From Candidatus Daviesbacteria bacterium RIFCSPLOWO2_01_FULL_39_23 (GTDB lineage Bacteria > Patescibacteriota > Microgenomatia > Daviesbacterales > UBA10151): a DNA stretch of 64,000 bases. Where the stretch lies: the NCBI GenBank assembly GCA_001776935.1, contig MFDN01000001.1:19619-83618 (forward strand), written 5' to 3'. Below the pieces are notes generated by a model that was not told where the DNA came from, ran no database searches, and was given only the letters and a program-made list of their open reading frames with translations. Both the position numbers and the translations under genes were made by a program. Numbering within the stretch: position 1 is the stretch's first letter; each line of letters opens with the position of its first letter. This document shows, piece by piece, positions 1 through 64,000 of the stretch.

Positions 1-811
1 GTTGTGCTTCTTCTTTTAGTTCATTTTCTTCTTCTAAAACATCCAAAGCTGCTCCGGCTAAATGCTCTTGAGTTAATGCTTTTGACAGCGCATCTGTGTC
101 TACAACGCCGCCACGGGAAGTATTAATCAGCAAGCTCCCTTTTTTCATTAAGGAAATATTGCCTTTGTTAATTAAATGATGTGTTTGTTCCACTAACGGA
201 ACATGCAAAGTGACAATATCGGAATTTTTTAAAAGTTCCTCAAGGGTAACGTAAGAAAATCCTAAATTTTTAGAAAGTTCATCGTTTGGATGGGGGTCCA
301 TGGCTAAAACTTGCATATTAAAACCTTTGGCAATTTTTATAACATTACTGCCGATTTTTCCGGTTCCCACCACTCCCAAAGTTTTGCCGTTTAGATCAAA
401 TCCCTTAAATCCATCAGTTGAGAACTCTCCGCTAAGTTTTAATCTGTAAGCTGCTTGAGGAATTTTACGTGAAAGAGACAGGATTAACCCAAAAGTAAAT
501 TCTGCCACAGTATTGGAACCATACGCAGGAACATTGGATATTGAAATATTCTTGGTTTTTGCAAACTCGCAATTAACATTATCAAAACCTGTTGCCCGGA
601 CAGTTATGTATTTTAAATTTGGAAAAGAATTCAAAACTTTAGGGGTAAGCAGAGACTGTACAAAGATAGAAATAACTTCAAAATCCGTATTCTGGGGAAT
701 AGAATCTTCGTTTAAAGGATTTTCAAAAAAGGCAACTTCATGGCCTTCTAAATTTTGGGAAAAATATACTTGTTGATCCTTATCGCGGATTTCAAAAAAG
801 GCAGTCTTCAC
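1..811 (-). CDS. D-isomer-specific 2-hydroxyacid dehydrogenase (NAD-binding), 3' end runs off the window; GTG start ~809-811
   Basis: Minus-strand translation gives MKTAFFEIRDKDQQ...GKTLGVVGTGKIGSNVIKIAKGFNMQVLAMDP (GxGxxG Rossmann motif of D-LDH/2-HADH family) ...RGGVVDTDAL. In-frame TAG upstream of the GTG. Confidence 0.8.
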   Translation of the reverse strand, partial: MKTAFFEIRDKDQQVYFSQNLEGHEVAFFENPLNEDSIPQNTDFEVISIFVQSLLTPKVLNSFPNLKYITVRATGFDNVNCEFAKTKNISISNVPAYGSNTVAEFTFGLILSLSRKIPQAAYRLKLSGEFSTDGFKGFDLNGKTLGVVGTGKIGSNVIKIAKGFNMQVLAMDPHPNDELSKNLGFSYVTLEELLKNSDIVTLHVPLVEQTHHLINKGNISLMKKGSLLINTSRGGVVDTDALSKALTQEHLAGAALDVLEEENELKEEAQ

Positions 812-856
812 TAATTTATTATACAGAAAAATCTAATCGAAGTATAAATCATTTAT

Positions 857-958
857 GTCATCCTGAGACCCGATTAAATCGGGGCGAAGGATCTCTCAAC
901 TGGCTTGAGGAGAATCTGACATAAAGTCAGAGATTCTTCGCTAGTCGCTCAGAATGAC
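857..958. repeat. Complex ~100-bp inverted-repeat/multi-hairpin element in divergent intergenic region
   Basis: gtcatcctgag...cgaaggatctc (857-895) pairs with gagattcttcg...ctcagaatgac (930-958). Internal perfect hairpins cccgat-taa-atcggg (867-881) and ctgac-ataaa-gtcag (916-930). Confidence 0.6.
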
Positions 959-991
959 ATTGCGGTATAATAGAAATAACAGTCTTTTGAT

Positions 992-1793
992 GAATATTAC
1001 CCTTATAAAAAATCTTTTGGATATTAGCGGAAAAACAGCTATTGTAACAGGCGGAGCTTCGGGTATTGGTTTTGGGATAGCCTGCAGACTGGCAGAAGCC
1101 GGGGCAAATATAGTGATTGCAGATGTGCAGGCTGATGAAGCGCAAAAGGCAGCAGAAGATTTCTCAGCAAAAGGCTGGAAGGCAAAGAGTGTAATGGTTG
1201 ATGTATCAAATGAGGAAGATGTTAAAAACTTAATTGCTGAAACGGTTTCAACTTATGGGTCGGTTGATATTTTGGTTAACAATGCCGGGATTTATCCTGC
1301 TATCCCTATTTCGCAGATGTCTTTAAAAGATTTTGAAAAAGTGATTGATGTGAATTTAGATGGGGTATTTTTGTGCACAAAGTATGCCTCCGAGCAAATG
1401 AAAAAGCAAGGCAAGGGAGGCAAAATTATAAATGTTGCCTCAATTGATGCATTACATCCTTCTATGGTAGGGCTTTCTGCATATGATGCTTCAAAACACG
1501 GGGTTTGGGGATTTACTAAAAATGCGGCTTTAGAGTTGGCGCCTTTTAAAATTTGGGTTAATTCCATAGCCCCGGGAGGAATTGCCACGCCGGGGGTCGC
1601 TAAAATGCAATCCCAGGAAAATTCAGCTGGCGATGGAGGTAAAGCAATAGAAGAGTTTATGGCAAAAATCCCTATGGGCAGAATAGGGGAACCGGATGAT
1701 ATCGGAAAAGTAGCCTTATTTTTAGCCTCGGATATGTCCTCTTATATGACCGGGTCACAGATTGTAGTAGACGGCGGCGTACTTTTATCCTAA
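992..1793 (+). CDS. SDR-family oxidoreductase (3-oxoacyl-ACP reductase-like)
   Basis: TGGASGIG Rossmann motif, NNAG motif, catalytic region YxxxK-like (YDASKHGV). ORF track 954..1793; likely start MNITLIKNLL at 992. Confidence 0.85.
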
Positions 1794-1803
1794 CTTTTGT
1801 TAT

Positions 1804-1834
1804 TGACAACGGTTCCCTATTTAAGATATGATAT
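1804..1834 (+). promoter_or_regulatory. Sigma70-like promoter for csoR operon (TTGACA 1804-1809; -10 candidates ATATGA/TATGAT ~1827-1834)
   Basis: Perfect TTGACA, 17-19 bp spacer to a TATGAT-like hexamer, immediately upstream of the palindromic operator and csoR ATG. Confidence 0.45.
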
Positions 1835-1850
1835 CCCCCTAGGGGGGACT
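1831..1850. promoter_or_regulatory. CsoR operator-like GC-rich palindrome (core CCCCCTAGGGGG)
   Basis: Perfect 12-bp palindrome ccccctaggggg at ~1835-1846, flanked tccccctagggggga. Sits between the -10 region and csoR start codon, the only GC-rich dyad in an AT-rich intergenic region. Confidence 0.6.
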
Positions 1851-1858
1851 AGACAAAT

Positions 1859-2131
1859 ATGACTTACAGACCTAAAGATACTCAGGAACGTATTTTACAC
1901 AGACTTAAGATTGCCAAAGGACATTTGCAAAAAGTTATCCAAATGGTTGAATCCGGTCAATATTGCATAGACGTGATTCATCAGTCTCAGGCTATCCAGC
2001 GTGCTTTGCAGGAAGCAGATTCTGTGCTTTTGGAAAACCACCTAAAAACTTGTGTGGTGGATCATATAAAAAAAGGCGAAGCAGATTCGTCCATTCAGGA
2101 AATTATGAATGTTTTACAAAAAAGCAGATGA
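1859..2131 (+). CDS. csoR: CsoR/RcnR-family metal-sensing transcriptional repressor (copper-sensing CsoR-like)
   Basis: 90 aa. CIDVIHQSQAIQRAL...HLKTCV contains the Cys/His/Cys metal-ligand pattern of the CsoR (DUF156) family. First gene of an operon encoding CopA and CopZ. Confidence 0.8.
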   Translation: MTYRPKDTQERILHRLKIAKGHLQKVIQMVESGQYCIDVIHQSQAIQRALQEADSVLLENHLKTCVVDHIKKGEADSSIQEIMNVLQKSR

Positions 2132-2631
2132 ATAACAAAAAAATAATTATTGGTTTTATAATTTTTACCCTTTTAATGCTGGGGGGCGGGGTTTTTGTTT
2201 TAAGCAGTACGACTTCCGGCCCGGGTAAAATCACAGCTTCTCAAAATGCCAAAGCAGAAGTTTTGGAAAAAACTTTTGACTGGGGAAACATACCTATAAA
2301 CGGCGGCAATGCCACAAAAACTTTCATTATCAAAAATACAGGTTCTGAGATCTTGAAACTTACCGGAATTAAGACTTCCTGTACTTGCACAAAAGCGCAG
2401 GTTGAAATAGAGGGAAAAACCAGTCCCTATTTTAGCATGCATGCAACATCGGGGTGGGTCGGAGAAGTGGCGCCGGGTAAAGAGGCCCGGCTCTTGGTTA
2501 TTTTTGATCCGGCTTTTCATGGGCCAACAGGAGTCGGTTCTGTGGAAAGACTGATTTCTATTCAGACAAATGATTCTCAAAACCCTAATCTGGAATTTTC
2601 TTTAAAAGGAGTCGTGATTAAAGATCAATGA
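2128..2631 (+). CDS. DUF1573 domain protein (signal-anchored, conserved TSCTCT motif)
   Basis: MNNKKIIIGFIIFTLLMLGG signal/TM then FIIKNTGSEILKLTGIKTSCTCTKAQ, matching the DUF1573 consensus (FxFxNTG...SCGCT). ATGA overlap with csoR stop. The longer ORF-track start at 1963 overlaps csoR out of frame and is rejected. Confidence 0.6.
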   Translation: MNNKKIIIGFIIFTLLMLGGGVFVLSSTTSGPGKITASQNAKAEVLEKTFDWGNIPINGGNATKTFIIKNTGSEILKLTGIKTSCTCTKAQVEIEGKTSPYFSMHATSGWVGEVAPGKEARLLVIFDPAFHGPTGVGSVERLISIQTNDSQNPNLEFSLKGVVIKDQ

Positions 2632-3557
2632 AAAAAATTAAGAAAATACTGGCAAAAGCGGTTCCTTTATGGATGGTGATTTTAATTACTATAAATTCCA
2701 CCATGATTATGGGTATTGCACAGTATTATTTAATGAGAGCAGAGCTTCGCAGGAATTTAAGCGAGCTTGCAAAAACAACAAAGAGTCCGGAAGATTTAGT
2801 GACAATTCTAAAACAGGAAGTTCTGCCGCAGGATGGTTATACGACTTCTTTAAAATGGAAAGATTTGGGAAAACAATTGGTAGAATCAGGAGCCATTGAT
2901 AAGAAAAAATATGAAGAAATTTTTACTTCTACCTCAGATGGAGCGGACCATATGAAATATCTTAATGAAGCCTCAGAAGATAATATCAGAATAGATGAGA
3001 AAAATTCCCGCTTCATGGTTAACACTTTTTGGGCTTTGGGTTTGGTACAAAAAAGCAAAGTTTTAGATGAAGGGCCGATGAAAACCGGCGGCACGCCGAC
3101 AGAAAATTTTGCCTCAACAGGAGGGTGGACTTTAGGGGCAAAACCTGTAATGGAAATTTATTCATCCAGGGAATTACTGCCCCTGAATTCTTTTCAGCAG
3201 GATTTGGTGAAAAAGATTGCTGAGAATGTTTTCCGTCCCTGTTGCGGCAACTCCACAGCCTTTCCTGATTGTAACCACGGCATGGCTGCTTTGGGTTATA
3301 TAGAGTGGGCAATCTATAACGGTCTTCCTGAGGAGCAAATTTACAAAGACCTGTTAGCTTTTAATGTTTTCTGGTTTCCGCAAAATTATGTGGAAATGGC
3401 AGTGTACTTTGATAAAAACGGCACAAAATGGAAAAATGTTGACCCGAAACTGGCTTTAGGCAGCGAGTACTCGTCCGCTCAGGGAGCGCAGCGTATTAAA
3501 CAATCTGTTCAAAGCGTACCCGGTTTGCAGATTCAGGGAGGGGGCTGCGGGGTATGA
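2628..3557 (+). CDS. Hypothetical membrane-anchored protein with Cys cluster (CCGNSTAFPDCNHG)
   Basis: 309 aa, N-terminal TM helix, ATGA overlap with the upstream gene, ends GGGCGV. No recognisable family. Confidence 0.5.
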   Translation: MKKIKKILAKAVPLWMVILITINSTMIMGIAQYYLMRAELRRNLSELAKTTKSPEDLVTILKQEVLPQDGYTTSLKWKDLGKQLVESGAIDKKKYEEIFTSTSDGADHMKYLNEASEDNIRIDEKNSRFMVNTFWALGLVQKSKVLDEGPMKTGGTPTENFASTGGWTLGAKPVMEIYSSRELLPLNSFQQDLVKKIAENVFRPCCGNSTAFPDCNHGMAALGYIEWAIYNGLPEEQIYKDLLAFNVFWFPQNYVEMAVYFDKNGTKWKNVDPKLALGSEYSSAQGAQRIKQSVQSVPGLQIQGGGCGV

Positions 3558-3561
3558 AGAA

Positions 3562-3600
3562 AGTTCAAAGTTCAAAGTGTAAAGTGTAAAGTGTAAAGTT
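3562..3600. repeat. Tandem heptamer repeat (AGTTCAA x2, AGTGTAA x3, partial)
   Basis: agttcaa agttcaa agtgtaa agtgtaa agtgtaa agtt, lying between the stop of the 2628-3557 gene and the start of the 3618 gene. Confidence 0.8.
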
Positions 3601-3617
3601 ATGAGATATAAGGTTTT

Positions 3618-4454
3618 ATGGAAAATGTACTTTTTCAAACATCTCTTATAGCTGCGTTTGTGGCCGGGATGGTGGCCCTTTTTGCTCCCTGCTGTATTAC
3701 TTTTTTACTGCCTGCTTATTTAGGCAGTGTTTTTAAGGAAAAGGAAAAAGTAATTCTAATGACTTTGGTTTTTGGTGCAGGGATTTTTACGGTGCTTCTG
3801 CCTGCAGTTTTAGGGGTGGCTTTTATTTCCAAATTTTTATTCCGGTACCATGATTTAATTTATTTTATCGGCGGTTTTGTAATGCTTATTGTGGCTTTAA
3901 CTACTTTTTTAGGTTTAAAAATGCCTATGCCTAATTTACCCGGGGCTAACATCGGCAAGAGGACAGATGTGGTATCAATTTTTACGCTTGGGATGGTGTC
4001 AGGTGTTACCAGCGCCTGCTGTGCTCCGGTTTTGATTGGAATTATGACTTTAACATTCCTGTCCCCTACTTTTTTCGGGGCTTTATTGGTAGGCGGTATG
4101 TATGTTTTAGGAATGGTGATTCCCCTGCTTTTGATTGCTGTTTTTCTGGCTGGTAAAATGCCGAAATTTTCTGTTTTAAGAAAACCTATTTTTTCTCTGA
4201 ATTTATTAGGGAAGACCTATTCGGTTATTCTTAGTAATTTAATTGCCTCGGCAATATTTTTATTTACCGGACTTTTGATTTTGGGCTTAACAATTACCGG
4301 TAAACTTTCGGCAGAGAATATGGATGAGTTTACTAAGATTATCACTAGTGCCTTGAGCAGTGCCAACAATGCGTTTGGTAATAATATTTTATTAAACATT
4401 TTGTTTGTGGGTACACTGGGGCTATTTATTTATTGGATATCCAAAAAAGTGTAG
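3618..4454 (+). CDS. CcdA/DsbD-transmembrane-domain-like thiol:disulfide membrane protein with di-cysteine motifs
   Basis: FVAGMVALFAPCCITFLLPAYLGSV resembles the CcdA TM1 motif (AGxxSFxSPCxLPLxPxYL). A second motif GVTSACCAPVLIGIM resembles CcdA TM4 (PCxxP). Multiple TM helices. Confidence 0.5.
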   Translation: MENVLFQTSLIAAFVAGMVALFAPCCITFLLPAYLGSVFKEKEKVILMTLVFGAGIFTVLLPAVLGVAFISKFLFRYHDLIYFIGGFVMLIVALTTFLGLKMPMPNLPGANIGKRTDVVSIFTLGMVSGVTSACCAPVLIGIMTLTFLSPTFFGALLVGGMYVLGMVIPLLLIAVFLAGKMPKFSVLRKPIFSLNLLGKTYSVILSNLIASAIFLFTGLLILGLTITGKLSAENMDEFTKIITSALSSANNAFGNNILLNILFVGTLGLFIYWISKKV

Positions 4455-4482
4455 TATATATCCTGAGGGGGTGATAATCACT

Positions 4483-4611
4483 ATGATGGGTTGGGGAGGT
4501 TATGGCTACGGCATGATGAATTCAGGATTTGGCATACTTTTTTCGTTAGTCGTATTATTGGATCTGATTCTTTTAGGAGTTTGGCTTTGGAAGCAGATTC
4601 AGAAAAAATGA
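4483..4611 (+). CDS. Small Gly/Tyr-rich single-TM membrane protein (42 aa)
   Basis: MMGWGGYGYGMMNSGFGILFSLVVLLDLILLGVWLWKQIQKK. Strong SD gagggggtg 9 nt upstream of ATG. ORF track 4405..4611 trimmed to the SD-supported start. Confidence 0.45.
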   Translation: MMGWGGYGYGMMNSGFGILFSLVVLLDLILLGVWLWKQIQKK

Positions 4612-4633
4612 TTCTTGGAAAGGGGTGATAAAA

Positions 4634-4903
4634 ATGCTGAATGCGAAAGCTTTTGCTAACGCCGCATCGTTGGTGATGGCAGTATGGGTTGTGGGCTGCG
4701 CTTTGCTGGCATATGTAATGCCTGATTTACTTTTTTCTATCTCGCAGTCCTGGACTCATACTATAAATCTCGGGGCAGTCAGAGCGCCGTTTAATCCCGG
4801 TTTGGGATCGCTAATTCTTGGTTTTGTCAGTGCGGTGGGATTGACCTGGGTAACAACTTACGGGACAGTTGCCCTTTACAATAAATTTGCAAAGAAAGGT
4901 TAG
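4634..4903 (+). CDS. Small hypothetical membrane protein (89 aa)
   Basis: MLNAKAFANAASLVMAVWVVGCALLAYV..., two predicted TM helices. SD aaggggtg 7 nt upstream of ATG. Confidence 0.45.
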   Translation: MLNAKAFANAASLVMAVWVVGCALLAYVMPDLLFSISQSWTHTINLGAVRAPFNPGLGSLILGFVSAVGLTWVTTYGTVALYNKFAKKG

Positions 4904-4909
4904 AGAGCA

Positions 4910-5335
4910 ATGAGAAAGGCTGTTGTTTACGGAATTTTGGCAGGCGCGGGACTGCTCGTTCTATATCTTTTAGTGATGGGTTTGGCATCAGGGTCATGGG
5001 ATTACACTGCGAGACAGCTGATCAATTTTAAGTTTTGGATTGCTGCGCTGGTTTTGGGGTTTGGTATTCAGGTTGGGCTGTTTAGCTATCTTAGGAATTG
5101 CCGTGAAGAAACTGCAGCAGGTAAAAGGACAGTTGCAGCCGGAGCAGGTACATCTACTGTGGCGATGCTGGCATGTTGCGCCCATCACATAAGCGATGTT
5201 TTGCCTTTTTTGGGCTTGTCAGTATTAAGCTTGACACTTAGCAAATATCAGGCGTGGTTTTTGGGTTTGGGTGTTGCGTCAAACCTAGTTGGGATATTTT
5301 TGATGCTACAACAAATTAGGAGAATGAAAAAATGA
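4910..5335 (+). CDS. Hypothetical integral membrane protein with ACCAHH motif
   Basis: 141 aa, 3-4 TM helices, MLACCAHHISDVLPF in a TM segment. Located inside the copper operon. Confidence 0.45.
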   Translation: MRKAVVYGILAGAGLLVLYLLVMGLASGSWDYTARQLINFKFWIAALVLGFGIQVGLFSYLRNCREETAAGKRTVAAGAGTSTVAMLACCAHHISDVLPFLGLSVLSLTLSKYQAWFLGLGVASNLVGIFLMLQQIRRMKK

Positions 5336-5763
5336 ATAAATTGGGAATAGTTTTAATATTAACAATGGTTTTTTTAACAGCCTCATGGGTATGGATGGTA
5401 AGCGGGTCAAAACAGGATCCTGCGCCTTCAAAAATTCCCATGACTTTAAGCAGTCAAAGCGATGAGAAAGGAGATGTCGCTGTGAAAGTTACACCGATTT
5501 CTCTAGAGCCGGGTAAACAAGCAAAATTTGAAGTGGTTTTGGATACTCATTCAGTAGAGCTAATTTATCATATGGTTAAGATTTCCAGCTTAAGCGATAA
5601 TCAAGGCAATGCATTGAATCCAGTTTCTTGGAGCGGTGGATTAGGTGGCCATCATTTAAAGGGCGAACTTGTTTTTCCTCCTCTTAAGATGGATGCTAAA
5701 TCAATAGAGCTTTTTATTTCTGGTATTGATGGTTTTGACAGAAGTTTTAGCTGGAATATATAA
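5332..5763 (+). CDS. Hypothetical secreted/periplasmic protein (signal anchor, GGHH motif)
   Basis: MNKLGIVLILTMVFLTASWVWM signal. Beta-rich sequence with LGGHHLKGEL. ATGA overlap with the upstream gene. Confidence 0.4.
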   Translation: MNKLGIVLILTMVFLTASWVWMVSGSKQDPAPSKIPMTLSSQSDEKGDVAVKVTPISLEPGKQAKFEVVLDTHSVELIYHMVKISSLSDNQGNALNPVSWSGGLGGHHLKGELVFPPLKMDAKSIELFISGIDGFDRSFSWNI

Positions 5764-5781
5764 AGGAGGATACCGAAGCAG

Positions 5782-6141
5782 ATGAGTATAGATAAAATAT
5801 TAGTTGCTTTTTTTGGTCTTTTCGGGATAGCTTTTACTTTTTGGTTTTTTTTGATGAAAAAAGAAAAAGAGGTGGAAGTAAGCGGGGAAATAGATATAAC
5901 AGTTTCCGGTGGCTATTCTCCGGAGGTAATTTCCGTTCCTGTTGGTAAAACTACCAGAATGAATTTTTTCCGGACAGACCCGACAGATTGTTTGTCCGAG
6001 GTCGTGCTTCCTGATTTTAAAATCCGAAAAGAGCTGCCTTTAAATAAAAAAATCAGCGTGGAAATAACTCCGAAAAAAACAGGGGAATTTGGATACACTT
6101 GCGGCATGAATATGTATCATGGAAAAATAATAGTTAAATAA
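5782..6141 (+). CDS. Cupredoxin-like (Cupredoxin_1-type) small membrane-anchored protein, probable Cu-binding
   Basis: N-terminal TM then [17 protein letters not shown]...[19 protein letters not shown] (C-terminal Cys/Met/His ligand cluster as in cupredoxin folds). SD aaggagga upstream. Immediately precedes copA. Confidence 0.5.
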
Positions 6142-6142
6142 T

Positions 6143-8383
6143 ATGGCAGAAAATAAGAAAACATTCAAAATAAAAGGCATGCATTGCGCTTCATGCATAA
6201 GGGTAATCGAAAGCTCTATTAAAAAGATTCCCGGAATATCCGATGCTTCAGTTAGTTTAGTGACAGAAAAAGCAACAGTAGCGTTTGATCCCAAAAGGGT
6301 AAATGATGAACAAGTTATGTCTGCTGTTTCCAGGGTAGGTTATAAAGCCTTTTTGGAGGAGGAAGGGGAATCGGAAGAAAAAGAAAAAGAAGAAAAGCAA
6401 AAAGAACTTTCTGCCCTTAAAAGAAAAGCTTTTATCAGTTTGTTTTTGGCATTTTTAATTGTTTGGGGAAGTTTTCCTTACATTGACCAATTTGCTCCAT
6501 TTATCTTAAAAAACTTCTGGGTGCAACTTATTTTAGCTTTGCCTGTGCAGTTTTGGGCAGGACTCATGTTTTATAAAGCAACAATTCCCGCTCTGCGCCA
6601 CCGCACTGCCAATATGGATACTTTAATCACCATCGGAACAACTGCGGCTTTTGGGTATTCGGTAGTCGCTACAGTTTTTCCGCAGATTATTGAAAGCGCA
6701 GGCATTGAGCCGATGCCTTATTTTGATGTATCGGCAGTAATTATCGGTTTAATTTTGCTGGGCAGATATTTTGAAGCAAAAGCCAAAGCAGGTACCTCAG
6801 AGGCAATTAAAAAGTTAATCGGATTGCAGGCTAAAACTGCCAGGGTTTTAAAAAACGGTAAAGAGGAAGATATAGCAATTGATCAGGTTGTGATTGGGAA
6901 TATCATCCGGGTAAGACCAGGCGAGAAAATTCCGGTTGACGGAAAAGTAAAAGAAGGGCAATCTTCGGTAGATGAGTCAATGATTTCCGGAGAAAGTATT
7001 CCGGTGGAAAAAACAAAAGGAGACTTAGTTATCGGAGGGACGATAAATAAAACAGGAAGCTTTATTTATGAAGCAACCAAAGTGGGAAGCGATACTATGC
7101 TTGCGCAAATCATCAAGCTGGTTGCCGAAGCGCAAGCCAGCAAGGCGCCGATTCAAAGACTGGTTGACTTAATTTCTTCTTACTTTGTGCCGGTAGTTTT
7201 AATGCTTGCAATTTTTACCTTTACAGTATGGTATATCTTTGGGCCTCAGCCTGCATTTTTATTTGCCATGCTGAATTTGGTGGCGGTTTTGATTATTGCC
7301 TGTCCTTGTGCCATGGGACTTGCAACTCCAACAGCCATTATGGTGGGAGTGGGCATTGGGGCGGAACACGGGATTTTAATTAAAAACGCAGAAAGTCTGG
7401 AAATTGCCCATAAAATAAATACGGTGATTTTTGATAAAACCGGAACTTTAACAAACGGTAAACCAGTGGTAACAGACATAATTTCGACCTCGCAGGTCAA
7501 AGGCGCTGGACCTGCGAGGTCTGTGCTGCAGATTGCCTCATCAATAGAAAAAGGGTCAGAGCACTCCTTGGCTGAGGCTATTGTCCAGAAGGCAGACCAG
7601 GAGGGACTTGCCCTGAGCGCAGTCGAAGGGTTTAAGGCAGTACCGGGGCACGGAGTAGAGGGAATTATTAATAAAAAAAGGGTGATCTTTGGGAACAGGA
7701 AGTTGATGGATCGGGAAAAAATTATCTGGCGGAAGATGGAGGCAAATATTGAAAAGTTGGAATCAGAGGGTAAGACAGTTATGATGCTGGCAGTTGAAGG
7801 TGAACTTGCTGGATTGATAGCAGTTGCGGATACTTTAAAACAAACTTCCAAAAAAGCAATTGACACGCTTTCGAAGATGGGAATAGAGGCTGTGATGATT
7901 ACAGGTGATAATGAAAGGACTGCTAAAGCCATCGCAAAACAGGCAGGAATTAAAAGAGTTTTGGCAGAAGTGCTGCCTGATCAAAAAGAAGCTGAGGTAA
8001 AAAAAATTCAGGCAGAGGGTAAAGTGGTGGCTATGGTGGGGGACGGGATTAATGATGCGCCGGCCCTGGCAGCAGCCAATATAGGTATTGCTATGGGAAC
8101 CGGAACAGACGTGGCAATGGAGGCGGCGGGAATTACCCTGGTAAGTAAAGATTTAGCTTCTGTTGCCGAGGCAATTGAATTATCAAAAAAAACAATGAGA
8201 ACAATAAAGATGAATCTTGTCTGGGCTTTCGGGTATAATATAACCTTAATACCTGTGGCAATGGGAGCTCTTTATCCGGTCTTCCAGATATTGCTAAATC
8301 CCATTTTTGCCTCAGCGGCAATGGCTTTAAGTTCAATATCAGTGGTCAGCAATTCATTGCTTTTGAAAAGGACTAAACTCTAA
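6143..8383 (+). CDS. copA: Copper-translocating P1B-type ATPase
   Basis: N-terminal HMA domain GMHCASC, TM CPC motif ([13 protein letters not shown]), DKTGTLT phosphorylation motif, GDGINDAP hinge. 746 aa. Confidence 0.95.
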
Positions 8384-9427
8384 ATGGATCTTTGGCTTAT
8401 CTTTTTTACAGGACTGACAATAGGCGGCGTTTCCTGCATGGCAGTGCAGGGGGGGCTTTTGGCATCCACTATTGCTGCCCGCGAAGAAGAAGAAATAGAA
8501 GAGGGGAAAAATAGAAAACAGGGCGTTTGGCCGACTTTGTCATTTTTAATCACTAAATTCTTTGCTTATATTATTTTAGGACTTGTTTTAGGCGGGTTTG
8601 GGGCGGCTCTGCAGATTTCGGAAAGAGTGCAGGCTTTTATGCAGATTGCAGCTTCTTTATATATGCTGGCTGTTGCCATGAATTTACTGAATGTCCACCC
8701 TGTTTTTAGATATGTGATTATTCAGCCTCCCAGATTTTTAACAAGACTTGTGAGAAACCAGTCTAAAAGCAAGGATTTATTTGCACCCGCATTTCTTGGG
8801 GCAATGACTATTTTCATTCCCTGCGGAACAACACTGGCTATGGAAGCTTTGGCAATTTCCTCAGGCAGCGCAATTAAAGGCGCGGCAATTATGGGAGCTT
8901 TTGTTTTGGGTACTTCTCCCCTATTTTTTGCGTTGGGATACATAACTACCACTTTGGGTGATGCTTTCCGGGCAAGATTTTTAAAGCTGGCAGCAATATT
9001 AATAATTTACCTTGGAATGACATCCTTAAACGGGTCGCTAATTTCCCTTGGATCTCCCATTACCCTGCAGTCTTTGGCAGACGCTTCGCCTATTCAGATA
9101 AGTTTTGGCGGCGAAGAAGGTTCAGACAGCGCAGATACTGTAAATACTACTTTAGTAAACGGAGTGCAGGTTGTGGAGATTCAAGCTTTTCCTAATGGGT
9201 ACAGTCCTACTTATATTAAGATTAAAAACGGGGTGCCGACAAGAATTAATGTAACTGCTACAGGGGGTTATGGTTGCACTTCTGCTTTTGCTATTCCCGC
9301 TTTAGGCGTTAGAAAAAGATTAGCTTTAAATACAACTGTTCCTGTAGAGTTTACCCCTCAAAACAAAGGGAAGATTCTTTTTAGCTGCTCAATGGGAATG
9401 TATTCAGGAGTAATAGAGGTGATTTAA
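8384..9427 (+). CDS. Polytopic membrane protein (CcdA-like Cys-in-TM motifs) fused to C-terminal cupredoxin-like domain
   Basis: TGLTIGGVSCMAVQGGLLAS and IFIPCGTTLAMEAL in TM helices. C-terminal domain ends KGKILFSCSMGMYSGVIEVI, paralogous to the C-terminus of the 5782-6141 protein. Confidence 0.45.
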   Translation: MDLWLIFFTGLTIGGVSCMAVQGGLLASTIAAREEEEIEEGKNRKQGVWPTLSFLITKFFAYIILGLVLGGFGAALQISERVQAFMQIAASLYMLAVAMNLLNVHPVFRYVIIQPPRFLTRLVRNQSKSKDLFAPAFLGAMTIFIPCGTTLAMEALAISSGSAIKGAAIMGAFVLGTSPLFFALGYITTTLGDAFRARFLKLAAILIIYLGMTSLNGSLISLGSPITLQSLADASPIQISFGGEEGSDSADTVNTTLVNGVQVVEIQAFPNGYSPTYIKIKNGVPTRINVTATGGYGCTSAFAIPALGVRKRLALNTTVPVEFTPQNKGKILFSCSMGMYSGVIEVI

Positions 9428-9639
9428 TGATCAAAAAGAAATTTAAAATAACCGGTATGCATTGTTCGTCCTGCGCCATAACCATAGATATGGATTTGGA
9501 GGATTTGGATGGTGTAAAGATGAGCAAGACTTCTTATGCTAAGGCAGAAACTGAAATCGAATTTGACCCGGAAAAAGTTACTGATTCTAAAGTTTTGGAA
9601 ACCATCAAAAAATCCGGTTATGAGGCCAGTATACCCTAA
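9427..9639 (+). CDS. copZ: Copper chaperone CopZ (HMA domain)
   Basis: 70 aa, ITGMHCSSCAITID metal-binding MxCxxC motif. Start overlaps the stop of the upstream gene. Confidence 0.8.
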   Translation: MIKKKFKITGMHCSSCAITIDMDLEDLDGVKMSKTSYAKAETEIEFDPEKVTDSKVLETIKKSGYEASIP

Positions 9640-9640
9640 A

Positions 9641-10624
9641 ATGTTTGATTTAATATCCGTTGGTGATGCACGTATTGATAACTCTGTTCATCTGCCTAAA
9701 GCACATATTTCCTGTACCATAAATAAAGAAAGATGTGAAATCTGTTTAGCTTATGGTGGCAAGATCCCGATAGACAGCGTTAAAGTCCAACCGGCGGGAA
9801 ACAGTAACAATAATGCTGTAGCTGCAGCAAAATTGGGGTTAAAAACAGCACTCTATGCCAATATAGGGGAAGATGCCAACGGAAAAATGATTTTAGATCA
9901 TTTAAAGGCGGCTGGCGTAGATACCAGGTATATGGTGGTAAATAAAGGCATTCCAACAGAGCAGTCAATTGTTATAAATTACAACGGGGAAAGGACAATT
10001 TTGGTTTACCATCATCCCTGGGATTATACTTTGCCTGATTTGGATAAGACTAAATGGGTTTATTATTCTTCGGTTTCATTTTCATTTCCCAAGACTTCTT
10101 TGGTTCCGCAGCTTGAAAATTATATAGAAAGGATCGGGGGCAGCCTGATGTATTCACCGGGGACTCATCAGCTGAAGTTTGGAGTCAAAAAACACCCCAG
10201 GCTCTTGTCTCTAACAAGGGTGTTGATTGTTAATTATGAAGAAGCAAAAAAAATTTTGGAGATTGATGGCGGAAGAAAGATTGATATAAAAAAACTGCTT
10301 TCTTCCCTTGCGGATTTGGGGCCTAAAAATGTCGTGATTACAGACGGGAAAGAGGGATCATATGGATTTGACGGTAGTAGTTTTTTTAAAATCGGGCTTT
10401 TCCCGGCCGAATTAAAAGAAGCAACCGGCGCAGGAGATGCATATGCTACAGGGTTTTTAGCAGCTCTTTTTTATGGAAAAGATTTTTCTGAAGCTATGAG
10501 ATGGGGAGCTGCAAATTCAGCGGCAGTTGTAGAGCAATGTGGCCCGCAGGAGGGGCTGCTTTCTTATAATCAAATGCAGGAAAAATTAAATAAAAATTCC
10601 GGGATCAAAGCAGGGGAAATTTAG
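9641..10624 (+). CDS. PfkB-family carbohydrate/nucleoside kinase (ribokinase-like)
   Basis: MFDLISVGDARIDN..., NNAVAAAKLG, C-terminal TGAGDAYATGFLAAL (DTxGAGD motif). ORF-track 9536 start overlaps copZ; ATG at 9641 chosen. Confidence 0.75.
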   Translation: MFDLISVGDARIDNSVHLPKAHISCTINKERCEICLAYGGKIPIDSVKVQPAGNSNNNAVAAAKLGLKTALYANIGEDANGKMILDHLKAAGVDTRYMVVNKGIPTEQSIVINYNGERTILVYHHPWDYTLPDLDKTKWVYYSSVSFSFPKTSLVPQLENYIERIGGSLMYSPGTHQLKFGVKKHPRLLSLTRVLIVNYEEAKKILEIDGGRKIDIKKLLSSLADLGPKNVVITDGKEGSYGFDGSSFFKIGLFPAELKEATGAGDAYATGFLAALFYGKDFSEAMRWGAANSAAVVEQCGPQEGLLSYNQMQEKLNKNSGIKAGEI

Positions 10625-11343
10625 CGGACTACGACCCTTGTGCCGGGGTTTTCTGCGGTGGCACGTACAGCATTTTGATCCGGGGGAACAACCGGCCCGG
10701 CCCAGTCAAAGAGTTGGGCAACAGAAGCAAGAGGGGAATTTACACAGCCGTGGCTCATCGGGTGACCGAAATTATTATGCCAGTAGGCTCCGTGTATGGC
10801 ATAGCCCTGATGGAAAAACATATTATGTGGCACATTGGGAAGATAATAATATGTCCCCAAATCTTTTGATCCGCCGCTCATTGTTTGATTTCTGGTTTTA
10901 TACCAAATATTAAAAGATCCCTTTGGAGTAGGAGCCCAAAGGCCGGAAGAAATAGGAAATTCTATCACCAGCGTGTTGCCTTCATAAGCCCTTAATCTTT
11001 GTTCGTCTAAGGATACATCAATCCATTTTTCCTCTCCTGCTTCATTAGTGGTGCCCAGTACTGCCTGATTTTCATCGGGATTTTGAGCTAAAGACTGCGA
11101 GTAAGCGTAAGACAAAGATGTTTTTGGGTAATCAATCACCTCTCCGTTAAAAATAGCTGTATTTGCATCTTCATCAAACTTGCCGTTTTGGCTTAAGATG
11201 TTGTCAACGGTGCAGCAGGAAAGCGTGAGGTCGCCGGAGATATTCAGCTTATAAACAATGGTCCTGCGGATAGATTGAAAATTAAAAGCGATATAGGCAA
11301 TTACGGCTATTAACAATAGAAGAGGTACAAGACGGTGTAGCAT
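10621..11343 (-). CDS. L,D-transpeptidase (YkuD domain) with N-terminal TM anchor
   Basis: IHGAYWHNNFGHPMSHGCVNSPLASVAQLFDW contains the H...SHGC catalytic motif of YkuD L,D-transpeptidases. Confidence 0.75.
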   Translation of the reverse strand: MLHRLVPLLLLIAVIAYIAFNFQSIRRTIVYKLNISGDLTLSCCTVDNILSQNGKFDEDANTAIFNGEVIDYPKTSLSYAYSQSLAQNPDENQAVLGTTNEAGEEKWIDVSLDEQRLRAYEGNTLVIEFPISSGLWAPTPKGSFNIWYKTRNQTMSGGSKDLGTYYYLPNVPHNMFFHQGYAIHGAYWHNNFGHPMSHGCVNSPLASVAQLFDWAGPVVPPDQNAVRATAENPGTRVVVR

Positions 11344-11433
11344 AAGTCAAGCGCGCCGTCTTTTCGCACTACTTTCATTTTGAAATAGTTCCTATATAGA
11401 CGTCAAGAGGCAGTTTAGGTAAGATGAAAATTC

Positions 11434-12345
11434 ATGAAAAAGTATGCCATCCTGGTTGGTATTTTCATTATTTTCTCCTCTTTTATGATAGCCGGCGCCG
11501 CCTCAAGCAGTCGATCTGCTGAGTTGATCTCTCCGGCTGTAAAAGCGGAAAAAGTATTAGGCGTAAACCAATGGTATCCGGGTGAGGCCACTGCAGAAGC
11601 GGATGCCCCAAAAGTTACTGCCAAAGCCGGTTTTTTTGTAGACACAAAAAACGGAACAGTGCTTTATTCAAAAAACATTCATGAAAAATTACCCATTGCT
11701 TCATTGGTTAAAGTAATGACTGCTTTAATAGCCTTGGAGCATAAAAGCATGGAAAATGAGTTTATTGTTTCGGAACATGCTGCAGGTATGGAGCCTGATA
11801 AAATGCTTCTGATTGCAGGAGAAAAGCTGAGTTTGAAAGAAATTTTGAGCGGAATTTTTTTGGTGTCTGCAAATGACGGAGCAGAAGTTTTAGCAGAAGG
11901 AACAACCGGAGACAGGACTGAGTTTTTAAATTTAATGAATGCAAAAGCAAAACAACTCGGAATGAAGAATACCTATTTTGCAAATCCTACCGGTTTGGAT
12001 GAAGATGAAAATAATTCATATTCTACAGCCTATGATTTAGCAATTCTGACAAGACATCTGATCCGTCGCTATCCGGAGGTAGTTGATATATCCAAAACAG
12101 AACATATTTATTTACCCATAACGGAAAATCATCAGGATTATGATATGTATTCAGGGATAAATTTACTGACTACTTACCCCGGAGTAGTAGGTTTTAAGAC
12201 CGGTTATACACCGGAGGCAGGATTAACTTTAATAACTTTGGTGCAAAAAGAAGGCCGGGAAGTAGTGGGGGTTTTGCTTGGATCTTTGTCCCGAAGGGAT
12301 GAGGCAAGAGAGCTTTTGGATTATTCATTTAAAAAGTTAAATTAA
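11434..12345 (+). CDS. D-alanyl-D-alanine carboxypeptidase (PBP5/DacA-type serine peptidase S11)
   Basis: SxxK (SLVKVMTA), SxN (VSANDGA), KTG (FKTGYTPEAG) motifs. N-terminal signal. Confidence 0.8.
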   Translation: MKKYAILVGIFIIFSSFMIAGAASSSRSAELISPAVKAEKVLGVNQWYPGEATAEADAPKVTAKAGFFVDTKNGTVLYSKNIHEKLPIASLVKVMTALIALEHKSMENEFIVSEHAAGMEPDKMLLIAGEKLSLKEILSGIFLVSANDGAEVLAEGTTGDRTEFLNLMNAKAKQLGMKNTYFANPTGLDEDENNSYSTAYDLAILTRHLIRRYPEVVDISKTEHIYLPITENHQDYDMYSGINLLTTYPGVVGFKTGYTPEAGLTLITLVQKEGREVVGVLLGSLSRRDEARELLDYSFKKLN

Positions 12346-12393
12346 TACTTGTTTTCAAATATACTTATGTAGTATTGATATATTACTTACCCA

Positions 12394-12753
12394 ATGCCAA
12401 TTCATGAGATAGAAGCAAAAGTTAATTTAGGACCCCTTTTTGTGGGACGGATTGGAGGACTGGTTGAGATATATCACGCAATAGTATCCAGTCGGGCAGG
12501 ACACCCCTGTAAAACTGTTAAGGTGGCTAATCCTGTAACAATTGAGGCTATAAAATATAATGGCACGACACCGGATGAAGGCAGCAAGCAAATTTTTATA
12601 GGTAGCCAGATTAATGAAGATCCTAATTTAAAAAAGCAATTTTTCTTTGTGGATTCAGGCGCCGAAGAGGATGACATTAGGGGAAGATGGAAATTTTTCT
12701 TAGATCTTCCTAAAGAACTTACTGAGGATCTGCCGGAAGATTTTAATGAATGA
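12394..12753 (+). CDS. Hypothetical protein (119 aa, acidic C-terminus)
   Basis: ORF only; no recognisable motif. Confidence 0.35.
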   Translation: MPIHEIEAKVNLGPLFVGRIGGLVEIYHAIVSSRAGHPCKTVKVANPVTIEAIKYNGTTPDEGSKQIFIGSQINEDPNLKKQFFFVDSGAEEDDIRGRWKFFLDLPKELTEDLPEDFNE

Positions 12754-12807
12754 TTGAGCGTAATAGTTGCAATGGCAAAATTGATGGTAAAGATGTAAGC
12801 TAAAACT

Positions 12808-13095
12808 ATGTTTGGATTCAGCCGGAAAAGATTTTTAGTTACTTTGGGGTTAAGTGTGTTGATTTGGATAGTTAGCAACTTTATACAACTACTAAACTCC
12901 AACCATTGGCCTGCAGGTTTCTCTCTATTAGGTGGTTCGTGTACAGTCACTGGTTATCCATTTGCTTTTTGTTTGGCAGGTTACGAGAAAGTTAAAATAT
13001 TACTAATTTATTTGGTGAATATTGCATTTTGGTTTTGGGTTTTACATTTTTTGTGGAAATGGTTTAACAAAGGGAAGTCTTCTTTTGAAAAATAG
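12808..13095 (+). CDS. Hypothetical small membrane protein (95 aa)
   Basis: Two TM-like segments. 3' end overlaps the convergent lipase gene by ~54 bp. Confidence 0.3.
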   Translation: MFGFSRKRFLVTLGLSVLIWIVSNFIQLLNSNHWPAGFSLLGGSCTVTGYPFAFCLAGYEKVKILLIYLVNIAFWFWVLHFLWKWFNKGKSSFEK

Positions 13096-16044
13096 CTTTT
13101 TCCCCTGAAAAATTGTGGTAATTAGTCCTAAGAAAGCAAGGGTTATTATTCCTCCGGAAACCATTAATAATCCTCCTAAAATTTGACTTGCAGGATTTAT
13201 TGTTTTTTTCTTAGTACTTAATTTTTTCTGTTCTCCTAAAATATTAGTGACATTAATTTGATCAGAAATACGAGCAGGGTTTTCAAAGTTGATTCCCAGC
13301 ACTCTTTTATTCACCTCGAAGGTGGGCTCTGACTCCTTCGAGGTGCTTGCTGTCAAGACGGATGTCGGATTATTGCTTTGGTTTGTTTCCTGAGTGGTGC
13401 CGGAGGAAGAATTATTATTGCCTGAACTGGTGCCTGTAGAGGCAGGTGTTGGCGAGGGGGTCGGTGTCGGGCTGGCTGGTACAGCTATTTCGATAATTAT
13501 GGTCTGAGGGATTTCCTCATTACCAGATTTATCAACGGCTTTTATTTGAATTGTAGTTTTGCCGGGAGCAGAAATAATAAAGGGCTCTGAATAAATTTTT
13601 ACTGTTTGGCCGTTATCTAAGCTGTATTCGATCCTCAGAATACCTGATTCTGTATCATTGCCTGTTAAAGTTATAGTTACAGGATTTGTATAGATGCCGG
13701 ATGAATCCTTGGTGCCGGAAATTTGAATGGAGGTTGTGGGTGAAGATTGATCAAAAGCATTTCCTCCTTGAATCTCGCTGGTAGGGATTATTATTTCGCT
13801 CTCCGGTTGGGCGGAGTCAGGGTAAATAGTTAGCGGTGGGGAAATATCGGACGAAGGATCAAGATCAAACTCAATTCCTCCTTTTTCATCAATAGCAATA
13901 TCTTTATAAATAGCAGTTTTTGAAATCCTGTCTTCCCTATAAGTTCGCTTTTTGATATTGGTGGTTTTTGAAGAAACAGCTTTCTTTTTGCGGGTTGCTT
14001 TGACTTTTACCTTAGCGGCTTTCTTTTTGACAAAAGCATGTTTAGTGTTGCCGGAAGTGGTACATATAACATCAGGAATATTTTCTTCTATCTCTCCTTT
14101 TTCGTTTAATCCGCAATGACGGTTTTGATCATCGTAAAGGTCTAATTCCCCGTCATCCAAAGAAATTTGTTCTCCTTCTAAAATAAACTTTTGGTCCTTA
14201 ACTTCTACAGGTAAATCGTTATCATCGTTTAAGATTGCTTTAACGGTTTGCATAGCGGTTCCATTTGTTGATACTAAATTTCCATGATTCTGTTCTACGT
14301 AATAAATTTTTGTAGCACCCGAGATGTCTAAATTATCGTTTTTTAGTGAAGCACTATATAATGGTACTGTGCCATCACCATTTATGAAGATCTCATCCCT
14401 TTTAGGGAATAAATTTATTGGCCATGTAATCCACCATGTTTCATTGATTTGACCCAAAGTCGGTTGCGCTGTGCCGACTATTCCATAAACTTTTGTGCCA
14501 TTTGTTTGGTTTAATATAGAATCCAAACTATTATGAAATTGTTCGCCAAAATTAAAGACAGACATATTGTAATTTAGATTTGAGAGAAGATTTTTGGTTT
14601 GATCAAAATTAAGAGTTCCAGTTAAGTTGTTGTTATCAATATCTTGATCATCTTTTAATGGGTATGGAAGATTCTTATCTAAATTAGTATAAAAATTATA
14701 ATATTGATTTGATGGCAAAAGTTGGAATAGTGCAGGATTATTCCGTGAGACATCTTTTACCTCACTAGCAGGTACGCCTATTGGAAAAATACCGAAAACA
14801 TTCTTTTGCAGAGCAGAACCATACATAAGCGTTTTTGTTGCACTGGTAGCTCCTAAATGGGGAACTCCCAGTTCAATTAGTTTGTTAACTTTAGAAGCTT
14901 TTTGAGCATCAGAGATATAATATCTGGCAACTAAACCGCCCATGGAATGAACAACAAGGTTTACTTGTGGCTGGCCGGATTTCTGTCTGGCATTTTCAAT
15001 TAAAGCATCTAAATCATCTTTAGTAGTTCTTACATCTTTTCTCCAGTCATAAGGAAAAACAAAGAAATTTGTTCCTTTGTCATACCCCATTTCTGTAAAA
15101 AATGGATCAATATCTGAATATCCAAATGAAGTTAATTCCCCTGTTAAGACAAGAGCTGCTTCTGAAGTTACCCCGTCTGCTTTTAACCTTAAAATATCAA
15201 AATAATCATCATTTCCTAACTTTACCGCTTCGTCTTGATTTACCCAAATCTTTTCTTCACCGCCGTATGCATGAGAATATGTTCCACCGTGTCCGTCATC
15301 CGAAGACCAAAAAATATCCTGCGAAGCTTTCATTTCAGACCCTCCGATTCCGGGAATAAAAATTACCGGCAGTCTGGGCGGATGCGAAGGAGCCAGCGCG
15401 GAAACCTTTATATTATCAAACTTCATATATGCGCCCCCGAATATTCCTGTCCAATATGATAATGTTATAGTCCCTTTTTTAATATTGGTGCCTGTGTCAG
15501 TGAAATCAAAGATAGGAGTGTTGTCTATCCAGGCTTTAATATTTTCATTGGAGACTTCGATTATGAGGTGATACCATTTGTTATTTGCAAGAGAAAAAGG
15601 CTTGATCTCTTTTAATAAAGTCTGCCCGTTTCCGTCAATCTTCCATAATATAATTTGTGGTGTGTTATGTATGCCTTTCCCGTACCTTAAATTGATTTCA
15701 TAAGAACCATTTTCTCCATATCTAAAACCTACACCCTGGTCGATTCCCAAAAAACCATTGATATCCAATTCTATGCGGTAATTATCCCATTCAGAATTGC
15801 CTGTGTTAATTCTTCCGCCCAGCGCTTTTCCTGAACTTGATCCGGCTAAGTTACCGTTATTTACCTGCCAATTACCTGATTCTATTGTCCATCCATTCAA
15901 ATTTCCGTCATCGAAATTATCAAAAAGAAGTATATCTTCTTCGGTTGCCATAACCCGGGTGCTTAAAGCCATAAAAAACCACACCGCAAGAATAAGCCCT
16001 ATTATTAGGCGCAGTGGCAATATATTATTCACCTTTGCATCCAA
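13042..16044 (-). CDS. Large secreted multidomain lipase/esterase: N-terminal ConA-like/DUF1080 lectin domain, alpha/beta-hydrolase lipase domain (GHSMGG-type), Pro/Thr-rich linker, C-terminal TM anchor
   Basis: Signal peptide. ILLFDNFDDGNLNGWTIESGNWQVNNGNLAG (DUF1080/LamG-like). VNLVVHSMGGLVARYY nucleophile elbow as in Lipase_2/PGAP1-like. PASPTPTPSPTPAS linker. C-terminal LGGLLMVSGGIITLAFLGLITTIF. Confidence 0.65.
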   Translation of the reverse strand: MDAKVNNILPLRLIIGLILAVWFFMALSTRVMATEEDILLFDNFDDGNLNGWTIESGNWQVNNGNLAGSSSGKALGGRINTGNSEWDNYRIELDINGFLGIDQGVGFRYGENGSYEINLRYGKGIHNTPQIILWKIDGNGQTLLKEIKPFSLANNKWYHLIIEVSNENIKAWIDNTPIFDFTDTGTNIKKGTITLSYWTGIFGGAYMKFDNIKVSALAPSHPPRLPVIFIPGIGGSEMKASQDIFWSSDDGHGGTYSHAYGGEEKIWVNQDEAVKLGNDDYFDILRLKADGVTSEAALVLTGELTSFGYSDIDPFFTEMGYDKGTNFFVFPYDWRKDVRTTKDDLDALIENARQKSGQPQVNLVVHSMGGLVARYYISDAQKASKVNKLIELGVPHLGATSATKTLMYGSALQKNVFGIFPIGVPASEVKDVSRNNPALFQLLPSNQYYNFYTNLDKNLPYPLKDDQDIDNNNLTGTLNFDQTKNLLSNLNYNMSVFNFGEQFHNSLDSILNQTNGTKVYGIVGTAQPTLGQINETWWITWPINLFPKRDEIFINGDGTVPLYSASLKNDNLDISGATKIYYVEQNHGNLVSTNGTAMQTVKAILNDDNDLPVEVKDQKFILEGEQISLDDGELDLYDDQNRHCGLNEKGEIEENIPDVICTTSGNTKHAFVKKKAAKVKVKATRKKKAVSSKTTNIKKRTYREDRISKTAIYKDIAIDEKGGIEFDLDPSSDISPPLTIYPDSAQPESEIIIPTSEIQGGNAFDQSSPTTSIQISGTKDSSGIYTNPVTITLTGNDTESGILRIEYSLDNGQTVKIYSEPFIISAPGKTTIQIKAVDKSGNEEIPQTIIIEIAVPASPTPTPSPTPASTGTSSGNNNSSSGTTQETNQSNNPTSVLTASTSKESEPTFEVNKRVLGINFENPARISDQINVTNILGEQKKLSTKKKTINPASQILGGLLMVSGGIITLAFLGLITTIFQGKKLFFKRRLPFVKPFPQKM
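13312..13345. repeat. 34-bp hairpin element copy A (cacctcgaagg-tgggctctgact-ccttcgaggtg), inside the 3' coding region of the lipase gene
   Basis: Perfect 11-bp stem with 12-nt loop. 33/34 identical to the copy at 16110-16143. Confidence 0.8.
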
Positions 16045-16109
16045 ATTGTTGATCGTGAAAAATCGGAGCGCAATATGGCTTTAAGGTGATTTAAGATAAC
16101 GAACTGACT

Positions 16110-16143
16110 CACCTCGAAGGTAGGCTCTGACTCCTTCGAGGTG
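16110..16143. repeat. 34-bp hairpin element copy B, in the divergent lipase/cyclophilin intergenic region
   Basis: cacctcgaaggtaggctctgactccttcgaggtg. Differs from copy A by one loop nucleotide. Confidence 0.8.
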
Positions 16144-16180
16144 TTGCAAAATAGACTTTGGGGTGGTATACATTTGAGGG

Positions 16181-16882
16181 ATGTTAACGAACCAGAAAGT
16201 TTTGTGGATGTTGCTTATACTTTTCATTATTGGAGCAGGAGTTTATCTTGCTGTCTCAAAATTTAAAAATGATGTCGGGGATTTATCAGCATCTCCTTCC
16301 CCTTCGCCTTCGGGGCTGGATTTTGTGTTAACTAAATCTCCTGAACCAACAGCGGTGTCGCAGGGCACCCAAACCCAGCAAGTCCAATCTTCTGAATTGC
16401 CATTAGCCCGCAATAAAAAACTTTCTAAATTCCCGGGAGTTTTAAAACCGGAGGATTTGCAAAATAAAAAAGCCGTTATTCAGACTGCCAAAGGGATAAT
16501 CCAGCTTAAAATTTATCCCGAAGCTTCTATGGCTGCCTCCAATTTTATGATTTTATCTGCAAATGGTTTTTACGACGGATTAAAATTTCACCGGGTGGAA
16601 GATTGGGTGGTGCAGGGCGGGGATCCTTTGGGAAACGGCACAGGCGGGCCAGGGTATCAATTTCCTGATGAGCCGGTTACGCGTTCCTATGTTAAGGGTA
16701 TAGTGGCTATGGCAAATGCAGGCCCTAATACCAACGGCAGCCAATTTTTTATCTTGAAAAAAGATACGCCTTTGCCTCCAAGCTATACGATTTTGGGGCA
16801 AATTATTTCCGGACAAGACGCAGTAGATAAACTTTCTATTGGTGATGTAATGCAGAAGGTGGTTATCCAAAATCTCCAATAG
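16181..16882 (+). CDS. Cyclophilin-type peptidyl-prolyl cis-trans isomerase with N-terminal TM anchor
   Basis: [29 protein letters not shown]...[17 protein letters not shown] (cyclophilin signature). Confidence 0.85.
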
Positions 16883-16883
16883 C

Positions 16884-16958
16884 TTTCAGCTATCAGTCTT
16901 CAGTCGTCAGATAATTGCAATTTAAATCTGAAAGCTGAGAGCTGAAGACTGATGACTA
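16884..16958. terminator. Imperfect long inverted repeat after the PPIase gene (arms atcagtcttcag / ctgaagactgat)
   Basis: 12-bp perfect arms at ~16892-16903 and ~16942-16953 with additional flanking complementarity. No clear U-tract. Confidence 0.4.
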
Positions 16959-16960
16959 TC

Positions 16961-16984
16961 TATACAATATCTTGTGTATTGACA
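16961..16984. promoter_or_regulatory. NrdR-box-like palindrome (ATACAATATCTTGTGTAT) followed by TTGACA, upstream of nrdR
   Basis: acaatatcttgtgt resembles the NrdR box consensus (acaCwAtATaTwgtgt, as recalled) with 1-2 mismatches. TTGACA at ~16979-16984. Confidence 0.45.
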
Positions 16985-17021
16985 CTTTATCATATCAACA
17001 TGTTATGTTATACTGAGTTTT

Positions 17022-17462
17022 GTGAAATGCCCATTTTGTCAAAGCAGTTTAAGCAAGGTTATAGATAAAAGGTCGGTTTTCGGCCGCGGTGAAATTAGAA
17101 GGCGCAGGGAATGTTTGAAGTGTGCTAAGCGTTTTACAACTTATGAAAGTCTTGCTGACGTCATGCTTTTGGTTATTAAAAAAGATGGCAGACGCGAGCC
17201 TTTTTTGCGGGAAAAGCTTGAAGCAGGTTTGACTAAAGCTTTGGAAAAAAGACCGGGTATTGACAGGGTTCCAAAGCTTCTTGATAGAATAGAAGGCCGT
17301 CTTAGGGCAAAGAAGCTGCAGGAGATTCCTTCACAGACTTTGGGGAAGTGGGTTTTAGCAGAACTCAAAAAAGTGGACGGAGTGGCTTATTTGCGTTTTG
17401 CCAGTGTGTACAGGACCTTTTCCGATGCGAAAGATTTTAAAAAGGAAATGGAAGCGCTTTAA
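17022..17462 (+). CDS. nrdR: Transcriptional repressor NrdR (zinc ribbon + ATP-cone)
   Basis: MKCPFCQ...CLKC zinc ribbon followed by an ATP-cone-like domain. GTG start. Sits directly upstream of the class II RNR. Confidence 0.9.
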   Translation: MKCPFCQSSLSKVIDKRSVFGRGEIRRRRECLKCAKRFTTYESLADVMLLVIKKDGRREPFLREKLEAGLTKALEKRPGIDRVPKLLDRIEGRLRAKKLQEIPSQTLGKWVLAELKKVDGVAYLRFASVYRTFSDAKDFKKEMEAL

Positions 17463-17672
17463 TCAGGGTATAGCAAATAGGGTTTAGGGTATAGTTTAAT
17501 CAAAAAACTTATGAAAAATTCAAGAAATAAAACAATAACCAAATCCACTTTGCAGCTAGTTTCTGTGGCCCGGGGTAAGATTCAAAAAAAGACTAATGGT
17601 GAACATAAAACCAATGGATTGGATATAAACGGACGCACCTTTGGGACGCGTTTTGATCTCCGCTATAAAAAA

Positions 17673-20150
17673 ATGCCCCAAATGCCGGAAGGTCTGCCTC
17701 AGCCTACATTTTCCGAAAGCTCAAACAAAATTCTAAAGGAAAGGTATTTACTTAAGGGCGGGAATTTAGAAGTTATAGAAACTGTGGCAGAGCGTTTTTG
17801 GCATATTGCCTATGATATTGCCTCTGCTGATTTTGACTTTTCGCAGAGTTCGAAGCATGTTTTTGATTTATCCTGTAAGTTTTACACCATGATGGTTAAG
17901 CAGGAATTTCTACCTAATTCCCCGACAATTATGAATGCGGGCAAAAATAACGGTTTGCAGTATTCTGCCTGTTTTGTGCTGCCTGTTGGGGATTCTTTGC
18001 CGGAGATATTTGATTCCATAAAATACGCAGCGCTTATTCATCAAACAGGCGGAGGCACAGGCTTTGCTTTTTCCCGGCTTCGTCCTACAGGCTCAATTGT
18101 TAATACCACAGGCGGTGTGGCATCCGGACCTGTTTCTTTTCTTAGGGTATTTAATGCGGCTACAGAATCCATAAAACAGGGCGGCACAAGACGCGGCGCC
18201 AACATGGGGATTTTAAGGGTGGATCATCCTGATATTTTGGAATTTATCCGCTGCAAAGCAGAGCTTGATGATTTAAATAAACCTATTTTTGCAGGCATTG
18301 CCCCGCTTTTACCTGATGACGCGTCACGGGATTATGCTAAACAACTGCTTTTAGACAAGCAAATTGCTAATTTTAATATCTCGGTGGCTGCAACTGATAA
18401 ATTTATGGAGGCGGTGGAAAAAGGTGAAGATTATGAACTTATTCATCCTCACAGCGGAGAAGCGGTCGGCACTCTTAATGCCAAAGAAGTTTTTGATGAA
18501 ATAATTGAAAGAGCCTGGAAAACAGGAGATCCGGGCCTTATATTTATTGACCGCATAAACAACTCCCCTGCCAATCCGGTTCCCTCCTTGGAAACTATTG
18601 AATCAACCAATCCTTGCGGAGAGCAGCCTCTTGCGCCGTGGGATGCATGTAATTTAGGATCCATTAATTTGGGTAAATTTGTGCTTGAGGAGGGGTCAGA
18701 TGTGAATTGGGAAAAATTAAAAGATGTAACACGCTTGGCAGTCCACTTTTTGGATAATGTGGTGCAGAATAATCCTTTTACTTTAAAACAAATCTATGAT
18801 GAAGTGCACAAAAACCGCAGGATAGGCTTGGGAGTGATGGGTTTTGCCGATATGCTTTTTAAATTAAAAATTCCTTACGGAAGCGATGAAGCTTTAAAAA
18901 TGGCTGAAAAGATAATGAAGTTTATAAATGAAGAAGGACACAAAGAATCTGAGGAGTTGGCAATAGAACGCGGTCCTTTCCCCAATTTCTTAGATTCAAT
19001 CTATGCTGATAAAAATTCTCCTTCTTTTGCCAATAGGCCGGCCTCGTATGCTTATGAAGGCGGCAGGCCGATCAGGAATTCCACTATTACCACCATTGCT
19101 CCCACAGGCACAATTTCCATAATCGGTGATTGTTCCTCAGGGATTGAACCGGTTTTTGCCCTAGCTTATATGCACAAGGCTAAAGCTTCCGGTGATCAGT
19201 ACAGAATTTTGACTATTGCTAATCAAACATTTGTGGATATTGCCAAAAGAGAAGGTTTTTACAGCGACGATTTGGCGACGAAAGTTTTAGAGCATGGTTC
19301 TGTAGCCGGCGTTGACGGTGTGCCCCAGGAATGGCAAAAGGTTTTTGTGACAGCTCCTGAGATTGATCCTGTTTGGCATGTAAAGATGCAGGCAGCTTTT
19401 CAAAGCTATACAGATAATGGTGTTTCCAAAACTATCAACTTGCCAAACAGCGCAACCCGTGATGATGTCAGGCTTGCATATAAAATGGCTTATGAAACAG
19501 GCTGCAACGGAATTACCATTTACCGGGATGGCTCAAAATCAGTGCAGGTTTTAAATGTTTCCTCTTCTTTGGGTAAAGGCAAAGAAGAGACAGCTCCGGT
19601 AGCTGAGCGGCCGATGATTTTACATGGCAGGACTTATAAAGTTTCCACTCCTGTGGGGGAGGCTTTTATTACTGTAAACCGGGATATACAGGGGCAGCCT
19701 TTTGAAGTATTTGTGACTGTCGGCCGGGCAGGGATGCACACCATGGCAGATGCAGAAGCTATGGGAAGACTGGTGTCTTTGTCTCTGCGTTTGGCAAGAG
19801 GAACAAAAGAAACTGATCCGAAGGCTGTGGCTGCAAAAATTGTCGGCCAGCTTAAAGGAATCGGGGGAGCCTCCTCTGTGGGGTTTGGGAAAAACAGGGT
19901 GATGAGTCTGGCAGATGCAATTGCTAAAGTTTTGGCAGAGGATTTGGCAATGGAGACTCAAAGTCAGGAAGTTGAAGCAATACCTCTTGATTTAACCATC
20001 AACGGCAAAGGTGATATTGATCTACAACCCACAACCCACAACCCAAAACCCAAAACCAATGCTGATCTTTGTCCTGAATGCGGCTCTGCTTCTTTTGTCA
20101 TGGAAGAAGGCTGTAAGAAATGTCATAGCTGTGGGTATAGTATGTGCTAA
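17673..20150 (+). CDS. nrdJ: Adenosylcobalamin-dependent (class II) ribonucleotide reductase NrdJ
   Basis: KILKERYLLK N-terminus, NPCGEQPL active-site Cys motif, C-terminal CPECG...CKKCHSCG zinc ribbon. ORF track begins at 17511 (54 extra aa); start at MPQMPEG (17673) preferred by family alignment, uncertain. Confidence 0.9.
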   Translation: MPQMPEGLPQPTFSESSNKILKERYLLKGGNLEVIETVAERFWHIAYDIASADFDFSQSSKHVFDLSCKFYTMMVKQEFLPNSPTIMNAGKNNGLQYSACFVLPVGDSLPEIFDSIKYAALIHQTGGGTGFAFSRLRPTGSIVNTTGGVASGPVSFLRVFNAATESIKQGGTRRGANMGILRVDHPDILEFIRCKAELDDLNKPIFAGIAPLLPDDASRDYAKQLLLDKQIANFNISVAATDKFMEAVEKGEDYELIHPHSGEAVGTLNAKEVFDEIIERAWKTGDPGLIFIDRINNSPANPVPSLETIESTNPCGEQPLAPWDACNLGSINLGKFVLEEGSDVNWEKLKDVTRLAVHFLDNVVQNNPFTLKQIYDEVHKNRRIGLGVMGFADMLFKLKIPYGSDEALKMAEKIMKFINEEGHKESEELAIERGPFPNFLDSIYADKNSPSFANRPASYAYEGGRPIRNSTITTIAPTGTISIIGDCSSGIEPVFALAYMHKAKASGDQYRILTIANQTFVDIAKREGFYSDDLATKVLEHGSVAGVDGVPQEWQKVFVTAPEIDPVWHVKMQAAFQSYTDNGVSKTINLPNSATRDDVRLAYKMAYETGCNGITIYRDGSKSVQVLNVSSSLGKGKEETAPVAERPMILHGRTYKVSTPVGEAFITVNRDIQGQPFEVFVTVGRAGMHTMADAEAMGRLVSLSLRLARGTKETDPKAVAAKIVGQLKGIGGASSVGFGKNRVMSLADAIAKVLAEDLAMETQSQEVEAIPLDLTINGKGDIDLQPTTHNPKPKTNADLCPECGSASFVMEEGCKKCHSCGYSMC

Positions 20151-20162
20151 AATGGCCTCATT

Positions 20163-20696
20163 GTGAATCCAGAAAAGGGCTTAGTTATCGTTTATACAGG
20201 CGAGGGGAAAGGGAAAACTACTGCTGCTTTGGGTTTAGTGCTCCGGGCAGTTGGCTACAAGCGGAAGTGTCTGATAGTGCAATTCGGCAAGATGTGGTTT
20301 ACCGGAGAAGTTGAGGGAGTTAAAAAATTAGCACCATTTGTTAAGTTTATCCAGGGCGGCAAAGGATTTGTTAAAATTTTAGGTGATAAATTGCCTTTAA
20401 AAGAGCATAAAAAAGCAGCACAAGATACCTTTAATCTATTATATAAAGAAGTAATGTCTGATAAATGGGATGTGGTGGTGGCTGATGAGGTTGTTGGGTG
20501 TATTAAAGCAGGACTGCTAACTCTTACAAAAATATTACAACTTACTCGTGACAAACCACAAAGATTAGACTTAGTATTAACTGGCCATCATGCACCAGGG
20601 GAATTGATTAAGGTGGCAGATTTGGTGACCGAGATGCGGGAAGTGAAGCATCCGTACCAGAAAGGAATTTTAGCAAAAAAGGGGGTTGATTTCTGA
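20163..20696 (+). CDS. cobA: ATP:cob(I)alamin adenosyltransferase (CobA/CobO/BtuR family)
   Basis: GLVIVYTGEGKGKTTAALGLVLRAVGYKRKCLIVQF P-loop and C-terminal VLTGHHAPGELIKVADLVTEMREVKHPYQKG match S. enterica CobA motifs. GTG start. Confidence 0.85.
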   Translation: MNPEKGLVIVYTGEGKGKTTAALGLVLRAVGYKRKCLIVQFGKMWFTGEVEGVKKLAPFVKFIQGGKGFVKILGDKLPLKEHKKAAQDTFNLLYKEVMSDKWDVVVADEVVGCIKAGLLTLTKILQLTRDKPQRLDLVLTGHHAPGELIKVADLVTEMREVKHPYQKGILAKKGVDF

Positions 20697-20722
20697 AAGA
20701 AACAAGATCCCTGAAATGGATC

Positions 20723-20756
20723 TTGACATTTAGCACTCGTGATGCTATTCTGCTAA
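20723..20756. promoter_or_regulatory. lon promoter (TTGACA) overlapping a CIRCE-like HrcA operator (TTAGCACTC-N9-ttcTGCTAA)
   Basis: TTGACA ~20723-20728. TTAGCACTC (perfect left CIRCE half) ~20730-20738, 9-nt spacer, right half ttctgctaa (6/9 to GAGTGCTAA). Preceded by hairpin aagatcc-N7-ggatctt (20704-20724). Confidence 0.5.
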
Positions 20757-20764
20757 TATAAAAT

Positions 20765-23188
20765 ATGGGAGATTTTATTAAGCCTACTGTAAATGAACCT
20801 GTAAAACTTAAACCGACTATGCCTGTTGGCCCGCTTCGCGATACGGTTATTTTCCCCGGTAATTCTGTTCCTATCATTTCGGGAAGATCAAAATCCAAAA
20901 CCGCCTTGGATATTTCGTGGAATTCAGATAAGCTGATAGTTTTCGTGACTCAGAAAAATGCCAAAGTTGAAGATCCGAAAGACACCGACCTCTATAAAGT
21001 CGGAACGGTGTGTTTGATAAGAAGGGTGGTTAAAAATCCGGAGGGCGAGTATACTTTGCAGGCAGAGGGCTTAAGCAGGGTATATCTAAAAAGCTTTACA
21101 AAGGTAGATCCTTATCTTGAGGCAGAAATTGAGGAAATCCCGGAACTTTATGAAAAAACAGAGCAAACAGAGGCCTTGGTCCGTTCAGTCAGGGAACAGG
21201 TCAAACGTTTCCTGGAGCTTGGCGGGAATCCCTTTTTTGACCAAAGTAATTTTGCTAACTGGTCCCTCTTTACCTACAGCGATGATCCCAATCAATTGGT
21301 GAATTCCGTAACTCAAGCCATAGACTTTAAGACTATTGATAAACAGCAAATTTTAGAAATGGTTTCCACTGCTGAGAGACTGCAAAGACTTTCCGAGCTT
21401 TTGGCAAAGGAAATAAGGATTTTGGAAATTTCCCAAAAAATTTCTTCCCAAACCCAAGAAAGGGTTTCCCGAATGACAAAAGAGGCGATTCTGCGGGAGC
21501 AAATGAAAAGCATAGAAGAAGAGCTTGGTGGTGCCGATACAGAACATCAGGAAATCAGGGAATTTGAACTTAAGATTAAAAAGGCCGGGATGCCGAAGGA
21601 AGTTTTGGAAAGGGCTAAAAAAGAATTAATGAGACTTTCAAAAATGTCTTCTTTTAACCCGGAAGCAGGTTATATAAGAAATTATCTTGAATGGCTAACA
21701 GATCTTCCCTGGAAGCTTGGCAAAAAAGTTAAAGTGGATTTGAAAAAAGCAGAAAGTATTTTGGAAGAAGACCACTACGGTCTAAAAAAAGTTAAGGAAA
21801 GAATAATTGAATACCTGGCTGTATATAAACTTGCCGGGAAAATGCGAGGATCTATCATTTGTTTTGTCGGTCCTCCGGGAACCGGCAAGACTTCGATTGG
21901 AAAATCCATTGCAAGAGCCTTGGGGAGGAAATTCGTCAAAGTTTCTTTGGGCGGAATACGTGATGAGGCGGAAATAAGGGGTCATAGAAGGACTTATGTC
22001 GGTTCAATGCCGGGAAGAATTGTTCAGGGAATAAAGCAGGCAGGCGCCACAAACCCGGTTTTTATGCTGGACGAAATTGACAAAATTGGAGCAGATTACC
22101 GGGGCGATCCTTCCGCGGCGCTTCTTGAGGCATTGGATCCTGAACAAAACGAAGGATTTTCCGATCATTATCTGGAAGTGCCCTATGACCTGTCAAACGT
22201 CATGTTTATCACAACTGCCAATATTATGGATACTATTCCGCCTGCTTTACGGGATAGGCTTGAGGTTATCCGGTATCCGGGTTATACGGAGGATGAAAAA
22301 TTCCAGATTGCCAAAAAATTCCTGATCCCCAAACAAGTCCAAACCCATGGTTTAAATTCCGCTCAAATTGAGTTTAAAGATGAGGCAGTTAATACAATTA
22401 TCCGGGAATACACCCGGGAGGCAGGGGTTAGGGGTTTGGAAAGAGAACTGTCGGCAGTTATCAGAAAAGTAGCCCGTAAAATTGCCGAAGGAAACGGGCA
22501 GGTTAAAAAATTCGATATAACTTCTGAAGATGTGCATAAGTTTTTGGGTCCTATAAGATTTTTGCCGATACTTGCAGAAAAAGAAGATGAGATTGGGATG
22601 GTGACAGGTCTTTCTGTGACTGAAGCAGGAGGGGAAGTGTTGTTTATTGAGGTTACTTTAATGCCCGGAAAAGGCAACTTAATCCTGACCGGTCAGCTTG
22701 GGGATGTAATGAAAGAATCAGGGCAGGCGGCAATGTCCTATGTGCGCTCAAATTATGCAAATTTGGGTCTGCCTGAAAAGTTTTTCCATAAAGTTGACGT
22801 GCATGTGCATGTTCCGGAAGGAGCCATTCCAAAAGATGGCCCGTCTGCTGGGATTTCTTTAACTACCGCTATAGTTTCAGCTTTTACCAAAATTCCGGTG
22901 CACAAAGAAGTGGCAATGACCGGTGAGGTTACTTTGCGCGGACGGGTTTTGGAAATAGGCGGTTTTAAAGAGAAAATTTTGGCAGCTCACAGGGCAGGAG
23001 TAAAAACAATTATTGCGCCGCAGGATAATGAAAAAGATTTGGAAGATATTCCGGACTTTGTGCAGAAAGATTTAAAATTTGTTTTTGCAAAACACATGGA
23101 TCAGGTGTTAAAAGAAGCTCTGGTAAGACCTCCTCAGCCCAGTCAGAGGAAAAGAGCTCCTGTTCCCCGCCCAGCCTATATAGCTTGA
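20765..23188 (+). CDS. lon: ATP-dependent Lon protease
   Basis: Lon N-domain ([10 protein letters not shown]), Walker [10 protein letters not shown], catalytic PKDGPSAGI serine motif. 807 aa. Confidence 0.95.
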
Positions 23189-23253
23189 GCTTGCCTCTTG
23201 ACTTATCTTTATACCCTGTTGTAAATTCTATAAGTACTGCCTCAAATATTCTC

Positions 23254-25260
23254 ATGGATTTTCTTGTAAATAATGCAAACTTAATAATTTGGGCTGCCGC
23301 GTTTGCAGCCTTAGCATACGGCTTCTGGCTGATTTTTGAAATTTTAAGAAAAGATTCCGGTGATGAGAAGATGCGGGAAATTGCATCCGCCATTCAAATA
23401 GGAGCTTCTGCATATCTACAAAGACAATATAGAGTAGTGGCCATAGTGGCGGTTGTTTTAGGAGCGTTAATTTATTATCTCTTGGGTATAAATAGTGCTG
23501 TCGGGTTTTTGGTTGGAGCAACTTTGTCTGCCTTAGCAGGCTTTATTGGCATGAGTATTGCTGTGCGGGCAAATGTCCGCGTGGCACAAGAAGCAAGAAA
23601 AGGACTAGAAGGAGCATTTATTTTGGCCTACAAGGGAGGAGCAGTTACAGGCTTTTTAGTAGTTGGTTTAGCTTTAGCTGCAGTTTATGGTTTTTATCAA
23701 TACACAGGGGGAGATTTAAAGTCCCTAATTAGTTTGGGATTTGGAGGATCATTAATTTCTGTTTTTGCAAGGCTTGGTGGGGGAATATTTACTAAAGGCG
23801 CGGATGTGGGAGCGGATTTGGTTGGTAAAATTGAGGCGGGGATTCCCGAAGATGATCCTAGAAACCCGGCAGTTATTGCAGATAATGTTGGGGATAATGT
23901 TGGTGATGATGCAGGAATGGCCGCTGATATTTTTGAAACATATGTTGTTACTGCCATTGCCGCTATGATTTTAGGACAGCTTCTTTTTCCTGCGGATAAT
24001 GGAGCAGTAATATTCCCTCTTATGATTTTATCTATGGGAATCTTTGCATCTGTTGTAGGTTCTTTCTTTGTGCAACTTAAAGGCAAGAATATTATGAATG
24101 CGCTTTATAAAGGAATGATAGCAACCGCTGTTTTATGTGCAGCTTTATTTTATCCTGTAACTTCTGCTTTGATGGGAAGCAATGATACATTTTCTGTTAT
24201 GAATTTATACCTTGCCAGTTTAATCGGAGTAGTTGTCACGGCAGGGATGGTTTTGATTACCGAATATTATACAGGAACAAAATACGCCTCTGTCCAAAAT
24301 TTAGCACTTGCTTCAAAAACCGGTCATGCTACCAACATTATTTCAGGGCTTGCTTTATCCCTGCGCTCAACTTTTGCTCCGGTTATTTTAATTTCTGCGG
24401 CAGTAATAATAAGCTTTTTGCTGGCAGGTCTTTATGGAGTTGCTTTGGCAGGAGTTACAATGCTTTCTTTGGCAGGGATTGTGGTGGCCATAGATGCATT
24501 TGGTCCGATTACGGATAACGCCGGCGGGATTGCTGAAATGGCGAATATGCCTTCCAAGGTGCGCTCTGTTACTGATCCTTTGGATGCAGTGGGCAACACT
24601 ACAAAGGCGGTGACTAAAGGTTATGCAATCGGTTCTGCGGCTTTGGCGGCCCTAGTGCTGTTTGCGGCTTTTGCCCAGGAATTTTCTGCTGGCGCAAGCG
24701 AACTTGTCTTCTCTTTATCTGACCCCAAAGTCTTAGTAGGTCTTTTCATAGGCGGATCCCTTCCTTATCTTTTTGCCTCATTTGCTATGGAGGCAGTTGG
24801 TAAAGCAGGCGCGGCAGTTGTTGAGGAGGTAAGAAGGCAATTTAAAACAATCAAGGGAATCATGGAGGGTAAAGCTAAGCCTGATTATGCAAAGTGTGTG
24901 GATATTGTGACAGCGTCTGCTCAAAAACAGATGTTAGTACCTGCCTTGATCCCGGTTTTAGCGCCTGTGATTGTGGGATTTACTTTAGGGCCGGTTGCGC
25001 TTGGCGGAATGTTGGTTGGATCTATTGTGACAGGTATTTTTGTAGCAGTTTCAATGACCACAGGAGGAGCAGCTTGGGACAATGCTAAAAAGTATATTGA
25101 AACAGGTAAATTCGGCGGCAAAGGTTCTGAGGCTCACAAAGCAGCAGTCACAGGAGATACGGTGGGAGATCCTTATAAGGATACAGCCGGACCTGCAATT
25201 AATCCCATGATAAAAGTGGTAAACATTGTAGCGTTGTTATTGGTTCCTTTCCTCAGATAA
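23254..25260 (+). CDS. hppA: Membrane-bound proton/sodium-translocating pyrophosphatase (H+-PPase)
   Basis: [56 protein letters not shown] signature of V-type PPases. ~16 TM helices. ORF track starts 23185; ATG at 23254 (MDFLVNN) downstream of a TTGACT box preferred. Confidence 0.9.
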
Positions 25261-25342
25261 AATTCCGCCATATCCTTGCGATAACTACGATTTTATTAAT
25301 ATTGTTAGTTTGCGACTTCTATACTTTCAAGAGTAAAAATCG

Positions 25343-25765
25343 TTATGTTTGGTTTGGAGTAGCGGGCGGTGTAGGAGTTTGGTTGCTGCCAAAAAGGGCA
25401 TTTTTTACTTCATTAACCACCTGATCAGGAGTATAAGAAGCTTTAATTAAATAAGCTTGTGCGCCTAACTCAAACCCTTCTTTTATAACTGCTTCCTGAC
25501 CCAGATTGGTTAAAAGAATAGTAATCATTGTTGAGGCAGGATTCTGAGTCTTAAATTCACGGAGAAGTTGCAAACCATTCATCCCAGGAAGCATGATATC
25601 CAAAAGCAAAAGATCAAAAGATTCGTTTTTTAATGTTTCCAAGCCTGTTTGTCCGTCTGCTGCGCTTTTTACTTCGAAACCTGCTTTAGAAAGTTGTCTG
25701 ACATACAATTCTCTGATAAAATCTTCATCCTCAACCAGTAAAATTTTTTTAGCCGCAGGATTCAT
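25343..25765 (-). CDS. Stand-alone response regulator (receiver domain only) with Pro/Thr-rich tail
   Basis: KILLVEDEDFIRELY...DLLLLDIMLPGMNG (CheY-like). No output domain. C-terminal NQTPTPPATPNQT. Confidence 0.8.
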   Translation of the reverse strand: MNPAAKKILLVEDEDFIRELYVRQLSKAGFEVKSAADGQTGLETLKNESFDLLLLDIMLPGMNGLQLLREFKTQNPASTMITILLTNLGQEAVIKEGFELGAQAYLIKASYTPDQVVNEVKNALFGSNQTPTPPATPNQT

Positions 25766-25789
25766 CGTAATTATTTATATCATCAATAT

Positions 25790-27259
25790 TTAATAATTTA
25801 AAGACCCAGATTGAATTGCATAAGAAGTGAATTGATCTGTGTTCAGAACGCTTCCTTTTTGGGTTGCTATAGGCAGGGTGAAGGAAAATTTACTTCCTTT
25901 TCCCGCTTCTGATTCAACCCAAATCTTGCCGTGCAGTTTTTCAATTATGGATTTTGTAATATAAAGCCCAAGCCCTGTGCCTTTGTTGGCTTTTTGGCCT
26001 GTATTGGAGACTCTAAAAAATTTATTAAAAAGATGCGGGATTGCTTCCTGGGGTATGCCGATACCTGTATCAGAAACCGTTGTTGTTATCTCTGTAGGGG
26101 AAACTTGGGTTGAAATTTCCACTTTGCCGCCGGGATTTGTGTAGTTTATGGCATTGGCTATCAGATTACCTACGACTTCTCCTAAACGTATTTGATCGGC
26201 AAGAACTTTTGGCAGAGGTTGGTTTTGAGGGATTAGAGTCAGGATAATATTTTTTTGATTGGCCTGAGCTCTTAAATCCTCAGTTGCTTTTGAAAGTATT
26301 GGGAAATATTCAACCGGCTCAGGAGAAACTGATAATTGATCCCTTTCGATTTTATTAACATTTAATAGATTGGTAATTAATGTCTGGAGTTGTTGCGCAG
26401 CTATAAATGCTTTTCTTAAAAGTTCCAAGTTTTCTCCGGGGAGCTTATCTTTAATTTCATCAAGTGTTACGGAAAGATATCCGATGATGCTGGTAAGGGG
26501 GGTTTTCAGTTCGTGTGAGGCCATTGATACAAAATCCAGTTTCATTTGTTCCAGTTCTTCTTCTTTGGATAAATCATGCAAGATCAAAATACAGCTTAAA
26601 TTTGTTTGTATGGAAGTTCCCACTTGAGCAGTCATTATGCTGACTTTAGTTTGTTTTCCTCCTTTACCCACTACGTTAACACTTTGATTGAAGCCTTCCT
26701 GGCAATAGGTTTTTGCAAAAATCTCATCATTGTTTGAGAATAAATGAATCAATTGAGCTATAGATTTTCCGTAACATTCTGCTTCGGTATATCCTGTTAT
26801 TTCTTTGGAAGCTTTATTTAAAAATAAGACATTTTTATTAAAATCCAGGGCAATAATACCGTCAATGACCGATGAAAGGATTTCTTCAAATTTACTTTTT
26901 TGAGAAACCGCAATATCTTTTTCCTTTTCATAAGTTTGAATAGTCTTTGAGATTTTTTCTGCCATCAGATTAAAGGAGTTTCCAACACTCTCAAACTCAT
27001 CCCCTGTTCTTATGTCTATCCGGTGGTTTAAATTGCCATCAGAGAAAATATGCGTGCTATTAATAACTTCCTGAAGTGGTTTTAAGATTAAAAAAATAAT
27101 TATTATTGAGAAAACAGCACTGATTGCAGCTAGCAGGATAGAAAGAATGGGGTTGAGCGGGATAAAAAGCCCCACAAGATACGGGAGTAATACAGCAGAA
27201 ATGACAATAAAAGCAATTTTTATATGGAGAGTTTTTTTGTCGGCAGGTTTTTGTTCCAC
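25790..27259 (-). CDS. Sensor histidine kinase (TM, HAMP-like, PAS, HisKA, HATPase_c)
   Basis: HELKTPLTSIIGY H-box, GTGLGLYITKSII G2 box, PAS-like region. Two N-terminal TM helices. Confidence 0.8.
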   Translation of the reverse strand: MEQKPADKKTLHIKIAFIVISAVLLPYLVGLFIPLNPILSILLAAISAVFSIIIIFLILKPLQEVINSTHIFSDGNLNHRIDIRTGDEFESVGNSFNLMAEKISKTIQTYEKEKDIAVSQKSKFEEILSSVIDGIIALDFNKNVLFLNKASKEITGYTEAECYGKSIAQLIHLFSNNDEIFAKTYCQEGFNQSVNVVGKGGKQTKVSIMTAQVGTSIQTNLSCILILHDLSKEEELEQMKLDFVSMASHELKTPLTSIIGYLSVTLDEIKDKLPGENLELLRKAFIAAQQLQTLITNLLNVNKIERDQLSVSPEPVEYFPILSKATEDLRAQANQKNIILTLIPQNQPLPKVLADQIRLGEVVGNLIANAINYTNPGGKVEISTQVSPTEITTTVSDTGIGIPQEAIPHLFNKFFRVSNTGQKANKGTGLGLYITKSIIEKLHGKIWVESEAGKGSKFSFTLPIATQKGSVLNTDQFTSYAIQSGSLNY

Positions 27260-27310
27260 ACTCCCAGCGTATCAGAAGTAAAATTTTTGTTCAACCCTAG
27301 GCTTTGTTTG

Positions 27311-27332
27311 TACCGCCAACGGGAGGTTAACA
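27311..27332 (-). repeat. ~22-nt near-identical duplicate of the 3' end (T-arm + acceptor) of the adjacent tRNA-Glu
   Basis: gtaccgccaacgggaggttaac vs tRNA 3' end gtaccgccaacgggagttgaac (one indel), ~110 bp downstream of the tRNA 3' end. Confidence 0.6.
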
Positions 27333-27439
27333 AGTAAGTGATAACTTCGTTATCAGTGAACCGCTTTTTGAGCTGGGATTCACTCTAACGAGGTAATATC
27401 TCCAGAAATTTAGTCGCAAGGATTAAATTTTGGAGCTAG

Positions 27440-27513
27440 TACCGCCAACGGGAGTTGAACCCGTGATTTTCGGAATGAGAATCCGATGTCCTAGGCCACT
27501 AGACGATGGCGGC
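27440..27513 (-). tRNA. tRNA-Glu (anticodon CTC)
   Basis: GCCGCCATCGTCTAGTGGCCTAGGACATCGGATTCTCATTCCGAAAATCACGGGTTCAACTCCCGTTGGCGGTA folds as a cloverleaf (7-bp acceptor with G1-U72, Glu-type D-loop TCGTCTAGTGG..AGGAC, anticodon loop TTCTCAT, T-loop TTCAACT). No encoded CCA. Confidence 0.8.
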
Positions 27514-27597
27514 AAGTCAAACCAAATTATACCATGGGTTTAATCGTAAAACTCTTTGTTCTTACCAATCTCTTACGTATCTCTTTAAACATTTAGT

Positions 27598-27626
27598 TTG
27601 ACTTTATGCACAATATAGACTAGAAT
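27598..27626 (+). promoter_or_regulatory. Sigma70-like promoter for greA (TTGACT-17-TAGAAT)
   Basis: ttgact at ~27598-27603, 17-bp spacer, tagaat at ~27621-27626, ~28 bp upstream of the greA ATG. Confidence 0.5.
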
Positions 27627-27653
27627 TTTCGCATATAACCTTCCCAAATCAAA

Positions 27654-28139
27654 ATGACTAATAATGACAGTTCAAGGAATACGAAAGACGTATACCTGAC
27701 ATCAAAAGGTTTGCTTGAATCCAAAGAAGAATTGGAATACCTAAAAAAAACTAAAAGGGCTCAAATTGCCGAAAAAATTCATCAGGCCCGCGAATATGGA
27801 GATTTGGCAGAGAATTCCGAATATGATACAGCCATGGAAGATCAGGCTATGATGGAAAGCCGGATTGCCCAGCTTGAAAGTATTCTCAAAAGCGCAAAAG
27901 TCATAGCAGATAAACATACTCAGGATTTTGTAGTGATCGGATCAACTGTCAAAATAGAAATGGATGACGGGATTGATGAATTTACTATTGTTGGAAGAGT
28001 TGAAGCAGATCCGTCTAAGAAAAAAATATCCAATGAATCCCCTTTGGGTTCGGCTTTGGTGGGTGCCAAAAAAGGTGAAGAAGTGGAAGTAGCAACTCCA
28101 ATTGTCAGATATAAATGCAAAGTTTTGGAGATAAAATGA
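27654..28139 (+). CDS. greA: Transcription elongation factor GreA
   Basis: LTSKGLLESKEELEYLKKTKRAQIAEKIHQAREYGDLAENSEYDTAMEDQAMMESRIAQLESIL (GreA N-terminal coiled-coil with acidic tip) plus C-terminal FKBP-like domain. Confidence 0.9.
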   Translation: MTNNDSSRNTKDVYLTSKGLLESKEELEYLKKTKRAQIAEKIHQAREYGDLAENSEYDTAMEDQAMMESRIAQLESILKSAKVIADKHTQDFVVIGSTVKIEMDDGIDEFTIVGRVEADPSKKKISNESPLGSALVGAKKGEEVEVATPIVRYKCKVLEIK

Positions 28140-29440
28140 TGGCAAAAGTATCAAGGGATGAGCCCTTACTCGAATTTAATCCAAAACTGCCCAAACTGTC
28201 TAAAAACGAACAGGCTGTCTTAAAGCTTTTAGTTGAGGCAGGTAGGTTAATTGTTCCTATTTACCTTGAACAGGAAAAACTCGCTCAGGTTAAAATTGAT
28301 AAAGCAGAAATTGAGAGATCTGCCAAAAAAGACCCCTCATTTTCATCTCCTTACACCAGCGTAGAAAGATTAAACGGAAAACTGGTAGCTATTCCCTATC
28401 ATATTAAATATGCAGCACCGCTTAAGCCTGTTGCAGATAAATTAAATGAAGCTGCAAATATTTCCGATAACAAAGAATTCGGAAAAGCTTTAAAGATACA
28501 GGCAAAAGTCTTATTGGATGGTAATTATGAAAAAGCATGGGAAGCCTGGTTAAAGATGAAACCTAATAGTTTGGATATTTCTATTGGTCCGCTTCATCAT
28601 CTGGCTAATCAATTTTTCTTTCCAAAGGCGGCTTATCATGCCTGGGTGGGAGTTATGGAAAAAGAAGGAACAATCAGATTCAATAACTACAAAACAGTGA
28701 CACTTAGCGCCAGAAGAAAGACGTTAACGCCTAAGGAAAGAATTGATCCTGCCAGTATCAAAGCAATAGTTTTGGATGCGGTGTTATTTGCTGGAATTAT
28801 GGCTAGAACAAAATTTGTGGGATTAACTTTACCGATTGATGTTAATGTAGTTGAAAAATACGGTGTCCAAGCAACACTTTTTAATCAACCTAATGATTTA
28901 AGATTAAAAGATCAAATTTTACCTACTTTTAATAAGATATTTTCAAAAGGGTTTAAAGAGGGGTTTAGCAAGGAGGATTTAAGAAGAGGATATCTAAGAA
29001 GTGCTGCCTTGCATGATCTTGCTCATAGTTATTTATACTATAAAAATGCCGCTAAAAATTTGGGGGATGATTTTTATACGGTATCTGAGCTTGCCGCTAC
29101 AGTATTAGGGCTTCGTTTAGCGGGTTACTTACTTCTAAAGGACAGAATTACAGAAAAAATGTTGGAATCAATGATCGTGGCTTTTATCAGCAGAAGTGTT
29201 TATCTAATGAGGGAGGAGGATAAAGATAATAAACTGATGAGTAACTATACTTTAGGAAGTAGAATATTTATGAATTTCATGTTTGAAAGCGGGGCTTTGA
29301 AGGAATTTAAGGATCTTATTATTGTGAATTTTACCAAAGTATTTGTTTCAATAAACGATTTATCTTCAATGCTTGAAAGTTTGCTTGCGCACGGAACCAA
29401 AGTTGACGCAGGATCTTTTGTGAAAAAATATTCTCAATGA
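28136..29440 (+). CDS. Hypothetical protein (~435 aa), conserved-looking but unassignable
   Basis: ATGA overlap with greA stop. Contains AALHDLAHSYLYY (HExxH-like with Asp). No confident family. Confidence 0.5.
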   Translation: MMAKVSRDEPLLEFNPKLPKLSKNEQAVLKLLVEAGRLIVPIYLEQEKLAQVKIDKAEIERSAKKDPSFSSPYTSVERLNGKLVAIPYHIKYAAPLKPVADKLNEAANISDNKEFGKALKIQAKVLLDGNYEKAWEAWLKMKPNSLDISIGPLHHLANQFFFPKAAYHAWVGVMEKEGTIRFNNYKTVTLSARRKTLTPKERIDPASIKAIVLDAVLFAGIMARTKFVGLTLPIDVNVVEKYGVQATLFNQPNDLRLKDQILPTFNKIFSKGFKEGFSKEDLRRGYLRSAALHDLAHSYLYYKNAAKNLGDDFYTVSELAATVLGLRLAGYLLLKDRITEKMLESMIVAFISRSVYLMREEDKDNKLMSNYTLGSRIFMNFMFESGALKEFKDLIIVNFTKVFVSINDLSSMLESLLAHGTKVDAGSFVKKYSQ

Positions 29441-29488
29441 TCTTAGTTTGATTTCCCTGATTATTATATAGTATAATCTTCGGCATTT

Positions 29489-30373
29489 ATGTTTGCAATG
29501 GAAGCGAAAAGAGCGCCAGTTTTACCGGTCAGTTTATTACAGGGTTTAAAGCCCTTTGAAACCGTAACTATTAAGGGGATTGATTACAATACTTTTAGAG
29601 TAACAAAGAGTAATATAGGCTTTTTAAGAAATGAAATAGTTCATCCTTTTGAGCAACCTCTACGCTATCGACCAATTCCTACTGCTTTGCAGGTTCGTCA
29701 CAATGTGTCCTTACGGGGAGAAGTTACTACTGCCAGTACGCCCGGACAGAATGGTTCAATTATTGGAGTATCATCTCAGGAATTGAGGAAAGTTATTATA
29801 GAGGAGGAGCGGATGAATGCATCGGTTTCACTACTTAGGTCAGTTGCCCAATCAAGGCAAAAAGAAGAAATTGGCGGAACTATGGCAAGGTTGCAGATTG
29901 TCAGACATCAACCTGTTGTTGTTTTGGGAAGAACAGGGTCATGGCGAATAATTCGTATGCTGGAAGAAATACCTTATGTGGAAGAAATTGTACCTGTTCA
30001 TCGAAGGATGGATAAAAGATCTATACAGGCAATGAAAACAGGGTTTTACCCGGCTGAATTTAACGAAATAGAACGAATTGATAAAGACGATTCGGATACA
30101 ATCACAGGAATTTGCCGAAATATTTATTCTCCGGATTCTGCCGAGAGCCGTAAACCTCCGTTAGACAATCCTGAAGGTATGCGAGTATATAGACAAATGG
30201 AAGAATCGGGATGGAAACCTAATGATGCAATCCGGTATGCTGCATGGATTAATAGAGAATTACTTCAGGAGCTAATACTTGCAGGAGAGGCGATCCCAGA
30301 GTTAAAATCAAAGGCTCTTTCTCCTGCTCGGAAATTTGTGGAAAAGATAAAAAGTATTATAAGGTTAAATTAA
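29489..30373 (+). CDS. Hypothetical protein (294 aa)
   Basis: ORF with no recognisable motif. Confidence 0.45.
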   Translation: MFAMEAKRAPVLPVSLLQGLKPFETVTIKGIDYNTFRVTKSNIGFLRNEIVHPFEQPLRYRPIPTALQVRHNVSLRGEVTTASTPGQNGSIIGVSSQELRKVIIEEERMNASVSLLRSVAQSRQKEEIGGTMARLQIVRHQPVVVLGRTGSWRIIRMLEEIPYVEEIVPVHRRMDKRSIQAMKTGFYPAEFNEIERIDKDDSDTITGICRNIYSPDSAESRKPPLDNPEGMRVYRQMEESGWKPNDAIRYAAWINRELLQELILAGEAIPELKSKALSPARKFVEKIKSIIRLN

Positions 30374-30425
30374 TTTCCTGATAGATCTACTTTTAAAAAA
30401 CTTCTTCTTCAGCTATACTTTAGCC

Positions 30426-32726
30426 ATGTATTGGGCAGACAGGGTAGCAAAAGAAATAATTAATTCAAAAAAGTATATGCCGTATTGGGTGGATGATATG
30501 TTTACACCCTCAGGCTTTGCTCATATTGGTTCTTTAAGAGGACCTCTTGTGCACGACCTTATCTACAAAGCTTTACTGCATAGCGGTCAGGATGTCAAAT
30601 CAACTTATGTTTTTAATGATTTTGACCCCATAGACGGACTGCCAAAAGAACTGGAAAAAGATTTTTCCAAATATTTAGGATTTCCTTTAAGAAATGTTCC
30701 TTCTCCCGAAAAAGGCTTTAAAAGTTTTGCCCACTTTTTTGCCGAGGATTTCAAAAAAGTCTTAAAAAGTTTAGGAGCAAATCCGCAATTTTTGTCCTCT
30801 TATGATATGTACCACGAGGGTAAATTTGACCAGGCGATTAAGTTGGCTTTGGATAATGCTGAAAAAATTCAGGATATTTATCAGAAGGTTAGCGGCAGTA
30901 AGAAAAAAGAGGCAGGCTGGCTGCCGCTTCAGGTAATTTGTCAAATGTGCGGCAAGTTAGGCACCACGAGGGTTCATGATTGGGACGGCGAAACCGTTGC
31001 TTATACTTGTGAACCTGATATGGTGAAATGGGCAAAGGGATGTGGCTATACCGGCAGGATTTCTCCTTTTGGGGGAAACGGAAAATTGCCCTGGAAAGTA
31101 GACTGGCCGGCTCACTGGATGGTAATGGGGGTAACAATTGAAGGGGCGGGTAAGGACCATTCCTCAGCCGGCGGATCAAGAGATATTGCCAGGGAACTGG
31201 TAAAAGAAGTTTTTAATATTGAAGAACCATACAATCTTCCTTACGAATTTTTCCTGATTGGCGGTAAAAAAATGGCTTCATCCAAGGGTTTGGGTTTGAA
31301 AGCCCGTGATTTTAACCAGTTGCTGCCTTCGGAGCTTGCCCGTTTCCTTTTTTCCAGGACAGATTACAAGCAAGCAGTAGAATTTGATCCTCTAGGCACC
31401 ATGGCCATACCGGATCTTTATGATGAATATGATCGCTGTTTCAATGCTTATCTTGAGAGATCAAATGAGGATTTGGCGAGAATATTTGAAATGTCTCAAA
31501 TAAAAAGTCTTCCTTCTAAGGACAAAATTCTTTTGCCAAGATTTCGGGATATTGTAAATTACATACAAATACCAAATATAGATGTATTAAAAAAATATGA
31601 AGAAATAAAAGGCAAAAAATTGTCCGGGATAGAAATAGAAATCATTAAGGAAAGGACAGAATATGCCAGAGTTTGGATTAGAGAATATGCTCCGGAAGAA
31701 TTTAAGCTGCAATTTAGCGAAACTTTACCGGAGAAGGCCAGGGAATTAACGGATGAACAAAAGCAGTATTTGAAAAAAGCAATTAATTTAATTGAAGAAA
31801 ATGATAATCCGGAAAAGTTGCAGCTGGTTTTGTATGATTTGGCTAAAGAATTAAAAATTGATGCCAAATCAGCTTTTGCTGCTATTTATACTGTTTTAAT
31901 TGGTAAAGCTTATGGTCCCAAAGCCGGCTGGTTGATACTTTCTTTAGATAAAAAATTTGTCCGGCAGAGATTTGATGAGGTTCTGCAGATTGAAAATGCA
32001 ACGGTTGCTGTAAATGATGTGAAATTAAACAACTTAAATAAGCCGGAAATTTTTTCTATTGATAAAGAGTTAAAGAGAAAATTTCCTTCTGTATCGGTGG
32101 GTATTGCCATTATTAAGGGTGTAGAAATTAAAAAAGCAGATGAGAGATTAGAGAAGGAAAAACAGGAATTGCTTGCAAGTTTGCAAGGATTGACTACTGA
32201 ACAAATTGGACAATATCCGGAAGTTTTAAATTACCGGAAATTATATAAAGAAACTGGAATAGATTGGCACTCAAGAAGACCAAGTCCGGAAGCGCTTTTG
32301 CGAAGAATTGCTTTAAATAAAGGTTTATATGCTGTCAATACCTGTGTGGATGCTTATAACTTGGTGGTAATGAAGTATCGGGTTTCTGCAGGAGCATTTG
32401 ATTTGGATAGAATCAAATTCCCAACCATTCTTCGATCAGCAGAAGAGGGTGAGGAAATATTGCTGTTAGGCGATGAGCAGCAGACAAAATATAAACAAGG
32501 TGAAGTAGCCTATTTCGACCAAAAAGGCGGATTTAATATTGATTTTAATTACAGGGATGCTAAAAGAACTGCAGTGCAGCTTGAGACAAAAAATTTATAT
32601 ATCAATGTTGACGGGATTTATGACATTACTCCGCAAAAAGTAGAAGAAGTTTTGAAGGAAGTTTGCGATATTATAATTAAATATTGCGGCGGCCAAGTAG
32701 AGGTTTTTGGAATGGAAGCAGGATAA
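30426..32726 (+). CDS. lysS: Class I lysyl-tRNA synthetase fused to a C-terminal B3/4 (PheT-like) domain
   Basis: MYWADRVAKEI, FAHIGSLRG (HIGH-type), LPWKVDWPAHW, KMASSKG (KMSKS) match archaeal-type class I LysRS through ~aa 520. C-terminal ~240 aa has SVGIAIIKGVEI...NTCVDAYNLVVMKYRVSAGAFDLDRIK, matching the B3/4 domain signature. Confidence 0.85.
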   Translation: MYWADRVAKEIINSKKYMPYWVDDMFTPSGFAHIGSLRGPLVHDLIYKALLHSGQDVKSTYVFNDFDPIDGLPKELEKDFSKYLGFPLRNVPSPEKGFKSFAHFFAEDFKKVLKSLGANPQFLSSYDMYHEGKFDQAIKLALDNAEKIQDIYQKVSGSKKKEAGWLPLQVICQMCGKLGTTRVHDWDGETVAYTCEPDMVKWAKGCGYTGRISPFGGNGKLPWKVDWPAHWMVMGVTIEGAGKDHSSAGGSRDIARELVKEVFNIEEPYNLPYEFFLIGGKKMASSKGLGLKARDFNQLLPSELARFLFSRTDYKQAVEFDPLGTMAIPDLYDEYDRCFNAYLERSNEDLARIFEMSQIKSLPSKDKILLPRFRDIVNYIQIPNIDVLKKYEEIKGKKLSGIEIEIIKERTEYARVWIREYAPEEFKLQFSETLPEKARELTDEQKQYLKKAINLIEENDNPEKLQLVLYDLAKELKIDAKSAFAAIYTVLIGKAYGPKAGWLILSLDKKFVRQRFDEVLQIENATVAVNDVKLNNLNKPEIFSIDKELKRKFPSVSVGIAIIKGVEIKKADERLEKEKQELLASLQGLTTEQIGQYPEVLNYRKLYKETGIDWHSRRPSPEALLRRIALNKGLYAVNTCVDAYNLVVMKYRVSAGAFDLDRIKFPTILRSAEEGEEILLLGDEQQTKYKQGEVAYFDQKGGFNIDFNYRDAKRTAVQLETKNLYINVDGIYDITPQKVEEVLKEVCDIIIKYCGGQVEVFGMEAG

Positions 32727-32731
32727 AAAAT

Positions 32732-33319
32732 ATGACCAGAGAAGAAGCTTACAAGTTAATGACTCAAATGCTCCAAAGCAAAAATCTGCAAAAGCATGGA
32801 TTGGCTGTTGAGGCAATCATGCGGGAGCTTTGTAAATATCTTAAGCTGAAAAATCCTGAGTTGCCTCTGGAGGAATTCGACGAAGAAGAGTGGGCAATTG
32901 TGGGGCTTTTGCATGATGCAGATTATGAACTGGTTGCTAAAGATTTAAGCAAGCATACCCTGGTTACTGAGGAAAAGTTAAGAGCTTTGGGCGGGGCATC
33001 TGAAAGGTTAATTAATGGGATTAAAGCTCATCACGAGGGAGTAAAAACTTCCCGGGATAATTTAATGGAAAAATCTGTTTATGCTGCAGATGAGCTCTCG
33101 GGCCTTATTACTGCTGTTGCTTTGGTAAGGCCAGACAAGAAATTATCTTCTGTTACAGTTGATTCGGTAATGAAAAAATTTACTCAAAAAGGCTTTGCAG
33201 CAGGTGCGCACAGGGGACAAATTTTAGCATGCGAAAAAGAATTAAATATTCCTTTGGAAGAATTTGTAAGTATTGCTTTAAAGGCTATGCAGGGTATATC
33301 AGATGAGCTCGACTTATAA
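32732..33319 (+). CDS. HD-domain phosphohydrolase
   Basis: HGLAVEAIMREL...VGLLHDADYE...KAHHEG (HD motif). ORF-track start 32684 overlaps lysS; ATG at 32732 chosen. Confidence 0.6.
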   Translation: MTREEAYKLMTQMLQSKNLQKHGLAVEAIMRELCKYLKLKNPELPLEEFDEEEWAIVGLLHDADYELVAKDLSKHTLVTEEKLRALGGASERLINGIKAHHEGVKTSRDNLMEKSVYAADELSGLITAVALVRPDKKLSSVTVDSVMKKFTQKGFAAGAHRGQILACEKELNIPLEEFVSIALKAMQGISDELDL

Positions 33320-33366
33320 TATAATCAGCTTGTTTTTGTGATTTGTGACTTCGCTGATTAATTAGA

Positions 33367-33957
33367 ATGAATTTAAAGGATTTAAAAAAAATTTTAAAAG
33401 TTTTCTTGACGCTGCAGTGGGCAAAAGAATTACCCAGACAGGGTTTTATTGCTCTGGGTTTTAAAAGGAATGAAGCAGATTCTGTGGCAGCACATAGTTT
33501 TGTGACTGCGCTTTTGGCATATTTTTTGGCAAAACAACTTCAGAAAGAAGGGATGAAAGTTGACAGCGAAAAGGTTTTAAAGATGGGACTTTTTCATGAT
33601 ATCGGTGAAACTATTGTCGGAGATGTGGGGACTTTTGTTAAAGGAATGGCGGGAGGGGTTTTCAAAGATATTGAAAAAGAAGGAGTTAAGACCTTGGTGG
33701 AAGGCTTAGACTCAGAGGAAGAAATAGTAGGGCTTATAGAAGAATATAATAAAAGGGAATCTTTGGAAGCGCGTATTGTGAAGGCAGCAGATAATCTCGA
33801 TGCTTTGGCTCAAGCAAAGGGTGTACCCGGAGCTCAAAATGCGCTAAAATATTTTAAGCAGATGTATCATATAACCAAATTTGAGTGGCATAAAAAAGCG
33901 GTTGATTTAATATTATCAGGAGAAGTCGAGCCCGGAAGGGATTGGCAGAAGATATAG
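33367..33957 (+). CDS. HD-domain hydrolase, YfbR-like 5'-deoxynucleotidase family
   Basis: HSFVTALLAYFLA...MGLFHDIGETIVGDV parallels YfbR HSLxVA...HDxxExxxGD. Confidence 0.65.
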   Translation: MNLKDLKKILKVFLTLQWAKELPRQGFIALGFKRNEADSVAAHSFVTALLAYFLAKQLQKEGMKVDSEKVLKMGLFHDIGETIVGDVGTFVKGMAGGVFKDIEKEGVKTLVEGLDSEEEIVGLIEEYNKRESLEARIVKAADNLDALAQAKGVPGAQNALKYFKQMYHITKFEWHKKAVDLILSGEVEPGRDWQKI

Positions 33958-34028
33958 GATAGCAGGAAATAGTGATCAGTCCAAAAGACTAATTACTACT
34001 ATCCTTCTTCCTACTATCCTAATTAAAT

Positions 34029-35261
34029 ATGTTAGATATAAACTATATTAGAGATAATTTAGAAAAAGTAAGAAAATCTATTCAGGCTAGAAAAGCTGGT
34101 GTGGATTTGGATCAGCTTTTAAGACTTGATGAAAGCAGGCGTGATTTAATCCAAAAAGTTGATGCACTGCGGGCAAAGAGGAACGAAGCTGCTAAGGCAA
34201 AAGATATAGAAGCCGGTAAAAAAATCAAAGGCGAGCTTGATAGTTTGGAGAAGCAGTTGGGCAAGACAGAAAAAGAATGGAATTCTTTAATGCTGCAAGT
34301 ACCGAATATTTTGCTCGATGAAGTGCCGATAGGAGATGTATCAAAAAATAAAACCATAGAAAAAGTTGGGGAATTGCCGGAATTTTCTTTTAAGCCAAAA
34401 GATCATATAGAGCTGGGTAAACTTTTAAATATTATTGATTTTGAACGGGGTGTAAAGACAGGAGGGTTTCGGGGATATTATTTAAAAAACGAAGGAGCAA
34501 GACTTCACTGGGCGGTTTTGCAGTTTGCTTTTGATCACCTGATCTTAAAAGGTTTTCAACCTGTTGTGCCGCCTGTAATAAACAGAAGATTTGCTCTTGT
34601 TGGAGGAGGCCAGTTTCCCTGGGGCGAAGAAGATACATACAAAGTTTCGGATGAGGATTTTCTGGTGGGAACTGCAGAGATTCCTTTGATGGCAATGCAT
34701 TCTGATGAAACTTTTGATACTGGTGATTTACCAAAAAAGTATGTAGGCATGTCTGCATGTTTCAGGACAGAAATCGGGTCTTATGGAAAAGATACAAAAG
34801 GGCTTTACCGGGTGCATGAGTTTTATAAAGTCGAACAGGTGATTTTGTGTGAGTCAGACGAGCAGCAGTCTTTAGGGTTTTTTGAAGAGCTTCAGGAAAA
34901 CAGCGAAGAGCTTTTAAGAAAATTAGGCCTTCCCTATCAAGTGGTGGTTTTATCTTCCGAAGATATGGGCAAAAAAGCTGCTTTAACATATGATATAGAA
35001 ACATGGATGAGCGGGAGAGGTAGTTTTGGCGAAACTCATTCAAACTCCATAGTTTTAGATTTTCAAACCAGAAGACTGAAGATTAAATACCGCGATAAAG
35101 ATGGAAATATCAAATATTGCCATGCTTTAAATAATACTGCCATTGCTTCTCCAAGAATTTTAATTGCTATTTTGGAAAATTTTCAAGCCGAAGACGGAAC
35201 AGTTAAAATCCCCGAAGCTTTACAAAAATACACGGGGTTTTCAGAAATTATACCTAAGTAA
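34029..35261 (+). CDS. serS: Seryl-tRNA synthetase
   Basis: MLDINYIRDNLEKVRKSI N-terminal coiled-coil arm. Class II core motifs (FRTEIGSYGKDTKGLYRVHEF, GLPYQVVVLSSEDMG). Confidence 0.9.
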   Translation: MLDINYIRDNLEKVRKSIQARKAGVDLDQLLRLDESRRDLIQKVDALRAKRNEAAKAKDIEAGKKIKGELDSLEKQLGKTEKEWNSLMLQVPNILLDEVPIGDVSKNKTIEKVGELPEFSFKPKDHIELGKLLNIIDFERGVKTGGFRGYYLKNEGARLHWAVLQFAFDHLILKGFQPVVPPVINRRFALVGGGQFPWGEEDTYKVSDEDFLVGTAEIPLMAMHSDETFDTGDLPKKYVGMSACFRTEIGSYGKDTKGLYRVHEFYKVEQVILCESDEQQSLGFFEELQENSEELLRKLGLPYQVVVLSSEDMGKKAALTYDIETWMSGRGSFGETHSNSIVLDFQTRRLKIKYRDKDGNIKYCHALNNTAIASPRILIAILENFQAEDGTVKIPEALQKYTGFSEIIPK

Positions 35262-35264
35262 GGT

Positions 35265-35531
35265 ATGGATATTATACAACTTGAGGAAGAATTAAATAAG
35301 ATCAAAGAGAGAAACAGGAGGGTAGAAAGAGAAAAGGCTTGGGAAATTTCATGGACCAGAAAAATAATGGTGGCTGTTCTAACTTATATAGTGGTGGCTG
35401 TATTTTTCTTTTATCTCCGGACGCCTGATCCAATGGAAACAGCAATTGTACCGACTATAGCCTTTCTTTTGTCAACTATGTCAGCTCCATTTATTAAAAA
35501 GTTGTGGTTAAGATATATCCACGAAAAATAG
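35265..35531 (+). CDS. Small hypothetical membrane protein (88 aa)
   Basis: Coiled-coil N-terminus followed by two TM helices. Confidence 0.4.
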   Translation: MDIIQLEEELNKIKERNRRVEREKAWEISWTRKIMVAVLTYIVVAVFFFYLRTPDPMETAIVPTIAFLLSTMSAPFIKKLWLRYIHEK

Positions 35532-35535
35532 ATTT

Positions 35536-36471
35536 CTATCTTCCCTGTCGCTGAAGAAGTATCTGGGCTGCAGAAGAAGCTTGCGGGCTGGCGTTACTTC
35601 CTCCAAGTTCACCAAAGTTAGATGAGCTGGAAGCGCCTGGTTGTTCGCTGGGCTGGGCAGATGTTGCAGCTATGGGAGTAGCAGCTGGCGGCGTTGCCGT
35701 TGATGTATTAGTAGTTGTAGTTGCGGGTAAACTGGTTGTAGGCTTAGAAGCCTGGCCGATGCCCAATATAAAATAGGCAGACGCTCCGGCGACAAGAATC
35801 AATAATCCTATACCCACTCCAATAAGCCAAAGCGGCAATTTTTTATGATTTTCAGTAGAGACATTGGGAACTTCGGGTGTTTGGGCAGGCGGAACGACCA
35901 CTGTTTCCGGGTTAGAATCAACAGATTGAGGCGAAGTGTTATTGTTGGTTATTAAGTGAGAAAGATCTGTTGGAGCGGTTTCCGTATTTGTCCAGCTGGG
36001 CTGAACAGCAGGTTGGGTTTCGGGTGCGGAAGGGATACCTGTTGATTCCTGTTGGGATGTATTTGTTGCGGGGAGAGATGCAGAAGTTTGTATTTCAGTA
36101 GACTGAGAGACGGGTTCGGGCATGAAAGTTGGGGTTGGTTCTGGTTGGGGTTGAGCAATTTCTTCCGGTTGAGCAGGAGGGCTCCAGGTGGGGGTTTGAT
36201 TTTGGGCTGTTTCATAAACAGACGGCTCCGCTGCAGCACTTTGTTCACTGGCTGGCATTGTTGGTGCAGGCCACATATCAGCAGGTGCAGCTGCAGCAGG
36301 TTGAGAAGGTTGTTGGGGCCAAGTTGGTACCGGGTCAGGAGATGATTGGGGAAGCTCCGGAACAGAGGTTGGGAGGTTATTCAAATCAGAGGTCGGTTGC
36401 GGAGTTGCTCCAAAAGGCGAGACAGGATCTGAGTTATTAGTAGGCGAAGTTGGATTGTTCTGGTTGTCCAT
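35536..36471 (-). CDS. Pro/Thr/Ser/Gln-rich low-complexity membrane-anchored protein
   Basis: 311 aa, single TM (LPLWLIGVGIGLLILVAGASAYFILGI) flanked by PT-rich tracts. Opposite-strand ORFs over this region judged spurious. Confidence 0.5.
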   Translation of the reverse strand: MDNQNNPTSPTNNSDPVSPFGATPQPTSDLNNLPTSVPELPQSSPDPVPTWPQQPSQPAAAAPADMWPAPTMPASEQSAAAEPSVYETAQNQTPTWSPPAQPEEIAQPQPEPTPTFMPEPVSQSTEIQTSASLPATNTSQQESTGIPSAPETQPAVQPSWTNTETAPTDLSHLITNNNTSPQSVDSNPETVVVPPAQTPEVPNVSTENHKKLPLWLIGVGIGLLILVAGASAYFILGIGQASKPTTSLPATTTTNTSTATPPAATPIAATSAQPSEQPGASSSSNFGELGGSNASPQASSAAQILLQRQGR

Positions 36472-36568
36472 TCGGGCAGAATTTAGATATTGTTAGTGTA
36501 TAAAAATCTGTAACTCATTGTCAATGATGGAATATATGCGTAGTATTCAGGTATAATATACGCTGACT

Positions 36569-39316
36569 ATGTTGGATTTTTTGGGAAAGTTATTGGATTC
36601 AAATGAACGAGAAGTAAGTAAACTTAAACCCCTTGTTGCAGAGGTCAATAATCTTGAAAAAAGATTTGGCAAGCTTTCCGATAAACAACTTAAAGAAAGT
36701 TTTGTAAAATTCAAACTGGATCATGAAAAGGGAAAAAGTTTGGATGAGCTTTTGCCGGAGGCATTTGCCGCGGTCAGGGAAGCTGCTAAAAGAACCATTA
36801 AGCAGCGTCATTTTGATGTGCAGATTATGGCCGCCATCACTTTGCACCAGGGAAGAATTGCCGAACAGAAAACAGGTGAAGGAAAAACCTTATCTGCCAC
36901 CCCGGCTTTATATTTAAATGCAATAAGCGGTAAGGGCGTGCATCTTGTGACTGTTAATGATTATTTAGCTATGCGTGATTGCGGATGGATGGGTCCTGTT
37001 TATCATGCATTGGGGGCCAGCTGCGCCACAATTATTCATGATGCGGCTTTTATTTATGATCCTAAGCATAAGAATACCACTCATGATGATAAACGCTTAC
37101 AGTATCTGCGCCCGGTTTCCCGAAAAGAAGCTTATGAGGCAGATATAACCTATGGAACAAATAATGAGTTTGGTTTTGATTACCTGCGCGACAATATGGT
37201 ATTTAGACTTCAGGATCAATCTCAACGAGGTCATTTTTTTGCAGTGGTTGATGAAGTTGACTCTATTTTGATAGACGAAGCAAGAACTCCTCTTATTATT
37301 TCGGCCCCTGCACAGGAGGCAACTGAAAAATATTATGAATTTGCAAAGATTATTGATTCTTTGTCTCCATCTGATTATGTAATTGATGAAAAACAAAGGA
37401 CAGCTCATTTAACAGAGCATGGGACATTAAAAATCGAAAAAATGCTTGGGGTAGATAATTTATATGAAAAAGATTTTTCCACTCTTCATCATCTGGAAGA
37501 ATCATTAAAAGCTAAAACATTATTTCAAAAAGATAAAGATTATGTAGTGAAAAACGGGGAAGTGATAATTGTAGATGAATTTACCGGAAGGCTAATGTTG
37601 GGCAGAAGATACTCGGAGGGATTGCATCAGGCAATTGAGGCGAAGGAGGGGGTGGCAATCCAACAGGAATCTCAGACTCTGGCGACAATTTCTTTTCAGA
37701 ATTACTTTAGGATGTATCAAAAACTTGCAGGAATGACAGGCACTGCGGCAACAGAAGCGGAGGAATTCAATAAAATTTATAAGCTTGAGGTGATAGTCAT
37801 ACCTACCAATAATCCGATGATAAGAGCTGATCGTCCGGATATGATCTATAAAACCCAGGCTGCAAAATATACTGCTGTTGCAAATTTAGTGGAGGAGCTG
37901 CACACTAAAGGCCAGCCTGTTTTGGTTGGCACTACCTCTATTGATAAAAATGAATTCCTCTCGGAGCTTTTAAAGAGGAAAGGCATCTCGCATGCATTAT
38001 TAAATGCCAAAAATCATGAAAAAGAAGCAGAAATTATATCGCGTGCCGGCGAAAAAGCAGCAGTAACCGTGGCCACGAATATGGCAGGTCGCGGAGTTGA
38101 TATTGTTTTGAGTAAAGATGCTGCGAAGTTAGGAGGATTATATGTTATTGGAACAGAAAGGCATGAGTCAAGAAGAATAGATAATCAGTTAAGAGGACGA
38201 TCCGGCAGACAGGGTGATCGTGGCGAAACAAGATTTTTTGTATCTTTGGAAGATGACTTAATGAGAATTTTTGGCGGGGAACAAGTTTCCAAAGTCATGA
38301 ATTTTTTGAAAATGCCTGAAGATGTTCCGATTGAGCATGGGTTAATTTCCAAAGCCATAGAAGGCGCTCAAAAGAAAGTAGAGGGGCATAATTTTGATAT
38401 TAGAAAACACACCGTTGAATACGATGATGTAATGAATCAGCAAAGGAAAATTATCTATGAGGTTAGAAAAAGAGTTTTAGAGACAGCGCAGAGTCAGGAT
38501 GAATCCTTAAAAGAAGAAATCCTGGAAAAAATAGCAAGAGAAATAGGAAGCATCATCACTATTCATACGGAAGAAGGGTTGAATGCTCAAAAAATCACAG
38601 AGGAATTTGCAAGCATTGTTCCAATAGATGAAAACAGCAGGAAGGGAATAGAAACGCAGATATCCAGCTTGCAAAGTACGGATGAAATTATAAAATTCCT
38701 TACCGATCTTGCAGTTACTTTTTACTCGGAAAGAGAAAAACAGGTGGGAAAAGAGGTAGCCAGACAAATGGAGGTTTTTGTATACCTTAATACCATAGAT
38801 ACTTTATGGATTGAGCATTTGGATACAATGGATGATTTGCGTTCCGGGATAGGGCTTAGGGGGTACGCCCAAAGAGATCCGTTAATTGAATATAAAAGAG
38901 AAGGGTTTGATTTGTTTGAGAAATTGATGGTGGAAATAGATTATGAGATAGTGCATAGGATTTATAAAGTGGCAGTACAAGGGCAAGTTCCCGTCTCTGC
39001 GCCACAGCAGACAGCGATAGAGGAAAAGCATCCGGAGATTGAAATAGGGGTGGAAACTGAAGCGCAGGAAATGGGGGCAAAAGTTAAAATTGAAAGGCCC
39101 GATGATTTGGCCATTAAAGAACAAACTATCCCCGCGGATTTTCCGCCCGGTTACGGAGGCACCAAGGTGACTGTTGAAAGAGGGGGGCAAGTTATTGCGC
39201 AGGAAACATACGGGGAGAGCGGAGAATTGAATAAAGCTCATGGAAAAATAGGCAGAAATGATCCATGTCACTGTGGTTCTGGCAAAAAGTATAAAAAATG
39301 TCATTATCCTAATTAA
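36569..39316 (+). CDS. secA: Preprotein translocase ATPase SecA
   Basis: DVQIMAAITLHQGRIAEQKTGEGKTL (Walker A region), DEAD-like motor domains, C-terminal zinc-binding CHCGSGKKYKKCH. Confidence 0.95.
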   Translation: MLDFLGKLLDSNEREVSKLKPLVAEVNNLEKRFGKLSDKQLKESFVKFKLDHEKGKSLDELLPEAFAAVREAAKRTIKQRHFDVQIMAAITLHQGRIAEQKTGEGKTLSATPALYLNAISGKGVHLVTVNDYLAMRDCGWMGPVYHALGASCATIIHDAAFIYDPKHKNTTHDDKRLQYLRPVSRKEAYEADITYGTNNEFGFDYLRDNMVFRLQDQSQRGHFFAVVDEVDSILIDEARTPLIISAPAQEATEKYYEFAKIIDSLSPSDYVIDEKQRTAHLTEHGTLKIEKMLGVDNLYEKDFSTLHHLEESLKAKTLFQKDKDYVVKNGEVIIVDEFTGRLMLGRRYSEGLHQAIEAKEGVAIQQESQTLATISFQNYFRMYQKLAGMTGTAATEAEEFNKIYKLEVIVIPTNNPMIRADRPDMIYKTQAAKYTAVANLVEELHTKGQPVLVGTTSIDKNEFLSELLKRKGISHALLNAKNHEKEAEIISRAGEKAAVTVATNMAGRGVDIVLSKDAAKLGGLYVIGTERHESRRIDNQLRGRSGRQGDRGETRFFVSLEDDLMRIFGGEQVSKVMNFLKMPEDVPIEHGLISKAIEGAQKKVEGHNFDIRKHTVEYDDVMNQQRKIIYEVRKRVLETAQSQDESLKEEILEKIAREIGSIITIHTEEGLNAQKITEEFASIVPIDENSRKGIETQISSLQSTDEIIKFLTDLAVTFYSEREKQVGKEVARQMEVFVYLNTIDTLWIEHLDTMDDLRSGIGLRGYAQRDPLIEYKREGFDLFEKLMVEIDYEIVHRIYKVAVQGQVPVSAPQQTAIEEKHPEIEIGVETEAQEMGAKVKIERPDDLAIKEQTIPADFPPGYGGTKVTVERGGQVIAQETYGESGELNKAHGKIGRNDPCHCGSGKKYKKCHYPN

Positions 39317-39377
39317 GAAATTTGGATGTATCTATGAAGAATCTAAGCTTTTAAAGAAATAAGAATTTTTTAAAATC

Positions 39378-40748
39378 TTATTTAATTTTATGTAAAATTA
39401 GAACCTTATCCCGGTCTTCTTTAAGGATTTTATAATCCTGAGGAAGTATTTGTTTGTTATCAAGCCTCCATTTATTTGTAATCATAATAAAATTATCTTT
39501 GCTTTTTAATAAAGAAATAAAATCCTCAGGTCTTTTTGGCGCTTTAAAAACAATGTCTTTTTTAGAATAAAATAATGCTGCCGGAATATACTCTCCGTCT
39601 ACATAAAAATTTTGAGGGTATTTTGCAGCCTCTTTTGATAAAATTGCTTCATCAGAGATAAATGCCGGAATATTAATAAATTGATACCAAATCATTTTAA
39701 TCTGGTTAAAATAAATAAAAACGCTGAAAATGAGGATTATCCCGTAAATGTGATATTTCCATTTTGGTAAATATTTCTCCAAAAAAGAAAATGAAAATCC
39801 AAAATAAATTAAAATTAAAATCGGAAAAATAGGAATAAGGTGCCAAATTTGTATTTTAGGAGAGAAAATAATCGGTATCAAAAATGAGAGGAAAAAAAGT
39901 ATTAAGATAAAAAACCTCTTTTGTTTTAGGAAAATAGATAGCACAAGTGACAAGACTCCAGGCCAAAACCATCTGCCGATGCCACTATGAAGATATTCTT
40001 TGGCAAGGCTTAAATTGGCAAGATAAGAAGAATCAAAATTTGCTCCTCTTAAGCCTACTCCCAAATAGTTTTGAATAAATTGAGGATATTGAATTATCTG
40101 ACTTAAAAACCAACCTCCGGTAATGCTCAAAGAAAGCAAAAAGGGTAATATTATATCTTTCATTGTTATCGCCCTGTTTTTGTAAAAGATTAAAACAATA
40201 GCCGGAAGAATAGCTAAAGGGACCATAGTTTTTGTTAAAAAAAGTAAAGATAAACTTACTGATAGAGGCAGAAGATATTTTTTATTTTCGGATGCCATAA
40301 CTGCTAAAAGAAAAGTCAGGAGGAAAAACATTGTTAAGATAATATCTAAATTGCCTGACCGTGCTCTAAAAACAAACCAAATTGCTGAAGATAAAGCTAT
40401 TGCTGAGGCGAAGCCTACCAAAGGGTGAAATAGTTTCTTGCCTAACAAATATAGAAGGATAATACTAAAAACCCCTGATAATGCTGAGGGAAATCTGGTC
40501 CAAAATTCATTTATCCCGAATATTTTATAAGTTATTGCCATTAACCAATATCCAGCAATAGGGTGATCAAAGTATGGTTGGCCATTCCAAATCATATTTA
40601 TTAGACTGCCGGATCTTGTGATATTTCTGGCAACCTCTGCATACCAGGCTTCATCCCAACTTACTAATGATGTTTGTCCTAATTTAAATACAAATAAAGG
40701 TAGCAGTGCTATGATTAAAAGGAGAATTAAAATATCTAATACTTTCAC
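39378..40748 (-). CDS. GT-C-fold glycosyltransferase, PMT/ArnT-like (GT39/GT83 family)
   Basis: N-terminal QTSLVSWDEAWYAEVARNI...DHPIAGYWLMAITYKIFG (DE acidic loop and first-loop motifs of the PMT_2/ArnT family). 12+ TM helices. Confidence 0.7.
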   Translation of the reverse strand: MKVLDILILLLIIALLPLFVFKLGQTSLVSWDEAWYAEVARNITRSGSLINMIWNGQPYFDHPIAGYWLMAITYKIFGINEFWTRFPSALSGVFSIILLYLLGKKLFHPLVGFASAIALSSAIWFVFRARSGNLDIILTMFFLLTFLLAVMASENKKYLLPLSVSLSLLFLTKTMVPLAILPAIVLIFYKNRAITMKDIILPFLLSLSITGGWFLSQIIQYPQFIQNYLGVGLRGANFDSSYLANLSLAKEYLHSGIGRWFWPGVLSLVLSIFLKQKRFFILILFFLSFLIPIIFSPKIQIWHLIPIFPILILIYFGFSFSFLEKYLPKWKYHIYGIILIFSVFIYFNQIKMIWYQFINIPAFISDEAILSKEAAKYPQNFYVDGEYIPAALFYSKKDIVFKAPKRPEDFISLLKSKDNFIMITNKWRLDNKQILPQDYKILKEDRDKVLILHKIK

Positions 40749-40761
40749 AAAGATAAGTATA

Positions 40762-43161
40762 TCACCGCTTATTTGTATTCTGATTGAAGAATCTGGGGAG
40801 CATCAGTAAAAGGATAATTATTATTACCGAAATTCCGCTTATGATAGCTCCAGCCTTTAAAGAATTTGGGGCATATTTGAATTCAACAATATGATCGCCT
40901 TTTGGCAAAACAACTCCTCTGAAATTATAGTTTGTTTGGTGAATTACCGACTCTCTTCCATCTATGAAGGCTTTCCAGCCGGGATAAAAAGAATCTAAAA
41001 CTACAAGATAAGAATCTATATTTGCAGAAGCTTTAATTAGAATATGTGAATTAGTAATTTGTTCATACGTTAAATTTTCTTTTAGGTCCTCATTAGAATT
41101 ACTGTTGAACTCAAAATCTGAGATGGAAGTAGTTCTGATAGGGAAACTGTTATCAAGCATCAATTCCAAAGCTTCTTTGTCTGATGCTTTAATCACCCTA
41201 CTGGTTAAGTAAGCTCTTGGAAGAGTTTGTGTATTTTCCAGAATTACCACACCTTTGTCTCCAAATACTTCTTTGTATTTGGGAAGCTTAAGCTTGCTGG
41301 AGACCTTTCCCATTTCAGAAACTTTGCCGTTATTGTCTCTTTTTACAGCCACTATAAAGCGGACATTTGATTCATCCACTATTTTGGAATCAAAGTTTTC
41401 CAGAATACCCCAGCGGGGCTGAGGAGGGGTGTCAGATCTGCCTGAATTAGCAGACGCAAGCAACTTAGCTGTTTTTAACGGGTATACTCCGTCATAGCCT
41501 GCTATAGAAGATAATTTGTAAGGAAGCCACATATTAGCAGGGAAAACATCCTTTTCAGCGGTGAATCTGTCATATGGATATTTTTTCAAGTAATTTGAAA
41601 TAGGAGTTTCGGGATAAATAAAATTTGGACTTGAAAAGGTATTAAATTTAAGTCCGAAACGGAATAACTCGAAAATAAGCACAATAATAAACACTAAGAT
41701 AACGGTAGATTGTGGTAGCTTGGTTTTTTTGGTTAGCAAAATTAATAATGTTACAGTTATTATTAAAATGATGGGTAATATTAAATTTTTCAAGCTGATA
41801 TTTATATGAGAAATAATTTCCAAATCTGCATTTGCATTACTCATTAAAATATACCTGCTTATCAATAAACCTATTGTTATCCCTGAAGCTATGGAAAATA
41901 TCCATATACCGGGCTTTAAGCTTAATTTTGAAGGAGACTGTCTGATTAAAGATATGCCATATGCTCCTAAAACAGAAAGAGAAAAATTAATTAAGAAATT
42001 TGCCCGATTCATTGTTATGGAAGATCCTCCCCAAAGACCGAGTTTGTATAAGAAAACACTCAAAGGATTTTCAACAACAATAACTAAAGTGGTAATGAAA
42101 ATTAAAAAAGCAAACTTAACTGGAAAATTGTTCCAGTAATGCTTTACCCCTATCAGGGCAAAAATTAGGGCTGTTATCCCTCCATATAAGGTAAAATCCA
42201 TATGGTCTCCGCTGCCCCAAAAATTACCTGTGGCATCATTGCCAAAAAAGTCAGGGGCAATCAAGGTAATTAAGTTTTGTAATGATATAAAGGGACTTCC
42301 TGTTCCCAGAGTTTCAACTACTCTTTGAGAAATTCTAATCAATTCTGCGGCAGGAAATAAAAAGATTGCGCTTAAAGATGCGCCTAGAACAATAAAAAAT
42401 ATAACTTTGGGATCAGGTATAAATCTTTTTGTCTTGAAAATATACCAAATAACTAGCGCGACCAAAGTAAAACAAATGATAGGCAAATAACCTGCCAAAA
42501 TTTGTATGCATAAAAAGATGCTAAATAGTATTCCCCATTTTAGTTTTCTAGAAATTAAATATTTGTCTTCCAGTAAAATTAAGATTGGTAAAAACATGCT
42601 GGTTACAGCCTGGGTATTCCATTGCACCCATAGAATTGTAAATCCACCAAATCCATAAACAATGCCGCCAAAAATACTGGAAAGTATTTCCAATCTAAAA
42701 TGTCTTAAGAGTAAATACATAAAAAAAGACGCCAGCAGCGGTTGTGCCATTATTTGAAGAGTCCATGCAATAGGTGATGAGAATATAAGATAAAAAATCA
42801 TTGTAGGAAAAAGCGATCCTACCTGGACATTTGCGAATAACGGATAACCTCCAAACATATAAGGATTCCATAAAGGCAATTGTTTTTGTTTTACTATTTC
42901 TGCAACCAGAGATTTAAAAGGGTAATACAAAGATACGGCATCAGAGAGTTTGGGGTTTTGAACAGGTACTCCCACAATATAATTTCCCCATTTGTAATTT
43001 ATCCATGGGTGGTAAGCTCCCACAATTAAATCTGTAGGTAAAGGAATTAATCCAAGAAATATTTTATAGAAAAATATTAAGGTTAAAAAAGTAAAAAAGA
43101 TAAAAGCTATAATAATTTCTTTAATGCTCACAACTTCATTATATAATAGAGTTATCATCAA
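40762..43161 (-). CDS. YfhO-family GT-C membrane glycosyltransferase-like protein
   Basis: 799 aa polytopic. N-terminus FFYKIFLGLIPLPTDLIVGAYHPW...YYPFKSLVAEIVKQKQLPLWNPYMFGGYPL typical of bacterial YfhO proteins. Start TTG/ATG at ~43155-43161. Confidence 0.7.
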   Translation of the reverse strand: MMITLLYNEVVSIKEIIIAFIFFTFLTLIFFYKIFLGLIPLPTDLIVGAYHPWINYKWGNYIVGVPVQNPKLSDAVSLYYPFKSLVAEIVKQKQLPLWNPYMFGGYPLFANVQVGSLFPTMIFYLIFSSPIAWTLQIMAQPLLASFFMYLLLRHFRLEILSSIFGGIVYGFGGFTILWVQWNTQAVTSMFLPILILLEDKYLISRKLKWGILFSIFLCIQILAGYLPIICFTLVALVIWYIFKTKRFIPDPKVIFFIVLGASLSAIFLFPAAELIRISQRVVETLGTGSPFISLQNLITLIAPDFFGNDATGNFWGSGDHMDFTLYGGITALIFALIGVKHYWNNFPVKFAFLIFITTLVIVVENPLSVFLYKLGLWGGSSITMNRANFLINFSLSVLGAYGISLIRQSPSKLSLKPGIWIFSIASGITIGLLISRYILMSNANADLEIISHINISLKNLILPIILIITVTLLILLTKKTKLPQSTVILVFIIVLIFELFRFGLKFNTFSSPNFIYPETPISNYLKKYPYDRFTAEKDVFPANMWLPYKLSSIAGYDGVYPLKTAKLLASANSGRSDTPPQPRWGILENFDSKIVDESNVRFIVAVKRDNNGKVSEMGKVSSKLKLPKYKEVFGDKGVVILENTQTLPRAYLTSRVIKASDKEALELMLDNSFPIRTTSISDFEFNSNSNEDLKENLTYEQITNSHILIKASANIDSYLVVLDSFYPGWKAFIDGRESVIHQTNYNFRGVVLPKGDHIVEFKYAPNSLKAGAIISGISVIIIILLLMLPRFFNQNTNKR

Positions 43162-43164
43162 ACT

Positions 43165-44700
43165 ATGAATATTTTTTCACAAAAGCTTAAAATATTTTTT
43201 CTTATACTGATTATTTTTAATACCTTACTTTCCGCTTATTGGTTAATTAATGGAGATATTCATTATGATGTGGATGTTTCCCGTGACTTTTTGGTAATGG
43301 AGGATATTATTGAGAATAATCATTTTACCCTACTGGGTCCGCGTTCAGGAGCCATTCCGGGGATTTTCCATGGTCCACTTTGGTTTTATATTAACTTACC
43401 TGCATTTTTTCTGGGTAAAGGCGATCCTTTGATTGTTGGTTGGTTTTGGTTTTGCTTATCCGTATTTTTCCTGCTGCTTGTATTTTGGGTTACAAAAAAA
43501 CTGTTTGATACAGAGGTGGCATTTCTATCGACCCTTCTTCTTTCAGCTAATTCCATTATAAATCCCTCAATAGGCCTGAAGAATTTTTATAATCCCTATG
43601 GAGCGGTATTCTTAACGCCATTATTCTTTTGGTTATTCCATCGCTATATTAATAGTTTAAAAGCTAAATACTTAATTTTTAGTTTATTTACATTAGGTTT
43701 TATTATTCAATTTCAAATGGCTTTCGGAATACCGATACTTATTGCGCTTACAGTTTTTTTAGGATATTTGTTATTTATCAAGAGGAAACTCATCCATTTT
43801 CTTTCATATTTAATTTTGTTAATTCCTATTTCAACCTTTATATTATTTGATATAAAGCATGACTGGCTGCAGTATAAGGCATTGATTCGATTCCTTAGCC
43901 AAAATAGTAGCTCGGGTAATATTTTGAATATTTTTCAAGACCGTATAAGGGTATTATTTTTTGACTTTTTTGATTTTTTATCTCCGGGGAAAAATATTCT
44001 TACTATTTTTCAGGCAATTTTTTTCCTTGTTGTGTTAATTATTGGTATTAAAAGCAATAATAATCCGAAGAGAAAAGTTTACATTTTATTTTCTATAATT
44101 TTTTTTGGTTTTTGGGTAGTCTCTTTATTTTATCAAGGCGGAACCGGTAATTATTTTTGGCCGCTTTTGCCGCTTGCTGTCATTGTTTTCTGCTCATTTT
44201 ATCGCGTCTTAAAAGCGAGAATTTTTCTTGGGGTTTTCTGCCTTCTTTACCTGGTTAATGTGTATGCGGGAATCTCGGCAATCATGGATTTTGAAACCGA
44301 TGTCGATAGAAGAGGTCCTCATAGCTGGGCTTTTAATTTATATGTTGCTAAAAAAATCTATGCGGATGCAAAAGTTGATTTTGGATATTTTAACTTTTCG
44401 CCGGACAGGTATGCTTATCAACAAAGATATGCCATGAGCTATGCCAAAAAATATTCCCCAAATCTTAACTCCTTCTCTTTTGTTAAAAAGCCGCTTACTT
44501 ATTTGGTAGAAGTAGATCCTCCGAAGGATAGACCGGATTTAAATGGTACCAGCTGGAGAATTAGCGATGTTGGTATTGACCGATTGCCTGATCAGATTTT
44601 TCGCTTTGACTTTATTCAGGTTGAGAAATACTTCCTAAATAATGAAGAGATAAAAATAGAACCTAATGCATACTTGTTAGACAAGGCATTTTTAAGATAA
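43165..44700 (+). CDS. PMT/ArnT-like GT-C membrane protein, paralog A1
   Basis: HYDVDVSRDFLVMEDII...LLGPRSGAIPGIFHGPLWFYINLPAFF...KKLF... Same architecture as A2 (46216..47742). Confidence 0.55.
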   Translation: MNIFSQKLKIFFLILIIFNTLLSAYWLINGDIHYDVDVSRDFLVMEDIIENNHFTLLGPRSGAIPGIFHGPLWFYINLPAFFLGKGDPLIVGWFWFCLSVFFLLLVFWVTKKLFDTEVAFLSTLLLSANSIINPSIGLKNFYNPYGAVFLTPLFFWLFHRYINSLKAKYLIFSLFTLGFIIQFQMAFGIPILIALTVFLGYLLFIKRKLIHFLSYLILLIPISTFILFDIKHDWLQYKALIRFLSQNSSSGNILNIFQDRIRVLFFDFFDFLSPGKNILTIFQAIFFLVVLIIGIKSNNNPKRKVYILFSIIFFGFWVVSLFYQGGTGNYFWPLLPLAVIVFCSFYRVLKARIFLGVFCLLYLVNVYAGISAIMDFETDVDRRGPHSWAFNLYVAKKIYADAKVDFGYFNFSPDRYAYQQRYAMSYAKKYSPNLNSFSFVKKPLTYLVEVDPPKDRPDLNGTSWRISDVGIDRLPDQIFRFDFIQVEKYFLNNEEIKIEPNAYLLDKAFLR

Positions 44701-44711
44701 ACTAATATTTT

Positions 44712-46199
44712 GTGATTAAGAAATATTTACGTTCGCCATTTATTATACTTTTTTTTATTCTTATTTTAGGATTATTTTTTAGACTTTATAAACTGGAAAT
44801 ATTTTACTCTTGGGGGCATGATCAGGATTTATTTGCATGGATAGCAAAAGATATCGTGATTGACCATCATCTGCGCCTGATTGGACAGGAAACAAGCATA
44901 ACAGGGGTATTTATAGGTCCCATCTTTTATTATCTGATGGCGGTTTCTCTTGCGCTTTTTAATATGAATCCTCTGGGTGCTAATATTTCTGCAGTAATAA
45001 TTTCCTTATCAACAATTGTTAGTATTTATTGGGTTTTTAGTCAGTTTTTTGGGAAAAAAATCGGATTAACTGGAGCCTTTTTTTATGCAGTTTCTCCGGG
45101 TATCATACTTTTTGACAGGTGGATTGTTCCAACGCAACCTACCAGTCTGTGGTGTGTCTGGTTTTTGTACATCCTTCTCTCAATTCTCAAAGGTAATTTC
45201 CCCTTGGTGTTATTGGGTTTGCTAATTGGTTTGATCTGGCATGTTCATGTAGCTTTTATCCCGCTGCTTATACTTATACCTATCGCTTGGTGGTTATCTA
45301 AAATGCAGGGGTATAGAATTAAAATTACTGCAAAAAGCATAGTAATTTCTCTTCTTTTAATTTTTACCTTATTACTTCCTTTCTTCACCTTTGAGATTAG
45401 GCATGGATTCCAACAGATTAAGGGTTTGACCAGGGCTACTTATGAAGAAAAAGGAGACGTGAAAGGCATGGATAGGTTAAGAAAAGTTTTTAACGTTTCC
45501 GGAAGAGCGTTATCAGGCATAGTGCTTCTGGATAAAAATGCTTCTCTACCGAAGGAGTTTTTTATGTCTTTGGTCCCTCTTTTGCTCCTCTTAATTTTTT
45601 ATTTGTATAAGACAAAGATCATAACAAGAAATCAGACTGTAATTATCGGTTTATGGATTGGTATTGATTTATTGGGTCAATTCTTGTCAAAAAGATCTAT
45701 ACCGGAATATTATTTTGCTAATTTTATTGTGGTACAAATTTTAGTAATATCTGTATTTATTTCCACTTTTAATTTAAAAAGGGGATTGTCGTTTACTCCT
45801 TTATTGTTAGGAATGTACTTATTTGCAGCGACTTTTTGGTTTGTCACACAACCAGATGATCCGGGCGGATTCTTGCAAAAGAGAAGAGCTATAGAATACA
45901 TAAAAAATAATGCAGGAAACAAAGGGTATCCATGTGTGGCGATAAATTTTATTGAAGGATACGAGGGATTACCTAATGGATTCAGATACTTGTTTTGGTT
46001 GAATAACTTAAAAATTATCACACCGGGAAATGATATTCCTGTTTATAGTATAGTGACGCCTTGGACGATTTCGGCAAATGAAATTAATGCCAAATTTGGG
46101 GTTTTTGGTATCATTGAACCTCCCTCGAAAATAGTTGATCCGGAGCTTTGTTCTGACTCAAGCAGGCAATTACTACCTATATGGGGCTTTACAAATTAA
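44712..46199 (+). CDS. PMT/ArnT-like GT-C membrane protein, paralog B1
   Basis: FFRLYKLEIFYSWGHDQDLFAWIAKDIV...RLIGQETSITGVFIGPIFYYL...YAVSPG...R fits the PMT_2/ArnT N-terminal pattern. Close paralog of 52767..54272. Confidence 0.6.
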   Translation: MIKKYLRSPFIILFFILILGLFFRLYKLEIFYSWGHDQDLFAWIAKDIVIDHHLRLIGQETSITGVFIGPIFYYLMAVSLALFNMNPLGANISAVIISLSTIVSIYWVFSQFFGKKIGLTGAFFYAVSPGIILFDRWIVPTQPTSLWCVWFLYILLSILKGNFPLVLLGLLIGLIWHVHVAFIPLLILIPIAWWLSKMQGYRIKITAKSIVISLLLIFTLLLPFFTFEIRHGFQQIKGLTRATYEEKGDVKGMDRLRKVFNVSGRALSGIVLLDKNASLPKEFFMSLVPLLLLLIFYLYKTKIITRNQTVIIGLWIGIDLLGQFLSKRSIPEYYFANFIVVQILVISVFISTFNLKRGLSFTPLLLGMYLFAATFWFVTQPDDPGGFLQKRRAIEYIKNNAGNKGYPCVAINFIEGYEGLPNGFRYLFWLNNLKIITPGNDIPVYSIVTPWTISANEINAKFGVFGIIEPPSKIVDPELCSDSSRQLLPIWGFTN

Positions 46200-46215
46200 A
46201 AATAATATTCGAAGT

Positions 46216-47742
46216 ATGATTGAAGTTGTAAAAAAATGGCATTATTGGGCCATAGGTTTTATTATCTTGAATATTTTCTTAAGTTTAAGATGGTTAATTA
46301 ATGATGACATTCGTTTTGATGTAGATATATCCCGTGATTTTTTATTAATAAAGGAAATTATTACCCAAAAACCCATTACTTTGATTGGATCTCATACATC
46401 AATAAGCGGAGTTTTTCATGGACCGTTATGGTATTACCTGAATGTACCAGCTTTTTTTATCTCTTCCGGTAATCCAGTACTGATTGGATGGTTTTGGTGG
46501 GGATTGTCAATTTTAACTCTTGCTATAATATATTTTATTTCATTAAAATTATTTAATAAATCTACTGCTCTTCTGGCGACCTTACTTTACAGTGCAAATT
46601 CTATTATTAATCCTAATTATGGTCTGAAGATGTTTTTTCCTCCATATGGAGCTGTAATGTTGTTTCCAATATTTTTCTATCTTTTTATCCAGTATATTTT
46701 TAATAAAAAAGTCAAATATCTGGCATTTGCCATACTTATTTTAGGATTTATTATTCAGTTCGAAATGGCTTTTGGGATTCCTATATTGGGATTGATGGTA
46801 TTATTTCTAGTATATTTCTTATCCAGCAGAAAATTATTGAAACATTTTTTGATTCTTCCACTAATTTTTTTGCCGCTTTCCACATTTATCATTTTTGAGA
46901 TTCGACATAATTTTTTGCAGATTCAATCTCTGATTGGATATTTTGAATCTCAATTGGGCAAGAATCAATTAAATTTATACATGATTTTTATTGATAAAAT
47001 CAGAGGTATTTTTACGGATACATTTTTCTTGTTGATGCAAGATAATAGAAGCCTCAGCTGGACTTATTCTATTTTATTTGTAATTTTAATTTCCAGGATT
47101 AAATCTCCTCTTAAAAAAATTTATTGGATGTTTTTATTTTTTTATTTAGGCTATTGGGTTATTCATCTTTCTTTAAAACCCCTTTGGAGCAGTTATTACT
47201 GGCCACTCCTTACTGTAATAATTATTCTATATGCAGGTTTTATAAACTTTTTCTCCAAGAAGATATTTATTTTATTTTTTATACCGTTACTTTTATGGAA
47301 TATGTATATTGGATTAAAGTATATTAAAGATTTTGAAATGAATGTATCAGTGAGAGGTAAAAACAGTTGGGCATTTAATGAGTTAATTGCTCGAACGGTC
47401 TTTGAAGATGCAGATAGTGATTTTGGTTATTTCATTTTTATGCCAGAAAGATGGGTTTTTCAGGGATGGTATGCCTTGGATTTTTTACAGAGTCAATATC
47501 CGCAAAGAAAAGCACACCCTTTTGCAAAACAAAAATTGACGTATTTAATCATATATGATTCGCCAAAAGACTATCAGGATCCTATTAGTATGGGATGGAG
47601 AATTACCGATCTTAAAATTACCCAAAAACCGAAGGAGAATAAACGAATCGGAAACGTTGAGATTCAAAAATATTATTTATCCGAAGAAGAATTGCGATTA
47701 CCCGTGAATCCTTATTTGCTTAATTCAACTTTTTTCCGCTGA
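46216..47742 (+). CDS. PMT/ArnT-like GT-C membrane protein, paralog A2
   Basis: RFDVDISRDFLLIKEIITQKPITLIGSHTSISGVFHGPLWYYLNVPAFF. Close paralog of A1, including C-terminal domain motifs (SWAFN...DFGYF...KLTYL...PKD). ORF-track start 46135 trimmed to avoid overlap. Confidence 0.55.
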   Translation: MIEVVKKWHYWAIGFIILNIFLSLRWLINDDIRFDVDISRDFLLIKEIITQKPITLIGSHTSISGVFHGPLWYYLNVPAFFISSGNPVLIGWFWWGLSILTLAIIYFISLKLFNKSTALLATLLYSANSIINPNYGLKMFFPPYGAVMLFPIFFYLFIQYIFNKKVKYLAFAILILGFIIQFEMAFGIPILGLMVLFLVYFLSSRKLLKHFLILPLIFLPLSTFIIFEIRHNFLQIQSLIGYFESQLGKNQLNLYMIFIDKIRGIFTDTFFLLMQDNRSLSWTYSILFVILISRIKSPLKKIYWMFLFFYLGYWVIHLSLKPLWSSYYWPLLTVIIILYAGFINFFSKKIFILFFIPLLLWNMYIGLKYIKDFEMNVSVRGKNSWAFNELIARTVFEDADSDFGYFIFMPERWVFQGWYALDFLQSQYPQRKAHPFAKQKLTYLIIYDSPKDYQDPISMGWRITDLKITQKPKENKRIGNVEIQKYYLSEEELRLPVNPYLLNSTFFR

Positions 47743-47983
47743 GCCTGCAATTTAATAAAAGCAATATTTTTTAGGTATCCTTTCCTATTTCTTACAGCTT
47801 TTTGAGTTTTTTCTTAATTTAGAATTATAAAATTTGTTTATTATGAATGGAACCATTATATTTGCAGATTTTAGATATCTTCTAAGATGGACAACAGGGA
47901 GTAAATTTATTTCAATAGTAACAAAGCTTCTAAAGGAGAATTTTATTTACAGGCTTTTGTCGGCTCCTGTAGTTTGAAGTTGT

Positions 47984-49195
47984 TTAAACTGCTTTTCCAT
48001 TGCCCGGTAATTTTATTATAAAGGTAGCTCCTCTTGGTTTGGAATTTGTAATTTCTACTTCTCCGCCATATCTTTCGATTGTTTTTTTAATAATATACAA
48101 TCCTAAGCCGGTGTGACCGCTATCTCCATACTTAAAGCCTTCCTGAAATAATTGGTCCTTAATGTTGTTAGGGATACCTACACCGTAATCAGTTATACAG
48201 ATTTTTACTATATTATTTCCATTTGAAATGCTGATATCGATCCGGTCAGTTTTTCCATGGTCTTTTGCATTCCTTATAATATTTTCCAGCACAGAAATAA
48301 TAGCCTGATCTGCCCAGACTACACCATCCCCTTCTACTTTGAATTTAATAGAGGGGAAAAATTGCAGGATATTATTTATAAGATTTTTCATTGGATAACG
48401 CATCAAAGGTGTACCTGTGTAAAGAACAGACTCTAAACCAGTCAGATGTTTGATTGAATTGACTCCCTGATCAATTGATGCAAATATTTCTTTAAATATA
48501 TCCTGCTTGGCTCTGCCTCTAAGATACATTTCAGTATCTGCTTTAATTATTGTCAAAATATTCAAAAGGTCATGCCTTAGGGTTTTGTAGGATAATCGCA
48601 ATACCTCATTAAGTTCAGCTACTTTCTTTTCTGCTTTTTCCCTAGATTCTATTGCAAGGCGTATTTCGTGAGTATTAAGTTCCAGTTCTGCCCAGGCGGC
48701 AAGGCTTTTTAGCAAGTTAATTTTTTGTTTGTTTAGTTTTCGGGGTTTGTAGTCTTTGATGCAAAATACCCCGACTCTTTTGCCGTCTGCTGATTTCAAA
48801 GGGATTGCTGCGTAGAATCTAATATAGGGTTTACCGATGACCATAGGATTTTTTGCAAATCTTGGGTCTTTTCTGGCATCCGGAATAATAAAAATATCCT
48901 CAGAAAGAAGCGCATGACCACAAAAAGATATAGCCCTTCTACCTTCTCTTTCAGGCAGACCCTGACATGATTTGAACCATTCTCGGCGGGAGTCTATTAA
49001 GGTTACTGTGGAGATGGGTACTTTAAATAAGTGGAGCGCCATTTCAGTAATCCGGTCAAATCTTTCTTCAGGGGGAGTGTCCAGGATTTGCAGTCTTTTG
49101 AGCGAATTTAAGCGCTCTTTCTCGTCAGACGGTATAGGTGCTTTTTGATAATCTAATTGAGTAAGCATAGCCCTCCTTTTAAGGTCTTTGGGCAC
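47984..49195 (-). CDS. Sensor histidine kinase with GAF domain (cytoplasmic)
   Basis: GAF-like region (RAISFCGHALL...IRFYAAIPLKS), then LRLSYKTLRHDLLN (H-box region) and HATPase GLGLYIIKKTIERYGGEVE. Confidence 0.75.
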   Translation of the reverse strand: MPKDLKRRAMLTQLDYQKAPIPSDEKERLNSLKRLQILDTPPEERFDRITEMALHLFKVPISTVTLIDSRREWFKSCQGLPEREGRRAISFCGHALLSEDIFIIPDARKDPRFAKNPMVIGKPYIRFYAAIPLKSADGKRVGVFCIKDYKPRKLNKQKINLLKSLAAWAELELNTHEIRLAIESREKAEKKVAELNEVLRLSYKTLRHDLLNILTIIKADTEMYLRGRAKQDIFKEIFASIDQGVNSIKHLTGLESVLYTGTPLMRYPMKNLINNILQFFPSIKFKVEGDGVVWADQAIISVLENIIRNAKDHGKTDRIDISISNGNNIVKICITDYGVGIPNNIKDQLFQEGFKYGDSGHTGLGLYIIKKTIERYGGEVEITNSKPRGATFIIKLPGNGKAV

Positions 49196-49200
49196 CTGAT

Positions 49201-49869
49201 TTAATCTTTAATCATATACCCAAAACCCCTAACCGAATGGAGGAGTTTTTTCTGACTTCCGTTATCGATCTTCTTTCTCAGATAGCCCATATAAACATCA
49301 ACAACTCTGGTCTCAATATCCTGTGAATAAAACCATACACGATTTAAAATCATCTCGCGTGTAAGCAGTCTTCCTGAGTTGCGCATTAAATATTCAAGCA
49401 GTTTAAATTCCTGTGGAGTAAGCTGGATTGTCTTGCCGCCCCTTCTAACTTCCAGGGCTTGTTTATCAAGTTCTAAATCACCAACTTTTAAAGTTGTATC
49501 CGATAATTTATCCTGACGTAATTTGGTTTTAATTCTGGCAAGGAGTTCATCAGCCACAAACGGTTTAGTTATATAATCATCTGCGCCCATATTAAGGACC
49601 TGAACGATATCGGAGATGGAGTCTTTGGCTGTTAAAATTATAACCGGGAGGGCGGGATTTTGTTTTCTTACTTCTATAATCACAGATTCACCGCTCATGT
49701 TTGGCAATCCCAGATCCAGAACAACAAGATCGGGCGGTGTTTTATCGATGGCATCAAGAGCCTGAATGCCGTCTGAGACAGCCTGGACTGAATATTGATT
49801 GTCCAGCAGAAGCTCTTTTAAGTATTTCTGCAGGCCTTTGTCGTCTTCTACTACAAGTATTTTGCTGGT
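49201..49869 (-). CDS. OmpR/PhoB-family response regulator
   Basis: MTSKILVVEDD receiver plus winged-helix (LLTREMILNRVWFYSQDIETRVVDVYMGYLRKKI). ORF track extends to 49926; start at MTSK preferred. Confidence 0.8.
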   Translation of the reverse strand, partial: TSKILVVEDDKGLQKYLKELLLDNQYSVQAVSDGIQALDAIDKTPPDLVVLDLGLPNMSGESVIIEVRKQNPALPVIILTAKDSISDIVQVLNMGADDYITKPFVADELLARIKTKLRQDKLSDTTLKVGDLELDKQALEVRRGGKTIQLTPQEFKLLEYLMRNSGRLLTREMILNRVWFYSQDIETRVVDVYMGYLRKKIDNGSQKKLLHSVRGFGYMIKD

Positions 49870-50059
49870 CATATTTTCCTTACAAATTTCACTCAGATTA
49901 TATACCAATCGTATCTGAAAATGCAAAGACTATCGTGCAATTGGACTGCGGATAACAATAAATTCACAATAACTTTTTTCTCACAAATCTCTTACTTTGT
50001 TTTAGTTGTTTTATTATTTTATTAGGGTATTCTTCTTCTTGTTAAGTTAGTCGTTTAAT

Positions 50060-50172
50060 TTAGGGGGTAGGATCCGGTTTAGCTGGATATACCAAGAAGC
50101 GATTTGAGGACAACACTAGATCTATCTAGAATATACGAGTATCCTAAAGCTCCTCGGCCTACCCCCTAACTT
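50060..50172. other. Structured intergenic element closed by a 12-bp GC-rich stem (ttagggggtagg ... cctaccccctaa); candidate small RNA or regulatory structure
   Basis: Perfect complementary arms at ~50063-50074 and ~50159-50170 enclosing ~85 nt with further internal pairings (gagga...tcctc, ctag...ctag). Lies in a 400-bp divergent intergenic region. Confidence 0.35.
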
Positions 50173-50330
50173 TATCTTTCAATTTCGTTTCCTTTTAATA
50201 TGGCTATCCTATTTTTATTAATAATAATTTTAATTGCAATTGATGCCATAGAAGACAAAAGATCTCATAGTCAACTAAAAAAATAAACATTAAGTTGCAC
50301 AAAATACTCCTTTTAAGATAATCTGTTTGC

Positions 50331-51158
50331 ATGAATTTAACTAAAGAATGGGTTAACAGCAATTTACCTAAAAGGCCTGCAAATTCTCATAAGGGAACTT
50401 TCGGAAAGGTTTTATCTGTCGCAGGCTCCAGGGCGTATCCGGGAGCTGCCTATTTAGCATGCGCCGCTTGTTACAGAGTGGGCGCAGGACTTGTAGCCTT
50501 GGCCGCTGATCCTATGGTGGAGGTTATAGTTTCACGGAGGTTGCCGGAGGTGACTTTTTTATCTTTAAATGAAGTAATTGAGAGAAAAGATAAATATGAT
50601 GTTTTGCTATTGGGTCCTGGTTTAGGTCAAAAACCTACAGCTGTTAAGCTATTAAAACATCTTTTTGAAGGGTCTGTTTGCAAAATGGTTATAGATGGGG
50701 ATGGATTAAATATTCTATCTAAAGTAAATAGCTGGTGGGAACGTCTGGATGGTGCTTGCGTATTAACGCCTCACCCGGGAGAGATGGCGAGGTTAACAGG
50801 TTTATCTGTGGATGAGATCCAAAAGAATAGGGAGCAGGTGGTTGTAGACTATGCCCGGAAATGGGGACAGGTGGTAGTTTTGAAAGGGGCAAGCACCGTG
50901 ATTGCTTCTCCCTGCGGCGAGGTTTTAAAGAGCCTTTTTGCAAATCCTGTTTTGGCTACTGCCGGCACAGGAGATGTATTAGCAGGAGCTATTGCTGGAA
51001 TAATAGCTCAGCAGGTCGCGCCGTACGCAGCAGCAGGTGTGGGTGTATATCTGCACGGCGAAGCAGGGGAGATGTTAAGAAAGAAAATAGGTGACGCAGG
51101 TGTTTTAGCAAGCGATATTTTGCCTCTTTTGCCACTAGTTATTAAGAATTTAATATAA
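50331..51158 (+). CDS. nnrD: ADP/ATP-dependent NAD(P)H-hydrate dehydratase (YjeF C-terminal domain)
   Basis: LPKRPANSHKGTFGKVLSVAGSRAYPGAAYLACAAC...GDGL...TPHPGE...GAST (YjeF_C / ribokinase-like fold). Confidence 0.75.
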   Translation: MNLTKEWVNSNLPKRPANSHKGTFGKVLSVAGSRAYPGAAYLACAACYRVGAGLVALAADPMVEVIVSRRLPEVTFLSLNEVIERKDKYDVLLLGPGLGQKPTAVKLLKHLFEGSVCKMVIDGDGLNILSKVNSWWERLDGACVLTPHPGEMARLTGLSVDEIQKNREQVVVDYARKWGQVVVLKGASTVIASPCGEVLKSLFANPVLATAGTGDVLAGAIAGIIAQQVAPYAAAGVGVYLHGEAGEMLRKKIGDAGVLASDILPLLPLVIKNLI

Positions 51159-51240
51159 AAATATAATTATCTAATGTTGATATATTGACAATTATCATAA
51201 TTTATTTTAATTTTGGTATTAATATATCAAAAATTAATAT

Positions 51241-52680
51241 ATGCAAGATAATAATTTTCCTTTAAAACAATTTTTAGAAATTCCTTACGCACAACTTGAA
51301 GAAATGAACCTTCGTGCCAAAGAAAAACAGCAATCAGTTGATAGTAAACAATTGGAAGAAGAATACCGCCTTTATTTACAGAAAGAAAAAAAACTTAAGG
51401 CAGTGACTTTATGTTTTACGGATATAGAGGGCAGATTCCATATGCTTGATTATGACAAAAAATATCTTTTAGAATCATCTTCAAATTTAACTTTTGACGG
51501 TTCTTCCATCCGGGGGTTTACAGCCCAGCATGAATCTGATTTGAGACTTGATGTTGATTGGTCAAGTATAATGTGGCTTCCGTCCGATGTATTTGGTTCC
51601 GGCAAGGTTATTATGTTTGCGGATGTTTTGGATAGAAATAGAAATCCTTATATATCAGATTTTCGCGGACAACTAAAATCATTTCTTAAGAGACTTAAAG
51701 CAGAAAAAGCGATAACAGCCTATACTGCAACCGAAACAGAAGGATTTTTGGTCGAAGGCGTTGGAGCGGAACAAAACTTTGATGAAGACATTGGATTCAA
51801 ATTAATTTCCGCAGGGGGTTATTACCATTCTCTCCCGCTTGACAGATTGCGAAGGTTCATAGATGCAGCGGCAGAGGCGCAAAGGGCAATGGGTTTTGGA
51901 AATGAAAAAGATCATCCTGAAGTTGCCCCTTCTCAATTTGAATTGAATTTTGGTTATACAGAGGTATTAAGGGCTTGCGATCAAATTCAGCTCTATAAAT
52001 TAGTCTGTAGGCAAGTTGCCAACAATATGGGAATGACAGCTACTTTTCTGCCTAAACCGATTGCAGGTATTAATGGTTCGGGTATGCACACTAATCTTTC
52101 TTTGGGCAAAAGCGGTAAAAATATCTTTTATCAAAAAGGCGGGCAGGATAATTTATCTGAAATTGCCTGGGATTTTATTTTGAAAATATTAAACCATGCT
52201 CCTGAAATTTCTTTAACGTTTGGTTCGTCTGTGAATGCTTATAGAAGACTTGATCCGCATTTTGAAGCTCCAAATCAAATTAAAGTTTCTCCAATTGATA
52301 GAGGCTCTATGATCAGGATTCCGGAGGGTAATGAAAAAAGTGCCCGGATTGAGATAAGAGCTGTTGCGCCCGATTCCAACCCTTATCTTGTTTTATATAC
52401 AATATTAAAAACAGGATTGGAAGGCAAAAAGCTAAATAATCCTAAAGGAAGAAGAGAGAGAGTTAGATTTTTGCCTGGCACAATACATGATGCCATTAGG
52501 CTATTTAAGGCAAGTGATTTTATCTCAAGAATATTAGGGGAAGAAAATAAACAAAAATATTTATCTTTTAAAGAAGCAGCTGCTGATAGAAGCCCCAAAG
52601 AACTTGGAAAGAAAATTAAAACATCGGAAATTATTTACCACCACGAAGTGGCAAATCAGGTTCTTTGGAATAATTTCTGA
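51241..52680 (+). CDS. Glutamine synthetase family protein (GlnA-like catalytic domain)
   Basis: GINGSGMHTNLSLGK, SVNAYRRLDPHFEAPNQIKVSPIDRGSMIRIP, IEIRAVAPDSNPYLV match GS catalytic-domain motifs. Confidence 0.75.
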   Translation: MQDNNFPLKQFLEIPYAQLEEMNLRAKEKQQSVDSKQLEEEYRLYLQKEKKLKAVTLCFTDIEGRFHMLDYDKKYLLESSSNLTFDGSSIRGFTAQHESDLRLDVDWSSIMWLPSDVFGSGKVIMFADVLDRNRNPYISDFRGQLKSFLKRLKAEKAITAYTATETEGFLVEGVGAEQNFDEDIGFKLISAGGYYHSLPLDRLRRFIDAAAEAQRAMGFGNEKDHPEVAPSQFELNFGYTEVLRACDQIQLYKLVCRQVANNMGMTATFLPKPIAGINGSGMHTNLSLGKSGKNIFYQKGGQDNLSEIAWDFILKILNHAPEISLTFGSSVNAYRRLDPHFEAPNQIKVSPIDRGSMIRIPEGNEKSARIEIRAVAPDSNPYLVLYTILKTGLEGKKLNNPKGRRERVRFLPGTIHDAIRLFKASDFISRILGEENKQKYLSFKEAAADRSPKELGKKIKTSEIIYHHEVANQVLWNNF

Positions 52681-52766
52681 AGATACTGGTCCTGATGGTC
52701 TGGCGCTTATTGGTGGAAAGCCTGTCCGTCATCGTATTCTATCAGGTCCTTATATAACCCTTGAGC

Positions 52767-54272
52767 TTATTCCACATAACCAAACAGAGAATCAGTAAGA
52801 TTGGTATCAGGAGTTTTGCAGCTTTGATCAATCATATCTTTTGGAGGCATATATGTCGGCGGAATAATGCCGATATGGCCAAACTTTTTTTCCACCTCAT
52901 TTAAGGCTAATTCATCAGGGAGAACTATATTGTAAACAGGGACTTTTAAAGAAGGGTGTGCTAGGTGTTGGTTTTTCAAATAGAAAAAATAGCGGAAACC
53001 GGTGTTTTCTCCGGGATCTGTTATATAAGAAATGCCGATACAGGGGAATCCGCTTTTAGCGGCATCAGCTACTATAAATTCTACAACTCCTTTTCTTTCC
53101 TGGTAATCTTTTTTATAGATATCTACAGTTACAAAACTATAAAGGTTTTTTGCAAACAGAATTCCCAGTATAAAAAATACCAAAATTTTGCCGGTAGAGC
53201 TTTTGACTAAATGGCTAAAAGTTAAGGCAATAAGTCCTACAAAAACTACCTCAATGCTGTATAGATAATATTCGGAAATTAAAGATGAAGAGAGGGTAAA
53301 AAATCCGATTACTCCAAAAAGTAAAACAGACAGAGGAACGATTTCTTTTTTTGTTATTATTTTTTTCTTTATCAGGAATATGCTTGAAGCTAAAATAATA
53401 AGTAAAAATAACGGTTTTAAGAAATCTGGTAAAGTATAGGGAGAAAAAAATAAATTATTAACATTTTTAATTACCATTTCAAAAACATAAATTAATTTTG
53501 TCTCTCCTGATCCTCCTCCATGATCGGTCGTAAAATTTTCGATTAAGGCACGGGTTTGACTAAAGCCATGCCTTATTTCAAAAAGCATAAGCGGTATATT
53601 GGTTACAAAAAATGCAATTACAAATAAAGATAGTTCTTTTATCTTTGGAATTTTTCTGGAAATCAAAAATGCAAAAGGGATTGCAAGGAGGGTTGGTATA
53701 AGGGCAATATGGATATGCCAAATTAAGCCAATTAAAATTCCTAAAATAGGTAAAACAAAAAACTTACCCCGGGCTATTTGCACAATCGTATAAAAATACC
53801 AAATGGTCCAAAGATTAGTTGGTGTGCTTGGAACAACTCTTCTGTCGAAGCTGATCCAAGGAAGCAAAATAGCTTGTAAAAAGGCAGCAATGAATCCGGT
53901 TGTTTCTCTGAATAATTTAGAAAAGACTATAAAATAACTTAAAGTAGTTAGTATTCCTATTATAGTTATAGGAACTAAAGCAGCCCAGGGATCCATTTGA
54001 GAAAGGATAAAAAAAGGGACCAAAAGATAATAAAAGAAAGGACCAATAAAGATTCCCGGAGCAGAAGTAAGTTGTCCAATAAGTCTTGGATGTTGATTAA
54101 TAACTATATCTTTGACAATCCATGAAAAGAGTTCCGCATCGTGGCCGTAGCCATATCTTTCTATAATTTGGTAAGTCCTAAAAAATACACTAATTAAAAT
54201 TATGATACCTAATATAAACAATGAGCTTTTCTTCATCCATATGATAGTAACAAGATATATTTGAATGTGCAA
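52767..54272 (-). CDS. PMT/ArnT-like GT-C membrane protein, paralog B2
   Basis: YGYGHDAELFSWIVKDIVINQHPRLIGQLTSAPGIFIGPFFYYL. C-terminal GFPCIGISYI...GFRYFFYLKN parallels paralog B1. Alternative start at MKKSS (54236). Confidence 0.6.
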   Translation of the reverse strand: MHIQIYLVTIIWMKKSSLFILGIIILISVFFRTYQIIERYGYGHDAELFSWIVKDIVINQHPRLIGQLTSAPGIFIGPFFYYLLVPFFILSQMDPWAALVPITIIGILTTLSYFIVFSKLFRETTGFIAAFLQAILLPWISFDRRVVPSTPTNLWTIWYFYTIVQIARGKFFVLPILGILIGLIWHIHIALIPTLLAIPFAFLISRKIPKIKELSLFVIAFFVTNIPLMLFEIRHGFSQTRALIENFTTDHGGGSGETKLIYVFEMVIKNVNNLFFSPYTLPDFLKPLFLLIILASSIFLIKKKIITKKEIVPLSVLLFGVIGFFTLSSSLISEYYLYSIEVVFVGLIALTFSHLVKSSTGKILVFFILGILFAKNLYSFVTVDIYKKDYQERKGVVEFIVADAAKSGFPCIGISYITDPGENTGFRYFFYLKNQHLAHPSLKVPVYNIVLPDELALNEVEKKFGHIGIIPPTYMPPKDMIDQSCKTPDTNLTDSLFGYVE

Positions 54273-54298
54273 TTTTTTGATGATACACTACCGGATCT

Positions 54299-55054
54299 AT
54301 GATAGTTAAAGCTATAAAAACAAGGAAATTTTTACCGCCAAAAGATAATTTATGGGAACTCCTGGATTCTGTTAAAAGCCTTAAAGAGAATTCTGTAGTG
54401 GCAGTTACCTCAAAAGTAGTATCCATTGGAGAAGGAAGATGTATAAAAGTGGGGAGCGTTGATAAAGATAAGTTGATTGCCAAAGAGGCAGATAAATTTC
54501 TGCCTCGTGATTTAGTCCCTAATAAGTGGGCAGTTTATACCATTAAAAATAATTTACTGGTAGCATCTGCCGGAATCGATGAAAGTAATGGTGATAGTTA
54601 TTATATTTTGTGGCCAAAAGATCCGGAAAAATCTGCTAAAAAAATATGGGAATTTTTACGCAAAAAATTCCAGATAAAAAATTTAGGAGTAATCATTACA
54701 GATTCAAAAGTTGAACCTTTAAGAAGAGGAGTGGTGGGGTTGGCAGTTTCTTATTTTGGTTTTAAACCTATAAAAGACTACCGGGGGAAAAAAGATATAT
54801 TTAACCGGCCGTTTGTTATGGAAACATCCAATATGCCGGATTCTTTGGCTACTGCCGCTATTTTAGAAATGGGAGAAGGGGCAGAATGTCAGCCCTTTGC
54901 TGTGATTACAGATATTCCCTGTATTGAATTTATACAAGAAAAATATAAACCGCAAAATGCTGATTATGGGTTTGAAATGACGGAAAAAGATGACCTGTTT
55001 TCCCCTTTTTTATCCTCGGTCCCCTGGAAAAAAGGCGGAGGGGGACAAGCATAA
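54299..55054 (+). CDS. CofE-like protein (F420-0:gamma-glutamyl ligase family fold)
   Basis: VVAVTSKVVSIGEGR, SAGIDESN, GVIITDSKVEPLRRGVVGLAVS, MGEGAECQPFAVI align with conserved CofE blocks. Confidence 0.6.
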   Translation: MIVKAIKTRKFLPPKDNLWELLDSVKSLKENSVVAVTSKVVSIGEGRCIKVGSVDKDKLIAKEADKFLPRDLVPNKWAVYTIKNNLLVASAGIDESNGDSYYILWPKDPEKSAKKIWEFLRKKFQIKNLGVIITDSKVEPLRRGVVGLAVSYFGFKPIKDYRGKKDIFNRPFVMETSNMPDSLATAAILEMGEGAECQPFAVITDIPCIEFIQEKYKPQNADYGFEMTEKDDLFSPFLSSVPWKKGGGGQA

Positions 55055-55072
55055 AAGCAAAACTACTTTGAT

Positions 55073-55459
55073 CTAAATCTCGTATAGTTCCAAAGGTAAA
55101 TTGTCAGGATCAGAAAAAAAGGTAACCCTTTTTCCGGTAACAGGGTCAATCCTGATCTCTTCTGTAGTAATGTTTTTGTTTTTTAAATATGAGATTGATT
55201 CATCCAGGTTAACAACTTCAAATGCCAAATGCCTTAATCCCTGTGCTTCGGGTCTGGAGGGTCTTTTGGGAGGATTAGGAAATGAAAATAGTTCTATTTG
55301 ATCTGTTTCTCCAACTCTTAAATCCAGCTTGTAGGACCCTCTTTCTTCCCTATAAGTTTCCTTTATGATTTTAAATCCCAGGACCTCTGTGTAAAATTTT
55401 TTAGATATTTCGTAGTTGGAACAAATAATTGCAACATGATGAAACTTCTTAATTATCAT
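55073..55459 (-). CDS. VOC-family (glyoxalase/bleomycin-resistance/dioxygenase) protein
   Basis: FHHVAIICSNYEISKKFYTEVLGFKI...HLAFEV. Confidence 0.7.
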   Translation of the reverse strand: MIIKKFHHVAIICSNYEISKKFYTEVLGFKIIKETYREERGSYKLDLRVGETDQIELFSFPNPPKRPSRPEAQGLRHLAFEVVNLDESISYLKNKNITTEEIRIDPVTGKRVTFFSDPDNLPLELYEI

Positions 55460-55468
55460 TTAATTGAT

Positions 55469-56383
55469 CTATTGAGATTTAAAGAAGTCGATAGTTCTTT
55501 TTAAGCCTTCATCTAAATCTACTTTTGCATTCCAGCCCAATACTTTTTGAATTTTTTCAGATGATGCAACAAGAGCAGGGACATCACCTTTTCTCTCGCC
55601 CTTGTCTTCTATTGGAACTTCGTAGCCAATAATTTGAAAAATCTTTTTTACAACATCAATAACTTTTACCCCGGTTTGGGTGCCGACATTGAGTATATGT
55701 AAACCAGATAAAGTTAAAGCAAGAACATGGGCTTGGGCTAAATCATCTATATAAATAAAGTCCCTTATTTGCTCCCCTTTCCAGAAAAGAGGAATAGGTT
55801 TTTTAGAAAGAATTGATTTTACAAAATTCGGTATGGCATGGGTTTCCGGCTGGTGCAATTCTCCCGGACCGTAAGGGTTAAAATACCGTAGGATCGCAAC
55901 ATCAAATTCAAATAAATTATGGTAAAGCTTACAGAATTGTTCCATAGATATTTTAGTTATTCCGTATGGATTTTCCTGTTCTCCTAAAGGATCATCCTCG
56001 GTGATAGGTAATTTTTTGGGAAGTCCATAGACACACGCGCTTGATGAAAAAATGATTTTTTTCACATCAGCAATCCGTATTGCCTCCAACAGCTTAACCG
56101 TTCCAATGATGTTATTTTGTGCAAACTCCACAGGTTTTTTGACCGATTCCCCAACTTCTATAAACGAGGCCATATGAATAACTGCATCATGGCCCGGAAG
56201 TATATTTTCCAGCTGTTCCTGATCTTCCAGACTGACTTGATGAAATTTTATTTTTGGGTCTATATATTCTTTGTGGCCTTTTGACAGGTCGTCAATTACT
56301 GTCACAGAGTGCCCCTGTTCCAAGAGAAGCTTATTAACATGTGATCCGATAAATCCTGCGCCGCCTGTGACTAAAACTTTCAT
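55469..56383 (-). CDS. NAD-dependent nucleotide-sugar epimerase/dehydratase (GalE-like)
   Basis: MKVLVTGGAGFIGSHV Rossmann motif, SSSACVYG, YGITKISME (YxxxK). Confidence 0.8.
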   Translation of the reverse strand: MKVLVTGGAGFIGSHVNKLLLEQGHSVTVIDDLSKGHKEYIDPKIKFHQVSLEDQEQLENILPGHDAVIHMASFIEVGESVKKPVEFAQNNIIGTVKLLEAIRIADVKKIIFSSSACVYGLPKKLPITEDDPLGEQENPYGITKISMEQFCKLYHNLFEFDVAILRYFNPYGPGELHQPETHAIPNFVKSILSKKPIPLFWKGEQIRDFIYIDDLAQAHVLALTLSGLHILNVGTQTGVKVIDVVKKIFQIIGYEVPIEDKGERKGDVPALVASSEKIQKVLGWNAKVDLDEGLKRTIDFFKSQ

Positions 56384-56435
56384 GAAATTAATTTTAACAT
56401 AAATTTAGTATATCTTATTGTAAAATATTTGAAGT

Positions 56436-57989
56436 ATGATTACATTAAATATTATGCCTAGAACACTTCTTATTGTGATTATATTAATAACTGGTGTTTT
56501 ATTTCGTCTTGCTCTGACAGCAAACGGGAATTTTCTTTTTCATATGGATAGCGCAAGAGATATGGTTGATGTAAGAGAGATGGTAATCTTGAAAAAGATT
56601 CGCTTAATAGGACCCACTTCTGCAATTGATGGTTTATTCAGCGGACCTGCATGGTATTATTTGTTAAGCGTCCCTTTTATACTTTCCGGGGGAGATCCAT
56701 ATGCTGCCATTCTCATGCAGATAATTCTTTGGGCAATAGGCGGTTTTTTCCTATTAAAACTGGTTAGCAGCTGGGGAAAGTGGTTAATTGTTCCCATTGG
56801 CTTTATTTGGATTGCTTCAAATCATATAGTTTTAACTAGCTTTTATGCTTTTAATCCCACCCCTGTCATGCTGCTTTCGCCCTTATTTATATATTTATTA
56901 TTTAAATATTTAGAAAACGGGAGAGCAATTTATGGGATTTTCACCTGGTTTTTAGCGGGATTATTTTTTAATTTTGAGATGAATTTTGGTGTGTTTACGC
57001 CAATAATAATTGGTTCCTTAGTATGGACAAAAAATATTAATTTAGTTAAACAAAAAGCATTCTGGATGGGGTTTGTTCTTTTTATTTTAGCTTTGATGCC
57101 GCAAATTATTTTTGATTTAAAACATCAATTCATAATGAGTAAAGCTATCTTGAGACATTTAGCAGAAAATTCAAACGCAAATATAAATTTCCCTGTACGC
57201 TTCCAGGGGACTATAGAAAGTTTCTATAATACGTTTCTGCCGACTCTTTTTAACAGTAAATTATTAACAGGAATTATATTAGTGCTTTTCATTCCCATAA
57301 TATATAGATTTTTTAAGAATGGGACAAAAGAGATAGCGGTTTTGATCAGTATCATTTTTATTTTTGTTCCATTTTTGGGGTATTTAATTTTACCTGTGAG
57401 TATTAATCCGTGGCATTTAGGAGGAGAAATGGCTGTATTGTTAGTGCTGATAGCTTTTCTGTTAAAAAAACTTATGGATGGAGGAAAATTAGATAAAACA
57501 GTTTCCTTAATTATTTCAATTATGATTATTTTTCTTGGTCTTTCTAATATTGTTAATTTTTTCATAAACGATTTTAAAAAAACCAATGAAGACCCGTCAC
57601 TTTATAGAAATGAGATTGCTGCCATAGATTATGTATACCAAAAAGCCGGGGATAGAAACTTTAAAGTTTATGACTATCTTCCATCTATAATTGATTATCC
57701 TTACCAATATTTAATTTGGTGGTATGGGTTAAAAAAATATGGCTACTTGCCGGCAGATTATGCGTATGCTCCTAACAGAACCCCCTATATTTCAAATAAA
57801 GAAAGTTTTTCCGCAACTTCCGAGTCTTTGCAGAATAGGCAGGATTCTGATTTAGTTTTTTTGATAAAGGAACCCAATAGGAATAATACGCGTTCCGGTT
57901 GGGAGGGGAACTTTATTAAAATGGAAAGTATCGAAAAGCAGAAACTGGGTTCTTTAGAAGTTGAAATTAGAAAAGAAATTATTCAATAA
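56436..57989 (+). CDS. PMT/ArnT-like GT-C membrane protein, paralog C
   Basis: FHMDSARDMVDVREMVILKKIRLIGPTSAIDGLFSGPAWYYLLSVPFI with the same first-loop pattern as the other paralogs. 517 aa polytopic. Confidence 0.55.
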   Translation: MITLNIMPRTLLIVIILITGVLFRLALTANGNFLFHMDSARDMVDVREMVILKKIRLIGPTSAIDGLFSGPAWYYLLSVPFILSGGDPYAAILMQIILWAIGGFFLLKLVSSWGKWLIVPIGFIWIASNHIVLTSFYAFNPTPVMLLSPLFIYLLFKYLENGRAIYGIFTWFLAGLFFNFEMNFGVFTPIIIGSLVWTKNINLVKQKAFWMGFVLFILALMPQIIFDLKHQFIMSKAILRHLAENSNANINFPVRFQGTIESFYNTFLPTLFNSKLLTGIILVLFIPIIYRFFKNGTKEIAVLISIIFIFVPFLGYLILPVSINPWHLGGEMAVLLVLIAFLLKKLMDGGKLDKTVSLIISIMIIFLGLSNIVNFFINDFKKTNEDPSLYRNEIAAIDYVYQKAGDRNFKVYDYLPSIIDYPYQYLIWWYGLKKYGYLPADYAYAPNRTPYISNKESFSATSESLQNRQDSDLVFLIKEPNRNNTRSGWEGNFIKMESIEKQKLGSLEVEIRKEIIQ

Positions 57990-58398
57990 TAATTAGTCTT
58001 TTGGTATTCTCTATTTTTGCGATGGAAATTTTTAGTGTATCTGCAGGCAATATCTTTTCAATCTTATCTGCCCATTCTATTAGAATAATATTATTGGAAT
58101 AAGAACAGATTTCTTCAATGCCTAATTGTTTAAGACTTTCTATATTTTCCAGTCTATAAAGGTCTATATGATAAAGAACTTTTTTTGTTTTGGGGATCTG
58201 GTGTTGCCGGATTAAAACAAAAGTCGGGGAAATTATCTTTTCTTTAATTCCTAATCCTTTTGCAAACCCCTGGGCGAAGACAGTTTTACCGGCTCCCAGT
58301 TCGCCGCTCAAAGCAAAAAAACGGCTTTTGGTTTCTTTTGTTATTTTCCTAGCTATCTGCTTTGTTTCTTCTTCTGAGTTAGATATGTACTTTTGCAT
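57979..58398 (-). CDS. tsaE: tRNA threonylcarbamoyladenosine biosynthesis protein TsaE (YjeE)
   Basis: LSGELGAGKTVFAQGFAKGLGI...ISPTFVLI P-loop pattern of TsaE. Confidence 0.8.
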   Translation of the reverse strand: MQKYISNSEEETKQIARKITKETKSRFFALSGELGAGKTVFAQGFAKGLGIKEKIISPTFVLIRQHQIPKTKKVLYHIDLYRLENIESLKQLGIEEICSYSNNIILIEWADKIEKILPADTLKISIAKIENTKRLIIIE

Positions 58399-59599
58399 TT
58401 TTATAAAAATAAATATAACCTATTAAGCCTGCTCCGGCAATTATGAATAATACTCCCAGCCCAATTAGCGGATTACTTTGTTTCTGACTTTTAACCTCAA
58501 CTTTTGTGCCTTTTATATCAGATGCAGATGAGGATGCTTTTGCTCCGGCTACGGATGCAATCTTAGGAGTGGGTTTTAATGAAGGGGTAGGTCGGGGAGA
58601 AGGTGATTTGAAAACCGAAGGCGAGGGGCTAACTTCTTTAGTGGCCTGCGGAGTTGGTGAATTGCCGCGGGATGGGTTGTCTAAGTTGTTAATTTTAACA
58701 GTTATTTCATTGCTCCAGGCCGGACCGGATCCTCCCTGGGTGTAGCGGCCGACTTTAAAAATATAATTGCCGGTTCCTTTAAAATCATTATCATTCTTGT
58801 CAGGTTTTACTTCCAAATTGCCTGACCATGTGCCGCTTGCATCAGTTGTAATCTTATATTGATCGTTGTAGTCGTCGCCATATTCGATCCAATCAGAACC
58901 ATTTTTTGTCAACCCCAAATATCTGGTACCGTCGGATTTTTTAAAGGCTCCCTTCAGATAGTAGTCAGTATTTTGGCTGTTTGGTATTGAAAGGTTAATA
59001 TTTACAGAGAATGATTGGTCGGAGTTTATTTGAGAGGGAGCATTGGAAATAGTAAATGATGAACTTGCTTGGGGAGTGGCGGTGGGTGTTGGAGATAGAG
59101 ATGGGGATGGAGATGGAGTGGGAGATGCAGATGGGGTAGGTGAAGGTGCATTAACAGCAATCTGTAGGATATTTGACCAGGTTGCAGAGGTTCCTGTCTC
59201 GGTATATCTCCCGACTTTTAGATCATATATTCCAGATATTCCGGAAAAGTTTGGATCAGAAGTCTCAACTTTTCCCCGGACAGTACCTGACCAGGAGCCA
59301 GCACCATCAGTTGTAATAGATAAAAAATTCGCGTAGTTAATTGGCGAAGGAGTCCCGTTATAATAAGAGCTGCCATTAAAAGTTGATCCGAAATAATTAT
59401 TAGTTCCTGCTGTAGCTAAAGCTAGCCTTAGTCTATAAACGGTATTGTTTGATAATCCGCTCAAAGCTGTTGATATAGAAAATTCATTATCAGTATTGAT
59501 AGATGATGGGACATTAGAGATTGTCGGTGCGGCGGCGAAAGCAAAGTTTGCTCCAAAAAAGAATAGTGAAATACTAAGAATTAGTAAGTATATTCTCAC
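58379..59599 (-). CDS. Secreted cell-surface protein with two internal repeat domains, Pro/Thr/Ser-rich linkers and C-terminal TM anchor
   Basis: Signal peptide. Repeated domain (SWSGTVRGKVETSDPNFSGISGIYDLKVGRYTETGTSATWSNILQIAV / TWSGNLEVKPDKNDNDFKGTGNYIFKVGRYTQGGSGPAWSNEITVKIN). PSPTPSASPTPSPSPSLSPTPTATP linker. C-terminal LIGLGVLFIIAGAGLIGYIYF. Confidence 0.55.
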   Translation of the reverse strand: MRIYLLILSISLFFFGANFAFAAAPTISNVPSSINTDNEFSISTALSGLSNNTVYRLRLALATAGTNNYFGSTFNGSSYYNGTPSPINYANFLSITTDGAGSWSGTVRGKVETSDPNFSGISGIYDLKVGRYTETGTSATWSNILQIAVNAPSPTPSASPTPSPSPSLSPTPTATPQASSSFTISNAPSQINSDQSFSVNINLSIPNSQNTDYYLKGAFKKSDGTRYLGLTKNGSDWIEYGDDYNDQYKITTDASGTWSGNLEVKPDKNDNDFKGTGNYIFKVGRYTQGGSGPAWSNEITVKINNLDNPSRGNSPTPQATKEVSPSPSVFKSPSPRPTPSLKPTPKIASVAGAKASSSASDIKGTKVEVKSQKQSNPLIGLGVLFIIAGAGLIGYIYFYKNAKVHI

Positions 59600-59615
59600 T
59601 ATTTAAATATTAGCA

Positions 59616-60806
59616 CTAGAGGATATGCCAATACAAAGTCACTATGCCGTTTTGATGATCCACTATTACACCTTTACCCATACTTGAACCGCCTGCAATA
59701 TTATAATTGCAGGGAGCCTGAGTTGAGTAGGCGATCCCATTATCTGATGACAAAACAGCCCTGCCGACACCTTCATAGGTTCTCGGAGCTATGTCTAAGC
59801 CGGTATGGACAGTGCCTGAAGCTTTAAATATATAATATGTATCACCGTATTCTGTGGTTATTATAGTGTCGCCCGGGTATCCACGCAAAGGAGGTCCCAA
59901 TTTTCCGCTGTTTAAGAAATTATGAGGATTTGTTCTATTTCCAACAATTCTTCCGCCTTCTACTTTAGCATTTTCAAAAACCTCAAAATGTAAATGCGGT
60001 CCGGTTGAACATCCTGTAGAGCCCATTGCAGCGATGGTTTGGCCTTTTGTAACGGATCCGATAACAGGACCAACATTAGAGATTGCCTGAGTTATAGAAG
60101 TGACTTCCGCACGCAGTTGAGCAATCAGGTTTTGATAACGGATTTCATCATTTTTGGTAACTTTCATAAGTTCGTCCTTGTCTTTTTTTTGTTGCTCCAG
60201 TTGTGCTTTATAAACACTTAAATCTTTATTTAACTTTTCAGCCTCAGTTTGTCTTGTTTGTTTATCCTGTTTCTGGTCATTGTAGGCAAGTTTTGTGGCT
60301 TGCAGTTCATAGAGTTTCTTTTTATCGTAGGCCTGTGCTACTTGAATATACTTTAATCTTTCCAAAAGCTGGGCAACTCCATGGGATGAAAAAAGCAAAT
60401 CAACAGTTGAGACAGCATTGCTGTATTTGTAAGTTTGAATTATTCTTTGAAGCAGTATTTCCGATAATTTATCCAGATTAGTACCAATTCTTTCTATTCT
60501 CGTTGCCAGGTCGTTAATTTCCCTTTTGAGCTTTTCTATTTTTAAGTTTGTTTCCTCGATTTTTAGTACCGTTACTTTAGTCTGACCATCGATAAGATCA
60601 AGTTGTGATTTTAAAGTTTTTTCCTGGTTTCTTGTATCTGCAAGCTGGGATTCCAGTTTCTGAATTTCTGCCTGTTTTTCCTGTAGTTTTTTTGTTAGTT
60701 CGCTTGAATCATCAGCAGAGACAAGGTTTATTGTTTGATGAAGAGGGTATAGAAAAAGTAAAGCTGTTAAACTAAATACAAGAAGCAATAATAGTAATTT
60801 TTTCAT
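59616..60806 (-). CDS. M23-family peptidoglycan endopeptidase with N-terminal coiled-coil (EnvC/PcsB-like architecture)
   Basis: Signal peptide, ~250-aa heptad-rich coiled-coil, C-terminal M23 motifs (GSTGCSTGPHLHFEV; HTGLDIA). Confidence 0.8.
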   Translation of the reverse strand: MKKLLLLLLVFSLTALLFLYPLHQTINLVSADDSSELTKKLQEKQAEIQKLESQLADTRNQEKTLKSQLDLIDGQTKVTVLKIEETNLKIEKLKREINDLATRIERIGTNLDKLSEILLQRIIQTYKYSNAVSTVDLLFSSHGVAQLLERLKYIQVAQAYDKKKLYELQATKLAYNDQKQDKQTRQTEAEKLNKDLSVYKAQLEQQKKDKDELMKVTKNDEIRYQNLIAQLRAEVTSITQAISNVGPVIGSVTKGQTIAAMGSTGCSTGPHLHFEVFENAKVEGGRIVGNRTNPHNFLNSGKLGPPLRGYPGDTIITTEYGDTYYIFKASGTVHTGLDIAPRTYEGVGRAVLSSDNGIAYSTQAPCNYNIAGGSSMGKGVIVDHQNGIVTLYWHIL

Positions 60807-60815
60807 CAGCGTTCA

Positions 60816-61688
60816 TTAAATTTTAAGATAACGTCTGACCGCGGCAAATGAACCTATTCCTCCCACAAAACATGCAAGTATTAAGCTCCCTCCCAGGAGC
60901 GCCATCATAAATAGCGGGTTAACCGGTAAAAATTTAACCTCCCCAATGTATCCTTGCAAGAATGGTTGAAAGTACCAAAGGCCGGCATATGTAATAGCCC
61001 AGGTTAAAATCGCTCCGGTCACACCATAAAATATTCCCTCTAAGATAAAAGGTGTTCTGATAAAATTCGGCGATGCGCCCAGTAGCCGCATAATTTCTAT
61101 CTCGTTTCTTTTGAGACGTATTTTGAATCCGATAATCATAAGTATGACTAATGTTGCAAAAACCATCAAAAATCCAACAATGGTGCCTCCGGTCACCCGA
61201 ATTACTTTAGTAAAAGATGTCAGAGTCTGTACAACATCTTGCGGAACTATCACCTCAGATATCACAGGCTCCCGTTTTAAGATTTCAGCAATCGGCTGAA
61301 GGTCCTGCGGGGTTTGGGTGGAAATCTCTAAAGAGGCCGGTAAGATATTTGCAGTTACAAGCTCAAGCAGTGCCGGATCGTTTTTATTTCTTTCCCGGTA
61401 AATTTCCAGCGCAGCTTCTTTGGAGACGAACTGGGTGCTGGTAACTCTGGTTTCCTGATGCAGTGCAGTTTCTATTAAAGATACATCCTGATTGGTGGTG
61501 CCTTCTTTGAAAAAGGCAATTACTTGCGGCTTGCTCTCAAAGTAACGTAAAGCTTCCTGCGAGCCTGCTGCCATAATTACAAAAATTTGCAAAGCTAAAA
61601 ACGTTAAAAACATCACCATTGAAGCAGCAAGCGCCTGAAAAGGAGTGCGTCTGATATTTCTTCTTGTAAATTCAATTGCCCTATTCAT
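60816..61688 (-). CDS. ftsX: Cell-division ABC transporter permease FtsX
   Basis: Four-TM topology with large extracytoplasmic loop. Immediately downstream of and overlapping ftsE. Confidence 0.8.
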   Translation of the reverse strand: MNRAIEFTRRNIRRTPFQALAASMVMFLTFLALQIFVIMAAGSQEALRYFESKPQVIAFFKEGTTNQDVSLIETALHQETRVTSTQFVSKEAALEIYRERNKNDPALLELVTANILPASLEISTQTPQDLQPIAEILKREPVISEVIVPQDVVQTLTSFTKVIRVTGGTIVGFLMVFATLVILMIIGFKIRLKRNEIEIMRLLGASPNFIRTPFILEGIFYGVTGAILTWAITYAGLWYFQPFLQGYIGEVKFLPVNPLFMMALLGGSLILACFVGGIGSFAAVRRYLKI

Positions 61689-62355
61689 ATTTTCCTTCTT
61701 TAGTGTCGCTGATTATTTTGCCTGCCTTAATCTTAATTACTCTTCTTTTTAGGGAATTAACAATTTCCTGATTGTGAGTGGACATCAATACTGTAGTGCC
61801 CCAGGAATTGATCTCGTTTAGGAGCTGGATTACTCCCCAGGCTGTTTTAGGATCAAGATCTCCGGTGGGTTCGTCTGCCAGCACTATATCAGGTTTTCCC
61901 ACGATGGCTCTGGCGATAGCGGTTCTTTGGGCCTCTCCGCCTGAGAGTTGTCTTGGGAATAGGTTTTTCTTGTCCCATATTTCTACTAATTTTAAGGTAT
62001 GTTCGACCAGTTTTGAAATTTCTTCATCGGATTTTCCCTGTACTTCTAAAGTTAAGGCTACGTTTTCAAAAACAGTTCTATCGTCTAATAATTTAAAATC
62101 TTGAAAAACCATACCGATTTTTCTTCTGAATTGAGGAATCTCGGATGTTTTTATTTTAGTTATATCAACATTGCCGAGTTTAATCTTGCCGTCGCTTGGC
62201 AGGATCTCTCTTGTAAGGATTTTAAGCAGCGAGGATTTGCCGGCTCCGGATGGTCCTACAATAAATACAAACTCGCCTTGTTTGACTTCGAGTGTAATAT
62301 CATCCAGCGCTATAGTTGCGCCAAACTTCTTTGAAACATTTTCGAATAAGATCAT
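61681..62355 (-). CDS. ftsE: Cell-division ABC transporter ATP-binding protein FtsE
   Basis: Walker A GPSGAGKSS, ABC signature LSGGEAQR, Walker B ILADEPTGDLD. Confidence 0.9.
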   Translation of the reverse strand: MILFENVSKKFGATIALDDITLEVKQGEFVFIVGPSGAGKSSLLKILTREILPSDGKIKLGNVDITKIKTSEIPQFRRKIGMVFQDFKLLDDRTVFENVALTLEVQGKSDEEISKLVEHTLKLVEIWDKKNLFPRQLSGGEAQRTAIARAIVGKPDIVLADEPTGDLDPKTAWGVIQLLNEINSWGTTVLMSTHNQEIVNSLKRRVIKIKAGKIISDTKEGKYE

Positions 62356-62397
62356 AGCAATCAGTAGCCAGATGTGTCAGAAGTTGAAGACTGACAA

Positions 62398-62838
62398 CTA
62401 CTTTATTTCTTCCACTTTACCAACATCCATTAACCAACCTTCTTTAAGGGCTTTTTGTGTTTCGCCGAAAACTTTAACCTTTTTGCCTTCATAAATAGAT
62501 AAATCTACAACCGATGAAGTTAAAGCAACAGGAACGCCTCCTTGTCTGATAAGCATATGAGTACCTTCAGTATATTCGGATGGATCAGATGGAGCGGGCT
62601 TTACTTTGACAGTGCCTTCTGCAAAATCCTTAAAAGTTTTGGTATCCTGCTGAGGGTTTTTTGCCGTGCCCAGCGAAAGAGGAGATACTTTTGAACTACC
62701 TTTGGTTGTAAGCGTGTACCCTGTCAGGGTGCCTAATACCAAAGCTGCGATGACTACACCCAAAAGAAGACGCATTGGGTTTTCTATTTTTGAGATTGGC
62801 TTCGTAATTTTTTCTTCCACTTTTGTTTGCAGATCCAT
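62398..62838 (-). CDS. Hypothetical protein with N-terminal TM anchor (146 aa)
   Basis: ORF only; signal-anchor followed by a soluble domain. Confidence 0.4.
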   Translation of the reverse strand: MDLQTKVEEKITKPISKIENPMRLLLGVVIAALVLGTLTGYTLTTKGSSKVSPLSLGTAKNPQQDTKTFKDFAEGTVKVKPAPSDPSEYTEGTHMLIRQGGVPVALTSSVVDLSIYEGKKVKVFGETQKALKEGWLMDVGKVEEIK

Positions 62839-62882
62839 AGTTATATCTTAACCATAAATAGGGTAATTTGTCTAGTGTAATG

Positions 62883-63977
62883 TTAACTGCTTGTACTCAA
62901 TTTTAATTCAGCTTCAATAAAAGGCGTTAAATCACCATCCAGCACGGCATCTGTATCAGATGTTTCCACTTCAGTCCGTAAATCTTTGACCATATGGTAA
63001 GGATGTAATACATAAGATCTGATCTGGGTTCCCCATGAAGCTTGTCTGATTTCTCCTTTAAGTTTTTCCTGTTCTTTCTTACCCTGAGCTTGTGTGAGGG
63101 CCCAAAGCTTTGCAAGCAGTAATTTCATTGCATTTTCCCTGTTTTGAAGCTGTGATCGTTCTGTTTGAGCAGTAACCGTTATTCCTGTGGGGATATGTTT
63201 TAATCTGACCGCTGTTGAGACCTTGTTGACATTTTGTCCTCCTGCGCCTCCTGATCGGAAGGCGTCAAATTCAATATCCGATTCATTAATTTCAACTTCA
63301 GAAGGATTAATCACCGGTAAAACTTCAACTAATGCAAAGGATGTTTGACGCAGTTTGTCTGCATTGAAGGGGGATTGCCTGACTAATCTGTGAGTTCCTG
63401 CTTCGCCTTTTAAGTAACCAAAGGCAAAAGCTTCATGTACGATCATAGAAACTGTTTTTATGCCTGCTTCCTCGCCCGGATCTTCATCTGTTATTTCATA
63501 TTTCCATTCCGCTTTTTCTAAATATCGTTGATACATCCTGGTCAGCATGGCAGCCCAATCCATCGCTTCAACTCCGCCGGTTCCCGAGTGGATAGAAATA
63601 ATTGCCTCAGATTCATCATGGGGGTTTGATAAAAAAAGTTTAAGTTCCAATTTATCCAAAGCTTTTTCTATTTCCCTGATTTCTGTCTTTAAATCTTCCT
63701 GCATGGAAGGCTCTTCAGAGATTTCTAAACTGTTCTGAATTCTGCTTTCCAATTCATCTAATGTTTGTAATGTCTTTTGTTTATCTGATAGCTGACGACT
63801 TAAGACTTGCGACTCCTGAGGATTATTCCAAAATCCTTCTTTCATAGTTTGAGCTTCAAGTTCCCTGACTTTTCTTTGCAAATTATCCCTGTCAATTGAG
63901 AGGGAGATTTTGTCAAATCTATCTTTTAATTCTTTGAGTTTTCCCTTTATTTCATCCATAGTGGGATTATATCTCAT
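62883..63977 (-). CDS. prfB: Peptide chain release factor 2 (contiguous ORF, no programmed frameshift)
   Basis: GGQ motif ([11 protein letters not shown]) and SPF tripeptide (RQSPFNADK), diagnostic of RF2. Single 364-aa ORF. Confidence 0.85.
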
Positions 63978-64000
63978 ATATTCTTGCCGGACTACAGTAC

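Follow-up and report, generated by a model that had tools for sequence, protein, structure and literature searches.

A twelve-gene copper-defence operon with a cysteine-rich envelope module in Candidatus Daviesbacteria

In the copper-induced Scs system, ScsC, a thiol oxidoreductase that binds Cu(I), is primed by ScsB, a member of the DsbD family whose alpha domain is Ig-like; copper resistance in E. coli requires DsbC and DsbD (PMC10907172). In the CsoR meta-regulon of Firmicutes, proteins combining HMA and DsbD_2 domains (COG2836) have been noted (PMC4938975), so a DsbD_2 domain under CsoR control, as in the eleventh gene of the operon described below, has precedent. The searchable literature yielded no account of the operon described below as a unit, as a preliminary description of this locus had supposed.

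The window, that is, the whole 64 kb stretch of DNA that was analysed, belongs to an uncultured Candidatus Daviesbacteria bacterium of the candidate phyla radiation (CPR) and contains a twelve-gene copper-defence operon. Its genes, numbered G1 to G12, all lie on the + strand (1859–9639) with spacings of -4 to 61 nt and are preceded by a single strong promoter with a palindrome of the CsoR type; the terminator-like matches around the operon all fall inside coding sequence. The promoter is of the sigma-70 type (1803–1832, + strand), with TTGACA (1803–1808) and TATGAT (1827–1832) separated by an 18 nt spacer, and is the top promoter-like match within 1600–10800 (11 of 12 positions). Abutting the -10 hexamer, the GC-tract inverted repeat ATCCCCCTAGGGGGGAC (1833–1849, no strand assigned) constitutes the putative CsoR operator and is the sole exact match to the operator pattern across the window. 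Promoter, palindrome, tight spacing and the Cys36-His61-Cys65 site of CsoR bear out the CsoR-headed copper operon of the preliminary description, which had counted eleven genes. The motifs quoted there (SCTCT, CCGNSTAFPDCNHG, APCC, SACCAP, ACCAHH and GGHH) were all found in the translations, and the profile searches it called for confirmed DUF1573, two Cupredoxin_1 domains and DsbD_2; the other Pfam families in the operon are Trns_repr_metal, DUF5676, HMA, E1-E2_ATPase and Hydrolase. The Pfam search assigned no family to G3, G4, G5, G7 or G8.

Sequence matches support well a predicted efflux layer comprising CsoR, CupA, CopZ and CopA. The product of csoR (G1, 1859–2131; 90 aa), a copper-sensing repressor by its Pfam match (PF02583, Trns_repr_metal, E=1.1e-22), has Cys36, His61 and Cys65, together with Tyr35 and Glu81, at positions matching the Cu(I) site of M. 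tuberculosis CsoR. CopA (G10, 6143–8383; 746 aa) is a Cu(I)-exporting P1B-type ATPase (TIGR01511, 626 bits versus a cut-off of 397) with a single N-terminal HMA domain (GMHCASC), the motifs CPC, DKTGT, YN and MxxSS, and the Pfam domains HMA, E1-E2_ATPase and Hydrolase. It is accompanied by the HMA-type Cu(I) chaperone CopZ (G12, 9427–9639; 70 aa; GMHCSSC; PF00403, E=6.5e-12). The free-standing cupredoxin-like protein, previously regarded as atypical, is a clear homologue of the membrane-anchored Cu(I) chaperone CupA (G9, 5782–6141; 119 aa; PF13473, Cupredoxin_1, E=4e-23). It matches CupA of S. pneumoniae (2MRY/4F2E; phmmer E=2.7e-23) with the copper ligands aligned, and it shares with the pneumococcal protein, whose ligand roles have been described (PMC5646241), all four of these residues (C70, C107, M109 and M111) and the location upstream of copA. 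By this precedent, G9 would act on the cytoplasmic side, and the earlier view that classical cop loci hold only csoR or copY, copA and copZ was too narrow.

The three genes that follow csoR encode predicted envelope proteins. G2 (2128–2631; 167 aa; PF07610, E=1e-12) is a DUF1573 protein with one predicted N-terminal TM helix, an Ig-like domain (HYDIN/VesB match, E=2.4e-10) and a putatively exofacial S-C-x-C-T motif, which was kept in 86 of the 87 copies; it also matches the NCBIfam OS_HP2 (seleno)protein domain (E=1e-11), a family that includes selenocysteine variants. As an Ig-like exofacial CxC protein, G2 resembles the alpha domain of DsbD and ScsB in both fold and position.

G3 (2628–3557; 309 aa), also predicted to be membrane-anchored and exofacial, gave no sequence match in Pfam, NCBIfam or PDB, and every one of its 5167 relatives is named 'hypothetical'. 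Its motif, R-P-C205-C206-x8-C215-x-H217 with Cys307 in the tail, is kept in all 81 copies as RPCC-x8-CxH with a C-terminal Cys. Foldseek found no match with the whole AF2 model (pLDDT 78.6, pTM 0.75). The C-terminal domain (about residues 185–265) aligned with CcmH/NrfF (hhalign P=1.1e-4), C206 falling on the second Cys of the CcmH CxxC. We propose that this domain is a remodelled CcmH with CC...CxH in place of CxxC; the link is structural and weak at the sequence level.

The preliminary description had taken the third protein, G4 (3618–4454; 278 aa), to be CcdA-like, which agrees with the CcdA names given to its relatives by NCBI, with the PF02683 matches of some of them, and with a profile match to T. 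thermophilus CcdA (5VKV, E=7.9e-7) in which the first Cys of each pair aligns with a catalytic Cys. From these alignments, G4 is identified as a diverged member of the CcdA/DsbD family of membrane proteins in which each catalytic Cys is a pair, PCC in TM1 and ACCAP in TM4. C25, C26, C134 and C135 are invariant, and the CC/CC arrangement was found in at least 63 of 74 copies. Because they are invariant across their families, the motifs of G2, G3 and G4 stand far above chance. A redox ancestry of the core is favoured by VKOR and DsbA genes 2 kb upstream of the operon in this genome and by DsbA-like CPFC genes that lie within or next to the operon in eight related loci. Against a redox function, canonical CcdA, DsbD and ScsB systems use a thioredoxin-fold partner, and the Pfam and NCBIfam searches found none encoded in the Daviesbacteria operon.

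The ACCAHH and GGHH proteins, G7 (4910–5335; 141 aa, four TM helices) and G8 (5332–5763; 143 aa), form one unit that is fused in many organisms. The G7 family comprises 795 representative clusters, and its invariant M-x2-C-C-x-H-H-x2-D lies in the predicted TM3. Among the best 150 G7 relatives, CCxHH is present in 144, a G8 domain is fused C-terminally in 44, and an N-terminal metal-binding extension occurs in about 13, the Pfam domains in these extensions being HMA, HMBD, YHS or TRASH (32-sequence subset). G8, predicted to be a membrane-anchored exofacial beta-sandwich (AF2 model, pLDDT 85.8), resembles CrdA-like copper-binding beta-sandwiches, and D71-T-H73-S and G106-H107-H108 are invariant across 22 relatives. 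Downstream of copA, G11 (8384–9427) combines a six-TM DsbD_2 domain (PF13386, E=3.1e-32), with Cys in TM1 and TM4, and a C-terminal CupA-like cupredoxin domain (PF13473, E=1.6e-9; motif C-S-M-G-M). Relatives with an N-terminal HMA domain and an additional TM helix establish that its core is N-out/C-out, which puts the cupredoxin domain, by prediction, on the outer side; such relatives have the HMA domain inside and the CupA-like domain outside.

The unit proposed in the preliminary description stood or fell with the conservation of its accessory genes beside csoR and copA, and in 81 distinct related loci this synteny was found to be kept across many CPR lineages. The conserved core is csoR–DUF1573–G3–G4: G3 has the DUF1573 gene as a neighbour in 77 of the 81 loci, the CC-containing G4 in 71, and csoR in 57 or more. 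G11 follows copA in about 30 loci, while the G7/G8 pair is a variable insert (about 13/81). At least 42 of the 64 csoR matches examined are preceded by the same operator element, ATATCCCC-N(2-4)-GGGGGATAT. In four loci with csoR downstream, this element stands some 30 nt in front of the DUF1573 gene, so that the G2–G3–G4 trio is preceded by a separate CsoR operator. In at least ten loci that lack csoR, its slot is held by a metal regulator fusing an ArsR-type HTH to YHS.

We give a probability of roughly 0.5 to the reading that the operon is one CsoR-repressed transcription unit joining cytoplasmic efflux to an Scs-like envelope thiol module, a two-layer copper defence in which membrane and surface proteins lined with Cys and His probably shield the cell surface from copper. 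Cu(I) would free CsoR from the operator overlapping the promoter; cytoplasmic Cu(I) would then be passed by the CupA homologue G9 and by CopZ to CopA and pumped out. The Cys/His-based envelope module, conserved across the CPR with G2–G3–G4 as its core, may operate as the Scs and DsbD copper-tolerance systems do. G4 would act as a CcdA-type membrane thiol relay, bringing cytoplasmic reducing equivalents to the outer surface of the membrane and keeping the cysteines of G2 and G3 reduced, and these thiols would capture Cu(I) and prevent copper-driven mis-oxidation of surface proteins that depend on DsbA and VKOR. G7 with G8, and G11, may lengthen the chain of soft ligands from inside through the membrane to outside, and would probably take up or retain the Cu(I) expelled by CopA. 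What the sequences show directly is the gene content, the homologies, the synteny and the conserved operator; how the envelope layer works is inferred, and so are the passage of electrons, the capture of Cu(I) by G2, G3 and G8, and the direction of every transfer.

This redox model leaves the doubled cysteines of G4 and the CC...CxH of G3 unexplained. Such motifs are more familiar from proteins that bind soft metals (MerT, MerF, the MerA tail, Cox17) than from those that exchange thiols and disulfides; the wider LysE/DsbD superfamily also includes metal-ion transporters. It is possible, if less probable than the thiol module, that G4, G7 and G11 are a direct conduit for soft metal, a CcdA/DsbD scaffold turned transporter that passes Cu(I), perhaps also Hg(II) or Ag(I), by thiolate ligand exchange and without electrons, much as MerT and MerF pass Hg(II) across the membrane; G2, G3, G8 and the G11 cupredoxin domain would be its exofacial donors or acceptors. 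The CC pairs invariant in both G4 pseudo-repeats, the CC...CxH and flexible Cys-bearing tail of G3, and the CCxHH in a predicted TM helix of G7 would suit such a path. The HMA domains fused to relatives of G7 and of DsbD_2 proteins are easier to reconcile with the passage of metal than of electrons: in G7 relatives, presumably cytoplasmic N-terminal HMA, YHS, TRASH or HMBD domains are found, with an outward His-rich G8 domain, and the DsbD_2 relatives place HMA inside and CupA-like domains outside. Furthermore, one homologous operon (L006) carries a bona fide merA (TIGR02053, 498 bits versus a cut-off of 454) inserted together with arsR; merT and merP are absent from it, so Hg(II) must enter there by way of some other membrane protein. 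However, CcdA and CcmH, the sole homologues of G4 and of the G3 domain, respectively, that have been characterised, transfer electrons and not metals, the Pfam and NCBIfam searches detected no homology to MerT, MerF or MerC, and no energy-coupling element is evident; copper import would be futile, and export would duplicate CopA. The extracytoplasmic thiol and copper handling envisaged in the preliminary description is the best reading, and its 'thiol-redox relay' may pass either electrons or the metal itself.

The merA and arsR of L006, with shorter, possibly fragmentary merA-like ORFs in the operons of two further loci, might also indicate a general resistance island for soft metals (Hg, Ag, Au), its Cys module serving mainly Hg(II) or Ag(I). 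Vicinal thiols bind both ions as well as Cu(I), and P1B-1 ATPases export Ag(I) too. We regard this as unlikely, given that merA occurs in only 3 of the 81 loci and is absent from the 64 kb window, that the regulator has a C-H-C site of the Cu(I) type and is preceded by a CsoR operator, and that CupA, CopZ and CopA are copper proteins. Still less probable is a role in copper acquisition or cuproprotein maturation, with G2, G3 and G8 as Cox11-, Sco- or PCuAC-type chaperones loading an extracytoplasmic copper enzyme. G2 bears a resemblance, and a resemblance only, to Cox11, which is likewise anchored in the membrane, is Ig-like and has a Cu(I) site of the CxC type, and G8 has its resemblance to CrdA-like proteins, but CsoR logic turns genes on at copper excess, efflux genes accompany the module, and no cuproenzyme gene recurs among the neighbours in the 81 loci. 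The descent of G3 and G4 from cytochrome c maturation families would suit envelope or disulfide genes with housekeeping tasks and no copper role that happen to lie between csoR and copA; we consider this very improbable in view of the synteny kept across CPR lineages, the separate CsoR operator that the module has when apart from csoR, and the ArsR-YHS regulator that substitutes for csoR elsewhere. Nor did ccm genes, or any others for cytochrome maturation, turn up repeatedly near the module in the 81 loci.

The two tiny membrane proteins, previously placed after the ACCAHH protein G7, both precede it. G6 (4634–4903; 89 aa) is a two-TM DUF5676 protein (PF18926, E=3.8e-14) with a conserved Cys22 and W-x-H, and its gene was found in 46 of the 81 loci. 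G5 (4483–4611; 42 aa) has a single TM helix and a Met/Gly-rich N-terminus, MMGWGGYGYGMM; it is kept in 31–34 related loci and is annotated as a gene in some assemblies.

Region 1803–9639 of the window holds twelve co-directional ORFs on the + strand, running from csoR to copZ with intergenic gaps of -4 to 61 nt. The preliminary description had counted eleven genes and had placed two tiny membrane proteins after the protein with the ACCAHH motif, whereas they precede it; the motifs that it quoted were all found in the operon proteins. Of the Pfam profile matches that it proposed for the accessory ORFs, those to DUF1573, Cupredoxin_1 and DsbD_2 were obtained, while five proteins (G3, G4, G5, G7 and G8) fell into no Pfam or NCBIfam family, even at permissive thresholds. 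The promoter and operator palindrome expected ahead of csoR were both located. The strongest promoter-like site of the region, TTGACA-18-TATGAT, lies at 1803–1832, and directly after its -10 hexamer comes the CsoR-type operator palindrome ATCCCCCTAGGGGGGAC at 1833–1849, the single exact match to the operator pattern across the 64 kb window. An internal promoter-like site at 4529–4558 was rejected as an operon boundary, because it lies inside coding sequence and promoter matches are no commoner than in shuffled sequence; the terminator-like hairpins of the region were rejected likewise, every one of them being within coding sequence.

The part of the operon that was already known is its CsoR, CopA, CopZ and CupA frame. 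CsoR (G1, 1859–2131) matches PF02583 (Trns_repr_metal) with E=1.1e-22 and 80.7 bits against a cut-off of 22.8. Its translation carries Cys36, His61 and Cys65, and in addition Tyr35 and Glu81, all conserved across 64 homologues; in identity and numbering these are the residues of the Cu(I) site of M. tuberculosis CsoR. Since both the C-H-C triad and the surrounding copper genes favour Cu(I), a persulfide or formaldehyde sensor was rejected. The cupredoxin-like G9 (5782–6141; Cupredoxin_1, E=4e-23) aligns over residues 34–118 with the S. pneumoniae CupA structures 4F2E and 2MRY (E=2.7e-23), and its Cys70, Cys107, Met109 and Met111 fall on the CupA ligands Cys74, Cys111, Met113 and Met115, whose roles have been described (PMC5646241). 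The CxMxM motif is present in 34 of 38 homologues, an N-terminal TM helix (residues 6–24) forms the anchor, and the gene stands directly upstream of copA, ending 1 nt before its start. CopA (G10, 6143–8383) scores 626.2 bits with the curated copper-ATPase model TIGR01511 (cut-off 397) and contains the CPC, DKTGT, YN and MxxSS motifs; at its N-terminus no CupA-like metal-binding domain was found, but one HMA domain instead (PF00403, E=1e-14). CopZ (G12, 9427–9639) is a standard HMA protein.

Like the csoR-copA-copZ operons of the M. tuberculosis and B. subtilis type, this operon has a CsoR with a C-H-C site, a GC-tract palindromic operator, a P1B-1 CopA and an HMA-type CopZ, but it contains eight further conserved genes between sensor and pump or after the pump, and some of its relatives swap CsoR for an ArsR-YHS regulator. 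With copY-cupA-copA of S. pneumoniae it shares the CupA homologue, including the N-terminal anchor, the Cys/Cys-x-Met-x-Met ligands and the position directly upstream of copA; it differs in having CsoR rather than CopY, an HMA rather than a CupA-like N-terminus on CopA, an additional CopZ, and a second CupA-like domain, predicted to face outward, on a DsbD_2 membrane protein (G11). The efflux arm is a hybrid of these two arrangements and ordinary save for the presence of both chaperone types. A blue-copper (type 1) cupredoxin role for G9 and G11 was rejected, as their ligands are the CupA Cu(I) set and not His/Cys/His/Met.

The distribution of the accessory genes was followed through G3 (2628–3557), a Cys protein of 309 aa. 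In a 90%-clustered protein collection it has 5167 relatives at E<=1e-3, all those named by their source being 'hypothetical', and when one genome was scanned for each GTDB species, at least 564 species proved to encode a relative. Identical copies with the same gene order occur in the Candidatus Daviesbacteria assemblies GCA_001776655.1, GCA_000995905.1 and ACD_38C. Among the best 80 of these species matches, the named records within the candidate phyla radiation (CPR, or Patescibacteria) come from Daviesbacteria, Levybacteria, Curtissbacteria, Chisholmbacteria, Collierbacteria, Beckwithbacteria, Amesbacteria, Blackburnbacteria, Woesebacteria, Terrybacteria, Andersenbacteria, Wolfebacteria, WWE3 and Saccharibacteria; outside it, there are one record from Anaerolineae and one from Micrarchaeota. 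Many further records bear generic titles, which were not relied on. Several loci (L007, L009, L011–L013 and others) titled 'uncultured Gammaproteobacteria bacterium isolate binchicken...' hold Daviesbacteria-like sequence with 70–78% G3 identity and identical synteny; these titles look like placeholders or mislabels and were not counted as occurrence outside CPR.

For synteny, the best 80 of the at least 564 species matches were taken with 10 kb flanks. In all loci, ORFs were called and then classified by iterated HMMs built from the window proteins, and the neighbours of G3 were counted in 81 distinct loci. As many contigs are incomplete, the resulting neighbour counts are lower bounds. On the same strand as G3, DUF1573 was found in 77 of the 81 loci, the membrane protein G4 in 71, csoR in at least 57, a P-type ATPase in 56, DUF5676 in 46, a CupA-like gene in 35, the 42-aa G5 in 31, a DsbD_2-cupredoxin gene in approximately 30, and G7 and G8 in 13 and 11, respectively. 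In relatives the accessory genes thus do recur beside csoR and copA, contrary to what would have refuted the preliminary description. The full order csoR-DUF1573-G3-G4-(G5)-DUF5676-cupA-copA-DsbD2Cup-copZ is repeated across Daviesbacteria, and the invariant core is csoR-DUF1573-G3-G4. In many CPR lineages, the core trio (DUF1573, G3 and G4) keeps company with a metal sensor.

Regulation ties the accessory core, besides copA, to the metal sensor through three observations. Of the 64 csoR matches examined, at least 42 are preceded by an element of the form ATATCCCC-N(2-4)-GGGGGATAT. Where csoR is downstream of G4 (L027, L030, L044 and L047), the DUF1573-G3-G4 trio has its own operator copy about 30 nt upstream. 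Finally, at least 10 loci lacking csoR (L037, L043, L045, L050, L056, L061, L063, L067, L068 and L083) encode, directly upstream of DUF1573, a regulator with an ArsR-type HTH and, at its C-terminus, a metal-binding YHS domain (PF01022 and PF04945), which looks like a non-orthologous replacement of the metal sensor in the csoR slot.

Within the trio, G2 (2128–2631; PF07610) is a single-anchor DUF1573 Ig-like protein, and 86 of 87 copies have S-C-x-C-T. A further match of G2 is to an NCBIfam domain of a family with selenocysteine variants, and a PDB sequence search with it returned nothing meaningful. G3 consists of an N-terminal anchor and an exofacial part of about 260 residues, and all 81 homologues carry R-P-C205-C206-x8-C215-x-H217 and a Cys among the last four residues. 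Searches against PDB sequences with the single G3 sequence and with its profile gave nothing meaningful, Foldseek with a full-length model gave no significant match, and there were no CcmH matches in the Pfam, NCBIfam and PDB sequence libraries. The fold that marks CcmH/NrfF is a three-helix bundle whose active site lies in the loop joining helices 1 and 2. When the alignment of G3 residues 180–270 was compared by hhalign with a CcmH/NrfF (PF03918) alignment made of E. coli K-12 and eleven plasmid-borne homologues, it gave Prob 57% and P=1.1e-4, against 1.7e-3 for the best of 30 column-shuffled controls, 0.36 for the reversed control and 0.008–0.5 for the other operon families. In this alignment, G3 FRPCCGNSTAFPDCNH is placed over CcmH LRCPKCQNNS-IADSNS, so that Cys206 falls on the second Cys of the CcmH CxxC, Arg on the first, and Cys215 on the Ser conserved in the DSN motif. 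The LRCxxC redox motif was not found in G3, which has F-R-P-C-C instead, with a new Cys at +9 and a His at +11. The G3 domain is probably related to, or descended from, CcmH. In Cytobacillus firmus plasmid p1, a protein annotated CcmH (L097, 175–672) has HPPGC-x8-C without the usual LRCxxC, at the spacing of G3 C206...C215, and its sequence suggests that a Cx8C subtype of CcmH exists outside CPR.

The third member, G4 (278 aa, 3618–4454), appears to descend from CcdA. The window protein has no Pfam match even at E<=10; several relatives with 66–76% identity match PF02683 and bear the NCBI name CcdA, and a 37-sequence family profile matches T. thermophilus CcdA (5VKV) at E=7.9e-7, placing lfaPCCitfllPaYL over fLSPCV-LPLVPTYL and saCCaPvl over TPCIGPIL. 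The Pro-flanked Cys motifs of TM1 and TM4 are conserved, each Cys is followed by an extra one, and all four are invariant. As judged from the alignment to 5VKV, the first Cys of each pair is the CcdA catalytic Cys and the second a symmetric addition in both pseudo-repeats. G4 has no fused soluble domains, no thioredoxin-fold matches were obtained among the 12 operon proteins, and DsbA-like CPFC genes lie in or beside the operon in only 8 of the 81 loci. Membership of G4 and G7 in the Mer families was rejected, as neither has Mer matches in NCBIfam at E<=0.1 or in Pfam at E<=10 and the vicinal-Cys motif alone is in common. Automatic annotation makes G4 a cytochrome c biogenesis protein, yet other cytochrome-maturation genes are absent in all loci: CcmF, CcmI, CcmG and c-type cytochrome genes do not occur among the labelled or recurrent neighbours in the 81. 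Compared with the CcdA-CcmG-CcmH thiol relay that serves cytochrome c maturation, RPCC-x8-CxH here takes the place of LRCxxC, CcmF, CcmI and CcmG are missing, and the pair is wired to a copper sensor.

Between G4 and the pump lie the 42-aa G5 (4483–4611), the DUF5676 protein G6 (4634–4903, PF18926), the membrane protein G7 (141 aa, 4910–5335) and the exofacial protein G8 (143 aa, 5332–5763), the last two forming a variable insert in this lineage. An exhaustive HMMER search found G7 relatives in 795 representative clusters. Among the best 150 of these, 144 contain CCxHH, 44 are fused at the C-terminus to a G8 domain through one extra TM helix, and about 13 have N-terminal extensions, for which Pfam identified HMA in 7, HMBD in 3, YHS in 2 and TRASH in 2 of a 32-sequence subset. 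The iterated HMM for G8 (91 matches) strayed onto DUF1573-like ORFs and was set aside in favour of direct G8 matches and alignment A4; the 22 detectable relatives keep D71-T-H73-S and G106-H107-H108 invariant, and one has a long Met-rich N-terminus. Considering the fusions to each other and to metal-binding domains, the sequences mark G7 and G8 as one functional unit with a clear metal connection.

G11 (8384–9427) has a DsbD_2 core (PF13386, E=3.1e-32, 112.5 bits), in which TM1 carries a Cys and TM4 a P-C-G motif, and a C-terminal cupredoxin domain (Cupredoxin_1) with the CupA ligand pattern C-S-M-G-M. Those of its relatives that bear HMA at the N-terminus possess one further TM helix ahead of the core, and this, together with the positive-inside pattern, predicts an N-out/C-out core with the cupredoxin domain outside the cell. 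The metal-binding link of the G7, G8 and DsbD_2 proteins rests on such domain fusions. In L015 and L021, the corresponding genes encode proteins of about 600 aa that carry HMA at the N-terminus and two CupA-like domains in tandem, which a Gly/Cys-rich linker, GGGSCGSSGGCGCGGG, connects. DsbD-family proteins have long been linked to copper tolerance. HMA-DsbD_2 proteins (COG2836, 'heavy metal transport/detoxification') have already been noted in the Firmicute CsoR meta-regulon (PMC4938975), and G11 resembles them in its DsbD_2 domain under CsoR control and in having HMA-bearing relatives; its C-terminal domain, however, is a CupA-like cupredoxin and not DUF2318.

On the strength of homology and of the copper-tolerance precedent of Scs and DsbD (PMC10907172), we prefer the reading that the trio may constitute an Scs-like reductant relay to which G7/G8 and G11 add further stations, and give it a probability of roughly 0.5. 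Reducing equivalents would pass through G4 to the outer face and thereby hold the cysteines of G2 and G3 reduced; these, in turn, would bind Cu(I) and shield surface thiols and disulfides, with G7/G8 and G11 as extra exofacial copper-handling stations beside CopA. Scs (ScsB/ScsC/ScsD) and DsbD/DsbC of enterobacterial copper tolerance form, as the operon is proposed to do, a copper-induced envelope thiol system in which the thiol proteins also bind Cu(I), and there as here a DsbD/CcdA-family membrane protein goes with an Ig-like, Cys-bearing exofacial domain, the resemblance being functional only. Unlike Scs, the operon has neither a thioredoxin-fold partner (ScsC) nor the fused alpha and gamma domains of ScsB; its Ig-like unit (DUF1573, CxC) has a gene of its own, a CcmH-like protein is the partner, the cysteines in the membrane come doubled, and control is by CsoR rather than CpxR, in a CPR host.

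In the main rival account, which is less probable, thiolate exchange on the CC-lined membrane proteins would move the metal itself, in the manner of MerT and MerF. It would better explain why the cysteines are doubled, why G3 has CxH and a tail Cys, and why there are fusions to HMA and an inserted merA, but it runs counter to the sole known biochemistry of the homologous families and leaves the direction of transport without explanation. MerT/MerF/MerP and the C-terminal CC of MerA also offer vicinal Cys in TM helices and flexible tails alongside an exofacial Cys protein, and merA is present in the sister operon L006; against this, sequence homology is undetectable, the folds in the membrane are not alike, and it is copper that is sensed here. 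Extending this account, and just as tentatively, G4 and G11 with their CcdA/DsbD scaffold and the CCxHH protein G7 would represent a transporter class not recognised before, relaying Cu(I) and other soft metals between thiolates, converted from the thiol-relay proteins of cytochrome c maturation and near-universal in Microgenomates-type CPR. Its new exofacial metallochaperones may be G3 with a CcmH-derived CC/CxH/C site, G2 with the CxC of its DUF1573 Ig-like domain, and G8 with a His-triad beta-sandwich. A broader role against Hg or Ag and a role in cuproprotein maturation are lesser rivals to the reductant relay, as is the notion that the accessory genes are mere hitch-hikers, which the operator and regulator data contradict.

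What is new here is the csoR-DUF1573-G3-G4 unit, of which no description was found in the searchable open-access literature, along with the CcdA variant with doubled Cys, the CC/CxH protein that resembles CcmH, the G7-G8 family and their wide distribution in CPR. Species-level genomes with the module number at least several hundred; most are CPR, with one genome each of Anaerolineae and Micrarchaeota, and in most of them it is linked to a metal sensor. Despite this spread, G3, G7 and G8 belong to no curated family. Assignment to copper or soft-metal defence would give a testable function to thousands of 'hypothetical' proteins, correct a misleading annotation and suggest a way in which these small-genome bacteria, where VKOR/DsbA is encoded as well, might shield their surface thiols from copper. 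If the Scs-like reading is true, copper-linked envelope reductant relays arose independently far outside Proteobacteria, whereas metal conduction, if true, would be a new principle of transport in the biology of copper and mercury.

Further genes recur around these operons. Genes for VKOR and DsbA form a pair some 2 kb upstream of csoR (L001, 6123–7188), just beyond the left end of the window, and imply an extracytoplasmic disulfide-forming system in this Daviesbacteria bacterium that copper could disturb. In L006 (Candidatus Daviesbacteria JACPDA010000004.1, ~14800–16655), an arsR-type gene and, after it, one for a bona fide mercuric reductase stand between copA and the DsbD_2-cupredoxin gene; the reductase (TIGR02053, 498 bits, cut-off 454) shows CVNVGC at its active site and a C-terminal SCCI, and there is no merT or merP at this locus. 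L030 and L047 contain merA-like ORFs of lesser length that may be fragments. A small DUF2933 membrane protein, absent from the window, starts with MDCC and contains C-P-L-x-H-x-x-M-M; it is found in five loci (L015, L032, L034, L046 and L060), between G4 and a DUF5676, G7 or HMA-DsbD_2 gene, and DoxX is found in six. The sole Rfam/ARAGORN match in the 64 kb window is a tRNA-Glu (CTC) on the - strand (27439–27513). In the window, a PfkB-family sugar kinase gene (9641–10624) begins 2 nt past the copZ stop, a position kept in 16 related loci, and is followed by a weak terminator-like hairpin at 10636; although nothing obvious links this gene to copper, it may share a transcript with the operon.

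Follow-up and report, generated by a model that had tools for sequence, protein, structure and literature searches.

A CcdA-homologous membrane protein with doubled cysteines in Microgenomates copper operons points to an undescribed variant of a known thiol relay

CcdA and DsbD are the textbook route by which reducing power crosses the bacterial membrane, a route defined by two cysteines. Vicinal cysteines within a transmembrane (TM) helix have another known use, in MerT and MerF, where such a pair serves the hand-over of a thiophilic metal. Several described systems connect these chemistries with copper. ScsB, the suppressor of copper sensitivity, is a third DsbD class with alpha and gamma periplasmic domains, eight TMs and a Lys eight residues past the first Cys (PMC3322552); ScsB/ScsC is thus a reductant conduit of the DsbD superfamily whose role is tied to copper tolerance and which feeds an exported thiol protein. 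Exported thioredoxin-fold proteins can also reduce cysteines that act as copper ligands, as TlpA does for ScoI and CoxB (PMC7558416), and TlpA of C. glutamicum is strongly induced by copper excess (PMC3140484). CopG, which acts in copper resistance and shows genetic linkage to copA, binds a tetranuclear Cu cluster through a CxCC motif (PMC7558416), and a Cys pair in the first TM of MerE is reported to be needed for mercurial uptake (PMC5715351). Our literature search returned only such general precedents and no specific prior description of a CcdA with doubled cysteines, and nothing specific on CcdA in CsoR/CopA operons, on CcdA with YHS domains or on copper systems of CPR bacteria.

The window analyzed here, 64,000 nucleotides of a Candidatus Daviesbacteria genome, encodes at 3618-4454 (+ strand, as are all features below) a 278-aa membrane protein, CC278, with seven predicted TM segments. 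Its ORF translation reads AGMVALFAPCCITFLLPAYLGSV at residues 16-38 and GVTSACCAPVLIGIM at residues 129-143. It contains no more than four cysteines, and these make up two Cys-Cys pairs: C25-C26 (codons 3690-3695) and C134-C135 (codons 4017-4022). The first-pass annotation had quoted these doublets in two CcdA-like TM motifs and placed them on the canonical TM cysteine sites; we confirmed the doublets, and both align exactly with the two redox positions of CcdA.

We then asked how far this resemblance reaches. The single CC278 sequence matches no Pfam or NCBIfam model at E<=0.01 and, among Pfam models and PDB sequences, nothing even at E<=10. Pairwise BLASTP against the DsbD_2 protein of the same operon is not significant, nor does Foldseek return a significant PDB match for the predicted model. 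At the family level, 23 of 65 members match PF02683 (DsbD_TM; best 4e-13), the family profile aligns to Thermus thermophilus CcdA (PDB 5VKV) at 5e-23 (1.2e-16 with CC-only sequences), and phmmer connects CC278 to PF02683-positive single-Cys proteins at E of about 1e-19 to 1e-24. These profile searches, together with the alignment to CcdA, bear out the earlier assignment and identify CC278 as a CcdA/DsbD-superfamily member. Homology to MerT, MerF, MerC or MerE was rejected, as no model matched at E<=10.

Like CcdA, CC278 is a membrane domain only; a Pfam/NCBIfam scan found no other domains and no alpha or gamma periplasmic domains. Its predicted structure is the CcdA-type 6-TM core in common with 5VKV, with TM1 and TM4 broken at the active site, and both Cys pairs lie at these helix breaks, C25 and C134 aligning to the two 5VKV redox cysteines. 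Predicted additions are a beta-hairpin (192-203), an amphipathic helix and the seventh TM, which would put the C-terminus on the cytoplasmic side. The two proteins differ at the active center. A second invariant Cys after each active Cys is found in CC278 and is not a feature of the CcdA family, and position 78 is His in CC278 (codon 3849-3851, specific to its subfamily) and Arg in CcdA. Where 5VKV has SPCVLP, CC278 has APCCITFLLP and therefore no counterpart of the proline after the TM1 Cys. CC278 is also distinct from ScsB, since it lacks the alpha and gamma domains, the eight TMs and the diagnostic Lys (C25+8 is Ala33); the active cysteines of ScsB are single, and it is distributed among Proteobacteria and Chlamydia, whereas the CC278 type belongs to CPR/DPANN. 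Its vicinal cysteines recall those of CopG, which is however a soluble periplasmic thioredoxin-like protein of unrelated sequence. Likewise, C25-C26 and C134-C135 resemble the vicinal TM cysteines of MerT, MerF and MerE, including a local look-alike of the motif xxCCxxPxLxxxLG. This is resemblance and not membership: the Mer proteins have another fold and another size, and no mer genes lie near CC278.

Both doublets are retained in all 120 close homologs of CC278 and in 99 divergent representatives covering both sites (219 sequences), even where identity falls to about 26-31%. Only seven columns are invariant in a 60-sequence CC-only alignment, four of which are the doublet cysteines. Conservation across close and divergent homologs thus indicates that the doublets are not due to chance. 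C26 and C135 were gained together, co-varying with the Arg-to-His change at position 78, and once gained all three residues are retained almost without exception. The CC subfamily comprises 786 representatives at 50% identity and is present in at least 571 species genomes. Its hosts are tiny, uncultured Microgenomates/CPR bacteria and some archaea (DPANN), and NCBI names these proteins 'cytochrome c biogenesis protein CcdA'. As to the possibility, raised in the first-pass annotation, of an unrelated transporter family with non-conserved cysteines, we found CcdA homology and invariant cysteines.

CC278 lies within an operon spanning 1859-9639. A sigma-70-like promoter sequence (TTGACA-18-TATGAT, 1803-1832, 11/12, the best match in the 10-kb region) is followed at about 1836-1847 by a G/C-rich palindrome, CCCCCTAGGGGG, seen on sequence inspection, which we take to resemble CsoR boxes and to be a candidate operator. 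The first gene (1859-2131) encodes a CsoR-family metal-sensing repressor (PF02583, 1e-22) with Y35, C36, H61, C65 and E81. This C-H-C fingerprint is of the Cu(I)-sensor type, as in M. tuberculosis CsoR. Further downstream are a membrane-anchored protein with a Cupredoxin_1 domain (5782-6141; PF13473, 4e-23), a CopA-type P1B ATPase (6143-8383; MHCASC, CPC387, DKTGT, YN698, MALSS727), a DsbD_2 membrane domain fused to Cupredoxin_1 (8384-9427; PF13386, 3e-32; PF13473, 2e-9) and a CopZ-like HMA metallochaperone (9427-9639; PF00403, 6.5e-12; NCBIfam CopZ-type). This last protein gives matches to MerP/MerTP models as well. Across 80 Microgenomates loci carrying a CC gene, on which all synteny counts are based, these four genes recur in 34, 60, 35 and 40 loci, respectively. 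Two small genes follow CC278: a Met-rich single-TM ORF of 42 aa (4483-4611; MMGWGGYGYGMM...; tblastn matches in 14/80 loci) and a two-TM DUF5676 protein (4625-4903; PF18926, 4e-14; 33/80) with invariant C25, W43 and H45. An ORF of 68 aa similar to the former sits directly before a fusion of the CC domain to CopA in locus L082, and a DUF5676 gene also adjoins a YHS-ATPase in L095.

The tightest partners of CC278, missed in the first-pass annotation, are encoded directly upstream. The DUF1573 gene (2128-2631) shares its first 4 nt with the end of csoR, and its product has an N-terminal membrane anchor and an Ig-like domain (PF07610, HYDIN/VesB Ig-like). It carries S-C-x-C-T (codons 2377-2388), a Met (2437-2439) and a His (2518-2520); the CxC and the Met are 100% conserved and the His 99%. 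Selenoprotein relatives have UGC at the site of the CxC motif (PMC9312934). In 78 of the 80 loci, a DUF1573 gene sits a short way upstream of the CC gene. The second partner, p309 (2628-3557, 309 aa), is a membrane-anchored protein encoded in 68 of the 80 loci and also flanking CC genes in L082, L083 (a DPANN archaeon) and L088. It contains an invariant block, RPCC(205-206)xN...FPDC(215)NH(217)GM, and, close to the C-terminus, a further Cys (307) carried by a Gly-rich tail. It matches nothing in Pfam, NCBIfam or PDB, its family profile has no PDB relative, and the family's clusters, at least 4111, are all named 'hypothetical'.

A further membrane protein, p141 (4910-5335, 141 aa), has about four TMs by sequence inspection and the motif MLACCAHHxxDxLPxLG; here it reads MLACCAHHISD, its CC being encoded at 5174-5179 and its HH at 5183-5188. 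M86, C89-C90 and H92 are invariant; the C89-C90 pair, like those of CC278, recalls the vicinal TM cysteines of the Mer transporters, and CCxH is found in 120/120 relatives among the matches listed, some with N-terminal HMA or YHS fusions. Relatives occur in copper contexts in Chloroflexi and in L095, and share a locus with the CC gene in only 14 of the 80. No Pfam match was obtained at E<=10, the family profile has no PDB relative, and hhalign of the p141 and CC278 families aligned the CC motifs over 128 columns with a probability of 3.8% (E=0.011), too low to support homology between them. p141 represents a real, conserved, metal-linked CC-containing membrane family. The first-pass annotation was right that CC and HH occur together in this protein, where CCxH is conserved, but it is not the immediate neighbor of CC278, as the 42-aa ORF and the DUF5676 gene intervene. 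Its own partner is an anchored 143-aa protein (5332-5763; invariant H73, D89 and H107-H108), found in 11/80 loci and always next to a p141 homolog; a similar protein is encoded upstream of a p141-like gene in L094.

In the window and in the 80 loci, the neighbors of CC278 are copper genes, DUF1573 and p309, and an association with cytochrome c maturation genes was not encountered. CcdA contexts, in contrast, are cytochrome c or sporulation. CC domains are moreover fused to HMBD-P1B-ATPases, including CC::CopA in L082, and to a cytoplasmic YHS domain. The link of CC278 to copper, upheld by the CsoR/CopA/CopZ operon, the conserved synteny and these fusions, is strong.

Divergent CC members have different neighbors. 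As with CcdA, an exported Redoxin with CxxC/CxxxC and a cytoplasmic Thioredoxin_3, as well as a TrxR-like flavoprotein, are encoded nearby; such genes adjoin CC-type genes in L083-L089 and L095. In one protein the CC domain is even joined directly to a Redoxin, which an additional TM would put on the outer side. L083 and L095 contain no other CcdA within the locus, whereas in L086 the CC-type protein is found alongside a canonical-type CcdA and thioredoxin pair, indicating that the two types are not redundant. Retention of the classic CcdA partner set in divergent members suggests that the disulfide relay has most likely been kept. The Redoxins of L083, L086 and L095 are comparable to those of TlpA systems, although the latter serve cuproenzyme assembly or lack a link to a dedicated CcdA, and in most CC lineages DUF1573 and p309 take the place of the Redoxin. 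Among the 80 Microgenomates loci, a Redoxin is found only in L035 and Thioredoxin_3 in none; TrxR-like genes occur in a few, only far downstream. Because a thioredoxin-fold partner is thus absent from the window operon and from 79 of the 80 loci, naming DUF1573 and p309 as clients amounts to a guess.

With about even confidence, we propose that CC278 is a CcdA-type TM thiol:disulfide electron conduit specialized for a copper-stress operon. Which way the electrons run, which proteins are the clients and what the extra cysteines and histidine do, we infer as follows. Cytoplasmic Cu(I) would release the CsoR repressor, leading to expression of the whole operon. The cytoplasmic thioredoxin system would hand reducing equivalents to the membrane-embedded cysteine center of CC278, which would pass electrons to membrane-anchored, cysteine-bearing proteins at the membrane's outer face: here DUF1573 (CxC) and p309 (CC...C...H plus the C-terminal Cys), and in other lineages a TlpA-like Redoxin. 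Thiols kept reduced in this way may bind or process Cu(I) expelled by CopA, or may repair copper-catalyzed disulfides. Both Cys doublings and the gain of His78 would then be a copper-specific adaptation of the center, possibly as a second redox pair, as a match to vicinal-dithiol clients or as a transient Cu(I) site. A plain two-Cys relay leaves the joint gain and retention of C26, C135 and His78 unexplained.

The same residues could instead handle the metal itself, as the first-pass annotation had it. The four cysteines, possibly with His78, would make up a Cu(I) thiolate site within the membrane, and the CcdA fold would either use its alternating access to carry Cu(I) across in place of electrons or hand it between CopZ/CopA inside and DUF1573/p309 outside. 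All contexts examined are copper loci, and the fusion of cytoplasmic metal-binding domains (YHS, HMBD-ATPase) to the CC domain suggests that the CC protein itself handles metal. The joint gain of the extra cysteines with the Arg-to-His change, the placement of the pairs at helix breaks in the predicted model and the coexistence with a canonical-type CcdA in L086 also fit. Vicinal cysteines recur in p309, CC278 and p141 (the last with HMA- and YHS-bearing relatives), three operon products unrelated to one another, which looks like ligand chemistry. Precedents are the CxCC cluster of CopG (PMC7558416), the TM1 Cys pair of MerE (PMC5715351) and the speculation of other authors on Cu+ binding by archaeal members of the DsbD family (PMC7785015). 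However, the exported Redoxin, the Thioredoxin_3 and TrxR-like neighbors and the Redoxin fusion need an electron conduit. The L083 and L095 loci encode no second CcdA, and the two canonical redox cysteines are kept at their exact positions. Moreover, CopA of the same operon already exports Cu(I), and copper import from a CsoR-derepressed promoter makes little sense. We therefore regard a thiolate site of this kind as rather unlikely, and are similarly doubtful of a CcdA fold turned copper carrier, in which a Cys4(His) site would move Cu(I), or Cu(I) and electrons, between the cytoplasm or CopA and the surface proteins DUF1573 and the p309 RPCC...DCNHG family.

We consider it improbable that the CC pairs carry another thiophilic species, whether mercury-, silver- or gold-type metals as in MerT or sulfane sulfur/persulfide with rhodanese-DUF1573 proteins as partners. 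In about 11 loci, and also in L082, such a rhodanese fusion immediately precedes the CC gene, but these are a minority; the TM Cys pair is like that of mercury transporters and the HMA protein scores against MerP/MerTP, but the MerT, MerF, MerC and MerE models give no match even at E=10, and neither MerA nor MerR is encoded in the window operon or the inspected loci. The His-containing C-H-C fingerprint of the regulator, the Cu(I)-type ATPase motifs (CPC/YN/MxxSS) and the multicopper oxidase and CopCD in relatives' loci likewise argue for copper. An ordinary CcdA that serves the maturation of cytochrome c or the upkeep of envelope thiols in general, its extra cysteines neutral, would accord with the clear CcdA homology and the database names, and the canonical-type CcdA in L086 also has a second Cys after its TM1 Cys. 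Yet neutral residues would not stay invariant in 219 sequences to about 26% identity, nor be gained as a pair with His78; the syntenic genes are copper genes and not those of cytochrome c maturation, and housekeeping contexts are held by single-Cys paralog-like relatives. To our knowledge, Microgenomates/CPR bacteria and DPANN archaea mostly lack respiratory cytochromes, which also counts against this reading, and we give it hardly any credence.

Together, these findings point to a form of a known thiol relay that is devoted to copper and has no earlier description: a large, phylogenetically broad subfamily with a four-cysteine-plus-histidine center wired into copper-defense operons. They correct a systematic misannotation of this subfamily, whose hosts are annotated with a 'cytochrome c biogenesis protein' although cytochromes c are not expected in them. 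As a reductant conduit, CC278 would reveal how minimal, envelope-exposed cells maintain copper-binding thiols in the reduced state. As a copper carrier, it would be a new transporter type on a redox scaffold and part of an unrecognized copper-trafficking pathway with a wide distribution among CPR bacteria and DPANN archaea. Either way, it offers a clue to the function of DUF1573 and p309, both of them large orphan families.

Searched by itself, the 278-aa membrane protein (window 3618-4454, + strand) gave no match in Pfam, NCBIfam or PDB sequence searches. The CcdA/DsbD scaffold proposed for it in the first-pass annotation is borne out at the family level, where 23 of 65 members match Pfam DsbD_TM, the family profile aligns with Thermus thermophilus CcdA (PDB 5VKV) at E=5e-23 (1.2e-16 without single-Cys sequences), and C25 and C134 align with both redox cysteines of that protein. 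At this level, sequence comparison makes the protein clearly CcdA-like. In an AlphaFold model based on the 65-sequence alignment (pLDDT 83.7, pTM 0.78), helices break exactly at both Cys pairs, and a beta-hairpin (192-203), an amphipathic helix and a seventh TM helix lie outside the 6-TM core. Given a CcdA-like orientation, the protein would be N-out/C-in, which fits the fusions found among relatives: YHS and HMBD-ATPase domains come after TM7 and would therefore be cytoplasmic, while in the sole Redoxin fusion an additional TM, the eighth, would put the Redoxin outside.

The two cysteine-bearing segments quoted in that annotation are present, and the protein's only four cysteines form the pairs C25-C26 and C134-C135. 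Both pairs are kept in 120/120 close homologs among the matches listed. Of 150 representatives of 50%-identity clusters, those covering both sites comprise 99 with CC/CC, 5 with a single Cys per site and 9 mixed, at least 6 of the mixed ones being fragments of ≤192 residues. When the alignment is restricted to CC-type sequences (60 sequences, sharing 26-80% identity with the target), just 7 columns are invariant, 4 of which are these cysteines. His78 occurs in 249 of 252 CC-type sequences and is replaced in 5/5 single-Cys relatives, mostly by Arg, the residue that T. thermophilus CcdA also aligns at this position. C26, C135 and H78, which were gained together, therefore form the subfamily signature. 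Doubling in TM1 alone is not confined to the subfamily, since a DsbD_TM protein of canonical type, encoded in a copper locus (L086:9407-10132), has SPCC in TM1 and a single Cys in TM4.

The gene belongs to a tightly packed string on the + strand (window 1803-9639), with 4-nt overlaps at several junctions, and the nearest proteins in the databases are those of Candidatus Daviesbacteria and an ACD_38 'uncultured bacterium', which places the window in a Microgenomates (CPR) genome. The string opens with a promoter-like site and G/C palindrome (1803-1847); the site (1803-1832; 11/12, sigma-70-like) is the top such match of the 10-kb region. The palindrome, CCCCCTAGGGGG, follows just upstream of a CsoR-family repressor gene (1859-2131), may resemble CsoR operators and could be the operator of this repressor, whose C36/H61/C65 with Y35/E81 agrees with the fingerprint of Cu(I)-sensing CsoR proteins. 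Next come a membrane-anchored DUF1573 Ig-like protein (2128-2631) and a 309-aa anchored protein, p309, without any family match (2628-3557). The 60-nt spacer between p309 and the CcdA-like gene consists mostly of the short tandem repeat AAAGTGT (3.7 copies, 3574-3599), within a looser array at 3560-3600. Directly after the CcdA-like gene lies a Met-rich, single-TM ORF of 42 aa (MMGWGGYGYGMM..., 4483-4611), then a two-TM DUF5676 protein with invariant Cys25, Trp43 and His45 (4625-4903), a 141-aa 'ACCAHH' protein (4910-5335), a 143-aa His-rich protein with invariant H73, D89 and H107-H108 (5332-5763), a cupredoxin-like protein (5782-6141), a CopA-type ATPase with MHCASC, CPC, YN and MxxSS motifs (6143-8383), a DsbD_2-cupredoxin fusion (8384-9427) and a CopZ-like HMA protein (9427-9639). 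The fusion is the operon's second DsbD-superfamily membrane protein, with a single Cys in two helices and a C-terminal cupredoxin-like domain. Elsewhere in the window, G+C drops to 0.30-0.34 at 40001-48000, versus about 0.40 in the rest.

We scored co-occurrence by tblastn of the window proteins against 80 related loci, all of them in CPR genomes that serve as species representatives. In these best-scoring loci, which are biased to Microgenomates, the CC-type gene is accompanied by DUF1573 (78/80), p309 (68/80), CopA (60/80), CsoR (54/80), CopZ (40/80), the DsbD_2-cupredoxin fusion (35/80), cupredoxin (34/80) and DUF5676 (33/80). Many contigs whose gene content is clearly CPR/Daviesbacteria-like (L003, L004, L008-L016 and others) carry 'uncultured Gammaproteobacteria/Pseudomonadales ... 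binchicken' titles, which look like placeholder taxonomy. The order DUF1573, p309, CC gene is constant, with all three genes on the same strand. DUF1573 carries S-C-x-C-T as an invariant motif, along with Met and His; in its selenoprotein relatives, UGC stands at the S-C-x-C-T motif (PMC9312934). The p309 family (at least 4111 clusters, without annotation; no Pfam domain or PDB relative found) shows the invariant block [YF]RPCCxNxxxFPDCNHGM and, two to three residues before the end of a glycine-rich C-terminal tail, a Cys. Its homologs also accompany doubled-Cys CcdA in CPR bacteria and a DPANN archaeon (L082:5174-6061, L083:5183-6286, L088:7902-8762). In about 11 loci, the gene immediately before the doubled-Cys CcdA gene encodes a rhodanese-DUF1573 fusion, which joins the rhodanese active-site Cys to the DUF1573 CxC (L077:7264-7989, L082:6058-6786, L067, L076, L075, L080, L069, L035, L073, L078, L065).

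The distant contexts amount to about six independent loci. L082 encodes an ArsR/YHS regulator, DUF1573, a p309 homolog, rhodanese-DUF1573, a small ORF, a CC-domain::HMBD::P-type ATPase and a multicopper oxidase; the small ORF (68 aa, 6795-7001), directly before the CC-domain::CopA fusion gene, resembles the window's Met-rich 42-aa ORF. Loci L083-85, from a DPANN archaeon, combine a p309 homolog, an anchored Redoxin with CxxC, CC::YHS, Thioredoxin_3, YHS and a YHS-ATPase. L086/87 hold DsbD_2-cupredoxin, HMA, CC-type, Redoxin, Thioredoxin_3, a canonical-type CcdA and thioredoxin pair, CopCD and CopA, and the parcubacterial L088/89 hold DUF1573, CC-type, a p309 homolog and a TrxR-like flavoprotein with CSTC. 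In the distant copper locus L095 are a short CC-containing p309-like protein, Redoxin (CYPGC), CC-type, a 75-aa ORF, a 141-aa-type protein, DUF2933, DUF5676 (5726-6007) and, beside it, a YHS-ATPase. The usual CxxC is found in the Redoxins of L083 and L086; two Redoxin partners have a Sco-like CxxxC, namely CYPGC (L095:3311-3919) and CYPAC (P0144, residues 356-491).

The CC next to HH pointed out earlier in the 141-aa protein is real, as CCxH occurs in 120/120 members listed (consensus MLACCAHHxxDxLPxLG). The protein represents its own family of 163 matches, some with N-terminal HMA or YHS domains, for which we found no Pfam match above noise, no PDB sequence match and no demonstrable relationship to the CcdA-like family. 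Its usual partner is the 143-aa protein, and this conserved pair also adjoins a multicopper oxidase on a Chloroflexi contig (143-aa-type protein at L094:4462-5013). It is plausibly a copper-handling membrane protein. Present in only 14/80 loci by tblastn, and beside CC-type CcdA and a YHS-ATPase in L095, it is an accessory and not an obligate partner of CC-type CcdA.

Every functional statement made here is drawn from sequence and context and from a predicted structure. Retention of a CcdA-type electron relay is argued for by the scaffold, by the two canonical cysteines and by neighbours that recur: an exported Redoxin, a cytoplasmic thioredoxin and a TrxR-like protein. Neither in L083 nor in L095 does the locus hold another CcdA for the exported Redoxin. 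The invariant, co-gained Cys/His, the exclusively copper setting, the fused cytoplasmic metal-binding domains, the canonical-type CcdA alongside in L086 and the vicinal cysteines of p309 and the 141-aa protein indicate that the centre was altered for a copper-connected reason. A plain housekeeping CcdA is very improbable. The three nearest single-Cys relatives examined sit in CcdA plus DsbA-like or CcdA-Redoxin-Glutaredoxin modules; these are surrounded by housekeeping genes or lie on short contigs, and no copper genes accompany them. Cytochrome c maturation genes are judged absent from gene neighbourhoods and general knowledge of CPR.

The stronger idea of the first-pass annotation, metal carriage by a Cu(I) site in the membrane, we consider a less likely possibility. 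Chemical precedents are the CxCC cluster of CopG (PMC7558416) and the Cys pairs of mercury transporters (PMC5715351), and the authors of PMC7785015 speculated on Cu+ binding by archaeal DsbD-family proteins. The rhodanese-DUF1573 fusions hint at sulfur-transfer chemistry and suggest a relay for another thiophilic species or sulfane sulfur, which we consider unlikely and rank below metal carriage. A retained relay with a centre altered for copper favours a copper-dedicated conduit, a reading to which we give about an even chance. Similar logic is seen in ScsB/ScsC (PMC3322552), TlpA-dependent reduction of copper-ligand cysteines (PMC7558416) and C. glutamicum TlpA, which copper induces (PMC3140484). 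Our full-text literature searches found no description of the doubled-Cys CcdA subfamily or its partners, and a review of bacterial copper homeostasis (PMC7558416) nowhere mentions CcdA, DsbD or ScsB. As a reductant conduit dedicated to copper stress, the 278-aa protein would supply reducing power to DUF1573/p309 or to a Redoxin.

Follow-up and report, generated by a model that had tools for sequence, protein, structure and literature searches.

A copper-efflux operon under CsoR control in a Candidate Phyla Radiation bacterium encodes a CupA orthologue and a cupredoxin-bearing membrane protein that may relay Cu(I)

In the stretch of DNA that was analysed here (64 kb, further referred to as the window), which derives from a bacterium of the Candidate Phyla Radiation (CPR; Microgenomates/Daviesbacteria), lies a copper-efflux operon under the control of CsoR, in which two homologous domains with a CupA-type Cu(I) site are encoded on either side of copA: one in a free-standing protein, and one at the C-terminus of a polytopic membrane protein (the fusion protein). 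The explanation that we favour as a whole, namely a CupA chaperone together with an outward Cu(I) relay formed by the fusion protein and an HMA protein within a CsoR operon, is plausible, yet it is put forward with considerable reserve. The features on which it is based are collected in Table 1.

Table 1. Features of the copper-efflux operon, with positions in the window.
Feature	Position	Strand	Basis or remark
Sigma-70-like promoter (TTGACA-18-TATGAT)	1803..1832	+	11/12 consensus matches; consensus match only
CsoR-type operator palindrome ATATCCCCCTAGGGGGGAC	1831..1849	.	core pattern and conservation in related loci
csoR, Cu(I)-sensing repressor family	1859..2131	+	Pfam PF02583, E 1.1e-22
Six accessory membrane/exported genes, same operon, no assigned function	2128..5763	+	ORF list, Pfam
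DUF1573 gene	2128-2631	+	accessory gene
p309 gene	2628-3557	+	accessory gene
p278 gene	3618-4454	+	accessory gene
DUF5676 gene	4625-4903	+	accessory gene
p141 gene	4910-5335	+	accessory gene
p143 gene	5332-5763	+	accessory gene
CupA orthologue (highly probable), 119 aa	5782..6141	+	phmmer against PDB; Pfam Cupredoxin_1
copA, Cu(I)-exporting P1B-type ATPase	6143..8383	+	NCBIfam TIGR01511, 626 bits
Fusion protein, 347 aa	8384-9427	+	ORF and Pfam domains
DsbD_2 six-helix membrane core of the fusion	8384..9049	+	Pfam PF13386, AF2
Invariant C18	8435-8437	+	in VSCMAVQGG, TM1
Invariant C147	8822-8824	+	in IPCGTT, TM4
CupA-type cupredoxin domain of the fusion (C298/C335/M337/M339)	9146..9424	+	predicted extracytoplasmic
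copZ, 70-aa HMA Cu(I) chaperone	9427..9639	+	Pfam HMA, E 6.5e-12; NCBIfam CopZ models

The promoter was the best sigma-70-like match within positions 1700-10800, and across the 64 kb of the window the core pattern of the operator turned up at just two places. Related loci were recovered by a genome scan with a 23-sequence alignment, and in most of the 37 that were examined for it a similar C-run/G-run palindrome was present just 5' of csoR, mostly of the form ATATCCCC-N-GGGGGATAT. The free-standing cupA, with csoR and the operator further upstream of it, is separated from copA by a single nucleotide, and the start codon of copZ overlaps the stop codon of the fusion gene (TAATG). The accessory genes were found in just 2 to 14 of the 81 related loci and are therefore not considered core partners. 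One of them, p278, encodes a polytopic protein with APCC and ACCAP motifs; the profile comparison of p278 with the fusion family was not significant (E 0.085), and sequence searches of p309 and p278 against the PDB gave no match. The source organism of the copper-resistance operon is an uncultured groundwater bacterium.

The original prediction concerned two open reading frames with similar C-termini that bracket copA, and both are present on the + strand with the C-termini it quoted. The gene in between encodes a protein that by its sequence resembles the Cu(I)-transporting P1B-type ATPases (the CPC, YN and MxxSS motifs), in which Pfam recognised a classical N-terminal HMA domain (residues 7-68) and no Cupredoxin_1 domain. 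The supposed homology of the two C-terminal domains was confirmed as well: they can be aligned without gaps over 73 residues at 40% identity (E 4e-17), far beyond chance, and both match the Pfam model Cupredoxin_1 (PF13473, cut-off 27 bits), the free-standing protein with 81.8 bits (E 4e-23) and residues 259-344 of the fusion protein with 38.2 bits (E 1.6e-9).

The free-standing protein consists of a predicted N-terminal TM anchor (approximately residues 6-25) and a cupredoxin-like Cu(I) domain (residues 34-118). A phmmer search against the PDB connected it to CupA (2MRY/4F2E) with an E-value of 2.7e-23 and 40 identical residues out of 85 (47%), whereby C70, C107, M109 and M111 each fall in the same alignment column as their counterparts C74, C111, M113 and M115 of CupA and the spacing of 37 residues between the two cysteines is the same. 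The C-x-M-x-M motif was found in 120 of the 120 listed homologues. On these sequence grounds we are highly confident that the gene is an orthologue of pneumococcal cupA, with which it also shares the predicted membrane anchor and the position directly 5' of copA; the order cupA-copA is the same in the cop operon of S. pneumoniae (PMC7558416, PMC5646241). The two operons differ in that the window derives from a CPR bacterium and contains CopZ as well, that its CopA carries an HMA and not a cupredoxin domain, that its regulator is CsoR and not CopY, and that its second copy is part of a DsbD_2 membrane protein instead of the ATPase, with a predicted location at the outside of the cell. From the distribution of K and R (on average 3.5 after the TM helix versus 1.0 before it, with more after than before in all 115 of 115 homologues) the Cu(I) domain of the free-standing protein is tentatively predicted to face the cytoplasm; the post-helix flank holds as many acidic residues, which counts against this orientation.

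The cupredoxin domain of the fusion protein is conserved in a very specific manner. Among homologues at 25-59% identity only Y273, C298, C335, M337 and M339 are invariant, so that the Cys and Met ligands are kept across distant homologues, and the C-x-M-x-M motif is retained in 148 of the best 150 representatives (50% identity clusters). The ligand cluster that had been proposed for both copies was thus partly upheld: Cys...Cys-x-Met-x-Met is conserved, the His of 'MYHG' is confined to the free copy, and no invariant His was found in the fused domain among the aligned homologues. The cluster is not new; it is the published binuclear Cu(I) site of S. pneumoniae CupA and of the metal-binding domain of its CopA (PDB 4F2E, 4F2F), which have the cupredoxin-like fold and the ligands in common with both window domains. 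A role in electron transfer as a blue-copper (type 1) or CuA centre was rejected, because conserved His ligands are lacking; type 1 copper is bound by His-Cys-His-Met and CuA by Cys2His2Met.

The membrane part of the fusion protein (residues 6-212) matches the DsbD_2 model PF13386 (E 3e-32, 112.5 bits, cut-off 24.9), and AF2 predicted six TM helices, in agreement with the polytopic nature and the cysteines within TM helices that had been read from the sequence; the pLDDT of the membrane cores was moderate (50-75). C18 and C147 are conserved in 100% of 53 diverse sequences and belong to 14 invariant positions within the six helices, across homologues at 25-59% identity. TM1 and TM4, which each hold one of the two cysteines, are broken helices. 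Soft-metal residues are common nearby: positions 19 and 153 are often occupied by Met in the family and the clostridial TM1 reads S-x-H-C-x-x-M-C-G-G. No acidic residue of the core is invariant (among the 53 sequences, position 154 holds Q 38 times and E 11 times), which leaves proton coupling without an evident basis and export without an obvious energy source, a point against the relay. The database label of the family, "sulfite exporter TauE/SafE", was rejected because the window protein did not match the TauE model PF01925 at E 5 or better, and it appears to be a generic transfer.

Several observations bear on the topology. The average number of K and R in the loops 1-2, 3-4 and 5-6 is 10.1, against 0.9 elsewhere, with the same bias in 53 of the 53 diverse sequences, and for the close homologues of the fusion protein the averages are 11.8 and 0.5. 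Of 39 family members that are extended at the N-terminus, 38 possess exactly one extra hydrophobic helix and 34 of these extensions contain the CxxC typical of HMA domains, which Pfam confirmed in 5 of 6 sampled proteins; K and R before the extra helix average 2.55 and after it 0.74. The AF2 model of the Acetoanaerobium homologue contains, in this order, an HMA domain, one helix, six helices and the cupredoxin domain, the latter in line with the fold that had been proposed. In addition, many non-fused C-x-M-x-M proteins carry a lipobox or signal peptide. Sequence bias and models together make it very likely that both termini of the fusion protein, and with them its CupA-type domain, are located outside the cell, and the membrane probably lies between the free and the fused copy. 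Bis-thiolate sites are easily oxidised, so that one which faces outward is unusual, and this counts against the proposed reading.

The gene that most consistently accompanies the fusion is an HMA gene, found directly 3' of it in 73 of the 81 related loci (median gap 8 nt), including loci without CopA within 8 kb, and the gene pair also occurs on plasmids of Streptomyces, Deinococcus and Tsukamurella. In phyla other than that of the window an HMA domain is joined to the N-terminus of the fusion via one extra helix, and Pfam places HMA on the same chain as the core in each of the 120 Clostridia homologues listed. We therefore consider it likely that the functional partner of the fusion protein is the HMA/CopZ protein at the cytoplasmic side and not the free CupA, which is encoded in only 29 of the 81 fusion loci. 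The more general idea of a copper module that acts together with a P-type ATPase survives as a copper-efflux operon with CsoR, operator, CopA and CopZ, but the two copies are predicted to be on opposite faces. The literature that was searched provided a CsoR meta-regulon prediction and no functional study of the fusion family (PF13386/DsbD_2, COG2836): the COG2836 genes (HMA + DsbD_2) of gut Firmicutes are predicted CsoR regulon members (PMC4938975). These proteins share the membrane core and the HMA partnership with the fusion protein, their clostridial members also the CupA-type domains, and they are annotated as 'heavy metal transporter', 'UreH domain' or 'sulfite exporter TauE/SafE'; in comparison, the window protein is a split form, devoid of a fused HMA domain or extra helix.

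The mechanism that we propose would run as follows. Cytoplasmic Cu(I) would de-repress the CsoR operon; the CupA orthologue, anchored in the membrane and facing the cytoplasm, would cooperate as a Cu(I) chaperone with the CopA pump encoded next to it; at the inside, CopZ would hand over Cu(I) by ligand exchange to Cys18/Cys147 within the membrane, from where it would pass, likewise by ligand exchange, to Cys298/Cys335/Met337/Met339 at the outside. The fusion route would then be an ATP-independent outlet or sink for Cu(I) beside CopA. The analysis itself established that the domains are homologous, that their ligands are conserved, which topology is predicted, how the genes are linked and that a regulatory element is present; metal binding by these particular proteins, the relay and its outward direction are inferred. 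That the fusion protein relays or exports Cu(I) is a reasonable possibility given sequence and models, though one that we hold with some doubt; that the DsbD_2 core, outer CupA-type domain and HMA partner together form a type of relay not recognised before, which takes Cu(I) and perhaps Ag(I)/Hg(II) through the membrane independently of ATP, is more doubtful still.

The precedent within the DsbD superfamily is the transfer of electrons and not of metal, which counts against a relay, and the fusion protein shares with CcdA, DsbD and ScsB the Pfam clan, the six-helix core, the N-out/C-out arrangement and the single (here invariant) Cys in each of TM1 and TM4. The core could be a CcdA/ScsB-like conduit, in which C18 and C147 pass on reducing equivalents of cytoplasmic thioredoxin to the outer domain, such that C298/C335 are kept reduced for Cu(I) binding or Cu(II) is reduced. 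This would connect well to the two S1 cysteines of CupA, which reduce Cu(II) in vitro while their physiological re-reductant is not known (PMC5646241), to the DsbD-type ScsB/ScsC system that is linked to copper tolerance (PMC7785015), and to the weak PF02683 (DsbD_TM) matches of some homologues. Nevertheless, we judge it rather unlikely: the window protein has no PF02683 match even at E 5 and no fused thioredoxin-fold domain, its partner domains are metal-binding ones (HMA inside, CupA-type outside), the near-universal HMA partner, fused or adjacent, would be left without a role, and separate genes for CcdA and for TlpA or glutaredoxin adjoin the module in aerobic actinobacterial loci. Moreover, the CcdA motif is P-C-x-x-P, and TM1 of the fusion lacks its proline and has Met/His/Cys instead, residues that are enriched around the membrane cysteines of the family. 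An electron-transfer or copper-redox centre in the outer domain, serviced by a membrane redox partner, has the cupredoxin fold in its favour, as well as an FtrD-like (PF10080) membrane gene directly 5' of the fusion in two Clostridia and fold matches at only 12-19% identity that include EfeO-N, the FtrB cupredoxins and Bacillus anthracis 4HCF. The latter are extracytoplasmic proteins linked to iron uptake that have the Pfam family and fold in common with the window domains; these, in contrast, carry the CupA Cu(I) site of invariant Cys, Cys, Met and Met, with no conserved His, and the window yielded no match to FtrD-like genes at E 0.1 or better, which renders such a centre highly improbable.

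The outer domain might also merely accept the Cu(I) that CopA releases, like CusF receives Cu(I) from E. coli CopA, with the core serving as a non-conducting anchor or scaffold. Gene order is compatible with this, as copA is situated directly 5' of the fusion in 48 of the 81 loci and at another place nearby in a further 21, adjoins the module in Clostridia and Tsukamurella, and in the window ends where the fusion starts. It is nonetheless unlikely, because a single helix would suffice as anchor, yet six helices with their invariant positions are kept, because the HMA fusion would be unexplained, and because six loci (L004, L006, L053, L062, L065 and L066) contain the fusion and CopZ without a CopA match. 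The direction of transfer was considered in relation to the mercury relay MerP-MerT-NmerA, which comprises an outer binding domain, a membrane Cys pair and a cytoplasmic HMA domain and thus displays the same logic of ATP-free ligand exchange between soft-metal sites, although its membrane part is not homologous and its outer domain is an HMA domain and not a cupredoxin. An inward variant, with capture of Cu(I) or Hg(II)/Ag(I) by the outer domain and transfer via the membrane cysteines and the cytoplasmic HMA to CopA or MerA, would mirror that layout, and mer genes near the module on two plasmids (merA following it in Tsukamurella, merB and merR nearby in Deinococcus) leave room for Hg(II) or for an inward direction. 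The context of the fusion is copper efflux and the direction therefore probably outward: the neighbours in most loci, the window included, are CsoR, CopA and CopZ, the ORFs that were inspected within the initial 13 kb of the window included no mer genes, and copper import under a copper-excess regulator would be counterproductive, all of which makes the inward variant quite unlikely. Finally, the original prediction of a membrane module for copper delivery or removal can be read as a same-side donor-acceptor pair that feeds or drains CopA together, as suggested by the homologous domains that flank copA and by the Cu(I) transfer within the cupredoxin-cupredoxin pair of S. pneumoniae (PMC7558416). 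The predicted orientations are opposite, 35 loci with a complete CopA, including upstream sequence, and a fusion have no free CupA, and free CupA, which lies directly 5' of copA in 25 of the 29 loci that possess it, tracks a CopA subclade (60-80% identical); a same-side pair is thus very unlikely.

The outward relay and the sites it would use concern a large family. The fusion family was found in at least 587 species genomes from several phyla, including CPR bacteria, Chloroflexota, Clostridia, Actinomycetota and Deinococcota, and the CupA-type domain matched 2807 protein clusters at 50% identity (E 0.001 or better), with the Cys-bearing membrane fusion as the commonest carrier among the closest relatives (85 of the best 150 representatives). 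Several relatives without a listed PF13473 still carry C-x-M-x-M, so that precomputed Pfam lists are an unreliable test for absence. Reviews describe CupA as singular or confined to a few streptococci (PMC5646241, PMC7558416, PMC9470648); contrary to that picture, the CupA-type binuclear Cu(I) site is widespread, and a CupA orthologue, CopZ and an HMA-type CopA occur together in one operon. The same reviews give P1B-ATPases as the route for export of cytoplasmic Cu(I). If the fusion protein conducts Cu(I), it would provide a second, ATP-independent copper route across the cytoplasmic membrane, spread over many anaerobes and plasmid-borne metal-resistance islands, and thousands of "sulfite exporter" annotations would need correction; the CupA-type site would then be a widespread module on both faces of the membrane instead of a streptococcal peculiarity. 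Cultivable carriers include Clostridium thermosuccinogenes, Sporobacter termitidis, Acetoanaerobium noterae, Streptomyces, Deinococcus and Tsukamurella.

Both open reading frames of the original prediction, which had placed two related cupredoxin copies on either side of copA, were recovered with the C-termini it quoted, and both products were recognized by the Cupredoxin_1 model. The domains of the shorter protein, hereafter CupA, and of the longer one, hereafter the fusion, are homologous (40% identity over 73 residues without gaps, E = 4e-17) and do bracket copA. The CPC, YN and MxxSS motifs are present in CopA, whose N-terminal domain is a classical HMA. The four genes cupA, copA, fusion and copZ are tightly packed: a single nucleotide separates the cupA stop from the copA start, the fusion ATG directly abuts the copA stop, and the copZ start overlaps the stop codon of the fusion (TAATG).

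Features of the copper operon and its surroundings (positions in the window)
Feature	Position	Strand	Remarks
Promoter-like site	1803-1832		strong, sigma-70-like; best of the region; consensus match only
Operator palindrome, CsoR-type	1831-1849		ATATCCCCCTAGGGGGGAC; follows the promoter-like site
csoR	1859-2131	+	PF02583, E = 1e-22
p309	2628-3557	+	N-terminal TM helix; motif PCCGNSTAFPDCNHG; C-terminal GGGCGV
p278	3618-4454	+	polytopic; APCC in first helix, ACCAP mid-protein
p141	4910-5335	+	polytopic; contains CCAHH
p143	5332-5763	+	N-terminal TM helix; contains GGHH
cupA	5782-6141	+	119 aa; PF13473, E = 4e-23
copA	6143-8383	+	copper-translocating P-type ATPase (TIGR01511, 626 bits)
fusion	8384-9427	+	347 aa; DsbD_2 (PF13386), residues 6-212, E = 3e-32; PF13473, residues 259-344, E = 1.6e-9
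copZ	9427-9639	+	70-aa HMA protein, downstream of the fusion
L,D-transpeptidase gene	10621-11343	-	YkuD-type by homology to a gene of related locus L001
D-alanyl-D-alanine carboxypeptidase-like gene	11434-12345	+	
CsoR-box core match	41408		sole other match in the 64 kb to C(4+)-N(2-4)-G(4+)

In a sequence search of the PDB the 119-residue protein matched Streptococcus pneumoniae CupA (2MRY/4F2E; E = 2.7e-23, 40 of 85 residues identical), with C70, C107, M109 and M111 aligned to C74, C111, M113 and M115 of the latter, and the fused domain matched the metal-binding domain of pneumococcal CopA (4F2F; E = 1e-9) as well as CupA (E = 1.8e-8). The predicted C-x-M-x-M-Y cluster therefore corresponds to the published binuclear Cu(I) site, in which S1 is a bis-thiolate and S2 consists of Cys and two Met (PMC7558416, PMC5646241); the ligands are not new, and they do not include His. 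The literature restricts CupA to a few species of streptococci (PMC5646241, PMC7558416, PMC9470648), a claim that is contradicted by the presence of a protein of this kind in Daviesbacteria, far outside the streptococci. The protein is 100% identical to ACD_38C00074G0009 of an uncultured bacterium, and close homologues of both cupredoxin proteins carry the names Candidatus Daviesbacteria or Microgenomates. One defining feature of the CupA kind is lacking, as CopA of the window carries an HMA in place of a cupredoxin domain. Heavy-metal P-type ATPases of a Streptomyces longwoodensis plasmid (L086, 3914-6745) and of Ca. Manganitrophus plasmids do match the CupA-type domain near their N-termini, like pneumococcal CopA, so pumps with a metal-binding domain of the cupredoxin type exist outside the streptococci as well.

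When the fused domain by itself was searched against 1.84 billion representatives, 2807 clusters reached E ≤ 0.001, and 379 of them reached E ≤ 1e-10. Among the best 150 matches C-x-M-x-M was kept in 148, and a homologous DsbD_2 core was attached in 85. The core was complete in 52: 13 of these open with TM1, as the window protein does, and 39 have an N-terminal extension; exactly one hydrophobic helix was added in 38 of the latter and the HMA-typical CxxC was present in 34, an HMA being confirmed with Pfam in five of six sampled CxxC-extension proteins. The extended proteins have one to three C-terminal cupredoxin domains. The residues invariant in 44 sequences (25-59% identity) were: G10, C18, G23, G66, G73, G139, P146, C147, G166, Y273, C298, C335, M337 and M339, a set that covers both membrane cysteines (C18 in TM1, C147 in TM4) and all four copper ligands of the fused domain (C298, C335, M337, M339).

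A scan that took one genome per species returned relatives in at least 587 genomes, and the best 80 belonged to lineages of the Candidate Phyla Radiation (CPR; Davies-, Levy-, Woyke-, Collier-, Gottesman-, Pace- and Magasanikbacteria) and to Chloroflexota. The same architecture was recovered by tblastn on plasmids of Streptomyces, Tsukamurella, Mycolicibacterium, Deinococcus and Ca. Chlorohelix, and homology searches gave thousands of Clostridial proteins that combine HMA, DsbD_2 and C-x-M-x-M in one chain, with cultured examples in Clostridium thermosuccinogenes, Caldicoprobacter, Petroclostridium and Sporobacter. The fusion is made of known domains in an architecture already recorded in databases, where the labels are generic ('sulfite exporter TauE/SafE', 'heavy metal transporter', 'UreH domain'). 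No match to TauE was obtained with the window protein even at E = 5. We found no functional study of it in the literature, the closest published link being the predicted membership of COG2836 genes in the CsoR regulon of gut Firmicutes (PMC4938975). The two Clostridial fusion proteins read over their full length, P0391 of Acetoanaerobium noterae and P0414 of C. thermosuccinogenes, have ...SCH as their last residues, and a Cys close to the C-terminus is retained in the family consensus; this may represent an additional tail for metal binding, which the window protein lacks. Many related loci (L002, L005, L007 and L010 among them) share the gene order of Daviesbacteria, with 55-65% identity to its proteins, and the 'uncultured Gammaproteobacteria' titles of these contigs look like unreliable placeholders.

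The AF2 model and hydropathy indicate six TM helices in the fusion. Within 61 close homologues K+R averaged 3.7, 6.1 and 2.0 in loops 1-2, 3-4 and 5-6, and 0, 0, 0 and 0.5 in the N-terminus, loops 2-3 and 4-5 and the tail after TM6; the asymmetry recurred in all 53 diverse sequences (totals of 10.1 versus 0.9). By the positive-inside rule both termini are predicted to be outside and the cupredoxin domain to be extracytoplasmic. An outside location is supported independently by: the insertion of one extra helix before TM1 where an N-terminal HMA, devoid of a signal peptide, is fused; the K+R averages around that helix (2.55 before, 0.74 after); the AF2 model of the Acetoanaerobium protein, which runs from HMA through one helix and six helices to the cupredoxin domain; and the lipoboxes or signal peptides of many non-fused C-x-M-x-M proteins. 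Among the homologues of free CupA, K+R averages 3.5 past the helix versus 1.0 ahead of it, and the excess holds for 115 of 115; this pattern fits the cytoplasmic orientation described for CupA, although the flank after the helix is equally acidic. Judged by predicted orientation, the two cupredoxin copies probably lie on opposite faces of the membrane.

The partners of the fusion were counted over 81 related loci. In 73 of them it is followed on the same strand by an HMA gene (median gap 8 nt); among the remaining eight, several stop at the fusion gene or close to it. The gene immediately before the fusion is copA in 48 loci, another 21 have copA at some other place, and 50 contain csoR. CupA as a protein of its own (≥ 50% identity) occurs in 29 loci, in 25 of these directly upstream of copA, and the CopA proteins of CupA-bearing loci are 60-80% identical to that of the window, versus a median of 47% in the 35 loci with a complete CopA and no CupA. 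CupA thus goes with a copA subclade and the fusion with the HMA gene. The latter pair recurs in metal-resistance islands carried by plasmids of Streptomyces sp. F12, Deinococcus sp. QL22 and Tsukamurella, and in the examined Clostridia the HMA is fused to the core and copA follows.

The invariant intramembrane cysteines C18 and C147 are located at helix breaks: TM4 reads P-C-G, and TM1 reads C-M-x-x-Q-G-G in the window and S-x-H-C-x-x-M-C-G-G in Clostridia. These cysteines stand alongside a CupA-type site predicted to face outwards, a constant HMA partner on the cytoplasmic side and a CsoR-type element ahead of the operon. We infer that CopZ, inside, would hand Cu(I) by ligand exchange to C18/C147, which would pass it to the outer CupA-type site, a relay that would act beside CopA and resemble the Mer relay, but run outwards. 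Several points weigh against this: the core has no invariant acidic residue for proton coupling, its structural model is of no more than moderate confidence, it is unusual for a thiolate site that is readily oxidized to lie outside the cell, and mer genes are found nearby on two plasmids. The main alternative, a CcdA-like reductant conduit that would keep the outer cysteines reduced, seems to us less likely: it leaves the HMA partner unexplained, and it is weakened by the separate CcdA and TlpA or glutaredoxin genes that adjoin the module on both actinobacterial plasmids examined. The fusion could still act as both conduit and relay.

On those two plasmids the CcdA genes flank the module (L082, 1393-2361 and 4607-5374; L084, 261-1594), accompanied by peroxiredoxin and glutaredoxin genes in L082 and a TlpA-family gene in L084, which suggests that a dedicated system keeps outer thiols reduced in these aerobic hosts. 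In C. thermosuccinogenes and Sporobacter termitidis an FtrD-like membrane protein gene (PF10080, formerly DUF2318; L087, 4299-4823; L088, 4338-4862), not found in the window at E ≤ 0.1, directly precedes the HMA-DsbD_2-cupredoxin gene, after which comes copA, hinting at a redox partner in Clostridia. The Tsukamurella pair has a P-type ATPase gene as neighbour and is followed by merA and a multicopper oxidase gene (L084, 7446-10454), and merB and merR are near the Deinococcus pair (L083, 9757-11192); the family may also handle Hg(II).

The operon order, all on the forward strand, is: csoR, DUF1573, p309, p278, DUF5676, p141, p143, cupA, copA, fusion and copZ. Because a promoter-like site and a CsoR-type palindrome precede it, and a ATATCCCC-N-GGGGGATAT-like box recurs just upstream of csoR in most of the 37 CPR and Chloroflexota loci examined, its expression is most likely induced by cytoplasmic Cu(I). 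For p309 and p278, two unannotated Cys-rich membrane or exported proteins, neither Pfam nor NCBIfam nor the PDB gave a match; they accompany DUF1573 and DUF5676 in 11-14 of the 81 loci, and this set may form a second thiol- or metal-handling module. The small membrane proteins p141 and p143, encoded between DUF5676 and cupA, look like recent additions to the operon, since they were found in only 2 of the 81 loci. Just downstream of the operon, the L,D-transpeptidase and carboxypeptidase-like genes stand in the same order as in L001.
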